Assembly (NCBI RefSeq): GCF_036971445.1
Contig: NC_091469.1
Span: forward strand, 218,798,001-218,862,000
Direction of reading: 5' to 3'
DNA length: 64,000 nt
Source of the DNA: Narcine bancroftii
Taxonomy: Eukaryota
A model generated the notes under the pieces. It worked only from the letters and a program-made list of their open reading frames with translations. It was not told the origin of the DNA and did not search any database. Numbering within the stretch: position 1 is the first letter of the stretch; each line of letters opens with the position of its first letter. The position numbers and the translations under genes were made by a program. Positions 1 through 64,000 of this stretch are shown here, one piece after another.

Positions 1-859
1 CAAGTGGTCCCAGGAATTAACAGCCAATCAGCCTAAAAAGGGTCTAGTGTGAAAGGAAAATCTGCTCAATGCCAGCGTGAGATTACATCAGCTCACGCCA
101 GGGATATACTGCCTCGACCCCTAGTACAATCCCCCATGGCTGCAGATGCCGACATTGCAATCGGCCGTGTAGAATGGGCAACTGCATTCTGGGATAGAAA
201 TGACCCAAATTTTTGTGTGAGTGCGGGAATGTGAAGGAAAAGATTAAAATGAAAGTTTAAACTTTGCCGTGGGAAAGTTGGAGCAGGAGAGGGGAATAGC
301 AATAGAATTTTTTTTAAATCAGTTGGTAGCGTTATGGCACACAATTTGTAAACACCGTGGGAAAAAAACGATGGTAGACCTGACTTCCCAGAATGCCGTG
401 AAGCAGAGAAACCCCTCCATGAGTGCTCTATGCATGCAGCCCTTTCTCTGCCGCTTGGCATTCTGGGAAGGCAGGTCTGACATCTCTTCCCCTCCCCCCA
501 ACGTATTTATATATTGTGCATAATAGCGCTACCAGCTTTCCCCACCTTGTTTAAAAATTGTCCGCCATTATATTTATTGTTAGCACTTTCCTATAGTTCC
601 TTATAAAGGTTTATATAGGTTGGCACAACAACAACAACAACATGGGATGAAGGGCTCATACTGTGCTATACATAAAGCTTAATTATGTTATAATTAGGCA
701 TGATTATTTTTTTTCAAATATAAGATCATAATGCATTGATCAGGATTTAGGGCAGGTCCACCATCGCTCGATGCGTCATGGCATCACTGGTAGAAGGTAG
801 CAGGGTCCTAACCCTGGAGATGGCTCCTTGCAAATGTGAAAGCATGCAGTGTCCCAGTT

Positions 860-948
860 AAGAGTGTTCCTGGGTGAACAGCAAAATCACAGTCCCTATC
901 CCGGGACACTGAAAGGCCAATTTAGCGGGACGCAAGTGTAAAAGGGGC
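860..948. mobile_element. PIF/Harbinger-like DNA transposon terminus (the element probably extends left towards position 1)
   Basis: 869-948 is the reverse complement of 52172-52252 at roughly 85% identity. It ends ...GTGTAAAAGGGGC followed by TAA (949-951), a Harbinger-type TIR and target. Confidence 0.5.
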
Positions 949-1069
949 TAAGGAGGTACAATCTGCAACATTCATCAAGCCAAAGGCTTCCATCAATGCA
1001 TAATCTAAATGTAAACTGCAGGAGAATATCTGAAATGAACCAAAACAATGTTGTGCACCCTGTTCAGGT

Positions 1070-1285
1070 CATGATCCCAGTAGATCACATCAATTTGTTG
1101 GGGAGGGGGGGTGAGGGGAGATAGAGACCCCATTGATCCTCTCTGCCACTTTTATGGTCCTGTGGATTGACCTCCCATCCATTTCTCTGCAGTAACCGTA
1201 GCACTCTGTGATGCAACTGGCCAGAATGCTCTCAATAGAGCTCCTGTATAAGGTTGACTTAATGGTATCTGTGTGGAGTTTGCAT
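1070..1285 (-). mobile_element. Rex1/Babar LINE fragment
   Basis: Translation LYRSSIESILASCITECYG...RSIHRTIKVAERING matches the Rex1/Babar C-terminal motif and is homologous to 17764-18111. Confidence 0.75.
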
Positions 1286-1299
1286 ATCTCTATGACTAC

Positions 1300-1525
1300 A
1301 TGCACTTCCTTTGGGTTCTCTAGTTACCACATCCTAAAGACAAAAAGGGAGCTGTTAGGTTAATTGGTCACTAAAATTGTCTCTCGTACATTGGTGAATG
1401 TCGGAATATGACGCTATGCATTGGGAATATGGAAAGAATAGGATGCAGGGAAAACAAATGGTGGCAAAATGTCATTTCCCCATTAACTGGCATTGGCTCA
1501 ATGGCCAAAGGGACTTCTCCTATAT
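1300..1525 (+). mobile_element. Degraded V-SINE (HE1-like)
   Basis: V-domain-like CCACATCCTAAAGAC...GTTAGGTTAATTGGTCAC and a CR1-type 3' tail. Confidence 0.45.
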
Positions 1526-1836
1526 TGCAAGGAAACATTTGAAAGAACAGGCCTGAACACCTCTTTATTCTGCTTAGTGCTCTATAAACTGAGGATAGAT
1601 ATTGAGCCAACTGACAAGAATAAATGATTTTTAGTAAGTTTGGTCAGTATTAGGGTTCCACATTGTAAAATCACTCCCATTGACGAAGTGGTGCTCAGCG
1701 GTAAGTCTGTGTAATTAATCACAGATTACCAGGTTTAACATTCAAAGTTTACACTGACCACCAACTTACACCATTAATTGTATTACACAGTTCTATCATG
1801 GTCTAACTGCTCCTGGATATATTATCATCTATTTAC

Positions 1837-1955
1837 CTGCCCTGACATGTAATCTTCAGCGATGAGTGAGCATGCATTCTCAGGTCTCTCCGTTCCTCCA
1901 CGCTTCTTCGTACCCATCACCATTGTGCATTTCCCGAGACACATCAGACACGGCA
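1837..1955 (-). other. Candidate 119-nt exon of an unidentified transcript
   Basis: On the minus strand: polypyrimidine tract plus AG (ttttgcttttccttctggttccgttcag), a CAG|GTAAAT donor, and non-repetitive CpG-containing sequence. No recognisable protein. Confidence 0.25.
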
Positions 1956-2194
1956 CTGAACGGAACCAGAAGGAAAAGCAAAACTCAGCATCACTGTGGG
2001 GAGAAGGAATTGTTGGCATTTTGGGTCGATTCTCTTCAAGACGGAATGTATTCCTTTGCCTTACGTGGCTTCTCCAACGGCATTAACTCGCATTTCACAA
2101 GCGGAATTCTACTTTCCCCATTTCTGCCCGTCCATTGATACTTTCCTGCAGCCTACAACTTTCGACCTTGCATTGCCAGATGTTTTGTATTTAA

Positions 2195-2360
2195 TACACA
2201 AAGGCACTGGGAAGAAACAAAGGTCCTGCAGCATCCATAGGAGGGCAAAGATACATAACAAAGTTTCAGGCCTAGGCCCTTTGTCAAGGTAAGTGGGACC
2301 TGCCAATCTACTCCAGCACTTCTGTGTATTAACTACAATCATTGCATCTGCAGCTTTTCT
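2195..2360. mobile_element. Penelope-derived terminal fragments in inverted arrangement
   Basis: Shares the ACACAAA..GCTG..CAGCATC / TTTCAGGCCT..GCCCTT..TCAAGG motif set with 4550, 12690, 23695, 25495 and 56270. Confidence 0.5.
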
Positions 2361-2729
2361 TATCTCATGGCAATTTTAGTATCATTGCCAAGCATTTTAA
2401 TTGCAGCCAAAGCATTTAGCTACAAGGGCTTGCCACTGAATGCTACACCATTGCTCTGCGTGCAGCTCTTGAGTCACTACAAATGTACACTACTTTTGTT
2501 TTGAAGCACCAAACCTATTTTTAAATCCAATATGGTTTATTTGGTTTTTACTTTTTTGACCAATCAATAACTAAACATTTGACCAATGAAGGACAGAATT
2601 TAAAATTATGTACAAACTTCCAGAAAAAAACCATTCCTCCTCCCCCCTCCTTCAAATCCTCTGCCTTATCTTGAGAAGATCTACCATGGTCTTGGATTCT
2701 CTAGTCTCTAACCTATTAATCTCCCTCAG

Positions 2730-3110
2730 AATCTTCAGCCCTTAATATTGTGCTGACCGATGTAAATCTACTTCAAACCATTCTATTCCCCCCACTCCCC
2801 CTCCCCGACCCTTCCATCCATAATCCTCTATTTTACTTACATCCTTGTGCCTATTCAAGAGTCTTTTAAGAGCCTCTATTGTACCAGCCTCCACAACTGC
2901 CCCTGGCAAAGCATTCGAGGCTCCCACCACCATTCTGAATAATTTTTAAAAAAATACTTCTGACTTCTCCCCTAAACTTTCCTCCATTCATCACTCGTCT
3001 TTGAGAATGTCACCCCAGGAAAAAAGTGGTGACTGTCCAACCTACCCAAGTTCCTCAATCTTATAAAAATATATTTCTACTGTATTAAATCGCCTCTCAT
3101 CCTTTGTCAA
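2730..3110 (-). mobile_element. CR1 LINE 3' fragment
   Basis: Minus translation NALPGAVVEAGTIEALKRLLNRHKD is the CR1 ORF2 C-terminus. Confidence 0.6.
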
Positions 3111-3879
3111 CCTTGTATATTTCAGTGAGATCTAATTCAGCGTTCCAATGTTCTCATTTAAATCTATCCTTATTTTGGAGTACATGGGGCAGAGACAGTA
3201 CTCAGTGGGTTACACATATATGGAAGCATTAGATAGGTTTGATGATATGATGGGAACACATTTTCTGTCTGGTACATATAAATAGATAATGTTGTTCGCT
3301 GTCACCACATCTATATATAAAAAGAAACACTGGCCTTGCCATTTTTCTCAGAATAAAATTAATAAATGTTTAAAGAGTTATGGAACAAGCCATAGTGGTT
3401 GTTCTTTCTTGAATCAGGTATTTGAAATGCAAATCCCTGACTTGCCGCTATCATTTGCAGCTAGAATTGTTCATTCTTCACCAGGCCACTAAGTGGCAGT
3501 GTTATTAATAAATCAATTTCCTGACAGGGTGAACTAGATTAATCGACAACTATCAAGCCTAAACTAAAGTCATCAGCGATCACCAAGTTTACCTCTGACA
3601 CCACCATGCTATCCCAGCTGAAACAATGAAAAGCTCTTCTATTGTTAATATTATTTTTTTTTAAAAGGAGGGAATAATAATAATGTACAAGAATAAGATT
3701 TCTTTCAAGGGAATAATTTCAAAGCTATGTGGTGTTAGTTCATTAATTGGTCACATGGGGGTATTTGGGTGGTGCAGTCTAGTGGCCAGAAGGGCCTGTT
3801 ACTGTGTTGTATTTCTAATTTTATACAACTATATTACAGGGAGATTGAAAACTTGGCTAAATGATGAATTGTGTATTTA

Positions 3880-4465
3880 AAACAATGTCACCAAGACCAA
3901 GGAGCTGATTGTGGACTTTATAAAAGGAAAACCAGAAACCTTGGAAAACCTCTACAGACATGTAGAGGAAAGTGTGCTAACTCTTTGCATCACTGACTGG
4001 CATGGGGGCCCAAATACCTCCGAGCGGAGAGCCCTGCGGAAGGTAGTGGACACAGCCCAGCACGTCTTTCATCACCCCCGAGAACATCGACGTGAGACCC
4101 TGCCGTTGGAGAGCAGCAATCATCAAGGATCCACATCACCCAGGACATGCTCGGTTCCCAATGCTGCTGTTAGAAAAGAGGTGCAGGTGCCACCAGACTC
4201 ATCACCTCCAGGTTTAGGAATAGTTGCTACCCTTCAGCCAACAGACTCAGGCATTTAAGGACTCTTACTTTGCTCATTAATATATTATTGAATATTTATT
4301 TTCTAAATTTGCACAGTTTGTTTACTTTTCTTTTTGTATCTTCCTTCTTGACAAAAGTTTAGAGTTACCAGTGATTAGAAATTCTGTCTGCACGCAGGAA
4401 AAAAAGAACCTCAGGGTTGTATGTGATGTCATGTGTGCACTCTGACAATTAATCTGAACTTTGAT
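3880..4465 (+). mobile_element. Rex1/Babar LINE 3' fragment
   Basis: TKTKELIVDF, YRHVEESVLTLCITDWHG and RRALRKVVDTAQH motifs, plus a 3' UTR ending TGACAATTAATCTGAACTTTG. Confidence 0.75.
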
Positions 4466-4549
4466 TTTACGGAGTAAAATAACACTTGTAATGAGAAATA
4501 TGAATCTTTAAAATGTACATAGGGTGATGACTCAAGTGACCATGGAGGG

Positions 4550-4760
4550 AAACACAGAAATCTGCAGACTCTGAGATAGTAGTAAAAACACAAAAATGCT
4601 GAAGGATCTCAGCCGGTCTTGCAGGCTCCAGTACATAACCAAAATTTCAGGCCTGAGCCCTTTAACTTCATACCTTGAAGGGTTCAGCCCAAAAATGTTG
4701 GTCACTCATGATTGAAGGCCGCGAGACCAGCTGAGTTCTTCTAGTATTTGGGTTTTTGAA
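4550..4760. mobile_element. Penelope-derived palindromic element
   Basis: Two inverted copies of the terminal motif centred near 4670. Confidence 0.6.
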
Positions 4761-5119
4761 GTAACCACTTTCATGTGGTCGGGGTGACAGCATTTTACGA
4801 ATCTGTAGAATGGTTTCTTGGACAATATTTCACCAATTTCACTTTTATAATAAATGCTTCATTTTCATGATTTCCACAAATTTGCAGTAATGGTTTTTGT
4901 TACAAAATTTTAAAAATGCATTTTAATCCCTGCATGTGTTCAAATTAATTTTGATCCAATTAATCTTTTCAATCTTACTTCATTACAATTAAATGGAATT
5001 TAGGTGGAAATATTGCAGTTATGATGCATACAAAGGAAATATAACCAGAATGAACCTACTAATAACTATGGTAATTTTCTGTTTTATATTATCTTATGAA
5101 ATCATGTGAAACCACTAAC

Positions 5120-5181
5120 CACGGCAGTAACTTATGTTGAAATAAATTTGGCCAAGTTCGTAATGCATCAGACTGCAACAT
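5120..5181 (-). other. Candidate 62-nt exon
   Basis: Minus strand has a ttctttctttttccag acceptor and a GTG|GTTAGT donor. Confidence 0.2.
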
Positions 5182-5749
5182 CTGGAAAAAGAAAGAACAA
5201 CCATTGAGAAAAAACCTGAAGATGAGCTTGGAACATAACACATTGGGATAATTCCAATGTGACCTTGCTGCCATACATTTATAGTCTTGATAAAATACAG
5301 CTCTTCTGCTATCATTTTCAATAATGAACCATTGGCAAAGTGAAAACCTTGTGTGGCATCTCGCCCACGCAACAGGCAAACTGGTTCACAGAGTTGCGGG
5401 CAAGTCCACGGCAGATCTGACTGTGAGAGCTCCTGGTGCAGGACAAGCCCATGGCCTGGCAGATGATGTCATAATTGTCCCGGGAGCAGCAAGCGTCATT
5501 GGGTTCAGAGAGATTTAAGGGCATGTGAGAGTCCTGGTAAAGTCAGTGGGTACCACTCGCTTTCGACTCTGCATGTATTTTTTTTTATTCATTGCGTGCC
5601 AAGAGCGACTACAGTTGCTTGATTGTTCAGGCTGTTAAATGGTCTTGGTCTAACATTTATTTTAATTTTAGTTTCATGATATTCTTCTTGGAATTGCTTT
5701 TACCATTTGACCAGTGATTTTTTTTTCCTTTCAGTTGCCATCATTCTTT

Positions 5750-6472
5750 TGTTACGAAGTCCAGAGGACCCCAAAAACCAGCAGCATTAGATATGCACCA
5801 CAACACAGGATTATTTAAACACAAGTAGTTTTTAATTATAATTGAACAAGAAAACAGAATTGAACTTTCTTACTTAAGCTAACTACTTAATCCTCCCTCT
5901 ACTTCTAAGCACAGGTTTGGGTAATGTATATTTAAGATTAGAATAGTTCTTTGGATCACAGTCCAATCTCACTGGTTGCAGGCAATTCTTGTACTGTGCA
6001 CAGAAGTTAGCATTAACAAAGTTCACCAGTCTTTGATGCTTAACAGGAAAATGGTTACCACTCAGGAGGGTTCTTGCAGGTTTTCCGAGAGGGATTCTTT
6101 TTCCAGGACATCCGCAACTGATTCCTTCTCAATCAGTCTTGGTGACAAAACTTCCCCCTTCAGTGTTCTCCAGATGATCCTCTTTCTTTCAGGTCAGCTT
6201 TCAGATCGCCAGGAGGCAGGCAGGCAGCTTTCCAAAGTTTGCCAGCTTGTCCTTCTGGAACTGATTTCTATCTCCTCTCTCTGTTTCACATCCTCCCTCT
6301 CTGAGAGCAAAACTCTTCTCTGCCTGCAAAGATCACATGCTCTCCCAGGTAAGCTGCTGTGAATACTTTGTTGCCTCCTGCAAAAGTCCTGCAAATATTC
6401 TGTGTTTTAAAATGTGTGTATGTAAGCTGCTCTAACAATTCCTCCCAAACCACCTCGAAATACTCTGTTACA
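5750..6472 (-). mobile_element. Solo LTR (723 bp) with 4-bp TSD
   Basis: TG...CA termini with CTTT at 5746-5749 and 6473-6476. ATTAAA on the minus strand near 5830 gives the orientation. Confidence 0.75.
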
Positions 6473-7855
6473 CTTTGAAATTGAATGCTCATGTAGATAG
6501 GGTGATGAAGGAGGCTTTTGGTATGCTGGCCTTTATAAATCAAAGCATAGAATATAGGAGCTGGGAGATGATTTTGAGACTGTTCAAGGCATTGGTGAGG
6601 AGGCCAAATTTGGAATACTGTGTGCAGTTCTGGTCTCCAAATTATAGGAAGGATATCAATAAGGTAGAGAGGATGCAGGGAAGATTTACTCAAACGTTGC
6701 CTGGATTGCAGTCTCTAGAATACAAAGAAAAATTGAGTAGACAAGGTCTTTATTCATTGGAGCATAGAAGGTTGAGGGGGGATTTAATAAAGGTATATAA
6801 AATTATATACCACCTGAAGAAACACACAAAGATCAGCGTGTACAGAGCCGTTGTCATACCCATGCTCCTGTTCGGCTCCGAATCATGGGTCCTCTACCGG
6901 CATCACCTACGGCTCCTAGAACGCTTCCATCAGCGCTGACTCCGCTCCATCCTCAACATTCATTGGAATGACTTTATCACCAACATCGAAATACTCAAGC
7001 TGGCAGGGTCTGCAAGCATCGAATCCATGCTGCTGAAGACCCAACTGCGCTGGGTGGGTCACGTCTCCAGAATGGAGGACCATCGCCTTCCCAAGATCGT
7101 GTTATATGGCAAGCTCTCCACTGGCCACTGAGACAGAGGCGCACCAAAGAAGAGGTACAAGGACTGCTTAAAGAAATCTCTTGGTGCCTGCCACATTGAC
7201 CACTGCCAGTGGGCTGATATCGCCTCAAACCGTGCATCTTGGTGCCTCACAGTTCGATGGGCTGCAACCTCCTTTGAAGAAGACCGCAGAGCCCACCTCA
7301 CTGACAAAAGAAAAAGGAGGAAAAACCCAACACCCAACCCCATCCCACCAATTTTCCCTTGCAACCGCTGCAACCGTGCCTGCCTGTCCCGCATCGGACT
7401 TGTCAGTCACCAACGAGCCTGCAGCAGACGTGGACATACCCCTCCATAAATCTTCATCCGTGAAGCCAAGCCAAAGAAGAAAATAAAATATAAAATCATC
7501 AGTGGGATAGACAGAGTAGATGGGAAAAGGCTCTTCCCCTTGAGGGTAGGAGAGATTGGAATGAGGGGTTATGAGTTAAGGGTTAGGGGGCAAAAGTTTA
7601 GAAGTAACATGAGAGGGAACTTCCTCACTCAGAGAATAGTGGCTGAGTGGAATGACCTTCCAGAAGAGATGGTTGCAGCAGGGTCAATTTTGTCATTTAA
7701 GAGAAGGTTGGATAAGTGCATGGATGTGAGGGGATTGGAGGTTTATTGTCAGGGAGTGGGTAGGTGAGACTATAGGAGATCACTTAAACTCGGTGAGGAC
7801 TAGAGGGGTCGAGATGGCCTGTATCCATACTGTAATTGTTGTATGTTTATATGGT
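6473..7855 (+). mobile_element. 5'-truncated CR1 (HER1-like) LINE interrupted by an RTE
   Basis: [29 protein letters not shown]...[13 protein letters not shown], which resumes after 7496 (FTQRIVAEWNDLPEE). Confidence 0.85.
6804..7487 (+). mobile_element. RTE-clade LINE, 5'-truncated, subfamily B
   Basis: Near-identical to the 3' end of 21221-23243. 9-bp TSD ATATAAAAT at 6795-6803 and 7488-7496. Confidence 0.92.
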
Positions 7856-8309
7856 TCTTTTGTTTTTATATATAAAAAAGAAACAAAATGTTACAAGGAT
7901 GATCTAATGGCAATCTATGAAGTGCAGGTCTAAATAATTGGTGAAGTGCTTCCGCCCCCAAGAAGAAGCATACCTCATTATCCATGACCTCATTTGTTTT
8001 GTTGCACAGCACAAATCATCACCAGCAGGAATTGGTTGTGCGCTCCTGGATGCTGAAAGAGTCTGAACATTTCTGCCAGGTGTTTCATTTGAACATTCCA
8101 TGTGTCAAGCAACTTGCGTAATGCAGAAAGATAGCACAGATTTTTGCATTTACTCTATGTGTACTTTCGCATGACTCGAGAGAGGCACAGTGACAAACAT
8201 GTTTATGCCAATTCACAATCAGAGCAGAATGAAGTCTCAGATACACGTGTATCTATACTAGTTTCTTCCTTCTTGGTGCAAAACAAACCTTCACCTCCAC
8301 ATTTACAAA

Positions 8310-8505
8310 TGATACAGCGTGGAAAAAGGCGCTTCCAGCCCATGAAACCCGAGCTACCCAATTAACCTACGCACTCCATACATTTTTTGGAGCGTGGGAG
8401 GTAACTAGAGGACCTGGATAAAATCCACGCGGACAGCGCTGGATTCAGACCCAGGTCACTGACGCTGCAACAGTGTCAAGCTCACTGCTACACTAACCAT
8501 GCCAT
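8310..8505 (-). mobile_element. tRNA-derived V-SINE (HE1-like)
   Basis: Homologous to 12372-12598 and 58125-58375. Confidence 0.6.
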
Positions 8506-8589
8506 CCAAATAAGTACAATTGATGCATATTTTAATATTTATTAAATTATAACCTTAAGGTGACCTGTTATGACAATAATGTTTGGATG

Positions 8590-9872
8590 GTCTTGCAAAT
8601 TGGAAAGTGTTCTAAGAGATCTGATGTACAATTATTTGGATAGCCAGGGACTGATTCGGGAGTGTCAACATGGCTTTGTGCATGGTAGGTCATGTTTAAC
8701 CAATCAGAGTTTTGAGGTTACCAGAAAAGTTGATGAAGGAAAGGCTGTGGATTATCCACGTGGACTTTATGAAGGCCTTTGACAAGGTCACACATGGGAG
8801 GTTAATCAGGAAGGTTCAGATGCTAGGTATTCATGGTCATGTAGTGAACTGGATTCAACAATGGCTGGATGGGAGAAGCCAAAGAGTAGTGGTGGATGAT
8901 TGCTTCTCAGATTGGAGGCCTATATGTAATAGTGTGCCTCAGTACTGGGTCCATTGCTGTGTGTCATCTAAATCAATGATCTGGATGATAACATAGTAAA
9001 TTGGATCAGCAAGTTTGCAGATGACACCAAGATTGGAGGTGTTGTGGACAGCAAAGAATGTTTTCAAAGCTTGCAGAGGGGTCTAGACCAGCTGGAAAAA
9101 TGGGCTGAAACATGGCAGATGGAATTTAATGCAGACAAGTGTGAAGTGTTGCATTTTGGAAGGACAAACCAAGAAAGGACATGCATAGTAAATGGTAGGG
9201 CACTGAAGAGTGTGGTAGAACAGCAGCCTCTAGGAATATATATACATAATCCCATAAATGTGGCGTCACAGGTAGATAAGGTTGTAAAGAGAGCTTTTGC
9301 CATTTTGGCCTTCATAAATCAAAGTATTGAGTATCGGAGTTAGAATGTTGTGGTTGCATTGAGGCCAAATTTGGGGCATTGTGTGCAGTTTTGGTCACCC
9401 AAACACAGGAAATATGTCAACAAAGTACAGTGCAAAGTAGATTTACTTTGCCTGGACTTCAGGAACAGAGTTACAGGGAAAGGTTAAACAGGATAGGACT
9501 ATATTCACTGGAGCATAGAAGAATGAGGGGAGATTTGATAGAGGTATTTAAAATTATGAGGGAGATAGACAGAGTAAATGTAGATAGGCTTTTATCATTG
9601 AGTGTAGGTGAAAGGGGAAAAGTTTAGGGGGAACACGAGAGGGAATTTCTTCATACAGAGAGTGGTGGGAGTGTGGAATGAGCTTCCAGCTGAAGTGGCA
9701 AATGTGGCCTCAATGTTAACATTTAAGAAGAATTTAGACAGGTACATGAATGTACCTTCAGTAGGCTATGGACTGGTTGCAGGTCAGTGGGTCTAGGCAA
9801 AAAATAATGGTTCAGCACAGGCTAGAGGGGCCAAAGTGACCCATTTCTGTTGTGTGATTGTTCTATGGTTCT
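8590..9872 (+). mobile_element. CR1 (HER1-like) LINE, RT to 3' end, decayed
   Basis: QHGFVHGRSCLTN, DFMKAFDKVTHGRL, KFADDTK and WQMEFNADKCEVLHFG motifs, with a TTCTATGGTTCTA tail. Confidence 0.9.
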
Positions 9873-9949
9873 AAATGTGAAATGCCTGGCATTATAGTGA
9901 TTATATTAAAACAATGGAAGCACGGTTGTTGATAAAATATGCTGATGCA

Positions 9950-10480
9950 TCAGTGTTTTGTATGTAGTTCTGGTCACCAGGATGGATTTGAATAAGCTTG
10001 AGAGGGTACAGAAAAGATTTACCAGAATGTTGTCTGGATTGAAGGGTTTGTGTTCAGAGGAAAGAATGGAAAGTCTGGACCTGTTTTACCTGTTTTAGAG
10101 GAGGCAGAGAGATGATCTGAGAGAGAATGTAGAAAACTATGAGAGGTATGGATAAGGCAGGTAGATAGCCAAAGTCTGTTTCCCATGGCAGGGTGTCTGA
10201 AAATAGAGGGCAATTATTCAAGGTTAGAGGGTGGATATTTAAAAGAGATCTGAGGAGTAAATTTTTCACTCAGTAGTTTACACCTAGAATGAGCTGCTAG
10301 AGCAGGAACAAGTGACAACATTTAGAAAGCCTCTAGGTGTATACTTGAATACGCAAGACCTATGGAATGAATGCAAAGGCGGGGGGGGGGGGGGGGGCGT
10401 GGATTAGTATCTATGGGCATGCTGATGGACAGACAAGGTGGGTTTGATGGCCTGTTTTTATGCTGCACAACTTTATGTTC
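9950..10480 (+). mobile_element. CR1 LINE 3' fragment (older subfamily)
   Basis: GTAGTTCTGGTCACC...GAGAGGGTACAGAAAAGATTTACCAGAATG and a CR1 3' UTR. Confidence 0.65.
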
Positions 10481-11149
10481 TGATTCTCAATCACAGGCTG
10501 ATTGTACAGCACAGAAAAAGGCCCTTCAGTCCATCATAATTATGACAACTTTTTTTGCCTTCTTCACTAATCCAATTTACCCACATTAAGCTTTGCCTAT
10601 TTCATTGACTGAAAGCTTGATTGCATCCAATTCCACCCTATCCTTTGGCAGCGAGTTCCTGATATTGACCACTCTGTACAAAACGAAATTCCCATTTGGT
10701 TTTGGACTGAGGGGAGCAAAAGATTAAAAATGATTCAGTAAATGATTGGCCCCACAATTATTACCCCTTAAATGTCCTCATTTGGGAATTAGAATCAAGG
10801 GCCAAATATTAAGTTTGCAGGCAATACAAATTTGGGAGAAATAGTCAATAATGAGGTAAATAATACATTTCAAAAAAACTTACAGGCAGGTAATAAACAA
10901 GGAAAAATAATGTCAGCATAAACTAATGGGATTGAAGTACAACTGGTGTTCAAAATAATGATGTCATATTTTCCAAGGAAAATAAGTATCTACTCTAGGG
11001 CAAATGAAACTGAGAACACAAAAACATATCAGGGCAGCACAGCGGCACTCGGAGAATGGATACATCAGAGCTCCAGTTTTAACGTCTTCCCCTCCACCGT
11101 CGTGACCATGTACATTTTCTCCAGATGAATCAGAATTTATTGCCATGAA

Positions 11150-11570
11150 CAAGTCATGAAATTCAATGTTTTGCCGCAGCGTCATAGAAAAAATCCTCAT
11201 ATTATAACCATCTTGTGATAGAAAAGTAAAAATAATAGTGGACGAAAAGTAAGGCAGTGTCCATGGTTCTTTGATTATTCAGGAATCTGATGGCAGCGGG
11301 GTGTGCTCGTCTTTAGGCAAATATACCTTACCCCCTCCTCCCACCAATGGTAGCAGAATGAAGAGGATGTGGCCTGGGTGGTGGGGGCCTTTGAGGATAG
11401 AGGATGTTTTTTTTTTAAAAGACACTGCCGCATGAAGGTGTCCTCAATTGAGTGAAGTCTGGTGCCTGTAATGTCGCAGGCCGAGTTGACAACCCTTTGG
11501 AGTTTATTCTTCTCCTGAGAGTTGGCACCTCCATACCAGAGATGCAACCAGCCAGTACACCTGTAGAACT
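11150..11570 (-). mobile_element. Rex1/Babar LINE 3' fragment
   Basis: LWYGGANSQEKNKLQRVVNSACDITGTRLHSIEDTF. Confidence 0.75.
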
Positions 11571-12139
11571 TTACAGTTAGTAAGTTATTGTCACCAAATT
11601 ATTCCTTGCAAATAAGTTTGGAGAGAGCGGATGAAAGCGTGGAGAGAATAAGTGGGAGAAACACAATAGGCTGCAGATGCTGTGATTGTAGTAAAAACAT
11701 TGAAATGATGGAGGATCTTGGCTGATTTATTCAGCATCCACAAATGCTAAATAATTGAGGCGGGTGAAGGACAAATGAAAATGGATGCTTGATGGTTGCC
11801 ATGGACTCAAGAGGCCAAGGGCCTGTTTCTGTGCCATACACTGTAACTCTGTGAAGCCAGAAATAAACCATCAAAGCAGTCAGGATTATAAATAGTATCA
11901 GGACCTTGGTTAGTCACTTCTATGAGTTCAGTTAACATCTCTGGCATCTGCTCTACAATTTGATGTTATCATCAAAGTCATTCAAATCCTATCTAGCTCA
12001 TTATCATCCAATTAGTCCACTTTACATCATTCGTGATGTGATGGAACCTGTTATTAATTATGCTATCAAACAGTGCAATAAGACAGTGTATTTTTGAATG
12101 CATGTGATCACTTCACCCCAGGCCTCATCACTGTAGTGG

Positions 12140-12343
12140 TGTGGCGCGCTGTGATAGCAACAAGCAGACACCAAACACAAAAGACTGTACTACAGGCTTT
12201 ATTCTGCTAAAAGTCTGTGCACACCAGTTTCAGCTGTGGTGGCTCCTGAGTGACTGGCTCAGGAGGGACCAGCTCAGGCTTATATTCTGGTCGGCAGGTA
12301 CAGAGATCGCCCCCTTCAGTAGGCTAGTGGTTGTATCATCACA
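12140..12343 (-). mobile_element. Gypsy solo LTR of the same family as 26749-27050
   Basis: The reverse complement aligns to the G1 LTR with an internal gap. Perfect 5-bp TSD AGTGG (12135-12139, 12344-12348). Confidence 0.88.
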
Positions 12344-12371
12344 AGTGGTCCAAACAACAAATATGGACCAA

Positions 12372-12598
12372 TGGGTGGTGGCATGTTTGATGTAGCTCTT
12401 TACAGCGCCAACGATGAGGCTGGGGTTCAAATCCCATGCCGTCTGTAAGAAGTTTATACATTCTCCCCACGACTGCGTGGGTTTTCTCTTGGGGGGGGGC
12501 GGTTTCCCCCCACTGTTCGAAACGTACCTGGGGTGTAGGTTAATTGGGCAGCATGGACTCGTGGGCCAATGTGTTGTATGTCTAATTTTTTTTTTAAT
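12372..12598 (+). mobile_element. tRNA-derived V-SINE (HE1-like)
   Basis: B-box-like GGTTCAAATCCC, V-domain GTAGGTTAATTGGG and tail TGTATGTCTAATTT. Confidence 0.75.
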
Positions 12599-12677
12599 TA
12601 CAATCTGAATTTTGAGGATGAACTGAAACTGATTGGCCTTTATGTTAGGATTGGGTTTGACCAAGTTTGACATCAAG

Positions 12678-13054
12678 ACAGAGGAGTAAAACACAAAGTC
12701 TGTGGACACCGTGATTGTAGTAAAAACACAATGCTGAAGAAACTCAGCAGGTCAAACAGTGGACTTTATATAGCAAAGATAAAGATACATAACCAACATT
12801 TCAGACTTGAGCCCTTCATCAAGGTATGATCAAAATGTAGCTAGGTACCTGAATAATATGGTGGGGTGTTGGGGTTGGGGGGGGGTGGGAGAGAAAAGAG
12901 CAAAGACAGGAGGTAATAGGTGGATAAGAGAGGGAAGGCACAACAGTAAACAATGGAGAGGGAAGGGGATGGAGACCTGGCTATGTACTTTATCTTTGCT
13001 ACATTAAGTACCCTGTTTGACCTGCTGAGTTTCTCCAGCCTTGTGTTTTTACCA
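12678..13054. mobile_element. Penelope-derived element with inverted termini
   Basis: AAAAACACAATGCTGAAGAAACTCAGCAGGTCAAACAG is mirrored by CTGTTTGACCTGCTGAGTTTCTCCAGCCTTGTGTTTTT. Hammerhead-like core at 12793-12824 (-). Confidence 0.7.
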
Positions 13055-14339
13055 TTCTTCTTTGGCTTGGCTTCGCGGAAGAAGATTTATGGAGGGGGTA
13101 AAAAGTCCACGTCAGCTGCAGGCTTGTTTGTGGCTGACAAGTCCGATGCGGGACAGGCAGACACGATTGCAGCGGTTGCAAGGGAAAATTTGTTGGTTGG
13201 GGTTGGGTGTTGGGTTTTTCCTCCTTTGCCTTTTGTCAGTGAGGTAGGCTCTGCGGTCTTCTTCAAAGGAGGTTGCAGCCCGCCAAACTGTGAGGCGCCA
13301 AGATGCACGGTTTGAGGCGTTATCAGCCCACTGGCGGTGGTCAATGTGGCAGGCACCAAGAGATTTCTTTAGGCAGTCCTTGTACCTTTTCTTTGGTGCA
13401 CCTCTGTCACGGTGGCCAGTGGAGAGCTCGCCATATAACACGATCTTGGGAAGGCGATGGTCCTCCATTCTGGAGACGTGACCCATCCAGCGCAGCTGGA
13501 TCTTCAGCAGCGTGGACTCGATGCTGTCGACCTCTGCCATCTCGAGTACTTCGACGTTAGGGGTGTAAGCGCTCCAATGGATGTTGAGGATGGAGCGGAG
13601 ACAACGCTGGTGGAAGCGTTCTAGGAGCCGTAGGTGGTGCCGGTAGAGGACCCATGATTCGGAGCCGAACAGGAGTGTGGGTATGACGACGGCTCTGTAT
13701 ACGCTTATCTTTGTGAGGTTTTTCAGTTGGTTGTTTTTCCAGACTCTTTTGTGTAGTCTTCCAAAGGCGCTATTTGCCTTGGCGAGACTGTTGTCTATCT
13801 CATTGTCGATCCTTGCATCTGATGAAATGGTGCAGCCGAGATAGGTAAACTGGTTGACAGTTTTGAGTTTTGTGTGCCCGATGGAGATGTGGGGGGGCTG
13901 GTAGTCATGGTGGGGAGCTGGCTGATGGAGGACCTCAGTTTTCTTCAGGCTGACTTCCAGGCCAAACATTTTGGCAGTTTCCGCAAAGCAGGACGTCAAG
14001 CGCTGAAGAGCTGGCTCTGACTGGGCAACTAAAGCGGCATCATCTGCAAAGAGTAGTTCACGGACAAGTTTCTCTTGTGTCTTGGTGTGAGCTTGCAGGC
14101 GCCTCAGATTGAAGAGACTGCCATCCGTGCGGTACCGGATGTAAACAGCGTCTTCATTGTTGGGGTCTTTCATGGCTTGGTTCAGCATCATGCTGAAGAA
14201 GATTGAAAAGAGGGTTGGTGTGAGAACACAGCCTTGCTTCACGCCATTGTTAATGGAGAAGGGTTCAGCGAGCTCATTGCTGTATCTGACCCGACCTTGT
14301 TGGTTTTCGTGCAGTTGGATAATCATGTTGAGGAACTTT
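13055..14339 (-). mobile_element. RTE-clade LINE, 5'-truncated, subfamily A; open 404-aa RT C-terminal frame (13112-14326)
   Basis: GVKQGCVL, LLFADD, QFTYLG and the terminal CxxC...SRIGLVSH zinc knuckle, with a (GAA)n tail. Confidence 0.95.
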
Positions 14340-14344
14340 TGACA

Positions 14345-15110
14345 TTGACATCAAGGCATCCAGGTAAACCTGATTAGTGGCCAACAAATGCAAGACCCTG
14401 CAGAGGCTAGAATCACACCTTGGACAAAGAGAAAGATGGATGCGATTGTCCAAAGCCATTCATCCTCTGTCCCAAGACAGCATAGTAGGACTGTTCTTTA
14501 ACCATTTTAACCCTTTCCTACAATCATAAGGAGTTGGGGATGTTTCCCAATATTTCATTCTATTTGTGACTTCATGCCTGGATGCAGCAAAACATAGACA
14601 AGTGGCAAGTAATATTTATCCCCCAAAAGGGCCAGGAAATGACCATCACCAACAGAATGTCTAACTACCTACCCTTGATATTCACAGAGTTCCCCTCCGT
14701 TGCTCTCATGGGGGTCACTATTAATTAGAAGCTCATTTGGTCATTCATAATGCATGGCTGAGGCTGGTTGACTTGTCTCCTGGCATCTCACATCTTTCCA
14801 CCATCTGAAACCCATCAAGAATTTGATGGAATGCTCACTGTGCTCTTTGATGGGTGCAGCTCCAGGACAAATCAGCCAGCATTACTGGCACTCCGTTAGT
14901 CACATAAACATTCATTCCCTCCACCATTGACACCCAGGAAATATATACCTAAATACTTAATCTATAAAATCCACTACAGTCACTCATGCGGGCTACTCTG
15001 TCAGAACCTCCAAAATCCTTTGCCTCCCCAAGGAAAAGGACGCACAGGTGTGTACGAACACCTCCAGCTTCCCATCCAAATCACGACCTTCCTGACTCGG
15101 AGATTGATCA
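14345..15110 (+). mobile_element. Old L2/CR1-group LINE fragments, continuing from ~12620-12677
   Basis: An FDQV*HQG...LESHL RT motif is split by the 12678-14344 insertion; a WQVIF motif follows downstream. Confidence 0.5.
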
Positions 15111-15184
15111 CCGATATTCTAGGAGGACAGTCCTACCCTGAACTTCTCATCCCACAGCAACTGAAGCAGTGTTTTCACAGGAAT

Positions 15185-15452
15185 GATAAGTCATCCACGC
15201 TCCTGTCGGGCAAGAGGTGCAAGAGTATCAGGGCTGGCACCACCAGTCTGAGGAACACCTTCTTCCCACAGGCAGTGAGAATGCTGAATGGCTCAAACTA
15301 ACCATCTGAGACTCTCAGATGCACAAAACAATATTTATTTATTTGTACATATGAAATACTTGTCATGTATATGTATTATGTGTCTATGTGTGTCCTCAAG
15401 TTTTGGACCGAGGATCGGTTGTACCTGTGCAATCAGATGACAATAAACTTGA
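15185..15452 (+). mobile_element. Rex1/Babar LINE 3' end
   Basis: LLSGKRCKSIRAGTTSLRNTFFPQAVRMLN plus GACAATAAACTTGAC; homologous to 17425-17760 (-). Confidence 0.8.
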
Positions 15453-17424
15453 CTATGTACAGATGCATGGAAATTCTTCCTGCCGTACATCCAAGCAGCT
15501 GCACATAAAGAAAGATTATAATTGAATTACATTAAAAAATAGACAATTAATTCACAAGGGGTTCAAATGGGTGGCACGGGCTTGTGGGCCGAAAAGTCCT
15601 GTTACTGTGTCTAAAGTTTTTATTAAATTAAAAAAATTAAAAATGTAATTTAAATAGATAATACATATTCACAGTGATCCCAGTGCAAAGAAAAAATTAA
15701 CTTGCCATAATGCAGACAGTCCTTTTGTGTGTTTGGAACAGTGTATATATTTAAATGTTAGGTTTCTATTGTCCTTTGTAATGGAGAATTCCACAAGTTC
15801 ACCCTTCTTTTGCTGAAGAAATGTCATTCAAAAACGGCAAACCCTATATCCTGACTCTGGTCCTGGACTCCCTTGCTATCAGGAAGATGTCGGGGTTCTT
15901 CTCTCCTCCACTGAATGCAAGCTTAACTAATCCAATCTCTAGACATACCTGTTCTCCAATCACAGAAAGCAATTCAGTAAACAAATCCTTAATGGCACAA
16001 ATGCACCTTTTCAGATAAGGAGACCAAAACTGTCTGTTGCAGCAGGGCTGCTTTCTGATCTGCCTGATGCATCTGAGCAATTGCTTTCTTAACCTGACTT
16101 CAAAATAATTTTAACCCTCAGGCATTTTCTTTTTCCTGATAATGTTGTATTCCTCCTCATAGGATCCAAAACTATTCCTAATTTCCTTTGTAAGCCATGA
16201 CTGATCCCTCTCTTCCAATTTGCCCATTCCTGCCTGGCATGAAAATAGTTGATGCATTCTTTAAATATAGCCGGTTGAAATCCACTGCCAGCCCACGTAG
16301 GACAGTTTGTGATCGAGCCTGCCAATTCATGTCTAGTAACCCTTGTATGAGCACAGTTAAAATAAGAGGGGCATGCTCACACAATATGCAACTTGTCACC
16401 AGAAGAGATTACAGAATGAGGAAGAGGTTGTCTGTGAGGAAAAGGATTGGGCCTGAGCCACTGGGACCACTTTCAGTGGCCTCCAGCCACAAATTCTGTG
16501 CTGAGTGAGTCCGAAAATGCAGAGCAGCCAGTACCCTCTATCGCCAAATGTATAACTGGCAGACTTTGTCATCCTCCTGCTGTTGTTTATCTGCCCACCT
16601 TCTCCAATAAGAGGGAGGAAAGCTTTCGAGTTCGTTGCCATATGTTTGGTCATTGTGCCTGTTTGGGCTGAACAGCTGAGAATGCATGCCAGCGATGAGA
16701 TGGGAGCTTGAGTTTTGGAGTAGTGCATAGTGGTTGAACGTGTGGCACGACATACAAGTGTTAGGATGGAATAGTGATTGATTGTGTCTATTGTTAGTTG
16801 AGTGGTGGAAGTTTGCCTCATGGGATAGTGTGTTTGGCTAATTTCGCCAAACTGACCTCCCTCTTGCAATGAAACTTCCCGACACCACCACTAAACCCTT
16901 TCATGTCCATGACTTTGCCAGTGAACATCTCCCCGTTCAGCTTCTTCATGAATCTGGAGTCCTTCCTCAGATAATTGGTCATGCATTGAAATCTACATCT
17001 ATGGGAATTACAATCTAGAAGTATAGAATTAATACATTTATCAGGTGAAAGAAACTAAAAGCCGAACATTCTGGTGATGCTCGGCGGTCAGGTCTGATCA
17101 GGAGAGAGAAAAGCAAGATATTTCCGGTCAATGATCTTTCCTGAAACGTGGCAAAATTTGGAGTTCAATGAGTTGCAAGATGCAGAGAAAGGAAGAAGAG
17201 AAGAGTTTAAAAAGGAAAGGAAATAAAGCAAGAGGATGGATGGCAGGAAAGAGAAAATAAGTAATGTGAGTGATGGTGCAAGGGAGAAGGGGGTAGAGGG
17301 GGGAGTTAATAAAGACCAACAGGTTGATGTGAGACAGAAAAATAACCTGAATTTACCTGAAGAAACAAGAAATGTGAGAACAGGAAATGTAAACCCTGGA
17401 CTTGCTGATTGTTCAGTCAGGTGA

Positions 17425-18110
17425 ATTATACAATCACCATCTGATTGTACAAGTACAATGAAACAGCATTCTCTGGTCCTTGGTGCAAAACAGGGATTCA
17501 CACAACCAGACGTAACACACACACATACAGACAAACAATACATATGCAGGACACATATTTCAACAGATTAAATAAATAAATATTGTTTCAGGAACATGAG
17601 AGTCTTGGATGGTCAGTGTGAGCAGTTCCTTTGGTCGTTCGGCATTCTCACTGCCCGTGGGAAGAAACTATTCCCCAGCCTGGTGGTACTGGCTCTGATA
17701 CTCTTGTATCTCGTCCCTGATGGGAGCAGCTGAAAGATGCTGTGTGCAGGGTGGAAGGGGTCCTCAATGATTTTTGCGTGCCCTCTTCAGACAATGATCC
17801 TGATAGATCATGTCATTAGGATGGGGGAGAAGAAGAGGGAGACTCAGTGATTCTCTCTGCCACTCTTTTGGTCTGTGGATTGACCTCTGATCCATTTCAC
17901 TGCAGCAATCATACCACACTGTCATGCAGCCGGCCAGGACGCTCTCAATAGAGCTCCTGTAGAAGGTTGACAAAATGGTGGTTGGTAACCTTGCCCGTTT
18001 CAGTCTTCTCAGGAAGTGCAGTCGCTGTTGCACTTTCCTGATAAATGAGCAGATGCTGAGTGTCCACAATGGGTCACCAGTTAAGAGAACTCCAAGGTAA
18101 TTAAACATCA
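17425..18110 (-). mobile_element. Rex1/Babar LINE 3' portion
   Basis: FNYLGV...KVQQRLHFLRRLK...FYRSSIESVLAGCMTVWY. Confidence 0.88.
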
Positions 18111-18527
18111 TTGTGTCCGGAGAGCTGCAACTGGTTTAGTCAGAAAATTAAGCAATTTTCTTTTCTCTACATTGATCTACTCCACCTTTTATGACTCAGT
18201 CCTCATGTTTCACCTCCACCTAATTCACCAATCTCACATGGGGCCCCTCCCAGCCCTGTCCTCTCGAGTGGCTTCTCTATTACATTTCTCCAGTATCGAT
18301 AAAGACCTTGAGTTTGAAATGTTAACTATTCTTTTTTTCCTCCCATTTTAACTGTTTGACCCACCGAGTTCCCCTAGGGGAGGCTGCCAAGGAACACCAG
18401 GTGCTGTAGGTTTCTGTGAGGGGAGCTGGACAAAGTGGTGACTCTTAATCTGCCTACGGTAGACAAAAGTTAAAGAATTTCATGTACATTACATTCTAAA
18501 TGTAGTATTACGTGACAATAATGGAAC

Positions 18528-19173
18528 AGAGCCGTTGTCATACCCACACTCCTGTTCGGCTCCGAATCATGGGTCCTCTACCGGCACCACCTACGGCTCC
18601 TAGAACGCATCCACCAGCGTTGTCTCCGCTCCATCCTCAACATCCATTGGAGCGCTTTCATCCCTAACGTCGAAGTACTCGAGATGGCAGAGGTCGACAG
18701 CATCGAGTCCACGCTGCTGAAGATCCAGCTGCGCTGGATGGGTCACGTCTCCAGAATGGAGGACCATCGCCTTCCCAAGATCGTGTTATATGGCGAGCTC
18801 TCCACTGGCCACCATGACAGAGGTGCACCAAAGAAAAGGTACAAGGACTGCCTAAAGAAATCTCTTGGTGCCTGCCACATTGACCACCGCCAGTGGGCTG
18901 ATAACGCCTCAAACCGTGCATCTTGGCGCCTCACAGTTTGGCGGGCAGCAACCTCCTTTGAAGAAGACCGCAGAGCCCACCTCACTGACAAAAGGCAAAG
19001 GAGGAAAAACCCAACACCCAACCCCAACCAACCAATTTTCCCCTGCAACCGTGTCTGCCTGTCCCGCATCGGACTTGTCAGCCACAAACGAGCCTGCAGC
19101 TGACGTGGACTTTTTACCCCCTCCATAAATCTTCGTCCGCAAAGCCAAGCCAAAGATGAGATGAAGAAGAAAG
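18528..19173 (+). mobile_element. RTE-clade LINE, 5'-truncated, subfamily A
   Basis: Near-identical to the other copies. 8-bp TSD AATGGAAC (18520-18527, 19174-19181). Confidence 0.93.
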
Positions 19174-19319
19174 AATGGAACCTTCACCCCGAGCAGAGTG
19201 TGCTTGGCTTCAGATTCCAGTATCGGTGGTCTCCTGTACATCTCCATTGTTCCCTTGTGTTGTGCAGCAGTTGCTGGTATTTTCATAGCACATGTATTGT
19301 AAATCCTGACAATTGATGT

Positions 19320-19720
19320 AGCATAGAACCCTGCATCACAGTACAGGCCCTTCACCCCTCAATGTTGTGCTGACCCATATATTCCTTTAAAAATTACTAA
19401 ACCCTCCCTTCCTTATATTTTTCTTCCATCCATGTGCCTGTCTAAGAGCTTTTTAAATATCCTTAATATTTTAGCCTCCACCACCATCCCTGGCAAGGCA
19501 TTCCAGGTACACACAACTCTCTAAGGTCTCCCCTAAACTTCCCTCCCTTCACTTTTTACACATGTCCTCTGGTGTTTGCCATTCCTGTCCTGGGAAACAG
19601 GTGCTGGCTGTTCACCTTGTATGTCTCTCATAAAACATGTAGACCCCTGTTAAATCTCCTCTCATCCTTTTATGGTCCAAAGTAAAAGGTCCCAGCTCTG
19701 TTAACCTTGCCCCATAGAAC
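19320..19720 (-). mobile_element. CR1 LINE 3' fragment
   Basis: Reverse complement of the CR1 3' end (CATAGAAC...TCCCTGGCAAGGCATTCCA...CCCCTAAACTT). Confidence 0.7.
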
Positions 19721-21170
19721 TAAGCACAAGAATCTAAGCCAAAAGAACCCAAATCTTCTCCACCCCTACGATCTTAATTTCTCATGTCAAGTTATAGAAT
19801 TCACGGACTTTTTACTTTCTAAATTGGAGGCTGCTCTTTTGCATGACACTACAGCCTCTCACTGTTCTCTGACCTCATAACACATTTTGACTTTTCCTGT
19901 TGCCCTCAGACTCACCTCTTCCAGGCCATTTTACTAAGTCTGTCCAAATGTGATAGATTTCTATCCACTTTCATAAACAGACACAATTTTTTTTTAAATG
20001 GAATCTTGATTTTAAATATCTCCTCTAAAGTTTTGTTAATTTCTGATGGTGCCCTTTTCTGAAATCTCTGAGAGTTTCATCACAAAATATACAGTTGTTT
20101 TTATAACCTAGTTTTAGTCAGTTACATTTCTCGCAATAGAGGAAAAACAAAATTTAAATACAGTAAATACAGCAACTTGATACACCAGCTCTTTTGTACT
20201 GATTTACTTTATCCCAAAATATTCTGAGGGCTGCTTTGATACCAATAGATTCTGTTTCACTGGAGATCTAAAACTGGGGTCTGAATCTACTGTCAATCAA
20301 TTCCAAGAACAGCTAACACATGGAAGAACATTAAGTGGACAAGTCTGTGCTGAAACATTCTATACTTCTGAAACATCCTTGTTTTATGATGTGGTGCAAG
20401 TGAGTCACAGTGTTGATTAGGTTCCTAAACCAGATCAAACCGGTTATGTTTACTCAAGTTATGGGCTTGGGTGTCTGTGTAACAGTGTCTTATCTACTCT
20501 CAACAGCAGTGTACTTGAAAACTAGAAGTTTGCAGTACACCCTATTTTACGCTCACGGTTCATTTTGACCCAATAAATGTATGTTTACTACTTTGAATAC
20601 TTTGAAATAACAATTCCTTGAAAGGCAACGTCTCAAAAGTTATTACCGAAACTTGTTAGGCAAGAAAAGCACCCGTTTTTTAGAACAATGTTGTTTCATT
20701 GTATCAAAGGGGCAACGTCTGTGGTGAAATGCCTTTAGGCTGCTGTTTTAGCTTTGGACCAATTACTTTCCATGACAAACGGCAGATTAATGACAAGCGC
20801 GAGTCCATCATTTATCATTGCCATATTAAAGAGGTAAAAAGGCTGATGTTTAGTCTGCACTACCTACAGGAGATTTCACCAGCCAAGAAAGGAATGTGGA
20901 AATTCAGATAGCATTCAGGGCAAGCAAGTTCCCAGCCAGAAGTGAACACTGAATAATTTGTTCCTCTAGATCAGGGGTGTCAAACTCAAATTCACAGAGG
21001 GCCAAAATTAAAAACTTGGACTAAGTCGTGGGACAAACTAAATATTGAATGAAAATTTTCAACAACATCTGCATGTTTTCTCTTCTTTTAACATATATAA
21101 TGCTAAACTTTTTCTTATTAAAATAAATGTTTTAATAATAGTTTTGGTTAAACTCTTTCCAGAAGAAGCA

Positions 21171-23216
21171 TTAACAAATTAGAAATAAAATATTCAATAA
21201 ATAATATTTCTCTATAGCCTTTCTTTCTTTGGCTTGGCTTTGCGGACGAAGATTTATGGAGGGGGTAAAAAGTCCACGCCAGCTGCAGGCTCGTTTGTGG
21301 CTGACAAGTACGATGCGGGACAGGCAGACACGATTGCAGCGGTTGCAGGGGAAAATTGGTTGGTTGGGGTTGGGTGTTGGGTTTTTCCTCCTTTGCCTTT
21401 TGTCAGTGAGGTGGGCTCTGCGGTCTTCTTCAAAGGAGGTTGCTGCCCGCCAAACTGTGAGGCGCAAAGATGCACGGTTTGAGGCGTTATCAGCCCACTG
21501 GCGGTGGTCAATGTGGCAGGCACCAAGAGATTTCTTTAGGCAGTCCTTGTACCTTTTCTTTGGTGCACCTCTGTCACGGTGGCCAGTGGAGAGCTCGCCA
21601 TATAACACGATCTTGGGAAGGCGATGGTCCTCCATTCTGGAGACGTGACCCATCCAGCGCAGCTGGATCTTCAGCAGCGTGGACTCGATGCTGTCGACCT
21701 CTGCCATCTCGAGTACTTCGACGTTAGGGATGTAAGCGCTCCAATGGATGTTGAGGATGGAGCGGAGACAACGCTGGTGGAAGCGTTCTAGGAGCCGTAG
21801 GTGGTGCCGGTAGAGGACCCATGATTCGGAGCCGAACAGGAGTGTGGGTATGACAACGGCTCTGTATACGCTTATCTTTGTGAGGTTTTTCAGTTGGTTG
21901 TTTTTCCAGACTCTTTTGTGTAGTCTTCCAAAGGCGCTATTTGCCTTGGCGAGTCTGTTGTCTATCTCATTGTCGATCCTTGCATCTGATGAAATGGTGC
22001 AGCCGAGATAGGTAAACTGGTTGACCGTTTTGAGTTTTGTGTGCCCGATGGAGATGTGGGGGGGCTGGTAATCATGGTGGGGAGCTGGCTGATGGAGGAC
22101 CTCAGTTTTCTTCAGGCTGACTTCCAGGCCAAACATTTTGGCAGTTTCCGCAAAGCAGGACGTCAAGCGCTGAAGAGCTGGCTCTGAATGGGCAACTAAA
22201 GCGGCATCGTCTGCAAAGAGTAGTTCACGGACAAGTTTCTCTTGTGTCTTGGTGTGAGCTTGCAGGCGCCTCAGATTGAAGAGACTGCCATCCGTGCGGT
22301 ACCGGATGTAAACAGCGTCTTCATTGTTGGGGTCTTTCATGGCTTGGTTCAGCATCATGCTGAAGAAGATTGAAAAGAGGGTTGGTGCGAGAACACAGCC
22401 TTGCTTCACGCCATTGTTAATGGAGAAGGGTTCAGAGAGCTCATTGCTGTATCTGACCCGACCTTGTTGGTTTTCGTGCAGTTGGATGATCATGTTGAGG
22501 AACTTTGGGGGACATCTGATGCGCTCTAGTATTTGCCAAAGCCCTTTCCTGCTCATGGTGTCGAAGGCTTTGGTGAGGTCAACAAAGGTGATGTAGAGTC
22601 CTTTGTTTTGTTCTCTGCACTTTTCTTGGAGCTGTCTGAGGGCAAAGACCATGTCAGTAGTTCCTCTGTTTGCGCGAAAGCCGCACTGTGATTCTGGGAG
22701 AATATTCTCGGCGACACTAGGTATTATTCTATTTAGTAGAATCCTAGCGAAGATTTTGCCTGCAATGGAGAGCAACGTGATTCCCCTGTAGTTTGAGCAG
22801 TCTGATTTCTCGCCTTTGTTTTTGTACAGGGTGATGATGGTGGCATCACGAAGATCCTGAGGCAGTTTACCTTGGTCCCAACAAAGCTTGAAAAACTCAT
22901 GCAGTTTGGCATGCAGAGTTTTGCCGCCAGCCTTCCAGACTTCTGGGGGGATTCCATCCATACCTGCTGCTTTGCCACTTTTCAGTTGTTCGATTGCCTT
23001 ATATGTCTCATCCAGGGTGGGAACCTCATCCAGCTCTAGCCTTAGGGGCTGTTGAGGGAGCTGGAGCAGGGCGGAATCTTGGACTGAGCGGTTGGCACTG
23101 AAAAGAGATTGGAAGTGTTCTGACCATCGGTTGAGGATGGAGATCTTGTCGCTGAGGAGGACTTTGCCGTCTGAGCTGCGCAGCGGGCTTTGGACTTGGG
23201 GTGAGGGGCCGTACAC
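21171..23216 (-). CDS. RTE reverse transcriptase frame (681 aa); lacks the endonuclease and native start, so probably not expressed
   Basis: KAAGMDGIPPE, NYRGITLLS, QCGFR, FVDLTKAFD, GVKQGCVLAP, LLFADD, YLG and a C-terminal CxxC-H motif, with no frameshift. Confidence 0.85.
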   Translation of the reverse strand: MYGPSPQVQSPLRSSDGKVLLSDKISILNRWSEHFQSLFSANRSVQDSALLQLPQQPLRLELDEVPTLDETYKAIEQLKSGKAAGMDGIPPEVWKAGGKTLHAKLHEFFKLCWDQGKLPQDLRDATIITLYKNKGEKSDCSNYRGITLLSIAGKIFARILLNRIIPSVAENILPESQCGFRANRGTTDMVFALRQLQEKCREQNKGLYITFVDLTKAFDTMSRKGLWQILERIRCPPKFLNMIIQLHENQQGRVRYSNELSEPFSINNGVKQGCVLAPTLFSIFFSMMLNQAMKDPNNEDAVYIRYRTDGSLFNLRRLQAHTKTQEKLVRELLFADDAALVAHSEPALQRLTSCFAETAKMFGLEVSLKKTEVLHQPAPHHDYQPPHISIGHTKLKTVNQFTYLGCTISSDARIDNEIDNRLAKANSAFGRLHKRVWKNNQLKNLTKISVYRAVVIPTLLFGSESWVLYRHHLRLLERFHQRCLRSILNIHWSAYIPNVEVLEMAEVDSIESTLLKIQLRWMGHVSRMEDHRLPKIVLYGELSTGHRDRGAPKKRYKDCLKKSLGACHIDHRQWADNASNRASLRLTVWRAATSFEEDRRAHLTDKRQRRKNPTPNPNQPIFPCNRCNRVCLSRIVLVSHKRACSWRGLFTPSINLRPQSQAKERKAIEKYYLLNILFLIC

Positions 23217-23243
23217 AGCCTTTAGAGCCTCGTAGAAACCCCT
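21221..23243 (-). mobile_element. RTE-clade LINE, 5'-truncated, subfamily A (longest copy)
   Basis: Complete RT domain. CCTTT direct repeat at both junctions (21218-21222, 23241-23245). Confidence 0.95.
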
Positions 23244-23694
23244 TTAAGCTCCTTTTAAATGTATTTTTTTTTCACAAGCCAACAAGTCAAAAAAATAACA
23301 ACTTGCTTCAATGACAAACAGGTTTGTCTTTTAAAATGATGAACATATACTCTGCCTCCCACCTGAGTTGAAAGGTCCTGTTTTCTGTCTTTCGTTTGGC
23401 CATTTTTCATCAGGGGTTTATTACATGTGAGTTAGGCGACAGGTCGCAGATGCTAATAAAGTAAAGAGAGGAGGTGGGGGCGATTAGTGGGCTGACGGGC
23501 CGGCACCAACGCATTTGCAAAGCATTCTGGGATTTGTAGTATTAGCTGTGCATGCGCTATACTGGCATGGCGGCCAGCGGGCCAGCTCTGATACGTATTT
23601 TATATGATCTTGCGGGCCAAATATAATTCTATCACAGGCCAAATTTGGCCCGCGGGCCTGAGTTTGACATGTGTGCTCTAGATTGTCAAATGAT

Positions 23695-24002
23695 GGTAAA
23701 AACACCGAACTGCTGGAGGGTCTCAGCTGGTCTATTCAGCATCTGTAGGAGACAAAAATATATTGCCAACATTCCGGGCCTGAGCCCTTCAAGGAGTGGT
23801 GGGGGGGGGGGGGGGGGAGATATCAGAAAAGGCAGAAGGATACATCAGAAAGTCTCAGAATTCAAAGAATGGGGGAGGAGGATTCCAGACCAATAATTGG
23901 ATGTGGTAAGGGACTAGGTGGAACTTGTCTGTGCGGAAAGAGACAAAAGCGGTGGGAAGATGCTTAACAAAAGCCAGAGCCGTCGATATTAATGCCATCC
24001 AG
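23695..24002 (-). mobile_element. Penelope-like element 3' end
   Basis: Minus strand DGINID..GF (PLE ORF C-terminus) followed by the CCTTGAAGGGCTCAGGCCCGGAATGTT terminal motif. Confidence 0.65.
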
Positions 24003-24112
24003 TGAAGGCATGGCTTTTCATATTATGATCCTGATCGTATTATGCAAAAGCTGCCAATATCATTATTTAGTGTACTTTCATCGAGATAAATAATGCTTAC
24101 ATTTTCTGAAAT

Positions 24113-25097
24113 CAGGCCGTCCCCAGGTTAAAAGCGAGTTCCATTACCTAGGTCTGTCTTAAACCAGAATTTGTATTTAAGTTGCAACAAGTACATGTGG
24201 TCCTTATTTAGCATCAGTTAGTCAAATTTTTATCTTAGTATAAAGTCTATATTTTACCTTTATAAGCATATAAAACACTTCCCAATGCACTAAAACATCT
24301 TAAACATAATAATAAAGGTATAATTCTGTACTGTACATAATAAAAGTAACTACATACAGTCATAAGGTCCTGAAGTATCAACTATTTCTCCCTTCTTTGT
24401 TTGGTCTGACCGGTTTCATGCATTGTTGGTAAAATATCAACAGGAATGGCTTTTGTTGACTGTGGTTTTGTGTTCCCCCTCCCTCCCACTTGCTCCCTCC
24501 GACCCTCACACACTGAGGTTGGTCTGGAAACTGGTAATGGAGTTGGCGTGCGCGCCAGAATGGTGTTGATCAGGACCAGGACCTGCTTGACAGAGGTGTC
24601 GTGGGCTACAGTATGTTTGCAATAGGGGTAATTGGTGGAGGCAATGGTGGCTCCAGCACCTAGTCAGCGGGGATGGGGCTTAGCAGGCCTGTGGGCAGCA
24701 GGGGCCAGGATGCAAACCCACTTTGGAGCCACCAGGAGCTTCACCTGCAGGTAACCAGGGCTGAGTTGGATACTGGCATTGGAAGATCCAGCCTGTGGGA
24801 GGCTATGAATGGGTTGGAAACCGGTTTCTGGAAGGACGGTGATGGTGGGAATTTGGGGTCTGGGAGGTCAGTGATAATTTGTATTTGCTATTTGATTAAT
24901 ATTCAGTTGAAACAAAATAATCAAATTCTGAAAAAAATGGGATTTTGCAAGCACTGCCTCAGATTACTTACTGTTTAAGAAAAATTATATAATTTAAATT
25001 AGACTCAACCACACTTGAACTGGAAGTTGACGCCATTCTACTTCCAGTTGGCTCTCTGGTTCGTAAATTTGGATGCCTTCAACCCAGGGACTGCCTG
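24113..25097. mobile_element. Tc1/mariner (Tigger/pogo-like) non-autonomous element
   Basis: TIRs CAGGCCGTCCCCAGGTT / AACCCAGGGACTGCCTG, followed by TA on the right. Confidence 0.6.
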
Positions 25098-25494
25098 TAT
25101 TCAGTTTTATAATGTGGTGCCCTGAAAAATATCCAGGCATCCTTGTTTTACTCATTTCTCAGTCACACCTTTTCATTTCCTGTGCTGTCTCTTCCTAACA
25201 TCATCCACGTCAGCCTTATAGATTCTACACATCACAAGCTCGGTGTCAGCCAGATCTCTGCCATCTCAAGTTATTGCACACAAAGGCTTATTCAGCTCTT
25301 AGCACGTTATTAGTTGATGCTATTGCTTCTTGGCACCCTGCATGTTGATTGCATGTCCCATCCAGTCTCAGTTTTGGCTCCCACGCTGTTCCAATGGTGC
25401 TTAATGCAGGTTCAAGGAAGAGCACTTCATCTCACAATGCAGGCCTCAGGACCCAATACTGAATTTAATTATTTCAGTTAACTCACCTTTTGTG

Positions 25495-25860
25495 AGTGAA
25501 ACACGAAAGTCTGCAGATGCTGTGATTGTAGTAAAATTGGAGGAACAATACCTCATCTTCTGACTGGGCACCCTCCATTAATATTGACTTATCTGGCTTT
25601 TGTTAAAAACCTCTCCCCTCCCCTGCCCTCTAACTCCAGCTCTCTCTCTCTCTCCTTTTGCACAAACAAGTTCTAACCTACTCCCTTATCATATCCAATT
25701 AAAACTTTTTTGTTGGTCTGGATTTCCCCCATTCTGAATTCTGAGACTTCCTCCTTCATCCTTGAAGGGCTCAGGCTCAAAAATGTTGGCAATATATCGA
25801 TGCTTTTGTGTTTGAATACTGAAATTACTGGTTGAGTTCCTCCAGCCTTTCTGCATTTTA
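25495..25860 (+). mobile_element. Penelope-like 3' end with an inverted terminal piece at its 5' side
   Basis: LEEQYLIF*LGTL..INIDLSGF at 25538-25600, terminal motif at 25760. An older PLE fragment lies at ~25150-25480. Confidence 0.7.
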
Positions 25861-26537
25861 ATTCACCTTTTATGCCCGATAGCTCAGCTATAATTTTGTT
25901 TCTTTTGTCTTCTGCTCCAAACTCATGAAGTTAGAAGAATTATCTGCCTTGACTACTATGATCTCTGCCTTTTCAGACATTAGTGTTTTTTTTTAAATAA
26001 AGATAGCAATGTTGAAAAAAATCTGAAAAATTTAACACAAATTAACATAGTTGCTCACCTTGTGGTCGTTTACACTGCACACCTTAAGTTCCTATGTGCC
26101 TTAGTCCCGGTGCTTTTATAATGTGGCCTGAGTCATCAGATGAACATCGAATACATGAGGTGAGTTCTGAAATGTGATTTAGACTCTCGGCTCCCCCTGA
26201 AAAGTAGTAGGGGTCTTGTAGGATAAATCAGAGTTTAGGAATTGACTAAAAATTCCTGAACTTACCTTTTTAGACTGCCCACATAACAGCAAATTTTGTT
26301 GATTGTGCCTTTACATGCCTGCAGTCTAAAATCCCCAATTCTTTGTTCTCTCCACCCTTCTTGCAGTATAATACACTTAAAACAAGTGTCTCACTTCCCC
26401 AGTGTTGTTGAATATTTAGTGATCTCAAACATCCACTCAATTTCTTTCTCTGCAGGTGGTGCCAGACTTGCTAAGTGATCCCAGTATTTGTGGTTTGATT
26501 TTGGATCTCCAGTACCTGCTCTCATTTCTCTCTAGGC

Positions 26538-26719
26538 CAGGGGTGGTCAACCTTTTAATTTTTAATTTAGACACACAGCACAGGAGCAGGCCATTTCTGC
26601 ACAGGAGTACGCACTGGGGGTATGGGTCAATTGGGCAGTACGGACCTATGGGCTGAAATGCCCTGTTACCGTGCTGTATGTCTAAATTAAATTTTGAATT
26701 AAAAGGTTGGCCACCCCTG
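26538..26719. mobile_element. hAT MITE
   Basis: TIRs CAGGGGTGGTCAACCTTTTAATT / AATTAAAAGGTTGGCCACCCCTG; TSD CTCTAGGC/CTCGAGGC. Confidence 0.85.
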
Positions 26720-26748
26720 CTCGAGGCCTTTTTATGGTGCAACCCTGC

Positions 26749-27050
26749 TGTGGTGATATGACCACCAGCCTACTGCAGGGGGCAATCAATGTACCTGCAG
26801 GAAGACCACCTAAGGGCTGACTCCACCTGGCTTGCTGTCAATCAGCCGACCTGAATAGACCCCAAGGGGGCTGACTCCACCTGGCCGGCTGTCAATCAGC
26901 TGACCCAAACATAGACCTGAACCGGCCCCTCCTAGGCCAGTCACATGGGAGTCACTGAAGCATGAACTGATGTTCAAACATTTATCTGAATAAAGCCTGT
27001 TGTAGTCTTTTGAGTTTTGTGCTTGCTTGCTGTTACCTCAGTGCACCACA
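26749..27050 (+). repeat. G1 5' LTR
   Basis: TGTGGTG...CACCACA termini, AATAAA at 26989-26994; homologous to the solo LTR at 12140-12343. Confidence 0.88.
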
Positions 27051-29208
27051 ATTTATTAAGATAAAATTTAAAAGAATGACCATGGAAAAGTTCCTGTCGA
27101 TCGGGAGCTTGGAGTTTGGAGTTCGATCCTCAACGCCCAGAGGCCCAGGCATGCTTTGAGATCTGGAGGTATGGAATTGAGGTGATCATCCTGATGCAGT
27201 TGGAGGTGATTGACACAAATCAGAAGCAACTCATGGTGCTCCGCACAAAGTTGGGCCCCCAGGCCTTCCAGGCCACCAAGGACTGCACCAACTACAAAAC
27301 AGCGATGGCCATCCTGGAAGCCATGTACAAACCCCCGACGAACGTGGTCTCAGCAGCCAGGTGAGACGGCAGATACATACCTGGGGACCTACAGGAGCTA
27401 TCCTGCCCGTGCCTGACCGAGACTGGGGTGGTCCAAAGGGGGAAGTGGAGTGATTGATCTGAGATGCTTGCATGCGAGGTCTGCGGTCGAGGAGTGCCCG
27501 GCAGAAACTGCTGGAAGATAACATCACCTCACTTACTAGGACTATAGAGGTGGTCCACTCCCTGGAGGCTGCAGCCCTTCATGTCAAAGTCTTCGACTCC
27601 TGACTCCCCCAACACCCAGTCTGGCTGACACAGATGACTGCCATAGCCGAAGTACCGCACATAGAGGAGACCATTGCTGCTGCTGGCACCCCGCGCCCCT
27701 GTTGAGTCCTGGTGTGGGTCAGACAGGCAACCCCACAAAGGCTGCCCGCGAGGAACTCATACTTCTCCCGATGCAGAAAGAAGCTACACAAAAGTGCTCC
27801 AGACTGGCTGGGAGCCCAGTGGCCCAACGCCATCACTCACCCCACCACCTCCGGTTCTGCCACTGACCAGCACTGCTGCAGTGTGCTCCCCTCAGCCGGC
27901 TTCCGCCAGGACTGCTGAAGTCACCTCCACCAGTATGAGAGATGTAACTTCTATCAGTATGGATGATGCAACCACCTGTCCCACAGACAAAGGGGATGCC
28001 TGACCAGGCTGACTCCATGTGCGCCCACAGGACACCACTATCTTGGGCCAGTCAGGCCCTGACGGCATATCAACAGGACAAGATGGTCAACACAGGCATA
28101 TACCAGATCGCCCACTCGACGCACCCAATGGTTGAAAAGGAAACCACTGACCACTACTCGCCTCATCCATTGGGGAGCAACGACTTGGACCCAGAGATGG
28201 TCCTAGCATCTACCACCATAAAAAGGGACATTCATCATGGACTCGGGTGCTCAGTGATGGACATCACTGTCAATGCGAAGGTAACAAAATGCCTGTTTGA
28301 TAGCAGTAGTACTGAGAGCTTCGTACCAATTTTGCTATAGCCTTCGCAGCCCAAGACCACTCTATCAAAGCCCTCAGGCACTGCTTGGCAGATCTGACAG
28401 TGGGGGGGGAGAGAAACATACCATGGGTTCAGGCTCCTGGTTATGCCCAAACTCTGTGCCCCAGTCCTTTTAGGGCTGGATTTCCAGTGCCACCTCCAAA
28501 GCATTACCCTCTCTTTCGGCGGGCCACATCTCCCGCTCACAATCCAGATTGCTCAGCCCAGCAACTACCCCAGTCCACCTGTGGGCTCTCCACGCTGTGA
28601 ATAACCCCCTCTGCCCTCTTATGCCAGATTGCAAGCACATAGCGGCCAGGAGCAGATGCAATTGCACAACCAATCGGGGCTGAAGTGAGGCAGCTTCTGG
28701 CAGAGGGTATCATAGAGCACAGCACCAGCCCCTGGAGATCCCAAGTACTGGTGGTCAAAGGAGGCAGCAAACAGAGGACGGTCATCGACTACAGCCAGAC
28801 CATAAACCAATGCACACAGCTGGGTGCCTACCCCTACCCAGAATAGCCGACATGGTAAATGAGATAACCCACGGTAAGGTATTCTGCACGATTGACCTAA
28901 AGTCAGCCTATCACCAGCTCCCTATTCATACACGAGACAAGCCATACACCGCATTCGAGGCAGATGGGCACCTCTACCAGTTCCACCGAGTTCCGTTTGG
29001 GGTCACTAACAGGGTCTCTGTTTTTCAGCGGGAAATGGACCTCATGGTAGACCTGCACAACCTAAGAGTGACCTTCCTCTACCTGGACAATGTCACCATC
29101 TGCGGCTACGACCAGCAGGACCACGATGACAACCTGGAGAGATTTCTCTGGATGGCCAAGGAGCTGAACCTCACTTGCAATAAAGAGAAGTGTATGTTCA
29201 GCGCCATC
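26749..29208 (+). mobile_element. Gypsy LTR retrotransposon G1, 3'-truncated (5' LTR, gag, protease, RT), decayed
   Basis: gag ATG at ~27082, CLFDSSSTESF protease, and PLPRI, IDLKSAYHQLP, VPFGVTN, YLDNVTICG. Confidence 0.9.
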
Positions 29209-32178
29209 CATTTCACCCCAATCCTCCAGATGGGTACGTTCATGGTCGACATTTTATGTGTCATAAAGCTGTTGCTGGAATGGCTGAACTTGCAGTCATT
29301 GCATCTCACAAGAACTGGTTACCAGGCTAAATTTCATGTATTTCTCGGTGTTTCAGTTATTTGGTCACCAAAAGGATCCAGTGGAGGAGGATCCGAGCAA
29401 TTACTTTTCACATGGGTGATAGAAAGATTCCTCTATAGTCACTGCAGTACGTCTTGTCTCCGTTCGTGAATCACAGCCTATACGAGGGCCCCTGTCATAG
29501 ACTCCTCTTTTCAGGTGGGAATGATGATGTGGTGGATTTATAAGAGAAGATCATCACTGTTGACTTATTGGACTTCAATGGAGATTCCATTTAAACTAAA
29601 TTTTCTTATCTCCTCCCTCCCCCCCCACCTCCCCGCCCCACCACATGTCAAATATACCATGCCAGATGACCTGACTTTTCCTACCATGGCTTTGAATTTG
29701 CCCAGTAGATCTGCCCAGATGGGGAGGGGGGGGGGGGGAGGGACTGTTGATGGCTGCTTGAACAGAGCCTGCAGTGGGCCCTCTGGTTCGTGGAACGTTC
29801 TTCTTCACCTGAAACTGGCGGACATTTTATAGCATCTATTTGTAACCTGCCTCCTTGTGCCATTGTCTGGTTTCTGAAAATTGATTGCATGTGGCATTGT
29901 ATTGTTAGGCAGCTTTTTTTACCGGGTCAGGAGAACGCTATCTTGCTTTTAATGCTGTGTGGGGTGTTAATTGCAATAAAAAATGAAACCAGATAGATGC
30001 CCTGTCGCCCTCTGGGAAAGAGTCCAGGGTTTTTCAGGGGATGGAAGTTCTCTTTTGTTTCATCCCTTGAGGGAAGGAGTGCTGTGCCTGCGCTCATGAA
30101 CAGGGGGTTGATTCAGTGTTGGAGTGAGCTGACATGTTGATCTATGACCTTCCCTTCGTGACTCAAAATTGGTTGCAAGCAATTCATGTGCAATCTCTGC
30201 AAGAGCTGATCTGTGCCAAAACTCAGAAGATCATCTCACCAGAGATTGCACGGAACGTTGAGCACATATTTTTAGACTGCAGTATAATTCGGAGCAGAAA
30301 TATTCCCAGAACAGTTAAAAGCCTGTTGTAGGTGTTCAGTGTTATGGGAAGGAGAGGGGGCAGGTGTGTTCACAGAAAACCATTCAGATTGTGACTTTCT
30401 GCAGCACAATATCCCTTTCCCTTCAATCTCATGTTACATATGGAGACATGCCTACAGGATGTTTTTTTTTATCCTTTCCCATTCAGCTACATTACTGGCA
30501 ATGACAGCTGGTATTTAATGGCCGACTCTGGAGAAGGGGCAAGGCTTGTGTGAAGCAAAACAAACTCTGCCATTATTTATTTTTGCTCACTCAGTACTTG
30601 TGCTTGTAGAATATGGATACAACCTCTTCACATACCCTCAGACAGGAGAGGATGTGGCAAAGGAGGGACTTGGCTGTGACTGCAACATCATTAATGCAGT
30701 GATATCATATTTAATAATATTGCCCACTGCATTGAATCAATAAAGGATAAAAACTGGCAAAATGTATTGTTTTTTCCCCCACTGAGTTTATTTACTTATT
30801 CAACATAAATTCCATAAGAACAGATTTTATTCCATATTTAAATTCCTGGAAAGTGATTTGCAAATCCTGCAAGGATTAACTTCTGTTACCCAAATGCCTA
30901 TAATCAACAGGGTCACCTGTGCTATTGTCAGGAGAAGATTGTTAGTGGGGCTTTGAGATGCTTCAGTAAATGCACCTTAATCCTGTGTGAACGCAGCATG
31001 TTATGAAAATCATTATGCAATTAAATATATATTATTGACATTTGTTAGCTCGTACAGATTTGGATTAGATTAGGTATACACATTTTTCATTTTGGTTTCT
31101 CAGCAGGTGGAGATTTAAAGAGCTGACTTTCTCAGTTACAGACACATATTGAGTCAAAATTGTAGGCAAAACTTCATTTCGACGTGCACTCCCTGATACT
31201 TCGTGCTTGATGCTACTGTGACTTTTATGCTCTTGCCCAAGTATGCAGACACACCGATGTAAACCACATGAAAAAACATTTATGTAAAACAATGCTGGAT
31301 TCTTTACTTCGCATCTGATGCTCTGAGCATACACAGAGCATCATGCAGAGGAAACGCACACGAGGTTTGTCCAAAGGAAATGAATTAACAAGCAACAGTA
31401 CCACACCCTAAATTTTAATATGCTGAATTTACATGAAGAAGTCTTTCTGCCAAATTTATAAAACCCTTGCTCCAAATTACAAGGACAGCATCAGAAGTTG
31501 GGCCCTGACCCTGCAGGATCTCATTCTTAGTCAGACCATGGCATTCAATGACACCTTGCTCGCACTGCAGTTTTGTGGGTTGTGAGATGGCCAACAAGGA
31601 AACTGTAGTCTCTTCCACAGACCCGTTAGTCCAGGCTGGTTGTTGGTCTTTTTGGCAATGCACTTCTGTTTGCTCTGTTTGAGGCTCTTCATACTAACTT
31701 AAACGATTCCCATTCACTTTGAACAGTCATGGATCGCAGCTGGTGGCACAAGAGATTGCAGACATTGGAATCTGGAGTGATACATTATCTGCTGGAGGAA
31801 CATGGGTGAAGCAACAGTAGTGGGAGAACGAAGAACTGTCATTGTTTGGGGGGGGAGCAAACTCTTCATAAGGACTTAATTTTCCAGGAGTCAGTGGGGA
31901 TGTAGCTCTTCTTCCAAGAAGGTTTGAGCATATCCTTTGATGTTTTATTCTACATACCTGGCAATCTGTCAAAAAGACGCTGCATGTCCTGTTGCACAAC
32001 ATAGCAGATTGAGAATAGCCAGGGCCTTGTTGCTGGGGAAAGATGTTGACACTAGTTTGCTTATCCTCCAGTGGATTTGAAGGATTTTGTCCAGACTGAA
32101 TTGATGGCATTTCCCACCACCCCCCTCCCCCATTGTCTTGGGATGCCTGCTGTGTATAGTCCAGGTCTAAGGAATGAT

Positions 32179-32369
32179 TAAAGTGAACTGGGATTCACTG
32201 ATAGTGTGTTGTGCTGATGGCTGGCTCTGCCTCCTAGCTCCGCACCCATCTGCTCATATATAAACCTTGGTTTCCATCCTGAACCCAAAATCCTTCCAAA
32301 GACTACTGTTAGAAGCTAATAAAAGTGTTTGTTCTCCTTCCAGTCGTGAGAGCTTTTATTTGCGCTACA
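32179..32369 (+). repeat. G2 5' LTR
   Basis: Aligns with 36187-36391; TATATAAA at 32257, AATAAA at 32318. Confidence 0.88.
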
Positions 32370-35300
32370 ATTTTATTAGCTTATCCCCTAAATGATGGAA
32401 GTGCTACTCAAGACAGGGATTGCTGTTGATAGACCCTCTAATCCCCTGATGCAGCTAAGGAGTTCACGTACTGGCTGGACTGCTTCCAGACCTACCTGAA
32501 TGCAACCAGGGACTGTCTTCCACGCCAATGAACTCAGGTGGTGTGCACTAGTTTCTAGGGTAGGAACAAAAGGGTATGCAGTCATCAGGGACTGCACTAC
32601 ATATGATGCTGCCATCGAGGCATTGAGGGCTACGTACCTGAAGTCGCAGAACGAGGTCCTAGCGAGGCACTAACTCACTCTACGTCGCCAACATTCAGGA
32701 GAGATCATCAATAACTACCTGCTGGATCTGTGGACGCTTGCCAAGAAGTGCAGGTACGAAGCTGTGTTCATGAGGAAGAACAGATCCAGGACACTCAAGT
32801 CACGTGGTTCCGCTCAAGGGTCATGAGGCAGTGACTGAGTCGGATAAGAAAGATCTGGCTAGCCACATTCAACTGGCCAAATCAATGGAACAGGCCAAGC
32901 TTGAGAATGACAACCTCAAAGCCAGCAAGCTCACTCACCCTGGTGAGACCTTCCAAGGACTGGCTGCTCCCATTACCCCAGCCCTAACTGCTGCCGCTTC
33001 CCGTGCTAGGAAGTGCTTTTTATGAAGAAAGAGCTAGCATTCCTGATCTTGTTCCATGGCTAAAGACTCAGTGTGTTCCAGCTGTGGCAAGGACATTGGG
33101 TGAGGTTTTGCTGCACAAGGGGAAGCCCAGGGATGTCCATGACTTGCACCACTCCCGGATCAGATTCCAGCACCAAGCCGTCTGCCCTGAATTCACCCAA
33201 ACCCACTTGCTGCGCTACACGCTGATGGAGGGTGTCTGAGGAAACAGTGTGAAAAGGCTCAGTGACCATCTTGCTGCAACCCAAATTCAAATTCAGTGCT
33301 ATCATACCCACACAGGGCAATCCAGGATGGTGGGTGCCACTCGAGTGAGGAGTATGGATTCTCCGGGGTCTAAGCCTTAATGGTCCTGGATCAGGACCGA
33401 CCTCACCCGCTCAGCAATTCCATAATGACTGTGAAAGTAAACAGAAATTCCACTAAATGCCTAATCGACACAGGCTCTATTAAAAGCTTCATAGACTCAC
33501 GGACTCTGCGAGAATACAACCTAAAGATGCATCCTTCCAATTATTGCATATTCCTTGCATCTCATTCGCATTTTACACATATTCAATTACATTGTATAGT
33601 ACATCTGTCCTTTGAAGGGGGGAGTTTTGTAAGAAATGCCTGTATGTACTTCATGAATTGTGTGCTCAGGTGTTGTTGGGTCTGGACTTCCTGTGTCATC
33701 TTAAAAGCACGGCCTTGGAGTATTCTGGTCCCCTCCCCCCATAACGGTTTGGAACAGAGGGCCCCTAAAATCAGAACCCACATGCAGCTTCTCCACACTG
33801 AATATCAACCCCCTCCCCCCCCCCCCCAACGTCTCTTCCCGAATCTGTCCTCAGACTGCAAACCTATTGCTACCAAGAGTAGGAGGTACAGCACAGCAGA
33901 CTGAGATTTCATACAGTTTGAGATACAACATCTGCTCGAAGAAGGTATCATTGAACCTAGCACCAGCCCGTGGAGAGCACAAGTGGTAGTGATAAAAGGG
34001 GAAAACAAGTCCAGGACTATACCCAAACTATTAATCGGTACACACTCCAGGACACATAACCCCTCCCTTGAATTTTGGACATGGTGAATGATATTATGCA
34101 GTATCAGGTCTATTCAACCATCAATCTGAAAGCGGCTCATCATCAGCTGCCAATCCATTCTGAGGACCAACAATATATGACATTTGAGGATAACAGTCAT
34201 CTCTATCAATTCCGGAGGGTCCCCTTTGGTATCACTAATGGGGTTTCTAACTTCCAGAGGCAAATGGACAGAATGCTGGATGAGTATTGGTTGAAGGCTA
34301 CCTTCCCCTACCTCAATAATGTCACCATATGTGGCCACACCATGCAAGACCATGACACCAACCTCCAGAGTTTTCTCCATGCGGCGAAAGCCCTGAACCT
34401 CACTTATAACTGACAAGTGCATATTCAGGACAAAATGTCTGGCTATCCTTGGTCACATGATGGAGAATGACATCATTGGCCCCGATCCCGATAGGATGCG
34501 CCTCCTGTTAGAGCTCCCCATTCCCAGAGCCACGAAGGCTTTGAGGAGATCCCTGGGGTTTTTCTCATATTACACCCAGTGGATCCTTCAATACACTGAT
34601 AAGGTTCATCCTCTCTTAAAAGCCACTAACTTCTCCCTCTCAGCTGAAGCCCAAACGGCTTTTAACTACATCTGTAACCACATTGCAAAAGCCGCCATGC
34701 ACGCAGTGGATGAGAATGCATCTTTCCAAATGGAAAGTGATGCTTCGGACATAGCCCTACCAGGAAGGCCGGTTGCTTTTTTTTTTGGTTGGACATTACA
34801 AGGCCACGAGCTCCAGAACCAATCTGTGGAAAAGGAGGCTCAAGCCACTATAGAAGACATGAGGCACTGGAGACACTACCTGACTGGTAGAAGATATACG
34901 CTCCTCACTGACATGCATTCATGTTCAATAATGACAAGAGGGACAAAATCAAGAATGACAAGATTGCCAGGTGGAGAATCGAGCTCTCCACCGACAATTA
35001 TGACATTGCCTATTGGCCAGGAGCCCTTAATGACCCTCCAGATGCCTTATCCAGAGGAAGCTGTGCCTCTGCACACACAGGCCAACTGCGGTCTCTGCAT
35101 AATGAGCTCTGCCATCCAGGGGTTACCGCATGGTTCATTTTGTCAAGGCGTGCAATCTGCCCTACTCCATGGAAGATGTCAGGCAAATGATCAGGTCTTG
35201 CAAGCTGCACTTCTACTGCATCTGATCAAGACATCCAGACCCCTTGGATGGCTCAATGTCAATTTTAAGAGACCTCTCCCCTCCATGAATGGGAACACTT

Positions 35301-36186
35301 TCTTCCTCTCTATCATTGAGGAGTACTCCCACTTCCTGTTCACCATCCCATGTCCAGACACGTCCACTTCATCAGTCATAAAGGCTCTAGTTTCAATTTT
35401 CACCCTGTTCAGGTATCCCAGCTATATTCATAGCGACCATGGCTCATCCTTTATGAGTGACGAGCTACATCAGTGCATGCTGGTGAGGGGTATCACACCC
35501 AGCAGGACTACTAGCTACAACCCGCAGGGGAACAGGCAGGTTGAAAAGGAGAACACCATGGTCTGGAAGGCTGTCAAACTAGCCCTGAAGTCAAAAGACC
35601 TTCCACATTCACACTGGCAGGAAGTCCTTCATATGATGCTCCATTCCATCCAGTCACTACTATGTACCGTGACCAACGCTAACTCATCACGAAGTATCCT
35701 TTAAGTCTGGCTCAACCCTCCTGGTCCAGTCCTTCTCAGGAAGCAAGAGAGGAGAAGCAAGACTGACCCCCCTGGTGGAAAGGGTGAAACTGCTCCATGC
35801 CAATCCCACGTATGCCTATGTGGAGTACCTGGATGGCAGGGAGGACAGTCTCCATCAGGGGCCAGAACAGAGGGTCCATTTGCTCAGGGGCTCTGTGAGC
35901 CATGGAGCTCATTCTCACCACCCCCAGTCAGGGCCTCGGGGGATCCAGTTCAGGAGGAAAGTGCACTCCCCCTCTTCACCGTTGAGCCGGAGACCCAGCC
36001 TGCCTCCCCTCCTTCACAAGGGGACCAGAACACCCAAGGACTTCCAGTGCTAAGGCATTCCACCAGGATCTCCAGACCCCTGGACTGCTTAAATCTGTAA
36101 ATAATTGTATATTTTTCTACTTTTTTTTCTGAACCCATGTTGTCTGTCTTCATTCACAGACCCTAAATTCTAGAGGAAGGGGTGAA

Positions 36187-36391
36187 TGCAGTGAACTGGG
36201 ATTCACTGGTAGTGTGTTGAGCTGATGGCTGTCCCTGCCTCCCCCCCACTCCCAATCTGCCCACATATAACCCTAGTTTCCCGCTTAAACCCAGAACCCT
36301 TCTAAAGACCACTGTGAGACCTACCCTTATTTATAGGCTAATAAAAGCATTTGTTCTCCCTCCAGTTGTAAGAGCTTTTATTCACGCTACA
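36187..36391 (+). repeat. G2 3' LTR
   Basis: Follows the PPT, has TG...CA termini and aligns with the 5' LTR. Confidence 0.9.
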
Positions 36392-37744
36392 GTGCTCAAG
36401 GACCACAAGTACCCCATGCATCAGAAGTTATGTGCCAGGTCTGAAATCTTCAAAACAACTTTTTTCTCCCCCCCACCCACACCAATTTACTAACAGCTGC
36501 TTTGGTGCATTGAAGCCAGGACACTGGGATGCAGCAGGAGCAGGCTGGTATCTCATGGATCACAACATCACAGTGACATAGAGCACTGAAACAGGCTCCT
36601 TGGCACATTGTACCTGATCAATCCAATTTTTCTGCTTATTTTCCCACCATCTCCCAGCCCCTCATCATCCCACATGGTTCAAGAATGCGTTAACCTTGAT
36701 TTCAAACTTGGCCTCAAGAGTGTGCAAGCATAAACATTGTCTGCATACTGAGACTTGGGTGTTCTTGGCTGTGGAGTGCAATCACCACTGGTTGACGATT
36801 TCCTCAAGTTCTGAAGCACAACTTCACTGCTTACTGAGTTGCAAGCATTACAAGAGTGAAGTTTTCACAACATTAAGAGTCTCCTTTACCCTAGCCCGCA
36901 GAGGACTTTGTTGATGCAATGCTGGCAAGATACCAAATGACACACCTCCAGCTACTGGTACTGCATGTTATGAACATCCAATAGGGTGCTTATCCACGTC
37001 ACTAGTGCTGTGAGCAGCCGCGCACTAATCGTGAGCAAGTGAAAATCTCAACTTGCATTCGTAACATTCCTTTCAGAATCTCAGATTGTACTTTTGAAGT
37101 GCTCTAATGCAGAAAATCCTGCAGATAATTTGCACGAAGCAAAATTATAATGACCAGATAATCACATTAAAGGCTTTAGGTTTAAATTCATTAAATGTTT
37201 GGTTGATGCTGAAGTGAAAGTTGAAACCACAGGAATGCAAGCCAAGAGGGGAGTGTTGTACTCCGAGCAACACTTGACAGGGTCTGCCCTCAGACCTCAA
37301 GAACTTTCCAGGGTCAGCAGCTGAAATCTCCGGCTGGTTTCGTACCAGCGCACTTGATCAGGATTACCAGCTGACACATCGTCATAATGGCTGGTGAAGT
37401 AATGTTAAATGCTTGACAGTAGTTGGAGTACTTGCACAGAACATGAACTAGTTCAGTGTTACGATTATGTAACCATGGTTCTTAAGATCTGGGTGCATCC
37501 GAACACTGAAGATCATGCACATAGAGGCCTGGATCATTTTGTTGTTTTGCTGCAAATTATCTGATTTAAACTTAGCTTTTCTAAAGGGTGATTGGGTATG
37601 AGTGAAAGTTGCTTAAGCTGTCTGGAATTTCAGGAATGGATTGCAGAATGTCTAGTACTTATTCCTCAAGTTCTGCATGGTATAAATCCTTTGAAATTGC
37701 CATTATTTGTTGTTGAAGGTATTAATCATCTTGAAGCTTAGGAA

Positions 37745-38520
37745 AAATGTACAGAGACCTGTGGCATGGAGTTAGGCTAACAACCTCTCCCTCAGTATCA
37801 ACACTAAGAAAGAGCTGGTCATTGACTTCAGGAAGCAGGGTGGGGAAAAATCCCATCTACATCAACTATGCTGAGGTGGTGATTGGAGAGGAGTTGAAGT
37901 TTTTTGGTCTGTTGATAGTGTATCAAGGTGTAAATATCAACTATCTGAACTGGTCCAAGCACGTTAATGCCATGGCCAAGAAAACACACCTGTGCTTCTC
38001 ACTCCTCAGAAGCCTCAAATTCCTCATGTTCCCAACTTCTCAAATTTTATAGATGCACAACAGAAAGTATCCCATCTGGATAGATGCACCACAGATTGTT
38101 ACAGGAACTGCTCTGCTCAAGGGTGTAAGAAACTGCAGCCAGTTGTGTACATAGTTCAGGCCATCCACAAAACAGTCCTGTCCTCCATCAGTTAAATCTA
38201 CACTTGTCAGGAAAGCAGCCAAAATATTAAAGGATCCATACTACCTCAGTCACACTCTCTTCTGGCTCCTCCCATCCGGCAGAAAAGTTTGAAAACATAC
38301 ACCTCCCATTTCAAGGAGTTTTCCCTTCATCCCAGTGCTATTAATTGCAATGGCAAAATGATGATGCCCTTGAACATTTTCTCCAATTATACTGTAGTCT
38401 ATATTTTTTTTAAGATTTTGAACTCGTTGTTGGAGTCAGTATGGGTTGACCTGCCTGGATAGCACGTGAAACAAAGTTTTTCATGGTACCTTGATACATG
38501 TGGCAATAATAAAATCAAAT
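37745..38520 (+). mobile_element. Rex1/Babar LINE 3' portion, decayed
   Basis: LNWSKHVNAMAKK, CYRNCSAQGCKKLQPVV and a GCAATAATAAAATCAA tail. Confidence 0.7.
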
Positions 38521-38574
38521 GCTACATAGCAGGGCTAACCAGAAACTATGGTTGGACACAAAGCTCCAAAGGTC

Positions 38575-38735
38575 ACGCCATCTGCAAACTTGATGACACT
38601 GTTGGAGCTGAATCTGATGATGCAGTCGTGGTTTTGTAGCATGAACAGGAGTGGGCTGAGCATACAGCCCTGAGGTGTGCCAGAGCTCAGCATCATGGTG
38701 CTCGACATTCTGCTATCAACCAGGACAGACTGTGG
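38575..38735 (-). mobile_element. Inverted Rex1/Babar RT fragment
   Basis: SSGTPQGCMLSPLLF...SVIKFAD; inverted homologue of 39520-39672. Confidence 0.8.
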
Positions 38736-38739
38736 TCTC

Positions 38740-41385
38740 ACTTCTCAGAGCTCAATATGCAGCCTTCATGACAGGAGGCAAGTTGGCACCAAGATCAGCC
38801 AGGGCTGAACTCTCCCATGCAATCCAGAAGGCAAACATAGAGGAATCCAGAATCAGCTGTCTGACACTGGCAACATGAGGGGCATGTGGCAAGGCATCAA
38901 AACAGATCACAAGAGAATCTTTGAGTCAACGACAGCGAAACCTCCCTTCTGGACAGACTGGACATCTTATGTAATCATTTTTTGATGAGAAGAGCAAACT
39001 GATGCCAAAAAAAGCCGTGTCCTCTTGAAGAGGAAAACCTTGTGTAGCTGCAGCAGAAGTGAGGAGGACCCCATCTAGGGTGAACCCCGCGAAGCAGATG
39101 GACCAACTGCAGAGGTCCTTATGGCGATCATCAAAATATTATTACAACAGTCTATCATTCCCACAGGTTTCAAGGGAGCCATTATCCTGGTGCTAAAGAG
39201 GATGACAGCAACAGGCCTCAACGGCTACTACCCAGCAGCACTAATCTCCACCATTTTTAAGAGCTTCAAGTATCTGGTGATTGAAAGCATCAAAGCACAC
39301 TTCCCAGAGACATTGGACCCATTTCAATTCACCTACAAATGGAACTATTCCATTGATGATGCTATAGTCTTGTCTCTCCACTCCATCCTGACCCACCTAG
39401 AGAATGACCTCAGATTCCAAGTTGTTGTTCATGGACTTTAGCTTAGCGTTTAATACAAGAAGCTATCCTTGCTGGGATTTACTTTTCTCCATCTCTAACT
39501 GGAATTCCTAACAAAGATGGCAGTCTGTCCTGGTCAACATCAGAATGTCAAGCACCATTACGCTGAGCACTGGCACACCTCAGGGCCGTGTACTCAGCCC
39601 ACACTCGCTCACGCTATAAAACCACGATTGCATCACCAGACTCAGCTCCAACAGTGTCATCAAGTTTGCAGATGACATGACAGTAGTCGACCTCATCAGC
39701 AACAACGTAGAAGAGGCGGAAGATGTCATGAAATGGAGCAAGAATAACAACACGAGTCTCAACGTGGCAAGACAAAGGAGATGATTGGGGACTTCAGGAG
39801 GACCAGTGGTGATCACCCTCGATGACATGAATAACTCTGTAGCAGAGAGAGTGGAGAACACAAAGTGTAGAGCATTGGATCAAGGATCAATCCACTGGAC
39901 CGTAAAAGTGTCAGGTCTCTGGGGTGTCCTCCCCCATAAGTGATTTACTGGATAATTGTTTAAGGGGGGAAAGGTTTGAGAAAGAGGGGAGGAGGCGGGA
40001 GGGGGGAGGAGGCAGGAGGGGGGAGGAGGCAGGAGGGGGGAGGAGGCGGGAGGGGGGAGGAGGCAGGAGGGGGGAGGAGGCAGGGGGGGAGGAGGCGGGA
40101 GGGGGAGGAGGCGGGAGGGGGAAAGGGGGAGGGGGAAAGGGGGAGGAGGGNNNNNNNNNNNNNNNNNNNNNNNNNNNNNNNNNNNNNNNNNNNNNNNNNN
40201 NNNNNNNNNNNNNNNNNNNNNNNNNNNNNNNNNNNNNNNNNNNNNNNNNNNNNNNNNNNNNNNNNNNNNNNNNNNNNNNNNNNNNNNNNNNNNNNNNNNN
40301 NNNNNNNNNNNNNNATGTGGAGGAGGTGATCACTGATCCTCACTGATTATGATCTGCCAGATAGGAGGTTGAGGATGTCGACGCAGAGGGTGGGTGGGGT
40401 TCCGAGAAAGGTCTCAGAGCTTGTGGATGAGGGGGGAAGGAGGGATGGGGAAAGAGGGTGGGGGGAAAGAGGGAGGGGGAAGGAGAGGGGGAAGGGAGAG
40501 GAGGAAGGGAGAGGGGGAAGGGAGAGAGGGNNNNNNNNNNNNNNNNNNNNNNNNNNNNNNNNNNNNNNNNNNNNNNNNNNNNNNNNNNNNNNNNNNNNNN
40601 NNNNNNNNNNNNNNNNNNNNNNNNNNNNNNNNNNNNNNNNNNNNNNNNNNNNNNNNNNNNNNNNNNNNNNNNNNNNNNNNNNNNNNNNNNNNNNNNNNNN
40701 NNNNNNNNNNNNNNNNNNNNNNNNNNNNNNNNNNNNNNNNNNNNNNNNNNNNNNNNNNNNNNNNNNNNNNNNNNNNNGGAAGGGGAAAGGAAGGGGGGAA
40801 AGGAAGGGGGGAAGGAAGGGGGAAAGGAAGGGGGAAAGGAAGGGGGGAAAGGAAGAGGGAAAGGAAGGGGGGAAAGGAAGGGGGTAAAGGAAGGGGGGTA
40901 AAGGAAGGGGGGAAAGGAAGAGGGGAAAGGAAGGGGGGAAGGAGGGGAGAAGGAGGGAAGGAGGGGGAAGGAGGGGGAAGGAGGGGGGAAGGAGGGGGAA
41001 GGAGGGGGGAAGGAGGGGGGAAGGAGGGGGGAAAGAAGGATAGATGGAGGATAGATGGATAAAGCAGGGATGACCCCCACCACCCTGCAGACAGCATCTT
41101 CCAGCTTCTCCCATTGGGAAAGAAAGAGATACAGAAATATCAGAGCCAGAGCCACCAGACTGAGGAACAGCTTCTTCCCACAGGCAGTTAGACTGGTAAA
41201 ACAATTTTTTGTGACTTGACTATGTATAATAATATTTTTATATTCATGTACATGTGTTTATGTATCATTTGTCTGTGTGTTGTGTACTGCGTTTTGCACA
41301 GTTCTGCACCATCATCCGGAAAATGCTGTTTTGTCGGGTTGTACTGGTACAATGGAATGACAAATAAACAAACTACATATTTCAA
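38740..41385 (+). mobile_element. Rex1/Babar LINE, decayed, interrupted by purine-rich tracts and gaps
   Basis: MWQGIK, LDPFQF, GTPQG, IKFADD; resumes at ~41070 with DDPHHP...RLRNSFFPQAVRL. Confidence 0.8.
39965..41050. repeat. Polypurine low-complexity tracts ((GGAGG/GGAAGG)n) with N gaps at 40151-40314 and 40531-40777
   Basis: Directly visible. A short minus-strand Rex fragment lies at ~40315-40430. Confidence 0.95.
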
Positions 41386-44300
41386 TTAACCAATGTACAT
41401 GCTGCTAGGAAGGTTGTGTTCTGCTTGGTTGGACTAGCCTGCAGTATCAGAATCTGATGGAAACTGAGCTCTCATCTGCTCTCCACACCTTCTAATAATT
41501 ATCAGAGTATCTCCAATATTCATCCATGCAGAAGGTTGTAATTGTAACTTTCTCGTGAGCAAGGCACGTTGAATTTCAATTACTTAGAGCTGCATTTGAT
41601 CCAATCAACAATGCATCAGCCAGAGGGTAAAGGAAAATTTGTAACAGCCAGCTTTCATTTGCCTGGGCATCTTGATGAAAGAGCTGGCCAATGTGGCCTT
41701 AAATAACACACACCAGCTGCCCACTTGAAATGGGCAATGAGGCAGGGGTAGGCAGAGGAATGTGATTGTATGGCCGACAGAAGAGCCTGTCAAGTCTCCG
41801 ATACGATGGGAAGAGCCTTGGATTGAAAGGTGGGGGGGGGGGAGTGTTGGTGGTGGGAAGCTCTTGGCAGTCAAAGCCCAATATTAACGCCTCAAGGATT
41901 ATTCCTTCTCCTTCCATAATCATAAAGTCAGCTCTGCTGGTCTGATCACATCTTTTGCATGCACCACCACTACATAAAGATGGCATTTCTGCATTCTTGA
42001 TCCATAGCCTTTCAAGCAAACGTGACAGCAGAGTGCTGTCGACCAGATACATAGCCCAAGGATGTTTGGTAGAAAGTGATGCTGAATACTACATACAGAT
42101 GTGAACAATGCAAAACTCTCAGCTCAGTTCCTTTGTAGCCCTTTCACTTCACAATATTCCATCCAGCACCGATTCAAATAGCAATTCCATGTTAAAACCT
42201 GAATTTACTGACCACATTAAGAGGATTGGATATAGCGAATCATTAAAACCTTCCTTCACTTGTTTTGTGACGTGATCAGAAATGTGAAAAACTGTGTCTC
42301 TCCACAAATGCTGCTTGACCGTTTCACATTTAAAAAAAAAATTTCAGATCACCAGAATTCACCAACCTTTGATTTTATTATTTAAATGCAAGATTGAATG
42401 GAATGTGTCTTGGAAATGCCAACTCTATTTTCCAGAGTAAATATAGCTCAAACTTCATCTTGTTGATCATCACTGAGCAAGCAGCCGATCTCTTTAAGGG
42501 CAGCATATACATCAGGTATGCCCGAGTTTTTTTTTCCCCAGGACAAATTGATCATATTGTTGGACTTTATTTACTTCTGGGGTGGGGTGGGGGGGGGAGA
42601 GAGAAAAAGTCTATTATGTGTTTCAGCCAAGGGTACTGCATACAGATTATTGACCTTTGACCTTTATCTATGTAGTAGGCACATCTTGGTTATACTGAAC
42701 CATCAGCCTTCCATGTTGGAGGCAAGGAAAATGTAGACCCAACTAATAGAACCACGCCACCAAATTTCTAAACCAATATGCTTTCATGCTGTGACTTGGT
42801 GGATAAATATAGAATAAAACAACATTTCTCTTCTTTCAACATTGTACAGCCACTGGAGAACACAAATGAGCATAGGCTTTGATGTCTCATCACAAAGGAA
42901 CTGAAATGGCAGGGCTTGGAATCACCAAGGTGCAGACCATACTGCCCATCAAGACCTTGCTGGCTAGATTATAGAACATTTCAGCTCAACCCAGCCTTGC
43001 ATTTTTTTTTCCTTCACGCATCCAACAGACTCGACTATATTTGGCTCCACTGCTCTTGCTAATACATTTTAAAACCGAATCACTTGGTATGCAAAAAAAC
43101 CTCGTATCAGGTTTTTCCCAATCATCTTTATTCTATTTGCCCTTCTTTCTGACCTCTCTGCCAACCTGAACAAAAATCTTTCTGTGTATTCTGGGGTTTC
43201 AATGACTATAAGTTTTCCTGCAGAAGCCTCATTCCCAACAGGAACAGCCCAAGATTATCCAGTCTACCCACAAAACAAAGGTGTCTTATCCGTTAAATTA
43301 TTTTCGCAAGCCTTCAGTTACAGGCTTCAGGTATAACTACTGCTACTGAGACAAAATTCAGGGCTTAAGATAAACCTACCATTATTGTTACGAACCACTA
43401 CATTTAGAATGTAACATGTATGAGTCAAGAATGGAATTTCAGTCTTCCAGAGGGAGATGGACTGAATGGTGGATGACCACCAACTGAAAACCATGTTCCC
43501 CTACCTGGACAACATGACCATCTGTGACCATGACGCCAACCTGCAAAAGTTCCTCCAGACAGCAAAAGCCTAAACTTCACTCATGACCAGAAGAAATGAA
43601 TGTTCTGCACTTCGTATCTGACTATACTAGGGCACGTGGTGGAGAATGGAGTCATTTGACCTTACCCTGAGCGTATGTGGCCCCTGCTGGAACTCCCATT
43701 CCCCCATAACCTCAAGGACCTGAAAAGGTGCCTGGGGTTCTTTTCATACAATGGGCCCCAAATTATGCAGGCAAAGCCCGCTCCCTGGTTAAAAATTAAT
43801 ACTTTTCCCCATCTGCAGAGGCCCAAGTGGCCTTCACTTGCATCAAAGGCAACTTTGCCAAGGTGGCGATGCATGCCATAGACAAATCCATCCCATTTCA
43901 GGTGGAGAGCAATGCGTCTGACTTTGCCCTGGCTGCCACGCTGAACCAGGCAGACAAACCATGGCATTTTTCTCCCATAACCTCCAGGGCCCTAAACTCC
44001 AGCACTCAGTCATTGAAAAAGAGGCCCAGGCCATAATGAAAGCTGTGCGCCACTGGAGGCATTATCTAGCTGGCAAACTGTTCACCCTGCTGACTGACCA
44101 ACATGAGATCGCATTCATGTTCAACAACAAACAGGGGGGATAATTTAAGAATGACAAGAACCAGAACTCTCCACCTACAATTATAAGATTTTTGTACCGG
44201 CCCAGGAAGCCCTGTCACATGGTATCTGCACCAATGTGCAAGCAGATCGCCTCTCAGCCCTACACAGCAGCCTCTGCCACTCCGGGCTCAATCACTTAGT

Positions 44301-45421
44301 GAGAGTCCAAAACCTCCCGTACTCTGTTGAGGACATCAGGGAGCTGACCCACAGCTGCCTGGCCTGCGCACAGTGCAAGCCGCACTTCTACCAGCCAGAG
44401 AAAGCTCACCTGATTGATGCCACCCTCTCCTTCATATGTGCAAGTATGGATTTCAAGGACCCCCTCCCTTCTATGAACCAGAGCGTGCATTTTCTCAAAC
44501 GTTGATGAATGCTCACAATTCCCATTCGCCATCCCCTGCCCAAATACGACTACACCCATTATCTTAAGTCCCTGCGTAACCTCTTCACGGTCTTTGGATT
44601 CCCGAGTCATATTCACATTGACTGGGCGGGTCCTCATTTATGAGCGAGGAGTTGCGCAATACCTACTGGCCAAAGGCATAGCCATGAGCAAGACCACCAG
44701 CTATAACCCCTGAGGGAATGGCCAGGTGGAAAGGGAGAACGGCTCCATTTAGAGGGCAGTTCTCCTGGGCCTCGTCAAAAGGGCTGCCTGTCTCCCAGTG
44801 GCAAGAGGTCCTACCAGAGACATTCCACGCCACCAGGTCCCTCCTCTGTACAGTGAGGAATGTGACCCTGCATGAAAAATTATTTTCCTTCCCCAGGAGA
44901 TCACATTGGGAACAATGCTACTGGTTTGGCTGATGACGCCAGGACCTGTGCTACTCTGGAGACACACCAGAACCCACAACGCAGACCCCCCCGATCGTGA
45001 AAGTCCACCTCCTCCATGCAAACCCCGAGTATGCCTACATGCAGAACCAGGATGGGCAGAGAGACATTGTCTCTGTCCATGATCTATCTTATACTGGGCA
45101 CCACCCCCAATTGAAAAGCACACTGAACTGACCATGGTTGAATGACCAGCTCCACTCCCCATCCCCAGAACTAGCATAGACACAGTCAAGGATGTGACCC
45201 CACCACCCACCCACCCACTTCCCCAAACCAGCTTCAATTGATTCTATTCTTCCATCTGAATCGCAGCCCGTCAGAGCACTGCCCAGGAGCCTACAGCAAC
45301 ACTGCAGCCAGCACTCCGATGGTCAGTTCGACGGACGAAACCGCTGGACAGGCTAAACAAACTCTAACACTTCACCCCGCCGGATATTATTTCAAGAGAA
45401 GGGGTGAATGTGGTGGAACAT

Positions 45422-48249
45422 TGTGGTGAAAGGCATTTGAACAGATGTATGGACTGGCCAGTCCAAACCTCCCTGACCTTCCTTAACCTCTAGCTTAGCT
45501 CCCCCCTGGATTTCCTAATAAAAGCTGGTGTAGCCAGACTTGCCCCCTCTTGCTCCTGTATCTGGAACCAGGCCAAGTCGTGTATCAGTAATGCTCAAGT
45601 TTTTGGTAATTAAACCTGATTCCATCACATCGAAGTGATGATTGTGTGGTTCACAATTTAATTACCAAAACAAAAGTCATGGAAGCTCAAACAACAGGAC
45701 AAGGTAGCAGCGATCGGGAAGATGCCCAGTTAACCCAGCCACTTGGTGTAGAGGTGGACGTACTGTACCCTTCGGGTCTGCATCAACTCTTCAGCGGGTA
45801 ACAGGAGAGGTTTTCCAGCTGACCAGCCGCTCCCTTCGCGAGGCCGCCGCATGGGACGCAGCCGCTCCCTTCACGAGGCCGCCGCATGGGATGCAGCCGC
45901 TCCCTTCGCGAGGCCGCCTCATGGGACGCAGCCGCTCCCTTCGCGAGGCCGCCGCATGGGACGCAGCCGCTCCCTTCGCGAGGCCGCCGCATGGGACGCA
46001 GCCGCTCCCTTCGCGAGGCCGCCGCATGGGACGCAGCCACTCCCTTCGCGAGGCCGCCGCATGGGACGCAGACATTATTGTGCCATCACAACCTAAGGAA
46101 GGCTGGAGATAAGAACGATTTCCTGTTTGCATCTGTAGACGATTGGGTGTTTTGAATAATTACAGATGGCCGAACATAGGATGAAGCGATGGCCCTGTTG
46201 CAGAAGCAGTACGGAACCCTGACAAACCCAATGTATGTGAGGTACAAATTAATGTCCTAGCATCAAGCCCCTGGGGACCCTTTTGCACAGATCACGCAGG
46301 TGATAAGAGATCTGGTTAGAGCCTGCATGTATACTCTGGTGAGTGCCTCAGTGTATGCCAATTAGCTGTTGCGGGACAGACTGATGACAAACATGCTATC
46401 GACCTACGTCCGTCAAAGACTCCTGGAAAAAGGTAACTGCATGTTGCAAGAAGTAATGGATTTGGGGGGAGGCGATGGAGACTGCGGTGCAAAGCTGTGA
46501 GGCTTACACCCCCAACGGTCGGGCATCTACATGGGTAACTTGGGCGCCACCATGTTGGGATATGGCATTGACGGTAGTGGCCGTCAAGTGCAGGTTCTGC
46601 AGGCTGGCCAGGCACCCCCGGATGTCCTGCTCAGCCAGGAACGCAGTGTGCTTAAATTGCAAAAAAGGGCACTATGCAAAGATGTGCAGGGACAGCCCAC
46701 TGCTAGCAGCACCACGCGTGATTCGAGGGATGGGTAACATCTTTGGGGGAGTGGTCACCAAGATGACGATCACCAACATCATTTTTGGCTTCGGATCAGT
46801 GATCGCTAACTTCACTTTCGGTCCCAGCCATGTGTGAGTACTGGGGGTAGCCATCTTCTGAGGCGCCGAGTCCGACACATTACCATCAGGAATGGTACAA
46901 TGGTGACCCTGAATTGGACCCAACTCTGACCTCCGTGACGCTGGATCAGAACACGCCTCACCAGCTGGCATGATCAATGATCAACATTAAGGTTAATGGC
47001 CATGTCATGGGTTGTTTGTTTGACACAGGAAGCACCAAACGTTTTATCCACCTGGGCTTAATAAAGTGCTGTGCACTGAAGGTGTCTCCGGAAAAATGCC
47101 AAATATCCCTGGCTTGTTAAGCCATGTCTGCAGAGACGTGTGGGTACTGTCAGATAGACTTAAGGGTGCAGGGCAGGGAGTACAGGGATTTTAAAATCAT
47201 GGCAATGCCCTAACTCTGCACACCGGTTATTCTGGGGTTAGACTTCCAGTGTCAGCTGGAAAGTGTAATGATGCATTTTGACAGTCCACACCCCCCATCA
47301 AAGTGCAGAACGAGGAATTTAGCCCAGCCAATGAGAGTAAGGTGGGAAGCATGTGTGGGCTGTCCACCCTTTTGGTCCCTCCACTTATCAGAGAATTGCA
47401 GACCGATAGCCGCCAAAAGCAGGAGATCTAGCGCGGAGGACGCATGTTTTATTAAAACTGAAGTCCAGACGCTGTTGACCTAAGGCATAATTGAGCCCAA
47501 CAACAGCCCCTGGAGAGCGCAGATGTTGGTGGTAAAAGCCGAGGGTGGGGTGGGGGTTGGGTGGGGTGCTGAAGAACTGGATGGCAAGACTGCAGCCAGA
47601 CTGTGGATAGATTTATGTTACCGGATGTCTACCCCCTACCCCGAATTGCCGACATGGTGAACGAGATAGCCCAAAATAGGGCCTTCTCCAACGTAGACCT
47701 CAAGTCGGCATAGGATCAGATCCCAACCCACCCAGAGGACAGGACTAACATGGCTTTTGAAGCTGACAGCTGACTATATCAGTTCTGCAAGGTGCCATTC
47801 AGTCTGAAGAATGGGGTATCTGTGTTGCAAAGGTAGATGGACTGCATGGCAGATGATCTCAAGCTAAAGGCAATGTTCCTGTATTTGGATAACGTCACCA
47901 TATGTGGTCATGACGTGGAGGAACACGATACGGATCTAAGGGAATTCGTCGCCGGGGCAAAAACCCTAAACCTGACGTATAATCAGAAGAAGTGCGTGTT
48001 CCACACTTCACGGCTGGCGATACTAGGGTACATGGTGGAGGGAGGAATCAGGTCCCCAAACCCTGAGAGAATGCGCCCCCTAAGGGAACTACCATTGTCC
48101 TAGAACCTGAAAGCCCTGAAAAGGTGCCTTGGGTTCTTTTATTATTATGCCCAATGGGGCCCCAATTATGCAGACAAGGCCCAGCTATTAGCGAAGTCAA
48201 CAGACATCCACCCCCATCAGCAGAGGCTCATAAAGTGCCTTTCACCACA
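45422..48249 (+). mobile_element. Gypsy G4 (5' LTR 45422-45655, gag, protease, RT) nested in the G3 LTR
   Basis: Perfect TSD AACAT (45417-45421, 48250-48254); CRFC..H..C..C..C..GH gag knuckles, CLFDTGS, YLDN at 47882. Confidence 0.9.
45824..46071. repeat. 35-bp GC-rich minisatellite, 7 copies
   Basis: Unit CAGCCGCTCCCTTCGCGAGGCCGCCGCATGGGACG, head-to-tail with only a few substitutions. Confidence 0.97.
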
Positions 48250-48489
48250 AACATGGTATTGCAGCCATTGTACCGGTTGGCCCGCCCCTGACACTGTAAC
48301 TCCTCCCCCTCCAGGATTCCTAATAAAGGTGGTATCGCCCAATCACCTCCCTCAGTACTGCCGTGGAATCGGGCCAACAGCATGTAAGCTATGACTAAGT
48401 TTGTAGCAATTAAAGCCTATTAACCTCAATGTCTGGTCTGTCAGGTCTAGTTGATAGCACTACAAATGCCCTGGTGAAGCCATTCCAAA

Positions 48490-49250
48490 GCCTCTTCATC
48501 CTTCCTATAGTATGGCAACCAGATATGCACATTATACTCCACGTGTGGAATAACCTCAAATTTATGCAGCTGTGAAGTTTCTTCCTAATTTTTGTCCTCA
48601 ATATCCTGACCACTGAAGGCAAACATGCTCTATGCAACCTATCACCCGTGTTGCACTTTCAGGGAGAATGGACATGCATCCCAAAATCCATCCAAACAAT
48701 AATGCACCCGAGGGTCCTGCCAATTATTTCATACATTCCTCTTGCACTTGACCTAAAAAATTCAGCACCTCACACATTATTGGATTAAACGCCATCTGCC
48801 ATTTCTCCACCCATATTTCCATCTGCGCTTTAACCTGCTGAACCTGGTGACAATCTATAGCACACTTTATATCACACTGTAAAACAAGCTGTAGAAAAAA
48901 AATTAGGCCATTTGGCTCATCAAGTCTGTTCCACCATTTGAATTTTGTAAATTTTGTATCATCTGCAAACTTACTAATCAGACCATTACATTTTCATAAA
49001 TAATCATTAATTTTTATTACAAACAACAGCACTGAACCTTGTGGAACACCACAGTTGATAGACTTTCAGTCAGAACAGCACCCCTCTGCCACTACCCTTT
49101 GGACTCCAATGCAAATTACCAACTCACTATGGACCCCAAGTGACTGGATCTTCTGGGCCAGGCTACCATGAAGAGCCCTGTGCTTTCCCAAAGACCATAG
49201 AGATAACATGCACTGTTCTCCCCTCATCTTGACAACACCCTCAGAAAATT
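48490..49250 (-). mobile_element. CR1 LINE RT fragment(s)
   Basis: Reverse complements of ISKFADDTK (48950-48980) and WQMAFN (48785-48805). Confidence 0.7.
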
Positions 49251-49264
49251 TAAATTACCTTTTT

Positions 49265-49480
49265 TTAAAATAAAATTTAGACATACAGCAATGGTAACAG
49301 GTCCTTTCAGCTCACGAGGCCTTGCCACCCAATTGATCTACAACCTCCAGTCAGTTTTGAATGTTGGGAGGAAATTGGAGCCCTATGGAAAATGTATCAT
49401 CTCCTTACAGAGAGCGTGGGATTCAAATCTCGGTCCCAAACGCTGGCTCGGTGGTGGCATTGCACTATGTAACCGCGCCA
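49265..49480 (-). mobile_element. V-SINE (HE1-like)
   Basis: AAATTTAGACATACAGC tail and GGGATTCAAA B-box-like motif. Confidence 0.7.
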
Positions 49481-49888
49481 CTCAAAGATTTTGAGACAGG
49501 ACCTCCCTCAATGAATGCTGAGTATTCCTGATAAGTCTATATTTGTTTGCAAGTAAATCCTATTCCCAAGAATCTTCTCTAATAAGATCCCTCCCATTGA
49601 TATACAGCACTCAAGGTTTGACCCTGTTATCATTCGTAAAGAAGGGAACAACAGTGGCTATTCTCCAGTTTTCTGGGACTTTGCCCATGGTTAAAGATCT
49701 GTCAAGGCTCCACCTTCACCTGCTTTATTCCCAATTTGGAAAAGTTTGAAATTGTTTGTAATATGCTTTGGTCATTGAAGTTGCCTTTTGCTCTTTTTCA
49801 AATCTAAGTGTTGGAAAACTCCAAAAATTATACTTATAGATGTTTATATCTCAAACAAAACCGCATTGGTGGGACTATCACTAGTGCT

Positions 49889-50109
49889 TGTGGTAAACCA
49901 CTGCAATGTATAATTATCTGGTCGAGCACACCCATTGGCTGGTTGTACCTGTGGCGCCTCCCCATGGGTTCCTTTATAAAGGTGACTGTTCCACAGCCCC
50001 TGCAACACAGTGCAGGACAACTAATTGGTAGGAATATGTTATGTTCTCAAATGATTAATCGCCCATTGATTTCTCCACAATAGTCTCCTGAGTGATTGAT
50101 GGTGCATCA
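49889..50109 (+). mobile_element. Gypsy-type solo LTR
   Basis: TG...CA termini, TATAAA, perfect 5-bp TSD GTGCT (49884-49888, 50110-50114). Confidence 0.8.
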
Positions 50110-50538
50110 GTGCTGACCTGGGAGGGCAGACACAACACTGCTCTGCAAGATCCTTCTGCTTTCTTTATCTGTATAGGCTTCAAGTGGCTTGTTAAAGGAC
50201 CCGACCGTGTTTTAAGTTAAATCTGGCAACCTCGGAGGTCTGTGCCCAAGATGATTGTACATGTACTCAGCAGGGGCCACAAGGGGTTGCAGTCTCTGAG
50301 GGTACTGCAGACCAGCACAGGCACCAGAAATGGGGAGGAACACCCTTCATTGAAGAGAAGCAGACGACTATACAAGATGGTGACCATGGCAGCTGACCAG
50401 CGAGGGGATCAGTGGTTGAAGGACACACGAGGTGTGGGCAACTTGCGGTCTGAGGACCCAGAGGGGACTGGCTCATGGGAACCAGGTATTGTGCTGGGAT
50501 AAGAGAGAATACTGAGGAGAAGATGTGCTCCCGAAGGG

Positions 50539-50738
50539 CACTGCTCCCTCCAAGCTGTGCGCACACACATGTTTTGTTAATTTGAAATTTACGTGCACAC
50601 AAAATTATGTAATTAATAATTTGCACTTATTAAACATTCACAGGCATTCAGTGCACACATACTTTGGTCACAGGAAAATAATTTGCACCATGCAAGTTTT
50701 TTTTGCACATACTGACTGACAAATTAGAGGAAAGATTG
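50539..50738. mobile_element. hAT MITE (MER53/Blackjack-like TIR)
   Basis: CACTGCTCCCTCCAA / TTAGAGGAAAGATTG termini; 8-bp flanks CCGAAGGG/CCAAGGGG. Confidence 0.6.
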
Positions 50739-50982
50739 CCAAGGGGTCTAGAGCACTGAAGACTTCCTGATCATATTGGAGATTTGGATCTGGAGCCGAG
50801 GCAAAATTCAAAAGACACTCAATGACTGATTGGACATTCTTTTACTTCTCTTGCTCTCTTACAATAAGGGACATAGGACACACGTAATATTACATGTTCT
50901 GTACTATTACAGGACAGTAAAGGAGTCATGAATATGATTCCCTGAGACAGCAATAGCTTGACCTTTATAGTGCTATTGCACA

Positions 50983-51527
50983 CACCAGTGTTGTCTCCGC
51001 TCCATCCTCAACATTCATTGGAGCGACTTCATCCCTAACATCAAAGTACTCAAGATGGCAGAGGCTGACAGCATCGAATCCATGCTGTTGAAGATCCAAC
51101 TGCGCTGGGTAGGTCACGTCTCCAGAATGGAGGACCATCGCCTTCCCAAGATCGTGTTATATGGCGAGCTCTCCACTGGCCATCGAGTCAGAGGGGCATC
51201 AAAGAAGAGGTACAAGGACTGCCTAAAGAAATCTCTTGGTGCCTGCCACATTGACCACCGCCAGTGGGCTGATATCGCCTCAAACTGTGCATCTTGGCGC
51301 CTCACAGTTCGGTGGGCAGCAATCTTCTTTGAAGAAGACCGCAGAGCCCACCTCACTGACAAAAGACAAAGGAGGAAAAACCCAACACCCAACCCCAACC
51401 AACAAATTTTCCCCTGCAACCGTGTCTGCCTGTCCCGCATCGGACTTGTCAGCCACATACGAGCCTGCAGCTGACGTGGACATTTACCCCTTCATAAATC
51501 TTCGTCCGCGAAGCCAAGCCAAAGAAG
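50983..51527 (+). mobile_element. RTE-clade LINE 3' fragment, subfamily B
   Basis: High identity to the other RTE copies. Confidence 0.92.
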
Positions 51528-51669
51528 GCTAGTAATAGAATGATTCAACCATTTCTCAAAATGAGGTCTCAAATTACACAGGTTGAGTAAGGATGCATTT
51601 GAAAAGCCACATAGATTCTACATACACAATTACCCAAAAAAAGGAGTTGGATTATAAAATAAGCTGTCA

Positions 51670-51925
51670 TTTTAATTTTTAAAAATTTAGACATTACAGC
51701 ACAGTGACAGGCTATTTCAGCCCACGAGTCCATGCTGCCCAATTTACACCCAATTAATCTATAACCGCCGGAAGGTTTTGAACGGAGGGAGGAAACCCGA
51801 GCCCCAGGAGAAAACCCATACAGACACAGGGGGAATGTACAAACTCCTTACAGACAGTGTGAGATATGAACCCCGGTCCTGATTTGCTGGCGCTGTAACA
51901 ACATTGCTGATATCTGATTGACCCA
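51670..51925 (-). mobile_element. V-SINE (HE1-like)
   Basis: Homologous to 58125-58375. Confidence 0.75.
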
Positions 51926-52171
51926 AAATTGAATACACCAGTGGAAAGATTTCTCATCTTGGTTCGAACATGTGGAAGTTATACTATTTTAATGTTTGAT
52001 GCTCGAAATCCTAGAGTGGAAACATGGGCACATTTCCTGTAGGAAAAAAACTTGGATCTGTAGATTTCATGGAAGTTTCCCATTGGAATTTAGTAATAAA
52101 TAATTGTACTTATTGAACTATACATTTATTTCCAGGACCAGTTTGACCAATTACAAATCAGAGAATCAAAA

Positions 52172-52257
52172 GCCCCTTTCACACTTGCCTCCCACTAAAT
52201 CAGCCTTTCAGTGTCCCGGGATAGGAATGGCATTTCTGCTGTTCACCCTGGGCCACT
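52172..52257. mobile_element. PIF/Harbinger-like terminus
   Basis: GCCCCTTTCACACTTG..., the reverse complement of 869-948. Confidence 0.5.
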
Positions 52258-52345
52258 CCCGCCCCCGCCCCCGCCCCCGCCCCCGCCCCCGCCCCCGCCC
52301 CCGCCCCCGCCCCCGCCCCCGCCCCCGCCCCCGCTCCCGCTCCCG
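52258..52345. repeat. (GCCCCC)n hexamer microsatellite
   Basis: About 12 perfect units followed by GCTCCC variants. Confidence 0.97.
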
Positions 52346-52567
52346 TTCAATAAGAGTTCAATAAGGAATCAGATGTACTCATATACCCATGTGAGGTTTG
52401 TTACAAAATTGTTAAATCACCATCAACTCTCTTGGGCTTAATAACATGATTTTAGCAGTCAGCCAGTGATAAATGGTTAATTATTGGCTTCAATTTAGTG
52501 AGTCAATGAGTACTAATTAAGCTATGCTGTTCTTAAAGCAGAAATGCTTTAGGGCAGGGACCTAGAC

Positions 52568-52804
52568 CAATAGTTCCCAACCTTTTTCTTTCCACCCACA
52601 TGCCACTTTAAGTAATCTCTGTGATTAGCAAGGGATTCCTTAGGGTGGGATATGAAGTGGGAAGGGAAGGTTGAGAATCACTGCTCTGAATCCAATTGTT
52701 TCTGAAATATTTTGGTTGAGAAAAATTGTCATTGACCCATTTCCTTTGGAATAATGAAATTGTGCACATAACGAGCCAATTAGGTATGATTAAAACAGTG
52801 GTTT
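52568..52804. mobile_element. Partial copy of the composite hAT MITE (mini-MITE plus spacer)
   Basis: Aligns with 57362-57590. Confidence 0.7.
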
Positions 52805-53432
52805 GTGACAGATCATGGGCAAGATAAAGAAAAAAATCCAATTTTGTAGTGTATCTCCAGAAACCTTAGTGAATAAAGTGGAGAAGAGGAAAATTATCCT
52901 TCAACTCTTTACCAGACAGATTTGTCATGTGATCAAGCATCAGTGGGAGGAGTGGCCATTGACTTGAATCTGACTACTGTAATATCAAGGACATCGATGC
53001 AGGGTGTTGGATGGTGTTTCACGTCATGAAAACCTCACTAAATCCCATGTGCTACAAGCCTCAATACAGGTCACAGCACCATGCCCCATTATTCTCGCCA
53101 GCATTAGGCACTCAGAACTCATGTTCATATAACTCGCTCAAATATTCCCATCTGTAGCAGCATTCACAAGTTCATGAAGCTCCAGCAACTCAATCCTCAC
53201 CTTACCAGAGGATATTTGTTGTAGGGATTAAAGATTTTGCAGAATCCGCAGTCAGTGGCAGAGCAAACATTACAAAGGTGTAATGAACTTAAACCTAACT
53301 CTCCATTCTCCCTTTCACATTCCACTTTCCTGTTCAGATTCAACAGTTGCAACTTATGTAAGTACCAAGGTCTAGCTTGCCCAATCAATGCCCCTCCCCT
53401 CACGATAGAGTTAATTGATAGTATTAATTGTA

Positions 53433-53622
53433 CAACAGGTCCTCACTTAACATTGTTGATACATTCTTGGAAAGTGCTACTTTAAGCAAAACCATGTAAA
53501 ACAAAACCAATTTTAAATCATGGTAAAATACCGTGGTATTTTAATTTTAATTTTAAAAATGTTTTTACTCATCAATGCTATAATGAAATGATGTTGAACA
53601 AAACAATGTTATTCAATGCCTG
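53433..53622. mobile_element. Tigger-family MITE resembling MER82
   Basis: TA|CAACAGGTCCTCACTTAACATTGTTGAT..TTCTTGGAAA..CTTTAAGC. The family name is recalled from memory, not searched. Confidence 0.55.
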
Positions 53623-53699
53623 AACAGAAAGGAGCTCCTAATATTGCCTTTTTTCCTTCCACTTTCTTCTCTATTTCTCATTTTGACGTAGCTTATGTT

Positions 53700-55080
53700 G
53701 TTCCGTTGTTTAAAAAAAGGTTCCAAAAGTAAACCAGGAAATTACATGCCAGTGATCCTGATGTCAGTCATAGGTAAATTATTGGAAGGTGTTCTGAAAG
53801 ATCGGGTATCCAAGTATCTAAGAACTGATTAGAGGTAGTCAGCATGGATTTGTGCATGGTAGGTCGTCTTTAATGAATCATTTAGAGTTTTTCAAGGAGG
53901 TTACTAAGTAGATGAAGGAAAGGCTGTGGATATTGTCTATATGGACTTTGGTAAGGCCGTTGGCAACGTCCCACAAGGGAGATTAGTTCAGAAAATTCAG
54001 ACACTAGGTATCCATGGAGAGGTTGGAAACTGAATTCAAAATTGGCTGAATGGGAGAAGACAGAGAGTGGTACTGGATGATTGCTTCTCAAACTGGAGGC
54101 TGTGACTAGTGGTGGGCCTCAGGAATTGGTGCTGGGTCCATTGTTGTTTGTCATCTGTATCAATGATCTGGATGATGATGTGGTAAATTGGATCAGCAAA
54201 TTTGCTGATGACACTAAGGTTAGAGGTGTTGTGGGCAGCAAGAAAAGCTTTCAAAGCTTGTAGAGGGATCTGGACCAACTGGAAAAATGGGCCAGAGTAT
54301 GGCAGATGGAATTTAATGCAGAGAAGTGTGAGGTGTTGCATTTTGGAAGGACAAAACAAGAAATGACATCCCTAGTAAATGGTAGGGCACTGAGGAGTAC
54401 AGAGGAACAAAGGGATCTGGGAATACAGTCACATAATTCCCTGAAAATGTCATCACAAGGTAGACAAGATAGTGAAGAAAGCTTTTGGATCTTGACCTTC
54501 ATCAATCAAAGTATTGAGTACAAGAGTTGGGATGTTGTGATGAGGTTGTATAAGACATTGGTGAGGCCAAATTTGGAGTATTGTGTGCAGTTCTGGTCTC
54601 CAAATTACAGGAAGGATATCGGTAAGATTGAAAGAGTGTAGAGAAGATTTACTAGGATGTTGCTGGGTCTTCAGGAAATGAGTTACAGGGAAATATTAAA
54701 CATATTAGGACTTTATTCCTTGGAGTGTACAAGAATGTGGGAATATTACAAAATTATGAGGGGTATAAATAGAGTAAATGTGAGTAAGCTCTTTCCACTT
54801 AGATTAGGAGAGAGGACATGGCTTTAGGGTGAAAAGAGAAAGGTTTGGGGGGAACTTGTTCACTCAGATAGTGGTGGGAATGTGGAATGAGCTGCCATCT
54901 GCTGTGGTAAATGAGGGGTCACTCTTAAGTGTTAAGAATAAATTTGATAGATGCATGTATGGGAGAGATCTGGATGTTTATGGGATGGCTGCAGGTCAGT
55001 GGGACTAGTTGAACGAAGTTTTGGCACAGACTAGAAGGGCTGTATGACCTGTTTTCTGTGCTGAGTGTTCTAAGGTTCTA
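53700..55080 (+). mobile_element. CR1 (HER1-like) LINE, RT to 3' end
   Basis: GPQELVLGPLLF, ISKFADDTK, MEFNAEKCEVLHFG and [15 protein letters not shown], with a TTCTAAGGTTCTA tail. Confidence 0.9.
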
Positions 55081-56029
55081 TTTTCTTCTTCTCCCCTTAA
55101 TCTCCTCCCTTTCTTTATGCCCCTCTACTTCTTGCTCCGAATAGGTAGTCCTACTATCTATTGGCCCCATAATCTAGTTCCCTTGGGAGCATGATTGCTG
55201 AAACCCTATGTTTGGCAGCAATAGGTTTTGGGTAACAATGCCTTTTGGCACACCACTCCCTGAATATTACTGTTTCTCTAAAGTTCTCTAAAGAGCAAAT
55301 ATAACAGCTTTTCCACAACCAACTCACCTTCCAAACAATTACCAACAAACCTGCAAGTAAATGGTAATTCTTCAGTTTTTCCAGCTTTTAAATGTAGAGT
55401 CCTAGAAAAACATTGATATATTCTTTAACACTGAGATCTAATCATTTTCAGCATTTAACACATCAAAACCAATAATTTTGTGAGGTTTACAAGTAAAGGA
55501 GGAGTTTTTGAATATCTGGAGTATTTTTTTAAACTTGATCCTTATAAAACATCTTTGAGCCATTTGTGAATTTCATTCATCACTCTGGCCAGGAGCCTTT
55601 GTGACAACTGTTAGATGTGACACATCATGCATTTCACATTCCTTCCTGGTGTTTGCACAGTTTTGGAGAGGAAGAAGGATGACTGAAGAGTTCCAAACCG
55701 ATCAGGCTTTATTACTGACCCTTTGACTTCAACTATCAATATCCAACAACCTGCATTAACAACAATCGCAATTTCTTTTCACATAGCCTCTTACAATTGG
55801 AAAAGTATCTTAAGGCATTTCATGAGCAAATTGTTTAACAAACTTCAAGGCTGAATCACCTAAGGACATATGACCAAACATAAGGCTTTCAAGGGCATTT
55901 TAAAAGTAGTATAAAGGTAAAGAAATAGACAAATTCATAGGAGATAAACATGAAAATCTGCAGGCATTGTGGTTGTCATGCAATGCACAAAAATATTGGC
56001 ATGATTAGCATGGGGGGGGGGGGGGGGCG

Positions 56030-56255
56030 GCATGGTTAGTGAGGGACCAGCACAATTAGTAGAGCAGTTAGCACAGCGTCGGCGACTCAGGTTCGAATCT
56101 GGTGTTACCTGTAAGGAGTTTGTACGTTCACTCAATTTCTGTGTGGTTTTCCTCCGGATGCTCCAGTTTCCTCCCACCATTCAATTGGGAGTAATTGGGC
56201 ACCATGACTGGAAGGGCTTGTTACAGTGTTATATGCCAAAATTTAAATTTAAAAT
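56030..56255 (+). mobile_element. V-SINE (HE1-like)
   Basis: GGTTCGAATC B box, CTGTAAGGAGTTTGTACGTTC and tail AAATTTAAATTT. Confidence 0.7.
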
Positions 56256-56269
56256 TCACGCAACGTTTA

Positions 56270-56460
56270 TAGAAAGCAAAGGATTGTAACCAACATTTCA
56301 GACCTGAGCTCTTTGTCAAGGTGTGAGCAGAAAGTGGGAAGGCACCTTTCTGCTCATACCTTGACAAAAGGCTCTGGCCCAAAATGTTGGCTAGATGGCT
56401 TTGCTTCTAATGGATTCTGTGTGACCTGTCAAGTTTCTCCAGCACTTTTGTGTGTTGAAC
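56270..56460. mobile_element. Penelope-derived hairpin
   Basis: ~47-bp inverted arms (56290-56336 / 56343-56390) around a 6-nt loop. Confidence 0.7.
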
Positions 56461-56718
56461 AAGTTCATTGATTTTATAGAGCATGAAATTCGATATGGAT
56501 GTATATCCATTCATGGCAAGAGTGACTCGTTCAAGCTAACTGGCAGCAAAATATTTGTGAACCTAATTTTTCCTGCAGGCATTTGATTTCTTTCAAATCA
56601 TTGTGTTCATAGTATTATGGAACTATATATATTTTTTATTTACAGTATGGAAGAAGCCAATTCCATCCATTTAAACGCAAGCCATCCAATCACACCCAGT
56701 TAACCTACAACCATATTC

Positions 56719-57712
56719 AAGTGGTTTTCAAACTGCCCCCCTAAACTCACATTCTTCTTCTTCTTTGGCTTGTCTTTGCGGACGAAGATTTATGGAGGGG
56801 TAAATGTCCACGTCAGCTGCAGGCTCATTTGTGGCTGACAAGTTTGATGCGGGACAGGCAGACACGGTTGCAGCGGTTACAGGGGAAAATTGGTTGGTTG
56901 GGGTTGGGTGTTGGGTTTTTCCTCCTTTGTCTTTTGTCAGTGAGGTGGGCTCTGCGGTCTTCTTCAAAGGAGGTTGCTGCCCACCGAACTGTGAGGCGCC
57001 AAGATGCACGGTTTGAGGCGATATCAGCCCACTGGCGGTGGTCAATGTGGCAGGCACCAAGAGATTTCTTTAGGCAGTCCTTGTACCTCTTCTTTGGTGC
57101 ACCTCTGACACGATGGCCAGTGGAGAGCTCGCCATATAACACGATCTTGGGAAGGCGATGGTCCTCCATTCTGGAGATGCGACCTACCCAGCGCAGTTGG
57201 ATCTTCAACAGCGTGGATTCGATGCTGTCGGCCTCTTTCATCTCGAGTACTTCGATGTTAGGGATGAAGTCGCTCCAATGAATGTTGAGGATGGAGCGGA
57301 GACAACGCTGGTGGAAGCGTTCTAGGAGCCGTAGGTGAGGACCCATGATTCGGAGCCGAACAAACTCACATACTATTTTAAGTAATCCCTATGCCATAAG
57401 TGCTCTGTGATTAGTAAGGGATTGCTTAAGGTGGTTTGTGAGTGAGAAGGGAAGATTAAGAACCACTGCTCTAGACCCAATTGTTACTGAAATACTTTGT
57501 TTGAGAAAAATTGTTTTTGGCCTATTTCCTCTGGAGTTATGAAACCGTTCACATAATAAGTCAATTAGGTACGATTAAAACATTGGTTTTCAAATCTTTT
57601 CTTTCCACTCACATACCACCTTAAGCAATCCCTTACAAATCACAGAGCACCTATGGCTTAGGGATCACTTAAGGCGGAATGTGAGTTTAGGGGGGCAGTT
57701 TGAAAACCACTG
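56719..57712. mobile_element. Composite hAT MITE made of two inverted mini-MITEs, interrupted by an RTE
   Basis: Outer TIR AGTGGTTTTCAAACTGCCCCCCTAAACTCACAT / ATGTGAGTTTAGGGGGGCAGTTTGAAAACCACT. Confidence 0.85.
56753..57361 (-). mobile_element. RTE-clade LINE 3' fragment, subfamily B
   Basis: 10-bp TSD AAACTCACAT (56743-56752, 57362-57371) and a (GAA)n tail. Confidence 0.93.
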
Positions 57713-57859
57713 TTCTACCTGTTATGTTACACATATGAGAATGGGAAAGTGGTTCTGCCAACCAAGGAACAGATAGTCATTCACCAAATCCACTACTGTA
57801 TTTCTTCAGTGATATCCAGACCTCACTTCTTAGGATCGATGGTGAAAGTGGAAATTCCT

Positions 57860-58490
57860 GCAACCCCATTCATGGACTGAAAGGTGGTGGATGGGAGGGG
57901 GAATTCTCATTGAAACCTCCTGAATATTGCAAGGGCTAGAGAGCGCAGATGGGAAGAAGACCTTTCCAGCAAGGGGAAAATCTAGGACTAGAGGGCACGG
58001 ACTCTGAATAAAAGGAGGTTCCTTCAGAAGAGAAATGAGGAGGAATTTCTTCAGCCCGAGGATGGTGGATCAATGCAATTCATTGTCACAAATGGCTGTG
58101 GAGGCCAAATTATAGGGTATATTTAAATTTTAAATTTAGACATACAGCACAGTAACAGGCCTTTCCGGCCCATGAGCCCGTGCCCCCCAATTACACCAAC
58201 AACCCGCGGTACGTTTTGCAAGATGGGAGGAAACTGAAACACCCCAGGGAAAACCCACGCAGAGATGGGGAGAATGTCCAAACTCCTTACAGACAGCATG
58301 GGATTTGAACCCCAGTCCCGATCATTGGTGCTATAACAACTTTGTGCTAACCGCTACACTAACCGTGTCACCCCTGCGAAGACTGATAGGTCCTTGATTA
58401 GTAAGGAAAAATACATCAGTCATGATTCGATTGGTGGAACAGACTCGATGGGCCAAATAGCCTAATTCTGCCCCTACAGCTTATGGTCAT
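57860..58490 (+). mobile_element. CR1 3' fragment interrupted by a SINE
   Basis: GAAATGAGGAGGAATTTCTTCAGC...GACTCGATGGGCCAAATAGCCTAATTCTG. Confidence 0.7.
58125..58375 (-). mobile_element. V-SINE (HE1-like), near full length
   Basis: tRNA-like head with A/B boxes on the minus strand, V domain and TGCTGTATGTCTAAATTT tail. Confidence 0.8.
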
Positions 58491-59713
58491 GGAAATCTTT
58501 GCTCAGAAAATAACAAAAAGTTTTCTTCCTTCGAACCATCAAATTCATTGATAACAAGTGCGATTGAAAGGGAATGGAAATGTTTTATTTTAAATATGCC
58601 CGAACTAGTTGAATCAGTTTTCATTAATAAGTAGAATGATGTGTTCTCTGAAGTTTGACTAATATGATGATTTAGCAACTTTATGTTGCCAGACTGTGAA
58701 AGAGTAAAGCAGATGTTGGCAGGGAAAGTCCGTGGCTGATTGAGAAATCGTAAGTCAACAGTGAGTCATATTTAATGGAGTGTGAGCATATAGTACTTAG
58801 TATGCTCTGTTACACTCAGGATTATTATTGTCCAGAATTTGTTTGTGCAATGTCTGTGAGAAATCCACTATTCCTATCAATTTCCCATAAAAAGCAATGA
58901 TTGGAATAGTTAGCAGGATGGACAATTTTAGTTCTGTTTTATATTTTACAGCCAAAACCTATGACTGATATCTCATATATTTATTTGCCTCATCTTAACC
59001 AATAAATATAGTCACCTCATTGATCATTCTACCATAAGCTCAGAAGTGGTGATATTCTCTGATGACTGAACAATGTTCCAATCTATTTGCAGACCCTTAG
59101 AAAATGCCAGGCCTACATGCACCAACCTAGATACTCATCAGTGTCAATTTCAGAAGTGGAAGCAATTTTCATCTCTGACTAATTATAGTGCCAGTGACCC
59201 AGGTTCGAATCTTGTGCTGTCCATAAGGAGTTTCTATGTTCTCCCCGTGACCGGGTGGGTTTCCTCCGAGTGCTCCAGTTTTCTCCTTCACTCCAGAGTC
59301 ATCTGGGTTCGCAGGTTAACTGGTCACATGCGTGTATTTGGGTGGAGCGGGCTCGTGGGACACAAGGATCTGTTACTAAATTATCAAACAATGATCACCA
59401 CCCAAAATCTAAAACCTCTCTCAAGTCACTTAATGACTTTACCATCATCACATCGGCTACCTCAAACATCCCAGAGATTACGATTGACAAGAAATTGAAT
59501 TTGACTACCAAATACAGTAAGTCGGAGAACAGCTGTTACTCGCTGGCTGAAGCCCCAAAGACCTCTCAACATCTACAAAGCCCAAGAGGATGGAGTACTC
59601 TCCATTTCCCTAATGAATGCAGCCCCATCACCTCTGAAAAGGTACTGAGTACTCAAAACATGTTTGCTTGACGCCATTCAAGATGGAGCTTGCTCGGCAC
59701 CCCAGCAACCAAC

Positions 59714-59862
59714 TGTAGTGCTATCAATTAAACCCGACAGGCCGGAGTCAAGATTAATAGGCTTTTATCACTATAAACTTGCACTCATAGCTTACATGCT
59801 GTTGGCCTGATTCCAAGGCAGAACTGAGGGAGGGGGATTGGGCGATACAGTGTTCCACCACA
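59714..59862 (-). mobile_element. Gypsy solo LTR of the G3 family, internally deleted
   Basis: The reverse complement starts TGTGGTGGAACA and aligns to 48332-48464. Perfect TSD CCAAC (59709-59713, 59863-59867). Confidence 0.9.
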
Positions 59863-60271
59863 CCAACCTAAACATATAATCCCTCTGACTAGTGCACAGT
59901 CACTCCACCATGAAACATTTACAAAATGAACTGCAGACACTCTCAGAGGAACTTCCAAACTCCTAACCTCTACCGCTGAAAAAGGCAAGGGCAGCAGATG
60001 AGTGGGAACCCCATCACCTACAGAGACCTACCCAACTGAGCAGAAGTTTCATTTGGAAATCTATTACAGTTGAGTAAGTAGTCATCAGGTCTTCTTCCTG
60101 GAACTTCCATGTTACTGCATTATGAGAGAACCTTGAGCCAGGAAGACGATAGGTCACTTCAGCATAAATGAAAACAATGGATCTAGAACTGGATGTGCAA
60201 AAGGCACATATTTATCTCACTCTTCACACTTTTCCTTCATAGGGCAGTGACTATTAAATAAGATCTTTCTC

Positions 60272-60503
60272 TGTGATAGTATGGATACTATCACCAATGT
60301 ATATATTTGTATAAATATTTACATATAGTAGTAGTGATTGGCTGAGAGCTGTAGCCATGCCCACTGGCAGGTCATAAAGGGCTGCTCCTATCCAGACCCA
60401 GGTCAGTCTGGACAGGTTGACCTCGATTTAATACGCGCCAGTCTTTTGCTAATAAAAGCCTTGGTTTGAGTCAACAAGTCTTTGGGTCATTCAATGCGCT
60501 ACA
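60272..60503 (+). mobile_element. Gypsy-type solo LTR
   Basis: TG...GCGCTACA termini, GCTAATAAAAGC as in the G2 LTR; flanks TTCTC/TTCCC. Confidence 0.7.
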
Positions 60504-61092
60504 TTCCCTTACAGGTTTTTGTAACTGTATTAACTGTTTTACCCCTTCCAGTTCCTAGTCACCATTTGTATTTATGTGTGTTTTTTTTTTCATTTTAACT
60601 TTGATCTCTTTTGGTTAAGGTAGAATCTTTGTCCCTGAGAGCTATGGTATGGTATCATAGTGGCATCAAGATTGAACTATTTGAATAGAAAGTGTGGGCC
60701 TACAATGTGTGGAATTTAAATTCAGTTAATGATCTGCAGTTCGTAAAAGAGAAAAGAAAAACAAAGCTGGTCTAAGTGATGACCATAAAACCATTGGATT
60801 GTTGTAAACCCTCAACTGTCTCATGCTGTCTTGCCTTTATGTGAATCCAGACTCACTAATCTGGTGGATTGAAATGGCCCGGCAAACTATTCAATCCACG
60901 GGCAATTTGGGATGAGCAAATAAAAGATGACCTTACAGTGACCTCACAAAAACTTTGGAGTACATCAATCAGCAAGGATGATCTCAAATGTTTATGTGGC
61001 CACCTGCACCCCATTTTTGGTGGCATAAACACCCCCACACAAGCCAACTCTTACGCACTCTATACACCACCACCCGCTCCTGTAACAACATA

Positions 61093-61547
61093 CAGTGAAA
61101 CCTCGTTAGAACACGATTCCTTAATCCGCGGAATCACTTATAGGTTTCTGCAGACCCCAAACTTTTAAGGGGTGGGCTGATAACAATCAGCCAGAGACCC
61201 AACTCCCCGCGCCTGACAGCCCCAGTCCCTGTGCTTGTCAGCCCCCCCTCCACACTGCATGACAGCCCACCTCCCTGTTGCGCCTGCCCCCCAGTGCAGG
61301 ACTTCGAGGCAGGGGGTGCCAGTGCGGAATTTCGGGGCAGGGGCGACCAGCACGGGACGTTGGGGCAGGGGCAGCTGGACGTCCCTGCCCTGATGTCCCG
61401 CGGTGGCTGCCCCAGCCCTGATGTCCCGCGCTGGCACCTCCTGCCCCAAAGTCCTGCACTGGCTGCCCCTGCATCTTTTCCACGACTCGGCTGTAACGCG
61501 GTATGAAATCTTGGCTCCAACTACAGTGTTCTAATGAGGTTTTACTG
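61093..61547. mobile_element. Tigger/pogo-like MITE with GC-rich interior
   Basis: TIRs CAGTGAAACCTCGTTAGAACAC / GTGTTCTAATGAGGTTTTACTG with TA on both sides. Confidence 0.88.
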
Positions 61548-61849
61548 TATCTGCACATAAAATTCTGGAGCTTCCCTGATTTTAATAGATCTTTTATGGT
61601 AGATTCATTATCAACTGCCAATCTCTTAAGTTTTGTTAGTTGCTTACTAAACATCTCTGCTTCTCAACATTTAGTTCAAAACATCCCCTTAAACCTATTT
61701 CTTTATCAGTCAAGGGGGAAGGGCAGCATCACTCCTCTTCCACCTTTGTCCTTCATGCTGGATGCAGCAAAGAGCTCTAGCAGCACATAAGCAAGGCAGG
61801 AGAGAGTGGGCAACTCGGCCTGGTAGCAGACTTGCTGTGGAAGCAGTTT

Positions 61850-62830
61850 CCCACCCAGTGGAACCTAGCAGGTTAGACAGCATCCATTGGTCAGATAATA
61901 GTTCAAGTTGAAACCCTTTATCAAGAATCAGATAAGAAGATGGTATTGCATATGTAAGAATTGAAAGAAGGTGGTAGAGGGATCCAAAGGTGATAGGGCA
62001 GAAGGTGGAAGGGGTGTGTGGTGATTGGGAGTTGGTGGGAAATGGAATGTCCCACCTCAGGTTAGATGCACCAAATGGATGTGTCCCACAAGGTCGTGAG
62101 CTGATAATAAAATATAAGTAATACAAAAAACATCTAAGTTTCTTTTACACATGGTGGGAGAGGAAAGAACTATTGGGAGGGTGGAAAAGTTAGAGATAAA
62201 AAAAAACTAAGTACAAGAGCAGGTAAAGATGAGACCAGAATTCACTGGAATGGGATGGGGTGAGGGTTACATAGAATTAGAAAAAAATCATGTTAGTTAA
62301 TCATTATAGTTAAGACCTGCTTGTTCCTCAAGTTTATGATTAGCCTCACTCTAACGGTGGATAAGGCCGAGAATAAACATGCCACCGTAGGAATGGTTGG
62401 GGGAGTTGAAATTATTGGCTACTGGAAGCTCAGGTTTATGCCCACAAACAGAGGCTAGATGTTCGATTGAAATGGTTACCAATCTGCATTTGGTCTCAAT
62501 AATGTTTAGGAGGCCACACTGAGCACACTTTTGGAAGTACATTCACTTGGATGATGTGCATGTAAAGCTTTGCCTCACTGAGCAGGTCTGTTTGTGGCTC
62601 TGGTTGGAGGTGAGGGAGGAGATGTAGGGACAAAGGGTTGCACTTTCTGTGATAGCAGTAGCAAGTGCCGAAAGGGGAAGGAAGGGTAGGATGGAGTGGG
62701 GGGGGAGGGGGGAAGGAAGATTGGGCTCATGAGTCTCAGAGAGATTTATCCCTGCTGAAGGTGGATAAGGGTGGGGAGAGAAGAAAGTTGCAGATGCTGA
62801 AATCTTGACCTGCTGAGTTTCTCCAGCATG
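61850..62830 (-). mobile_element. Penelope-like element relic with a GIY-YIG endonuclease remnant
   Basis: Minus strand ...FTCTSS..Y..KCAQCGLLNIIETKCRL....EHL...ELPVANNFN...H (62351-62600), a PLE-type GIY-YIG; terminal motifs at both ends. Confidence 0.75.
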
Positions 62831-62944
62831 TCAAACCTTTGGCATTTCTCTGTAAACCTACTTTTTTTAATGATGAACCAGGTAAGTTTGTGATTTAAAG
62901 TTATTTTTTTTAAACATTCCAATAAATTTGAGAAGTACTGTTAA

Positions 62945-63150
62945 TGCAGCAGTTCAGTGAAAAACTATTACACAGTGTCAGTGACCTGGTTCAAATCCAC
63001 TGCCGTCTGTGAGGAATATGTATGTTCTCCCCCTAACCACATGGGTTTCCTCCCAGTACTCCAGTTTCCTTTCATGTTCTAAAGACGTTCAGGGTGAGTG
63101 CATTCATTGGTCACATGTGTGCATTTGGGTGGTGTGGTCCCATGGGACTT
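62945..63150 (+). mobile_element. V-SINE, degraded
   Basis: GGTTCAAATCC and GGGTTTCCTCC...CTAAAGACGT. Confidence 0.6.
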
Positions 63151-63704
63151 TTTTTTTACAAATGATGTATCAATACAACTTTGTGTAGTTACATTATATT
63201 CAATGGGAAGTTTTTCTTCCACCCCCATAGACTGTATACTATGCCAAGATTGTCCCCGGACCCACTCCTCCCCACTTCCCTCGATCAGGACAACTCTCGC
63301 TCCATTTTCGCAAATACATCTTTTTCATTTTTTCTCTGCATTACATGATGCGCAAAAATGTTTTGTAAATCCTGGTTCTTATTCAAAACAGACAAAGCCC
63401 AGTAAATAATGTGAAAGCTTCAGAGGGAATCCAACTCATCATTTTGTACAGCCTTACTTAAATACCAGCTGCAACTGAGAATACTGAGCAGCTCACAGGA
63501 AAATATATGACATCCGCGCTGCAAAAAAAAAGGACAAAGGCAGCAAAATCCATAAAATCATTTTGCATTCACAACAAATATGCCCATATTTTGTGACAGA
63601 AAAATTTAATGTCATGGTTACTTTTGATGGAAAATCCAAGAATATTAAATTTCAATGTACAGTATGGGAACAAGTACTTCCAGACCATGAACTCATGCCC
63701 CTTA

Positions 63705-63850
63705 AGTACATCTACAACCCCATATGGTTTGAAGGGTTGGTGGAAACCAGAACACTCGGGGGAAACCCATGCAGACGTGGGGAGAATGTCCTTACAGACA
63801 GCATGAGATGCGAAACTGCGTGGCTCTAACTTCTGCTTTATCCATGCCAC
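63705..63850 (-). mobile_element. V-SINE fragment
   Basis: GGAAACCCATGCAGAC..GGGAGAATG..CCTTACAGACAGC. Confidence 0.6.
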
Positions 63851-64000
63851 CCAACAGATGGCTCATTGACTGCTTGGAGAATCTGAAAGATTCTCATTAA
63901 AAACATGCAATGGACAAACCAGACAATTTTTTATAAATTGTGGTTGTTGTGGTGCTGTCGATCAAGACATTCTGTGATGTGGGCTGCCTGGCACCTACAA

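Follow-up and report, generated by a model that had tools for sequence, protein, structure and literature searches.

Complementarity between leader and LTR points to self-primed reverse transcription in a clade of animal Ty3/Gypsy retrotransposons

We analysed a 64,000-nucleotide stretch of the Narcine bancroftii genome (the window; positions are those of its forward strand), in which the 5′ half of a Ty3/Gypsy element, G1, begins with a long terminal repeat (LTR) at 26749–27050. This 302-nt 5′ LTR runs TGTGG...CACCACA and carries a 54-nt tandem duplication inside U3; its ends are set by genomic copies and by solo and 3′ LTRs that diverge right after CACA. Within it lies a segment, P (26981–26994), that ends in AATAAA (26989–26994) and is followed by the rest of R and U5 (26995–27050). 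A single spacer base, A (27051), separates the LTR end from a second segment, P′ (27052–27065); 13 of its 14 positions match the reverse complement of P, the sole mismatch being at 27058. The gag ATGs at 27076 and 27082, 26–32 nt past the LTR, stand at the head of a decayed gag–protease–reverse transcriptase (RT) region (27076–29210) detected with Pfam RVT_1 and tblastn, which contains stops and frameshifts and whose RT is interrupted near 29210. No 3′ LTR of G1 is present in the window. An integrase-like stretch on the minus strand (29210–29510), apparently from another element, truncates the RT, and a 180-nt MITE-like palindrome (26538–26719) lies immediately upstream of G1. An earlier note on this DNA had read CACCACA ending at 27050, the spacer A and the 13-of-14 pairing, and had equated this register with that of a neighbouring element, G2; positions and letters are as it gave them, and in both elements the spacer is A and pairing ends at the last A before G.

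Both stretches are AT-rich and might pair by chance: 21 of 9,020 14-mers in the window score 13 against their own upstream 304 nt. In dinucleotide shuffles of the G1 LTR, however, 13 of 14 was reached in 0 of 20,000, the best score being 12, once. Scanning the whole window for CA, one nucleotide and TTT with at least 12 of 14 pairs returned three sites (27050, 32369 and 45655), all of which are LTR ends of elements from one clade. The same register recurred in every family examined, against 1 of 300 and 1 of 2,012 control scans (see below). Chance complementarity is refuted by this clade-wide register, and we give it next to no credence.

The second site belongs to G2 (32179–36391, forward strand), a 4.2-kb element of the same clade with a 5′ LTR at 32179–32369, a polypurine tract at 36172–36186 and a 3′ LTR at 36187–36391; its two LTRs are identical at 158 of 188 positions. 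P (32311–32324) and P′ (32371–32384) of G2 pair at 13 of 14, and 24 of 30 G2 copies pair at 13–14. G2 and its relatives have the gag–protease–RT–RNase H–integrase order, TG...CA direct repeats and polypurine tract of Ty3/Gypsy elements. The third family (45409–45670, forward strand) has an LTR at 45409–45655, a P that ends in ATTAAA (45601–45614), a spacer at 45656 and a P′ at 45657–45670 that pairs at 14 of 14; 16 of 20 copies pair at 13–14 and the remaining four at 12. Its LTR is common to two elements (43424–48210), with pol and a polypurine tract upstream and a leader and gag–pol downstream, the tandem form that published accounts of Tf1 describe for integrase-independent insertion. Few 5′ junctions showed such shared-LTR tandems: of 101 loose motif matches, four did, two of them convincingly. 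A 35-nt GC-rich tandem repeat of about seven copies (45824–46071) lies within gag of the downstream element. Elsewhere in the window, solo-LTR-like remnants of the clade occur at 12140–12295 (minus strand) and at about 48250–48465, one related to G1 (73%) and one from another family. When loci of other families in this genome were chosen by gag similarity alone, 17 of 30 paired at 13–14 of 14 compared with 1 of 300 control scans, and the spacer was 1 nt in every family examined.

We fetched 60 G1 loci from the 3.3-Gb genome and obtained 43 distinct copies in which LTR, leader and the start of gag are all present. P paired with P′ at 14 of 14 positions in 18 copies, at 13 in 15, at 12 in four, at 11 in three and at 10, 8 and 6 in one each; 33 of 43 copies thus pair at 13–14, and the base at 26980 gives a 15th pair in 33 of 43. 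The loop between P and P′ measured 47–62 nt, mostly 57–58 nt. The duplex is sharp on its LTR side, with a spacer that is mostly A (37 of 38 junctions) and pairing from the last A before G. The earlier note had expected the mismatch to revert to a pair in a family consensus. Taken copy by copy instead of by consensus, the mismatch at 27058 proved private to the window copy: one other letter stands in 42 of 43 copies and, in 38 of them, finds its partner in the LTR of that copy. At the centre of P and P′, three bases vary as several subfamily types, and the 3-nt core of the leader fits the copy's own LTR in 29 of 43 copies, where random dealing expects 10.3 (0 of 20,000 as high); the copies are related and this co-variation tracks subfamilies, amounting to a handful of events rather than 29. 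A TGG-initiated primer-binding site (PBS) was sought after the LTR in the G1 and G2 copies and none was found. The note's argument that so short a leader leaves no room for a conventional PBS fails, as 26–32 nt would fit an 18-nt site; the case against a tRNA site is made because TGG is absent and the leader changes in step with the LTR.

A profile of 42 polyproteins retrieved 80 metagenome loci, of which 40 had a gag start and 35 had at least 150 nt of upstream DNA. P:P′ pairing at 12–13 of 13 was present in 29 of these 35 relatives, compared with 1 of 2,012 control scans, and TGG occurred within 6 nt of the LTR end in none of the 35. The six sub-threshold relatives comprised two decayed members of a family above the threshold, two with G–U besides 10 pairs, one with an 11-bp duplex outside the scan window and one left unexplained. 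The 29 pairing relatives represented 19 different 11-mers of unrelated sequence, with perfect duplex runs of 11–19 bp, mostly 13–15 bp; wherever a 3′ LTR was present, it placed the LTR end one base before P′. The base after P was G or A (RCC/RCG/RCT-type) in 18 of 19 sequence types, and exactly GCC or ACC followed in 16. That G1 is an independent instance without a tRNA-type site, as had been proposed, holds and extends clade-wide; the earlier note put forward no mechanism.

The clade (41 rows) formed a single group with SH-aLRT 100 in a quick tree, apart from 18 other Gypsy RTs that we take from their motifs to resemble Mag and Gmr1. Its elements are 4.2 kb long with a single open reading frame (ORF), and their gag has two CCHC-like boxes. 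Twelve polyproteins scanned with an E cut-off of 0.05 showed no chromodomain, nor did the precomputed domains among the 66 and 120 matches listed include one. The genome held 16 chromodomain matches, none with an RT match beside it in the DNA examined, and the one read closely looks like a host gene. Among the matches listed, the nearest named proteins were from rays and sharks, and others came from sea anemone, Trichuris, tapeworm, crustaceans and damselfly; no clade relatives were found in viral contigs. Matches in the PDB were only to foamy-virus, Ty3 and retroviral integrases. The gag matched eukaryotic CCHC gag clusters without names in a protein atlas, and a gag search of representatives returned 391 clusters at 1e-30, none of them named. 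The Cigr-1 clade of Ciona intestinalis, molluscs and annelids has elements of ~4.2 kb with ~245-bp LTRs, one ORF of ~1,200 codons and a SURL-like gag; going by size and gag type, our clade may be Cigr-1. A published reference table places Cigr-1 under ‘Mag’ (PMC6238403, supplement 1).

In LTR elements, the right end of the LTR is set by the start of minus-strand synthesis, and since synthesis begins there, a primer must pair at the base after U5. The only partner that we found for this position, across unrelated sequences, was the element's own P. We conclude that the observation is real and clade-wide and is best explained as self-priming: the 14–15 bases after the LTR are probably the binding site for an RNA primer that is cut from the element's own 5′ transcript and replaces a tRNA. 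Pairing, its fixed register (CA, one base, duplex), co-variation, the absence of TGG and the fold-back insertions joined in P′ that are described below are seen directly in the DNA; the steps that follow are those that self-priming would predict. The 5′ RNA would loop back so that P, the likely primer, pairs with P′ at the PBS position, leaving 26995–27050 of G1 as the loop. The element's RNase H would then cut at the 3′ end of P (26994/26995 in G1), between AAA and RCC in most families, and this sharp, conserved boundary fits a fixed RNase H cut. RT would extend the cut end of P through U5 and the remaining R, copying them into the predicted minus-strand strong-stop DNA. The repeat for strand transfer would span the region between the cut and the poly(A) site. 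Plus-strand synthesis would copy the primer and rewrite P′ from P in every cycle, so that co-variation would arise without slow compensatory selection, and the plus strand would be left with a single-stranded P′ tail. A primer built by splicing was considered and is not needed, as P is contiguous in the DNA.

The partner of the leader had been described as the poly(A) region. This stands for G1, in which P ends in AATAAA; each of the three window families, and 9 of the 19 relative types, likewise have a P that finishes with AATAAA or ATTAAA. As a conserved feature the poly(A) region does not stand, because the other 10 types have neither hexamer, so it is the pairing and not the poly(A) signal that is conserved. 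In HIV-1, which is primed by a tRNA, a poly(A) hairpin within R/U5 masks the 5′ AAUAAA. The duplex here would similarly sequester a hexamer in the 5′ leader, whereas its partner is the primer-site position. Hiding the 5′ signal against premature termination might be all that the duplex does, something else providing the primer, and the leader does exist only behind the 5′ LTR. We nevertheless consider this improbable: the duplex is retained in the 10 types without either hexamer, its register relative to the LTR end is fixed to the single base, TGG or another primer site was found in 0 of 35 relatives, and the junction of insertions that have two U3 ends and target duplications falls inside P′. 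Masking of the 5′ poly(A) signal where P holds a hexamer would be a likely extra benefit of self-priming and cannot be the core function. Alternatively, a host RNA (a tRNA fragment or small RNA) could prime at P′, with P a by-product copied into the LTR, and half-tRNA priming exists in some Copia lineages according to one survey (PMC6317226). One host RNA cannot fit P′, because P′ is wholly different among the 19 types and yet always follows its own LTR, including the 3-nt subfamily changes; we regard host-RNA priming as very unlikely. No tRNA genes were found in the window.

The insertions that join inside P′ are fold-back structures. At one G1 locus (L019), a full LTR and the spacer are followed by an inverted LTR that runs from P back to the U3 tip, with a 5-bp direct repeat flanking the whole. 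Matches to this junction pattern in the genome numbered 37 for G1, 48 for G2 and 172 for a younger, fourth family, with 0 in reversed controls. Among 30 G1 loci fetched, 21 had an inverted U3 to its tip (two of them better read as rearranged solo LTRs), one nearly so, four a short inverted piece and four ordinary sequence. Both U3 tips were kept in eight G1 loci, five with a perfect 5-bp duplication, one with 4 of 5 and two with none at 5 bp. For G2, 20 loci fetched gave 10 genuine inverted continuations and 10 with ordinary sequence, and three of the 10 continuations jump into gag at microhomology after 11–13 further bases. The 30 sequences fetched for the younger family represented 22 loci, of which 13 reach the U3 tip and two keep both tips, one with a perfect duplication. 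The total of fold-back insertions with a perfect 5-bp target duplication was six. Because the inserts, flanked by a target duplication, stop at the LTR tip and do not continue as inverted flank, we infer that integrase acted on extrachromosomal cDNA having two U3 ends. The fold-back insertions are likely to be folded-back cDNA, as expected if P′ is the PBS. Their simplest origin would be a plus strand ending in the primer copy P′, whose tail pairs with P, either on that plus strand or on another, is extended to the U3 tip and integrates with two U3 ends.

A fold-back reveals a free end or a template switch in P′, and not whether the 5′ or the 3′ RNA copy of P primed. If the RNA 3′ end, or a second packaged RNA, paired with P′ and were cut right after the hexamer, the primer would be continuous with U3. 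The other strand of the fold-backs reads U3–P joined to the complement of U5, a junction that priming by the 3′ copy would make directly; in ray-like families the poly(A) hexamer marks the end of P, and some inverted arms extend past both candidate transcript starts considered below. However, the inverted arms end at the U3 tip rather than at the polypurine tract or internal region, a plus-strand fold-back suffices to produce them and involves no new step, and a 3′ primer would cost the same RNA the repeat required for strand transfer. The literature examined offered no precedent for it. We judge priming by the 3′ copy to be unlikely and retain the 5′ copy as the probable primer. Two further uses of the insertions were tried and rejected: the end points of partial inverted arms are no ruler for the transcript start, as they scatter over 25–140 nt and end at microhomologies, and palindrome geometry accounts for left arms beginning close to the predicted cut, which are thus no independent evidence.

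Two candidate transcript starts precede P in G1, using general definitions of TATA-like and initiator-like motifs. A TATA-like box and an initiator-like motif 31 nt apart (26909–26943, with the A at 26939) mark, on motif counts, a candidate distal start 55 nt before the P 3′ end, and an initiator-like (or 3′ splice-site-like YAG) motif at 26974–26980, degenerate in the window copy, marks a candidate proximal start just 5′ of P. Three families have a TATA-like box followed ~30 nt on by an initiator-like A, at −53 to −55 from the P 3′ end, and families also carry an initiator-like motif 17–19 nt before that end. In partial counts of G1 copies, 14 of 38 had the A at −55/−56 with the 31-nt spacing and 25 of 38 had a perfect YYANWYY at −18. 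Transcription may start ~4 nt or ~40 nt upstream of P; going by the promoter motifs, the primer may lie ~40 nt into the RNA, which would set it apart from that of Tf1. A distal start would leave ~40 unpaired bases 5′ of P and no obvious stop for plus-strand copying.

The lowest-energy fold of the window G1 copy favours a U5–leader stem over P:P′, and whole-region folding of window copies gave weak z-scores (0.06, −0.44, −2.35 and −1.29, with one folded stretch lying outside the LTR). Flanking ‘pretzel’ duplexes of the Tf1 type reached p<0.05 in 1 of 29 copies for each of the two, with combined p values of 0.10 and 0.47. A hairpin beginning at the predicted cut occurred in 11 of 20 metagenome types (combined p ~1e-4, the types not being independent) and in 1 of 8 families of this genome. 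In G2, U5 (32317–32362) includes a second sequence complementary to the element's AATAAAAG stretch, this one internal; each LTR could thus form a hairpin of the poly(A) type, which would rival the leader duplex.

Published work, as far as it was covered here, ties self-priming to the Tf1/sushi and Tcn1 chromoviruses and, by prediction, to the plant Copia TAR lineage (PMC4600332, PMC3601003, PMC6238403, PMC7175516, PMC6934838, PMC5006619, PMC6317226, PMC7472051, PMC3670739, PMC8556966, PMC5341516, PMC11042837, PMC10085805, PMC2864245). Tf1 and Tf2 of Schizosaccharomyces pombe, Tj1, Tosmo and Tcry1 are described as self-primed Ty3/Gypsy chromoviruses of the Tf1/sushi group (PMC7175516, PMC10085805), with which our clade shares the absence of a tRNA site, a sequence after the 5′ LTR that is complementary to its own LTR and the Ty3/Gypsy domain order. 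About half of Tf1 cDNA is reported to retain a 3′-terminal PBS copy that is single-stranded, and tandem Tf1 elements with a shared LTR also form (PMC11042837); this tail and these tandems match the footprints of the clade. Two further duplexes surround the primer in Tf1/sushi, giving a three-duplex ‘pretzel’ (PMC10085805). Unlike Tf1/sushi elements, the clade is without an integrase C-terminal chromodomain (0 of 12), and the search for flanking pretzel duplexes did not support them; unlike Tf1 it has a duplex of 11–19 bp, mostly 13–15 bp, rather than the 11 bp given for Tf1, and a primer that often holds a poly(A) hexamer. Its 4.2-kb single-ORF elements and double CCHC gag also differ from Tf1, and its primer may lie ~40 nt inside the RNA whereas that of Tf1 starts at the first base. 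On the best reading, the clade would work like Tf1 but lack two features of Tf1/sushi membership, chromodomain and pretzel. The plant Ty1/Copia TAR lineage (Houba and Osr-1) and moss Tcn1 chromoviruses are predicted self-primers by a like criterion, stated as at least 10 bases complementary to the LTR and starting 0–5 nt after the 5′ LTR (PMC6317226), and the leaders of our clade carry such a stretch. Unlike our clade, TAR belongs to another superfamily and Tcn1 to a chromoviral clade, and their hosts are plants.

Self-priming is proven only in fission-yeast Tf1, is viewed as a mark of Tf1/sushi chromoviruses and is predicted for one plant Copia lineage. The literature that we searched contained no self-priming in a non-chromoviral animal Gypsy clade and no such fold-back insertions; subscription papers, Repbase and GyDB lay mostly outside this search, and the original Cigr-1 description, Butler et al. 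2001 and Repbase may anticipate part of it. If our reading is true, self-priming by an animal clade that is widespread and has neither chromodomain nor pretzel would mean that tRNA-free priming is common and has probably arisen repeatedly, would bear on a late origin of tRNA priming, a question raised in the literature (PMC3601003), and may bear on escape from tRNA-fragment silencing. It would explain elements that annotation tools leave as ‘no PBS’, and the fold-back insertions would record an intermediate of reverse transcription in the genome and give rise to palindromes and tandem arrays. As a broader proposal, which we put forward tentatively and hold to be possible rather than probable, a large animal Gypsy clade that lacks a chromodomain, and whose named matches include cnidarians, nematodes, cestodes, arthropods, sharks and rays, would have gained self-priming independently of Tf1/sushi. 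It would use an internal RNA primer ~40 nt from the cap that often contains the poly(A) signal and is cut between AAA and RCC without flanking duplexes, and its primer-copy tail would give rise to integrated palindromic LTRs and young LTR–primer-site tandem arrays.

Other rearranged copies were seen beside the fold-backs. In chimeric insertions (L097, L098, L324, L336, L337 and L347), U3 and the primer segment are followed by the complement of U5 and then a jump to internal sequence; that of L098 bears a 5-bp target duplication. Young tandem arrays have a 278-nt unit consisting of the LTR, the spacer and ~45 nt of inverted LTR from the primer site, rejoined to the LTR start (L338–L343 at G000:C9:30112838-30114255; L327–L329; G000:C11:238647253-238650058; C9:294234673-294235533). 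One array has 6.9 copies at 99% identity and another has 11 junction matches, and in L332 the 278-nt unit precedes a normal leader and gag. These arrays look like a minimal LTR–primer-site element amplifying in tandem. In a G2 subfamily (L129, L132, L133, L135 and L139), the leader resembles a longer, ~24-nt inverted copy of LTR sequence lying 5′ of the hexamer, as though too long a copy of the primer had become fixed. Elsewhere in the window, related LINE-type RT fragments occur at 13112–14350, 21171–23243, 50983–51535 and 56760–57313, mutually 91–94% identical, and an inverted repeat of 161 nt (86%) lies at 38572–39681, its arms ~800 nt apart.

Follow-up and report, generated by a model that had tools for sequence, protein, structure and literature searches.

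What primes reverse transcription in a Ty3/Gypsy element whose 5′ LTR is followed, at the position of the primer-binding site, by the complement of a segment of that same LTR? The question is raised by a decayed element, G2, located in a window of 64,000 nucleotides of the Narcine bancroftii genome (contig NC_091469.1, positions 218,798,001 to 218,862,000 of the forward strand), for which a first-pass annotation had proposed a new system of self-priming, poly(A) masking, or both. The elements of the window were assigned to the Ty3/Gypsy (Metaviridae) class on the basis of the Pol order PR-RT-RH-IN, the LTRs, the polypurine tract and the absence of env, and Ty3 Gag-Pol is their best solved relative. 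The coordinates of G2, of its neighbours G1 and G4, and of the remnant G3 are collected in Table 1.

Table 1. Features of the G1, G2, G3 and G4 elements, in positions of the window (position 1 is its first nucleotide).
Feature	Position	Strand	Remarks
G1 5′ LTR	26749..27050	+	arm at 26981-26994
G1 primer-site position	27052..27065	+	14 bp with own arm, one mismatch
G1 gag-PR-RT, decayed, cut off within RT	27076..29210	+	3′ LTR not found
G2 5′ LTR	32179..32369	+	start decayed to TA, end CA; ~82% identity to 36187-36391
TATA-like box of G2 5′ LTR	32257..32264	+	motif scan; 56 nt upstream of arm; start site predicted
G2 LTR arm (predicted self-primer)	32313..32324	+	AATAAA inside at 32318-32323
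G2 U5 stretch complementary to AATAAA region	32352..32360	+	could form a local hairpin instead, as in the fold of the 3′ LTR
G2 spacer, one base (A) between LTR end and primer site	32370..32370	+	
G2 primer-site position, pairs with own LTR arm, without TGG	32371..32384	+	
G2 gag-PR-RT-RH-IN region, decayed (stops and frameshifts)	32392..36100	+	
G2 polypurine tract	36172..36186	+	
G2 3′ LTR	36187..36391	+	arm copy at 36333-36346
G3 remnant: RT end, RH, IN, polypurine tract	43427..45408	+	
LTR between G3 polypurine tract and G4	45409..45655	+	arm at 45601-45614, ending ATTAAA
G4 primer-site position	45657..45670	+	14/14 complementary to own arm
G4 gag-PR-RT-(RH), decayed, with 35-nt tandem array	45679..48230	+	

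In G1, G2 and G4, the terminal CA of the 5′ LTR and one spacer base are followed by 12–14 bases that are complementary to the element's own LTR. The exact reverse complementarity that had been reported for G2 (32371-32382 against 32313-32324) was confirmed at these coordinates, as was its extension to 14 bp with one G-U when 32371-32384 is paired with the 3′ LTR copy of the arm (36333-36346). G1 and G4 display the same geometry, the LTR ending at 27050 and 45655, respectively, followed in both cases by a spacer A and the site, which pairs over 14 bp with one mismatch in G1 and at 14/14 positions, with ATTAAA, in G4. TGG is absent from the primer-site position of all three elements, in agreement with the claim that they possess no TGG-type primer-binding site. 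The 12-bp perfect helix of G2 was matched by none of 1000 shuffled LTRs (shuffle mean 4.9, maximum 9), and the complementarity is thus beyond chance. The G2 copy is an imperfect one, its 5′ LTR lacking approximately 16 nt of the 3′ LTR directly upstream of the arm and the 5-mers flanking the element agreeing at 3/5 positions; the LTR that precedes G4 lies directly behind the polypurine tract of G3, so that a single LTR serves both G3 and G4. Since the window copies are decayed and their folds are weakly stable, with z-scores (G2 −2.1, G4 −1.3, G1 0.1) that indicate modest stability at best, the case for the pairing was built on covariation between families and not on folding energy.

For this purpose 29 variants were picked by hand, 13 from this genome (G000) and 16 from metagenome contigs, some of them closely related. 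Pairing with the own LTR is complete (13/13) in 18 variants and reaches 12/13 in a further eight, so that 26/29 pair at 12–13 positions, with a helix of 8–23 bp and a loop of 27–76 nt. At positions 5–13, beyond the last four bases that the families have in common, the site matches its own LTR at 8.59/9 positions as against 4.60 in comparisons across families, and several helix columns hold three or four different base pairs among the variants. At one pair of the largest family, examined genome-wide, 712 copies are unchanged, 19 are altered in the arm only, 29 in the site only and 17 on both sides; all 17 double changes are complementary, where 2.1 would be expected, and they represent two lineages (16 in one subfamily and one in another) and not 17 events. 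No double change was found within the 29 nearest copies of the G2 family and the 29 of the G4 family, of which 26/29 and 24/29, respectively, pair with at most one mismatch, proportions that are biased by the selection of these copies for similarity; the spacer is A in 28/29 of the G2-family copies. Among copies with both LTRs, mismatches are confined to the site in 10 cases, to the 5′ arm in seven and to the 3′ arm in 12 (442 sites), the balance to be expected of copies that were almost perfectly matched when they inserted.

The generality of the pairing was assessed with a test in which the junction was called blind to complementarity and a match to the own LTR at ≥12/13 positions was set as the threshold. 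Of 180 loci examined, an RT hit was obtained in 152 and an LTR pair in 78, and truncated, duplicate, unsnapped and over-long pairs were excluded (5/52 from G000 and 10/21 from the metagenomes). The threshold was reached by 28/47 clean G000 elements and 9/11 clean metagenome elements, compared with shuffled-LTR means of 8.7 and 9.2, respectively, and with 0/47 and 0/11 for the 3′ flank. Control elements of another clade never reached it (0/5, four of the five being flagged) and, where their junction is visible, present CA, five bases and TGG. Many of the 19/47 clean G000 elements below the threshold proved, in the subset that was checked, to be boundary mis-calls or deleted junctions, and the complementarity is present in 59/73 elements if the junction is re-anchored upon it, a count that is no longer blind. 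Both paired strands are AT-rich and the window copies fold weakly, features from which a fortuitous complementarity might be suspected; this explanation is refuted by the shuffled LTRs, the excess of own-family over cross-family pairing, the uniformly complementary double changes and the blind test. The claim that the letters vary between families while the pairing is kept therefore holds, and we conclude that pairing with the own LTR is real, clade-wide and under selection.

The same junctions were compared with host tRNAs, for which the 30 best loci supplied an incomplete set of 24 distinct tRNAs with 13 anticodons. The site begins with TGG in 0/29 variants, and the best match to a tRNA 3′ end within this set extends to only 4–6/13 positions, which supports the supposition of the first-pass annotation that the elements bear no tRNA primer site of the 3′-end type. 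The spacer base is A in 26/29 variants and the base behind the arm is a purine in 27/29, which places the end of the helix next to the end of the LTR. Such a sharp stop, one base from the LTR end, would be required by a primer and not by a mask, and together with the polarity of the pairing it bears out the proposal that the geometry is compatible with priming.

The second role that had been proposed, concealment of the 5′ poly(A) signal, was sustained in part. A canonical poly(A) hexamer ends the arm, and so lies within the helix, in 20/29 variants, the complement is present only behind the 5′ LTR, and gag starts approximately 8–11 nt behind the helix in G1, G2 and G4; a hairpin that mainly hides the poly(A) signal or controls the translation of the nearby gag, with priming left to something else, would account for these features. 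Against this, the canonical hexamer is absent from the arm end in 9/29 variants, the arms of L071–L074 and L095 end in a non-canonical hexamer, and L071 and L073 carry a canonical hexamer downstream of the arm where it is left unpaired. The stop of the helix beside the LTR end would be needless for a mask, and no alternative primer site is present at this position. Masking is also not clearly specific to the 5′ LTR, since the AATAAA of the G2 3′ LTR is itself able to fold into a hairpin with U5. Masking thus looks secondary, and while a hairpin devoted chiefly to masking or translation is improbable, it is plausible that concealment of the 5′ signal arises as a by-product in the 20/29 variants, the hexamer not being the conserved feature.

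If the arm is a primer, its position within the transcript becomes decisive. In a motif scan all 29 variants lacked a TATA-like motif at 25–35 nt upstream of the arm; a TATA-like box lies 56–91 nt upstream in 11/29, most metagenome LTRs being without one, and in L035 and L052 an initiator-like motif follows the box by 27–29 nt. The earlier suggestion that transcription starts tens of nucleotides upstream of the arm accordingly stands for the fish families, in which promoter motifs are seen, but it is confined to those families and is based on motifs; four sequencing runs of contigs, their type being presumed, revealed neither transcription start nor poly(A) sites. These observations bear on a rival reading, namely that the system is of the classical Tf1 type, with the transcript starting at the first base of the arm, the RNA's own 5′ end acting as the primer and the novelty lying in the clade alone. 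Pairing and polarity are identical to those of Tf1, which primes with its first 11 bases (PMC7175516, in part), whereas the promoter motifs are placed too far upstream for such a start and the helix is variable in length, from 8 to 23; we regard this reading as rather unlikely.

The mechanism that we prefer would proceed as follows. In the fish families transcription would start approximately 30 nt downstream of the TATA-like box, that is some 25–55 nt upstream of the arm, and the arm would fold back to the primer site over a U5 loop of 27–76 nt. The RNA would then be cut directly behind the 3′ end of the arm, probably, as in Tf1, by the RNase H of the element, to yield a capped fragment whose 3′ end would prime minus-strand DNA synthesis. 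Poly(A) sites lie approximately 15–30 nt behind the hexamer, and in elements whose arm has a poly(A) hexamer at its end the segment of that length between the cut and the poly(A) site would serve the first strand transfer. As the primer would be copied by plus-strand strong-stop DNA, changes in the arm could be written into the primer site and the two would stay matched. From the sequence comparisons assembled here, self-priming by the element RNA in some form appears highly probable, and for its specific form, in which the clade would prime in cis with an internally cut arm of 12–18 nt of its own LTR, we estimate the chances to be slightly better than even. A second stem directly after the arm, as a Tf1-like structure would lead one to expect, was also sought; it measures 3.7 bp against 3.3 bp in the null and is above the null in 16/29 variants, which is not significant overall, while a metagenome subset chosen post hoc gave a combined p of 0.01.

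Element RNA could also prime in trans, a short transcript polyadenylated at the 5′ LTR or the 3′ end of a second genome being trimmed to the arm. That the arm terminates at the poly(A) hexamer in 20/29 variants is in keeping with such a primer, as is one fold-back product, L320, that copied the arm of the 3′ LTR through the polypurine tract. This route would, however, demand that approximately 20 nt and the poly(A) tail be trimmed off exactly, and the primer would face competition from the arm in cis; we give it little credence in comparison with the internally cut cis primer.

Further information on the site was obtained from insertions in which the LTR end and the site are continued by more of the LTR complement. 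This fold-back pattern occurs at 38 places in the largest family and at 10 in the G2 family. Thirty of the largest-family matches were read, and in seven of these loci a complete LTR is followed by the spacer and the site and then by the front half of the LTR in inverted orientation, internal sequence being absent from the locus; their 5-bp target duplications are perfect in four, agree at 4/5 in two and are absent in one. Private variants differ among the seven insertions, which indicates several independent origins. The inverted copies extend past the predicted start site to the start of the LTR, which argues for a DNA template and not for a copied RNA tail. An end of the fold-back copies at the transcription start site was considered and rejected, since they either reach the LTR start or its vicinity or break off at short shared sequences. 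Plus-strand strong-stop DNA is known to terminate in the primer-site sequence (PMC7175516, in part), and the seven insertions are best explained by such DNA, ending in the site, having annealed to an arm and been extended before integration. The remaining matches could be genomic events; they comprise palindrome corrections, small inversions, one 90-nt concatemer and elements with a deletion whose sequence picks up again at a short shared stretch. The seven insertions tie the site to reverse transcription, although they do not reveal which RNA is the primer.

In retroviruses the primer-site sequence is copied from the primer (PMC7472051, in part), and an equivalent recopying of the site from the LTR is suggested by a subfamily of the largest family in which the pair described above has become T-A. 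In 12/15 copies of this subfamily at least four of the five leader bases behind the site are complementary to the 5 nt of the LTR that precede the arm, as against 0/12 copies of the main type, and L286 has a match lengthened likewise with a variant of its own; a single templated event would explain both the changed pair and the longer match. Copies with G-A and T-C mismatches are nevertheless found among those of the T-A subfamily, and in 7/18 copies the two arms, 5′ and 3′, differ at this site, so that recombination blurs the test and recopying remains a suggestion. The mismatch classes at the one pair likewise do not decide between recopying and stepwise compensation.

The comparison with tRNAs yielded a second, unforeseen result: the arms resemble nt 12–24 of tRNA-Thr(AGT/TGT), with a mean of 8.9/13 that is the best of 1496 tRNA windows (next 7.1). 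This likeness is present in each of three sets (fish, metagenome and one variant per branch), and it was reached by 0–1/300 shuffled tRNA sets and by none of the 127,106 13-mers of the window; it was recognised post hoc, in the incomplete tRNA set, and against a null that does not keep D-loop motifs. At arm positions −13 to −5 agreement with tRNA-Thr is 5.28/9 (shuffled 2.92), and the main difference lies at position −6, where 3/29 arms carry the G of the tRNA and 23 carry an A that is part of the poly(A) hexamer. Beyond the arm the likeness is weak (5/29 at p < 0.05, although the two tRNA-Thr genes rank first and second of 24), and upstream of it there is none.

It may therefore be asked whether the actual primer is a piece of host tRNA-Thr that runs from its 5′ end to nt 24, the LTR arm being a decoy or regulator in cis. 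Besides the rank of this tRNA segment, the sites of L072 and L073, which pair with it at 13/13 positions if G-U is allowed, speak for such a primer. Across the 29 variants the site nevertheless tracks the LTR and not the tRNA, and sites in G000 pair at 11–13/13 positions with their own LTR compared with 8–10/13 with tRNA-Thr. A tRNA primer should, moreover, write its own complement into the site (PMC7472051, in part), yet the exact complement of tRNA-Thr was found in no G000 element, with no sign of reversion, and a search for an LTR end followed by that complement gave two chance hits against three in the reversed control. Present-day tRNA priming is on these grounds unlikely in G000, though conceivable in L072 and L073, and a host tRNA-Thr fragment as the primer of the clade is, in our opinion, very unlikely.

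The sequence likeness does permit that the arm may descend from, or mimic, nt 12–24 of tRNA-Thr. A fuller scenario is conceivable, in which the clade was once primed by the D-arm of tRNA-Thr, took up this segment in its LTR and at present cleaves its capped RNA internally at the corresponding bond, the captured end having become the poly(A) signal in most families and the site being recopied from the LTR in each cycle, with arm and site evolving in lockstep. We put this forward as a tentative proposal that is more probably wrong than right; the most tRNA-like arms are not basal in the tree and so do not bear out the order of events that it assumes.

The elements that carry this arrangement form an abundant group. 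Searches of this genome (3.33 Gb) with two RT queries returned 47,413 and 41,907 first-look candidates. The nearest named proteins are from the sharks and rays Scyliorhinus, Mobula and Hypanus; further ones come from the nematode Trichinella, the ant Cyphomyrmex, the spider Uloborus, the leafhopper Macrosteles, the soft coral Xenia and the sea slug Plakobranchus, and a search of IMG/VR found no relative. A single gag-pol ORF of approximately 1180–1340 aa, short LTRs, a double Cys-His motif in Gag (27/29 proteins) and SPW[RH]AQ in RT (28/29) characterise the 29 long relatives, none of which matched a Chromo or SH3_Tf2-1 domain at an E of 0.01. In a quick RT-RH tree of 58 rows, with few outgroups and a long-branch warning, 44 rows form one branch (SH-aLRT 100) apart from 10 chromovirus-type and four integrase-before-RT rows. 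By protein sequence the clade is distinct from the chromoviruses, of which this genome yielded one frameshifted copy without an LTR pair and three hits. The double Cys-His motif in Gag is typical of the Mag lineage of animal Gypsy elements, which the clade also resembles in its single gag-pol ORF and short LTRs; 'Mag-like' may serve as a provisional label beside a tree whose 58 rows include no named Mag, CsRN1, Cigr-1 or MolGy reference. The motifs of the clade do not occur in the part of the supplementary files of PMC6238403 and PMC8556966 that was searched, a literature search found no paper with YLDN together with reverse transcriptase, and a search for Cigr and primer-binding-site terms in the available text of PMC2774666 gave no match.

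In the literature consulted, self-priming has been demonstrated in Tf1 of fission yeast and is predicted for the Tf1/sushi chromoviruses and two plant lineages. The clade described here would add to these a separate and abundant animal group, with more than 40,000 RT candidates in this genome and relatives in many animals and, if its primer is internal, would indicate that a self-primer need not equal the first bases of the RNA. Whether hairpin or tRNA priming came first is an open question, for which hairpin priming has been argued as the earlier form (PMC3601003, in part). The likeness to tRNA-Thr makes the order testable within one lineage and points in the direction opposite to that argument, and if the capture scenario were true a path from tRNA priming to self-priming, independent of Tf1, would be visible. 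Small-RNA defence exploits the 3′ ends of host tRNAs (PMC7472051, in part), of which self-primed elements would be independent.

The literature searched, which included available parts of PMC3601003, PMC6238403, PMC4600332, PMC5341516, PMC5006619 and PMC3670739 and lay outside subscription papers, Repbase and GyDB, where an earlier database note is possible, contains no description of priming in this clade. Related arrangements are known from other elements. The fungal GalEa elements, with their Conserved Hairpin Site, and bivalve TRIMs carry by the 5′ LTR an inverted repeat that has been proposed as a substitute for the tRNA site (PMC5445492, PMC6934838, both in part); they likewise lack a tRNA site, but both arms of their repeat are internal, whereas here one lies within the LTR. 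In the half-tRNA-primed copia elements (Osser, Bryco, Bianca and the fungal FunCo1) the site pairs with a stretch from the interior of a tRNA (PMC6317226, PMC5445492, both in part), which recalls the near-complementarity of the present sites to nt 12–24 of tRNA-Thr; the differences are that the site of this clade tracks its own LTR and that the tRNA segment concerned is the D-arm. For the plant Tcn1 (gypsy) and TAR (copia: Houba, Osr-1) lineages the prediction of self-priming was based on complementarity to the LTR over 10 bp or more, beginning 0–5 bp behind the LTR (PMC6317226, in part), and the same complementarity is seen in the elements analysed here, which belong to other clades and hosts; the available text mentions no link to a poly(A) signal or a tRNA-like arm for the plant elements.

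The closest parallel is that with Tf1 and Tf2 of Schizosaccharomyces pombe, Tj1 and the Tf1/sushi group, which also lack a tRNA site and in which the site pairs with a segment of the 5′ LTR. RNase H cuts the Tf1 RNA between bases 11 and 12 (PMC7175516, in part), and a three-duplex 'pretzel' has been described for the Tf1/sushi group (PMC10085805, in part). The present clade differs from this group in the absence of a chromodomain or SH3_Tf2-1 domain (0/29) and in its separate branch in the quick tree (SH-aLRT 100), and in an arm that is predicted to be internal, that ends in TAAA, usually as part of a poly(A) hexamer, and that resembles nt 12–24 of tRNA-Thr. What had been put forward as a new system is rather a variant of the known Tf1-type self-priming, and the best reading of these sequences is that of Tf1-like self-priming, probably with a primer that is cut internally, in elements that lie outside the Tf1/sushi group.

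In the T-A subfamily, the branch of the largest Narcine bancroftii (G000) family in which one base pair between the predicted self-priming LTR arm and its complementary primer site is changed on both sides, the same G/T change separates the 5' from the 3' LTR in 7 of 18 copies (L258-L294). Decay alone would yield this difference far less often, which suggests that subfamilies exchanged sequence by gene conversion or strand transfer. Loci L095 and L135 carry, 10-25 nt upstream of their own arms, pyrimidine runs followed by AG, an arrangement resembling a splice acceptor.

Several rearranged copies contain inverted LTR sequence. Seven palindromic double-LTR insertions in the genome (L298, L299, L300, L303, L306, L311 and L317) possess two U3 ends and lack the internal region, and six of these are flanked by 5-bp target duplications, four of which are perfect. 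L335 looks like their counterpart among the copies related to element G2. In two further G2-family copies (L334 and L336) a short inverted LTR copy extends the primer site before a switch into gag, which occurs at a 7-nt sequence common to both sides. In L320, a 5' LTR with its primer site is succeeded by 3' LTR sequence in inverted orientation, which continues across the polypurine tract and into the end of the integrase region. L307-L310 (G000:C5:368631763-368632058) form a tandem array of at least four copies of a 90-nt unit composed of the U5 end, the primer site and 47 nt of inverted LTR.

Features of the window associated with the decayed Gypsy elements G3 and G4, and further repeats, are listed below. 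The probable solo LTR displays weak similarity (63-66%) to the LTRs of G1 and G4.

LTRs and repeats in the window
Feature	Position	Remarks
LTR common to G3 and G4	45409-45655	Within G3/G4 stretch 43427-48470
LTR-like stretch behind G4	about 48220-48465	Another family, being just 64% alike to G3/G4 LTR
35-nt tandem array	45789-46106	Inside G4 gag
Probable solo LTR	about 49865-50110	TATA-like box, CA end
G-rich simple repeats	39961-41046	Surround two N stretches (40151-40314, 40531-40777)

The control clade was an abundant Gypsy family of the same genome (L182, L189 and L193), in which an SH3_Tf2-1 match upstream of the RT denotes an integrase-first order. Its LTRs measure about 720-860 nt, with a TGG-type site 5 nt past the LTR, and we presume this family to be 'Gmr1-like'.

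What the first reader, a model, noticed from the sequence alone, without database searches (positions are those of the whole stretch)
45601..45670. Independent instance in G4 with a compensatory change inside the hexamer (ATTAAA)
TTTTGGTAATTAAA (45601-45614) pairs 14/14 with TTTAATTACCAAAA (45657-45670), again 1 nt after the LTR-terminal CA (45655). The signal here is the ATTAAA variant and the leader changes to match (TTTAAT rather than TTTATT), which is direct covariation. The enclosed U5 has its own stem CATCAC/GTGATG, reminiscent of the U5 stem needed for Tf1 self-priming.
Basis: partly seen in the sequence, partly recalled or inferred. Interest (0 to 1): 0.75.

Follow-up and report, generated by a model that had tools for sequence, protein, structure and literature searches.

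The report
Self-priming gypsy retrotransposons of animals
This jumping gene has no tRNA landing site; its primer site instead matches a piece of its own terminal repeat, a pairing kept with different letters across a widespread animal lineage, so the lineage likely starts copying itself with a cut-off front piece of its own RNA, and mis-copied insertions in a sister family mark where that piece probably begins and ends.

Summary
The 14/14 pairing is real. It is the primer-binding site (PBS) of a chromodomain-less Ty3/gypsy element (45422-48249). The site starts 2 nt after the LTR-terminal CA, lacks the TGG that a tRNA 3' end needs, and complements an LTR segment ending TAAA|RCC. The same register holds in 30 of 30 family copies, four other LTR families of this window and 28 of 31 metagenomic relatives, with compensatory changes between families (213/224 cells) and within one (29/36). 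In a young sister family about 13% of LTR-end junctions carry an inverted LTR copy joined exactly at the PBS. Some copies stop at the predicted transcription start, and TSD-flanked chimeras stop at TAAAA|GCC. Best reading: Tf1-like self-priming with a capped primer of about 50-70 nt cut at TAAA|RCC (0.75; cutting not shown). Masking the poly(A) signal is at most secondary: several relatives pair a non-canonical hexamer. Self-priming is known (Tf1/sushi, Tcn1, TAR); nine library searches found no report for this lineage. The scan earlier noted similar signatures in BEL/Pao and copia elements of other genomes, none for this clade.

The parts
45422..45655 (+). 5' LTR of element G4 (234 nt, TG...CA)
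   Evidence: LTR start shared by most family copies; 29 other copies fetched
45417..45421 (+). left 5-bp target-site duplication (AACAT)
   Evidence: identical to 48250-48254
45516..45523 (+). TATA-like box (reads also as AATAAA); predicted start about 30 nt downstream, near 45547
   Evidence: 98-100 nt upstream of the primer end in 27 of 28 copies scored; role inferred from the position of the like box in the sister family
45601..45614 (+). LTR segment complementary to the PBS: 3' end of the inferred self-primer, ending in ATTAAA; predicted cut between 45614 and 45615
   Evidence: cut site inferred
45623..45640 (+). U5 stem of this copy (CATCAC/GTGATG)
   Evidence: partly kept in the family
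45657..45670 (+). non-tRNA primer-binding site, 1 nt after the LTR end
   Evidence: 69 genome matches with at most 1 mismatch
45679..48202 (+). broken gag-protease-RT reading (stops, frameshifts; ends inside pol), with a 35-nt tandem repeat at 45789-46106
   Evidence: tblastn, RT 59-61% identical to P0017
48236..48249 (-). right end of G4: 14-nt inverted copy of its own LTR start in place of a 3' LTR
48250..48254 (+). right target-site duplication (AACAT)
43424..45421 (+). upstream element G3: broken RT-RNase H-integrase, polypurine tract, first 13 nt of its 3' LTR (45409-45421)
48255..48464 (+). rest of G3's 3' LTR, split by the G4 insertion; its family has the same PBS pairing
32313..32382 (+). 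same pairing in family G2 (32313-32324 with 32371-32382)
26981..27065 (+). same pairing in family G1 (26981-26994 with 27052-27065, one mismatch)
60272..60503 (+). solo LTR of family S60; its relatives gave the allele covariation and the mis-copied insertions

Best explanation
The 14-nt site right after the 5' LTR is a primer-binding site that matches the element's own R region, and the lineage likely primes reverse transcription with its own RNA: the leader would fold back, be cut at TAAA|RCC, and the capped 5' piece of about 50-70 nt would serve as primer through its last 12-17 nt. Shown: the geometry, the covariation, the absence of a tRNA-type site, and, in a sister family, integrated DNAs in which an LTR copy is attached exactly at this site. 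Inferred: the transcription start (from where inverted copies stop), the cut site (from where chimeras stop), the element's RNase H as cutter (by analogy with Tf1), and strand transfer through the stretch of R between the cut and the poly(A) site. A poly(A) hexamer at the primer end would place that stretch automatically, and the duplex may also mask the signal in the 5' LTR.
For: The register is fixed: spacer A in 29 of 30 and at least 10 of 13 Watson-Crick pairs in 30 of 30 G4 copies, and likewise in 30 of 30 G2 copies. Sixteen families give 213 of 224 cells paired, against 146.8 +/- 6.5 with shuffled partners (maximum 178 in 20,000). In family S60a three alleles covary, 29 of 36 against 13.8 by permutation, 0 of 100,000 reaching it. 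The pairing is found in 28 of 31 metagenomic loci with a gag start. 277 genome matches to an LTR-end-plus-inverted-LTR junction. Of 77 examined, 62 arms run to the U3 start. Of the 15 that end inside, 6 stop at LTR positions 137-143 around an initiator-like A at 141 (4 of 13 after merging three copies with one junction, p 0.002), and none ends between 81 and 136. 18 of 23 inverted-pol chimeras break off within 9 nt of TAAAA|GCC, and 11 of 12 checked have identical 5-bp TSDs. A second helix often starts at the predicted cut.
Against: No RNA end, cleavage or priming was observed. The mis-copied insertions come from sister families (S60, G2, G1): the G4 family gave 0 extended junctions against 69 normal ones. 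Most arms (62 of 77) reach the U3 start, which a 5' primer alone does not supply; the model needs one more template jump. 7 of 36 S60a copies mismatch at the variable site. Families are related and the pairing anchor was chosen to maximise pairing, so the shuffle figure is not a probability. 3 of 31 metagenomic loci (L206, L225, L237) showed no pairing. Junctions are blurred by microhomology.
Confidence: 0.75

Rival explanations
1. 3'-end self-priming: the 3' copy of R (U3-R ending in TAAA, after loss of the poly(A) tail) pairs with the PBS and primes, so the primer is the RNA's own 3' end.
For: 62 of 77 inverted arms are exact U3-to-TAAAA copies ending at the LTR's first base, the literal picture of a U3-R primer; some sit at the right end of full elements (L374, L375).
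Against: Only arms that reach the U3 start give an integrase end, so they are enriched. Other arms stop at the predicted start and none between 81 and 136. Chimeras stop at the cut rather than at the start, which implies a cleaved 5' template. It may run as a side route beside 5' priming.
Confidence: 0.14
2. The duplex exists to mask the poly(A) signal of the 5' LTR (as the HIV-1 poly(A) hairpin does, recalled), and priming uses some other RNA.
For: The paired segment ends in AATAAA or ATTAAA in most families, and the partner exists only behind the 5' LTR.
Against: In L181, L183, L184, L186 and L235 the paired hexamer is TTAAAA, TTTAAA, GTTAAA or GATAAA, and L184 has a canonical AATAAA downstream, outside the duplex. 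Masking does not need a fixed 1-nt register, leaves no other primer site, and does not explain LTR copies attached at the PBS.
Confidence: 0.07
3. A host RNA fragment (tRNA half or other small RNA) primes, and the match to the LTR is a by-product.
For: Half-tRNA priming exists in copia lineages (PMC6317226, passages).
Against: The site changes from family to family and allele to allele in step with the LTR; a host RNA would not. No tRNA library was searched.
Confidence: 0.03

Closest known systems
Tf1/Tf2 of Schizosaccharomyces pombe and the Tf1/sushi chromoviruses
   Same: Ty3/gypsy element; PBS complementary to the element's own 5' LTR; no tRNA site; cleavage of the leader to free a primer (Tf1: first 11 bases, RNase H cut between 11 and 12; PMC7175516 passages)
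   Different: No chromodomain. The paired segment is not the first bases of the RNA: predicted primer about 50-70 nt. The primer end overlaps a poly(A)-like hexamer and a conserved TAAA|RCC. Cleavage is inferred here, shown there.
Tj1 of S. japonicus; plant Tcn1 (gypsy) and TAR (copia) lineages
   Same: Self-priming predicted from LTR-PBS complementarity (PMC4600332, PMC6317226 passages)
   Different: Other lineages and hosts; the passages I saw report no mis-copied insertions that map the primer ends.
Cigr-1 clade or Mag lineage of animal Ty3/gypsy elements
   Same: Chromodomain-less animal elements. Single ORF of about 1200 aa and two CCHC knuckles fit what I recall of Cigr-1 (size) and Mag (Gag); recalled, not tested.
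   Different: No reference sequence could be compared. The passages naming Cigr say nothing on priming.

Membership tests
Ty3/gypsy LTR retrotransposon | PR-RT-RNase H-integrase order between LTRs | tested here: met
   Pfam on window elements and full-length relatives; order; best solved relative Ty3 Gag-Pol, E 6e-107
Ty3/gypsy LTR retrotransposon | TG...CA LTRs, polypurine tract, short TSD | tested here: met
   5-bp TSDs; purine tract before 3' LTRs
tRNA-primed LTR elements | PBS beginning TGG, complementary to a tRNA 3' CCA end | tested here: not met
   PBS begins TTT in 16 of 16 families
Tf1-type self-priming mechanism | PBS complementary to the element's own 5' LTR, adjoining the LTR end | tested here: met
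Tf1-type self-priming mechanism | primer is the first 11 or so bases of the transcript | tested here: not met
   inverted copies stop 50-56 nt from the primer end, about 32 nt behind a TATA-like box; indirect, no RNA ends seen
Tf1-type self-priming mechanism | RNase H cleavage of the leader to free the primer | not testable with these tools
   chimera junctions cluster at the predicted cut, which is indirect
Tf1/sushi chromoviruses | chromodomain at the integrase C-terminus | tested here: not met
   no chromodomain in 4 of 4 relatives scanned at E 0.01, none listed for 66 homologues
Tf1/sushi chromoviruses | RT phylogeny within the chromovirus branch | not tested
   no tree built; no named reference sequences at hand
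Cigr-1 or Mag clade | RT/RNase H phylogeny with the named reference elements | not testable with these tools
   reference sequences not available; motif search of the library found nothing relevant

The most novel reading that the evidence does not exclude
A widespread, chromodomain-less animal Ty3/gypsy clade (sharks and rays, an insect, nematodes, a sea slug) has its own form of tRNA-free priming. One TAAA|RCC junction serves as primer end, cut site and often poly(A) signal; both copies of R can prime, including the RNA's 3' end; and the errors of this route make up over a tenth of a young family's LTR-end junctions, as palindromic and inverted insertions that fossilise the reverse-transcription intermediates.
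Probability: 0.35. Interest if true: 0.85.

Novelty: new variant of a known kind. Interest (0 to 1): 0.66.

Why it matters
In the passages I read, self-priming is proven only for Tf1 and predicted for chromovirus relatives and one plant copia lineage. A separate, abundant animal gypsy clade with a long primer cut at the poly(A) hexamer would show that tRNA independence arose again, with a different geometry. The mis-copied insertions predict the start, the cut and the primer end to a few bases from genome sequence alone, which makes the mechanism directly testable. They are also a sizeable source of 400-bp palindromes in a vertebrate-type genome. The method, reading primer identity from aberrant integrants, can be applied to any LTR family with an unexplained PBS.

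Tried and rejected
RNA evidence: no RNA holder was listed; four runs of guessed type, held as contigs only, were laid on an S60a copy and cannot show starts or ends. Viral contigs: 41 pattern hits, none a relative. Rfam on 45300-45900: no match. ARAGORN: no tRNA gene in the window. Extended junctions in the G4 family: 0. A possible tRNA-type TGG site in L194 was rejected: its true PBS pairs with the LTR piece at the other contig end. The first covariation count had an offset error and was redone; one search crashed after 18 rows and was rerun. The gag-anchored scan missed six loci, mostly because it anchored on another gag hit; they were recovered. The AATAAA at 45517 as poly(A) signal was considered and set aside because its position matches the TATA-like box of the sister family; not proven. 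Post-insertion deletion as the source of the chimeras was judged unlikely (LTRs 94-99% identical to the reference copy, TSDs intact, junctions clustered) but is not excluded, since the arm-loop border coincides with the predicted cut. The Atlas look-up gave only generic RT clusters. The clade could not be named.

Full report
Observation. The two 14-mers are exact complements and the LTR ends at 45655 with one spacer A. The 14-mer has no other match in the window and none in 100 shuffles; the region folds with z -3.25.

Setting. The window lies in a 3.3-Gb genome. The closest named RT homologues are from rays and sharks, then a damselfly, Trichinella and a sea slug, so the host is probably a cartilaginous fish (inference). 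The elements are Ty3/gypsy with a single gag-pol frame of about 1200 aa in full-length relatives and no chromodomain. Window RTs are 58-66% identical to P0017; three more distant gypsy proteins are 25-32% identical. G4 spans 45422-48249, sits in the 3' LTR of G3 with a 5-bp TSD, is broken throughout, and ends in an inverted 14-nt copy of its own start.

Conservation. I fetched 30 loci for each of five LTR families. All 30 G4 and all 30 G2 copies pair at least 10 of 13 positions, 25 of 30 in each at least 12; these two queries included the leader, so the copies were selected for having one. 61 of 65 LTR ends binned as leader-less scored 10 or less; the other four were G1 5' copies or a palindrome put in the wrong bin. 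A metagenome scan gave 65 loci; 31 have a gag start, 28 show the pairing and 3 do not. Over 16 families 213 of 224 cells pair, against 146.8 for shuffled partners. The last three positions are always A-T, positions 4-12 vary in step, and the cut side reads RCC or close to it. The families are related and the anchor was optimised, so this is descriptive. Within S60a, 40 junctions were taken by a pattern blind to the variable site; after dropping 3 palindromes and 1 copy without an aligned site, 29 of 36 pair (T-A 16, G-C 7, C-G 6) against 13.8 by permutation. Subfamily descent means few independent events.

Fossils of reverse transcription. Three S60a hits had, in place of gag, an inverted LTR copy joined at the PBS. 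A junction pattern found 277 such places. By cross-reading the lists, 13 of the first 100 listed of 1264 junctions of the young family S60b are of this kind. I examined 77 S60b junctions, from 80 loci taken among the 100 places listed. In 62 the arm runs to the U3 start; 16 of 21 with both ends full have identical 5-bp TSDs. Of 15 arms ending inside, 6 stop at positions 137-143, where an initiator-like A lies at 141, 32 nt behind a TATA-like box; three of them share one junction, leaving 4 of 13 (p 0.002); none ends between 81 and 136. Two S60a arms stop at a like length, 50-52 nt. On the other side, 23 of 43 partial left junctions lie within -6 to +9 of TAAAA|GCC, 18 of 23 chimeras with inverted gag or pol lie within 9 nt of it, and 11 of 12 checked have identical TSDs. 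Like forms occur in G2 (4 hits) and G1, but not in G4 (0 against 69 normal junctions).

Mechanism. An LTR copy attached 1 nt from the LTR end, through the PBS, is what copying of a primer with the LTR's sequence leaves. Arms stopping at the predicted start give the primer's 5' end. Chimeras stopping at GCC give the template's 5' end after a cut. This fits Tf1-like priming with a primer of about 52 nt in S60b, and about 68 nt in G4 by position. The cutter, the cut and the start are inferred; none was seen in RNA. Arms reaching U3 need a further jump onto plus-strand DNA, or priming from the RNA's 3' copy of R, which is the main rival (0.14). Poly(A) masking cannot be the sole reason: several relatives pair a non-canonical hexamer and L184 has a free AATAAA downstream.

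What is known. I saw passages only, of PMC7175516 (Tf1 mechanism), PMC4600332 (Tj1), PMC6317226 (Tcn1, TAR), PMC5006619 (Skipper), PMC3601003, PMC6238403 (supplements listed, not read), PMC2774666, PMC8556966, PMC10886601, PMC3670739 and PMC13524379. Nine searches showed no report of self-priming in a chromodomain-less animal gypsy clade or of such palindromic integrants. The clade name (Cigr-1 or Mag-related) is a recalled lead. The scan's notes list self-priming signatures in a BEL/Pao and two copia elements of other genomes (unchecked, seen after my reading was set) and nothing for this protein or genome.

Verdict. A real, clade-wide, non-tRNA primer site. It works like Tf1 self-priming (0.75; about 0.9 for self-priming by either end) but is not a member of the Tf1/sushi group by the chromodomain and primer-position tests. 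New variant of a known kind; interest 0.66.

Noticed in passing
window 45409-48464: G4 is nested 13 nt inside the 3' LTR of element G3 (TSD AACAT) and ends in a 14-nt inverted copy of its own LTR start instead of a 3' LTR: itself an aberrant insertion, though not diagnostic of the priming route.
   Followed up: yes
L279, L280, L284, L289, L298 and others (family S60b); L079 (family G1): Perfect palindromic insertions of about 430 bp (LTR, A, inverted U3-R) with 5-bp TSDs; they would be mistaken for MITEs.
   Followed up: yes
L296, L317, L344, L346, L347: Five copies share a junction at +17 in which the minus strong-stop strand appears to fold back on itself from the predicted cut.
   Followed up: partly
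G000, pattern: A very young family (1264 exact LTR-end/PBS junctions, LTRs mostly 94-99% identical to one reference copy), a relative of the solo LTR at 60272-60503.
   Followed up: partly
window 32316-32360 (family G2): U5 holds a second complement of the hexamer region, present in both LTRs: a possible alternative fold that competes with the PBS duplex.
   Followed up: partly
window 45789-46106: 35-nt tandem repeat, 7 copies, inside G4 gag.
   Followed up: no
window 59714-59862, minus strand: Solo LTR of the G3 family whose hexamer reads GATAAA.
   Followed up: partly
window 13058-13395, 21225-21562, 56759-57096 and 6842-7222, 18526-18906, 50897-51277: Two other three-copy repeat families, with open frames of up to 690 aa on the minus strand, probably LINE fragments.
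   Followed up: no
P0014: A member of this clade is deposited under a bacterial MAG name, probably eukaryotic contamination.
   Followed up: no
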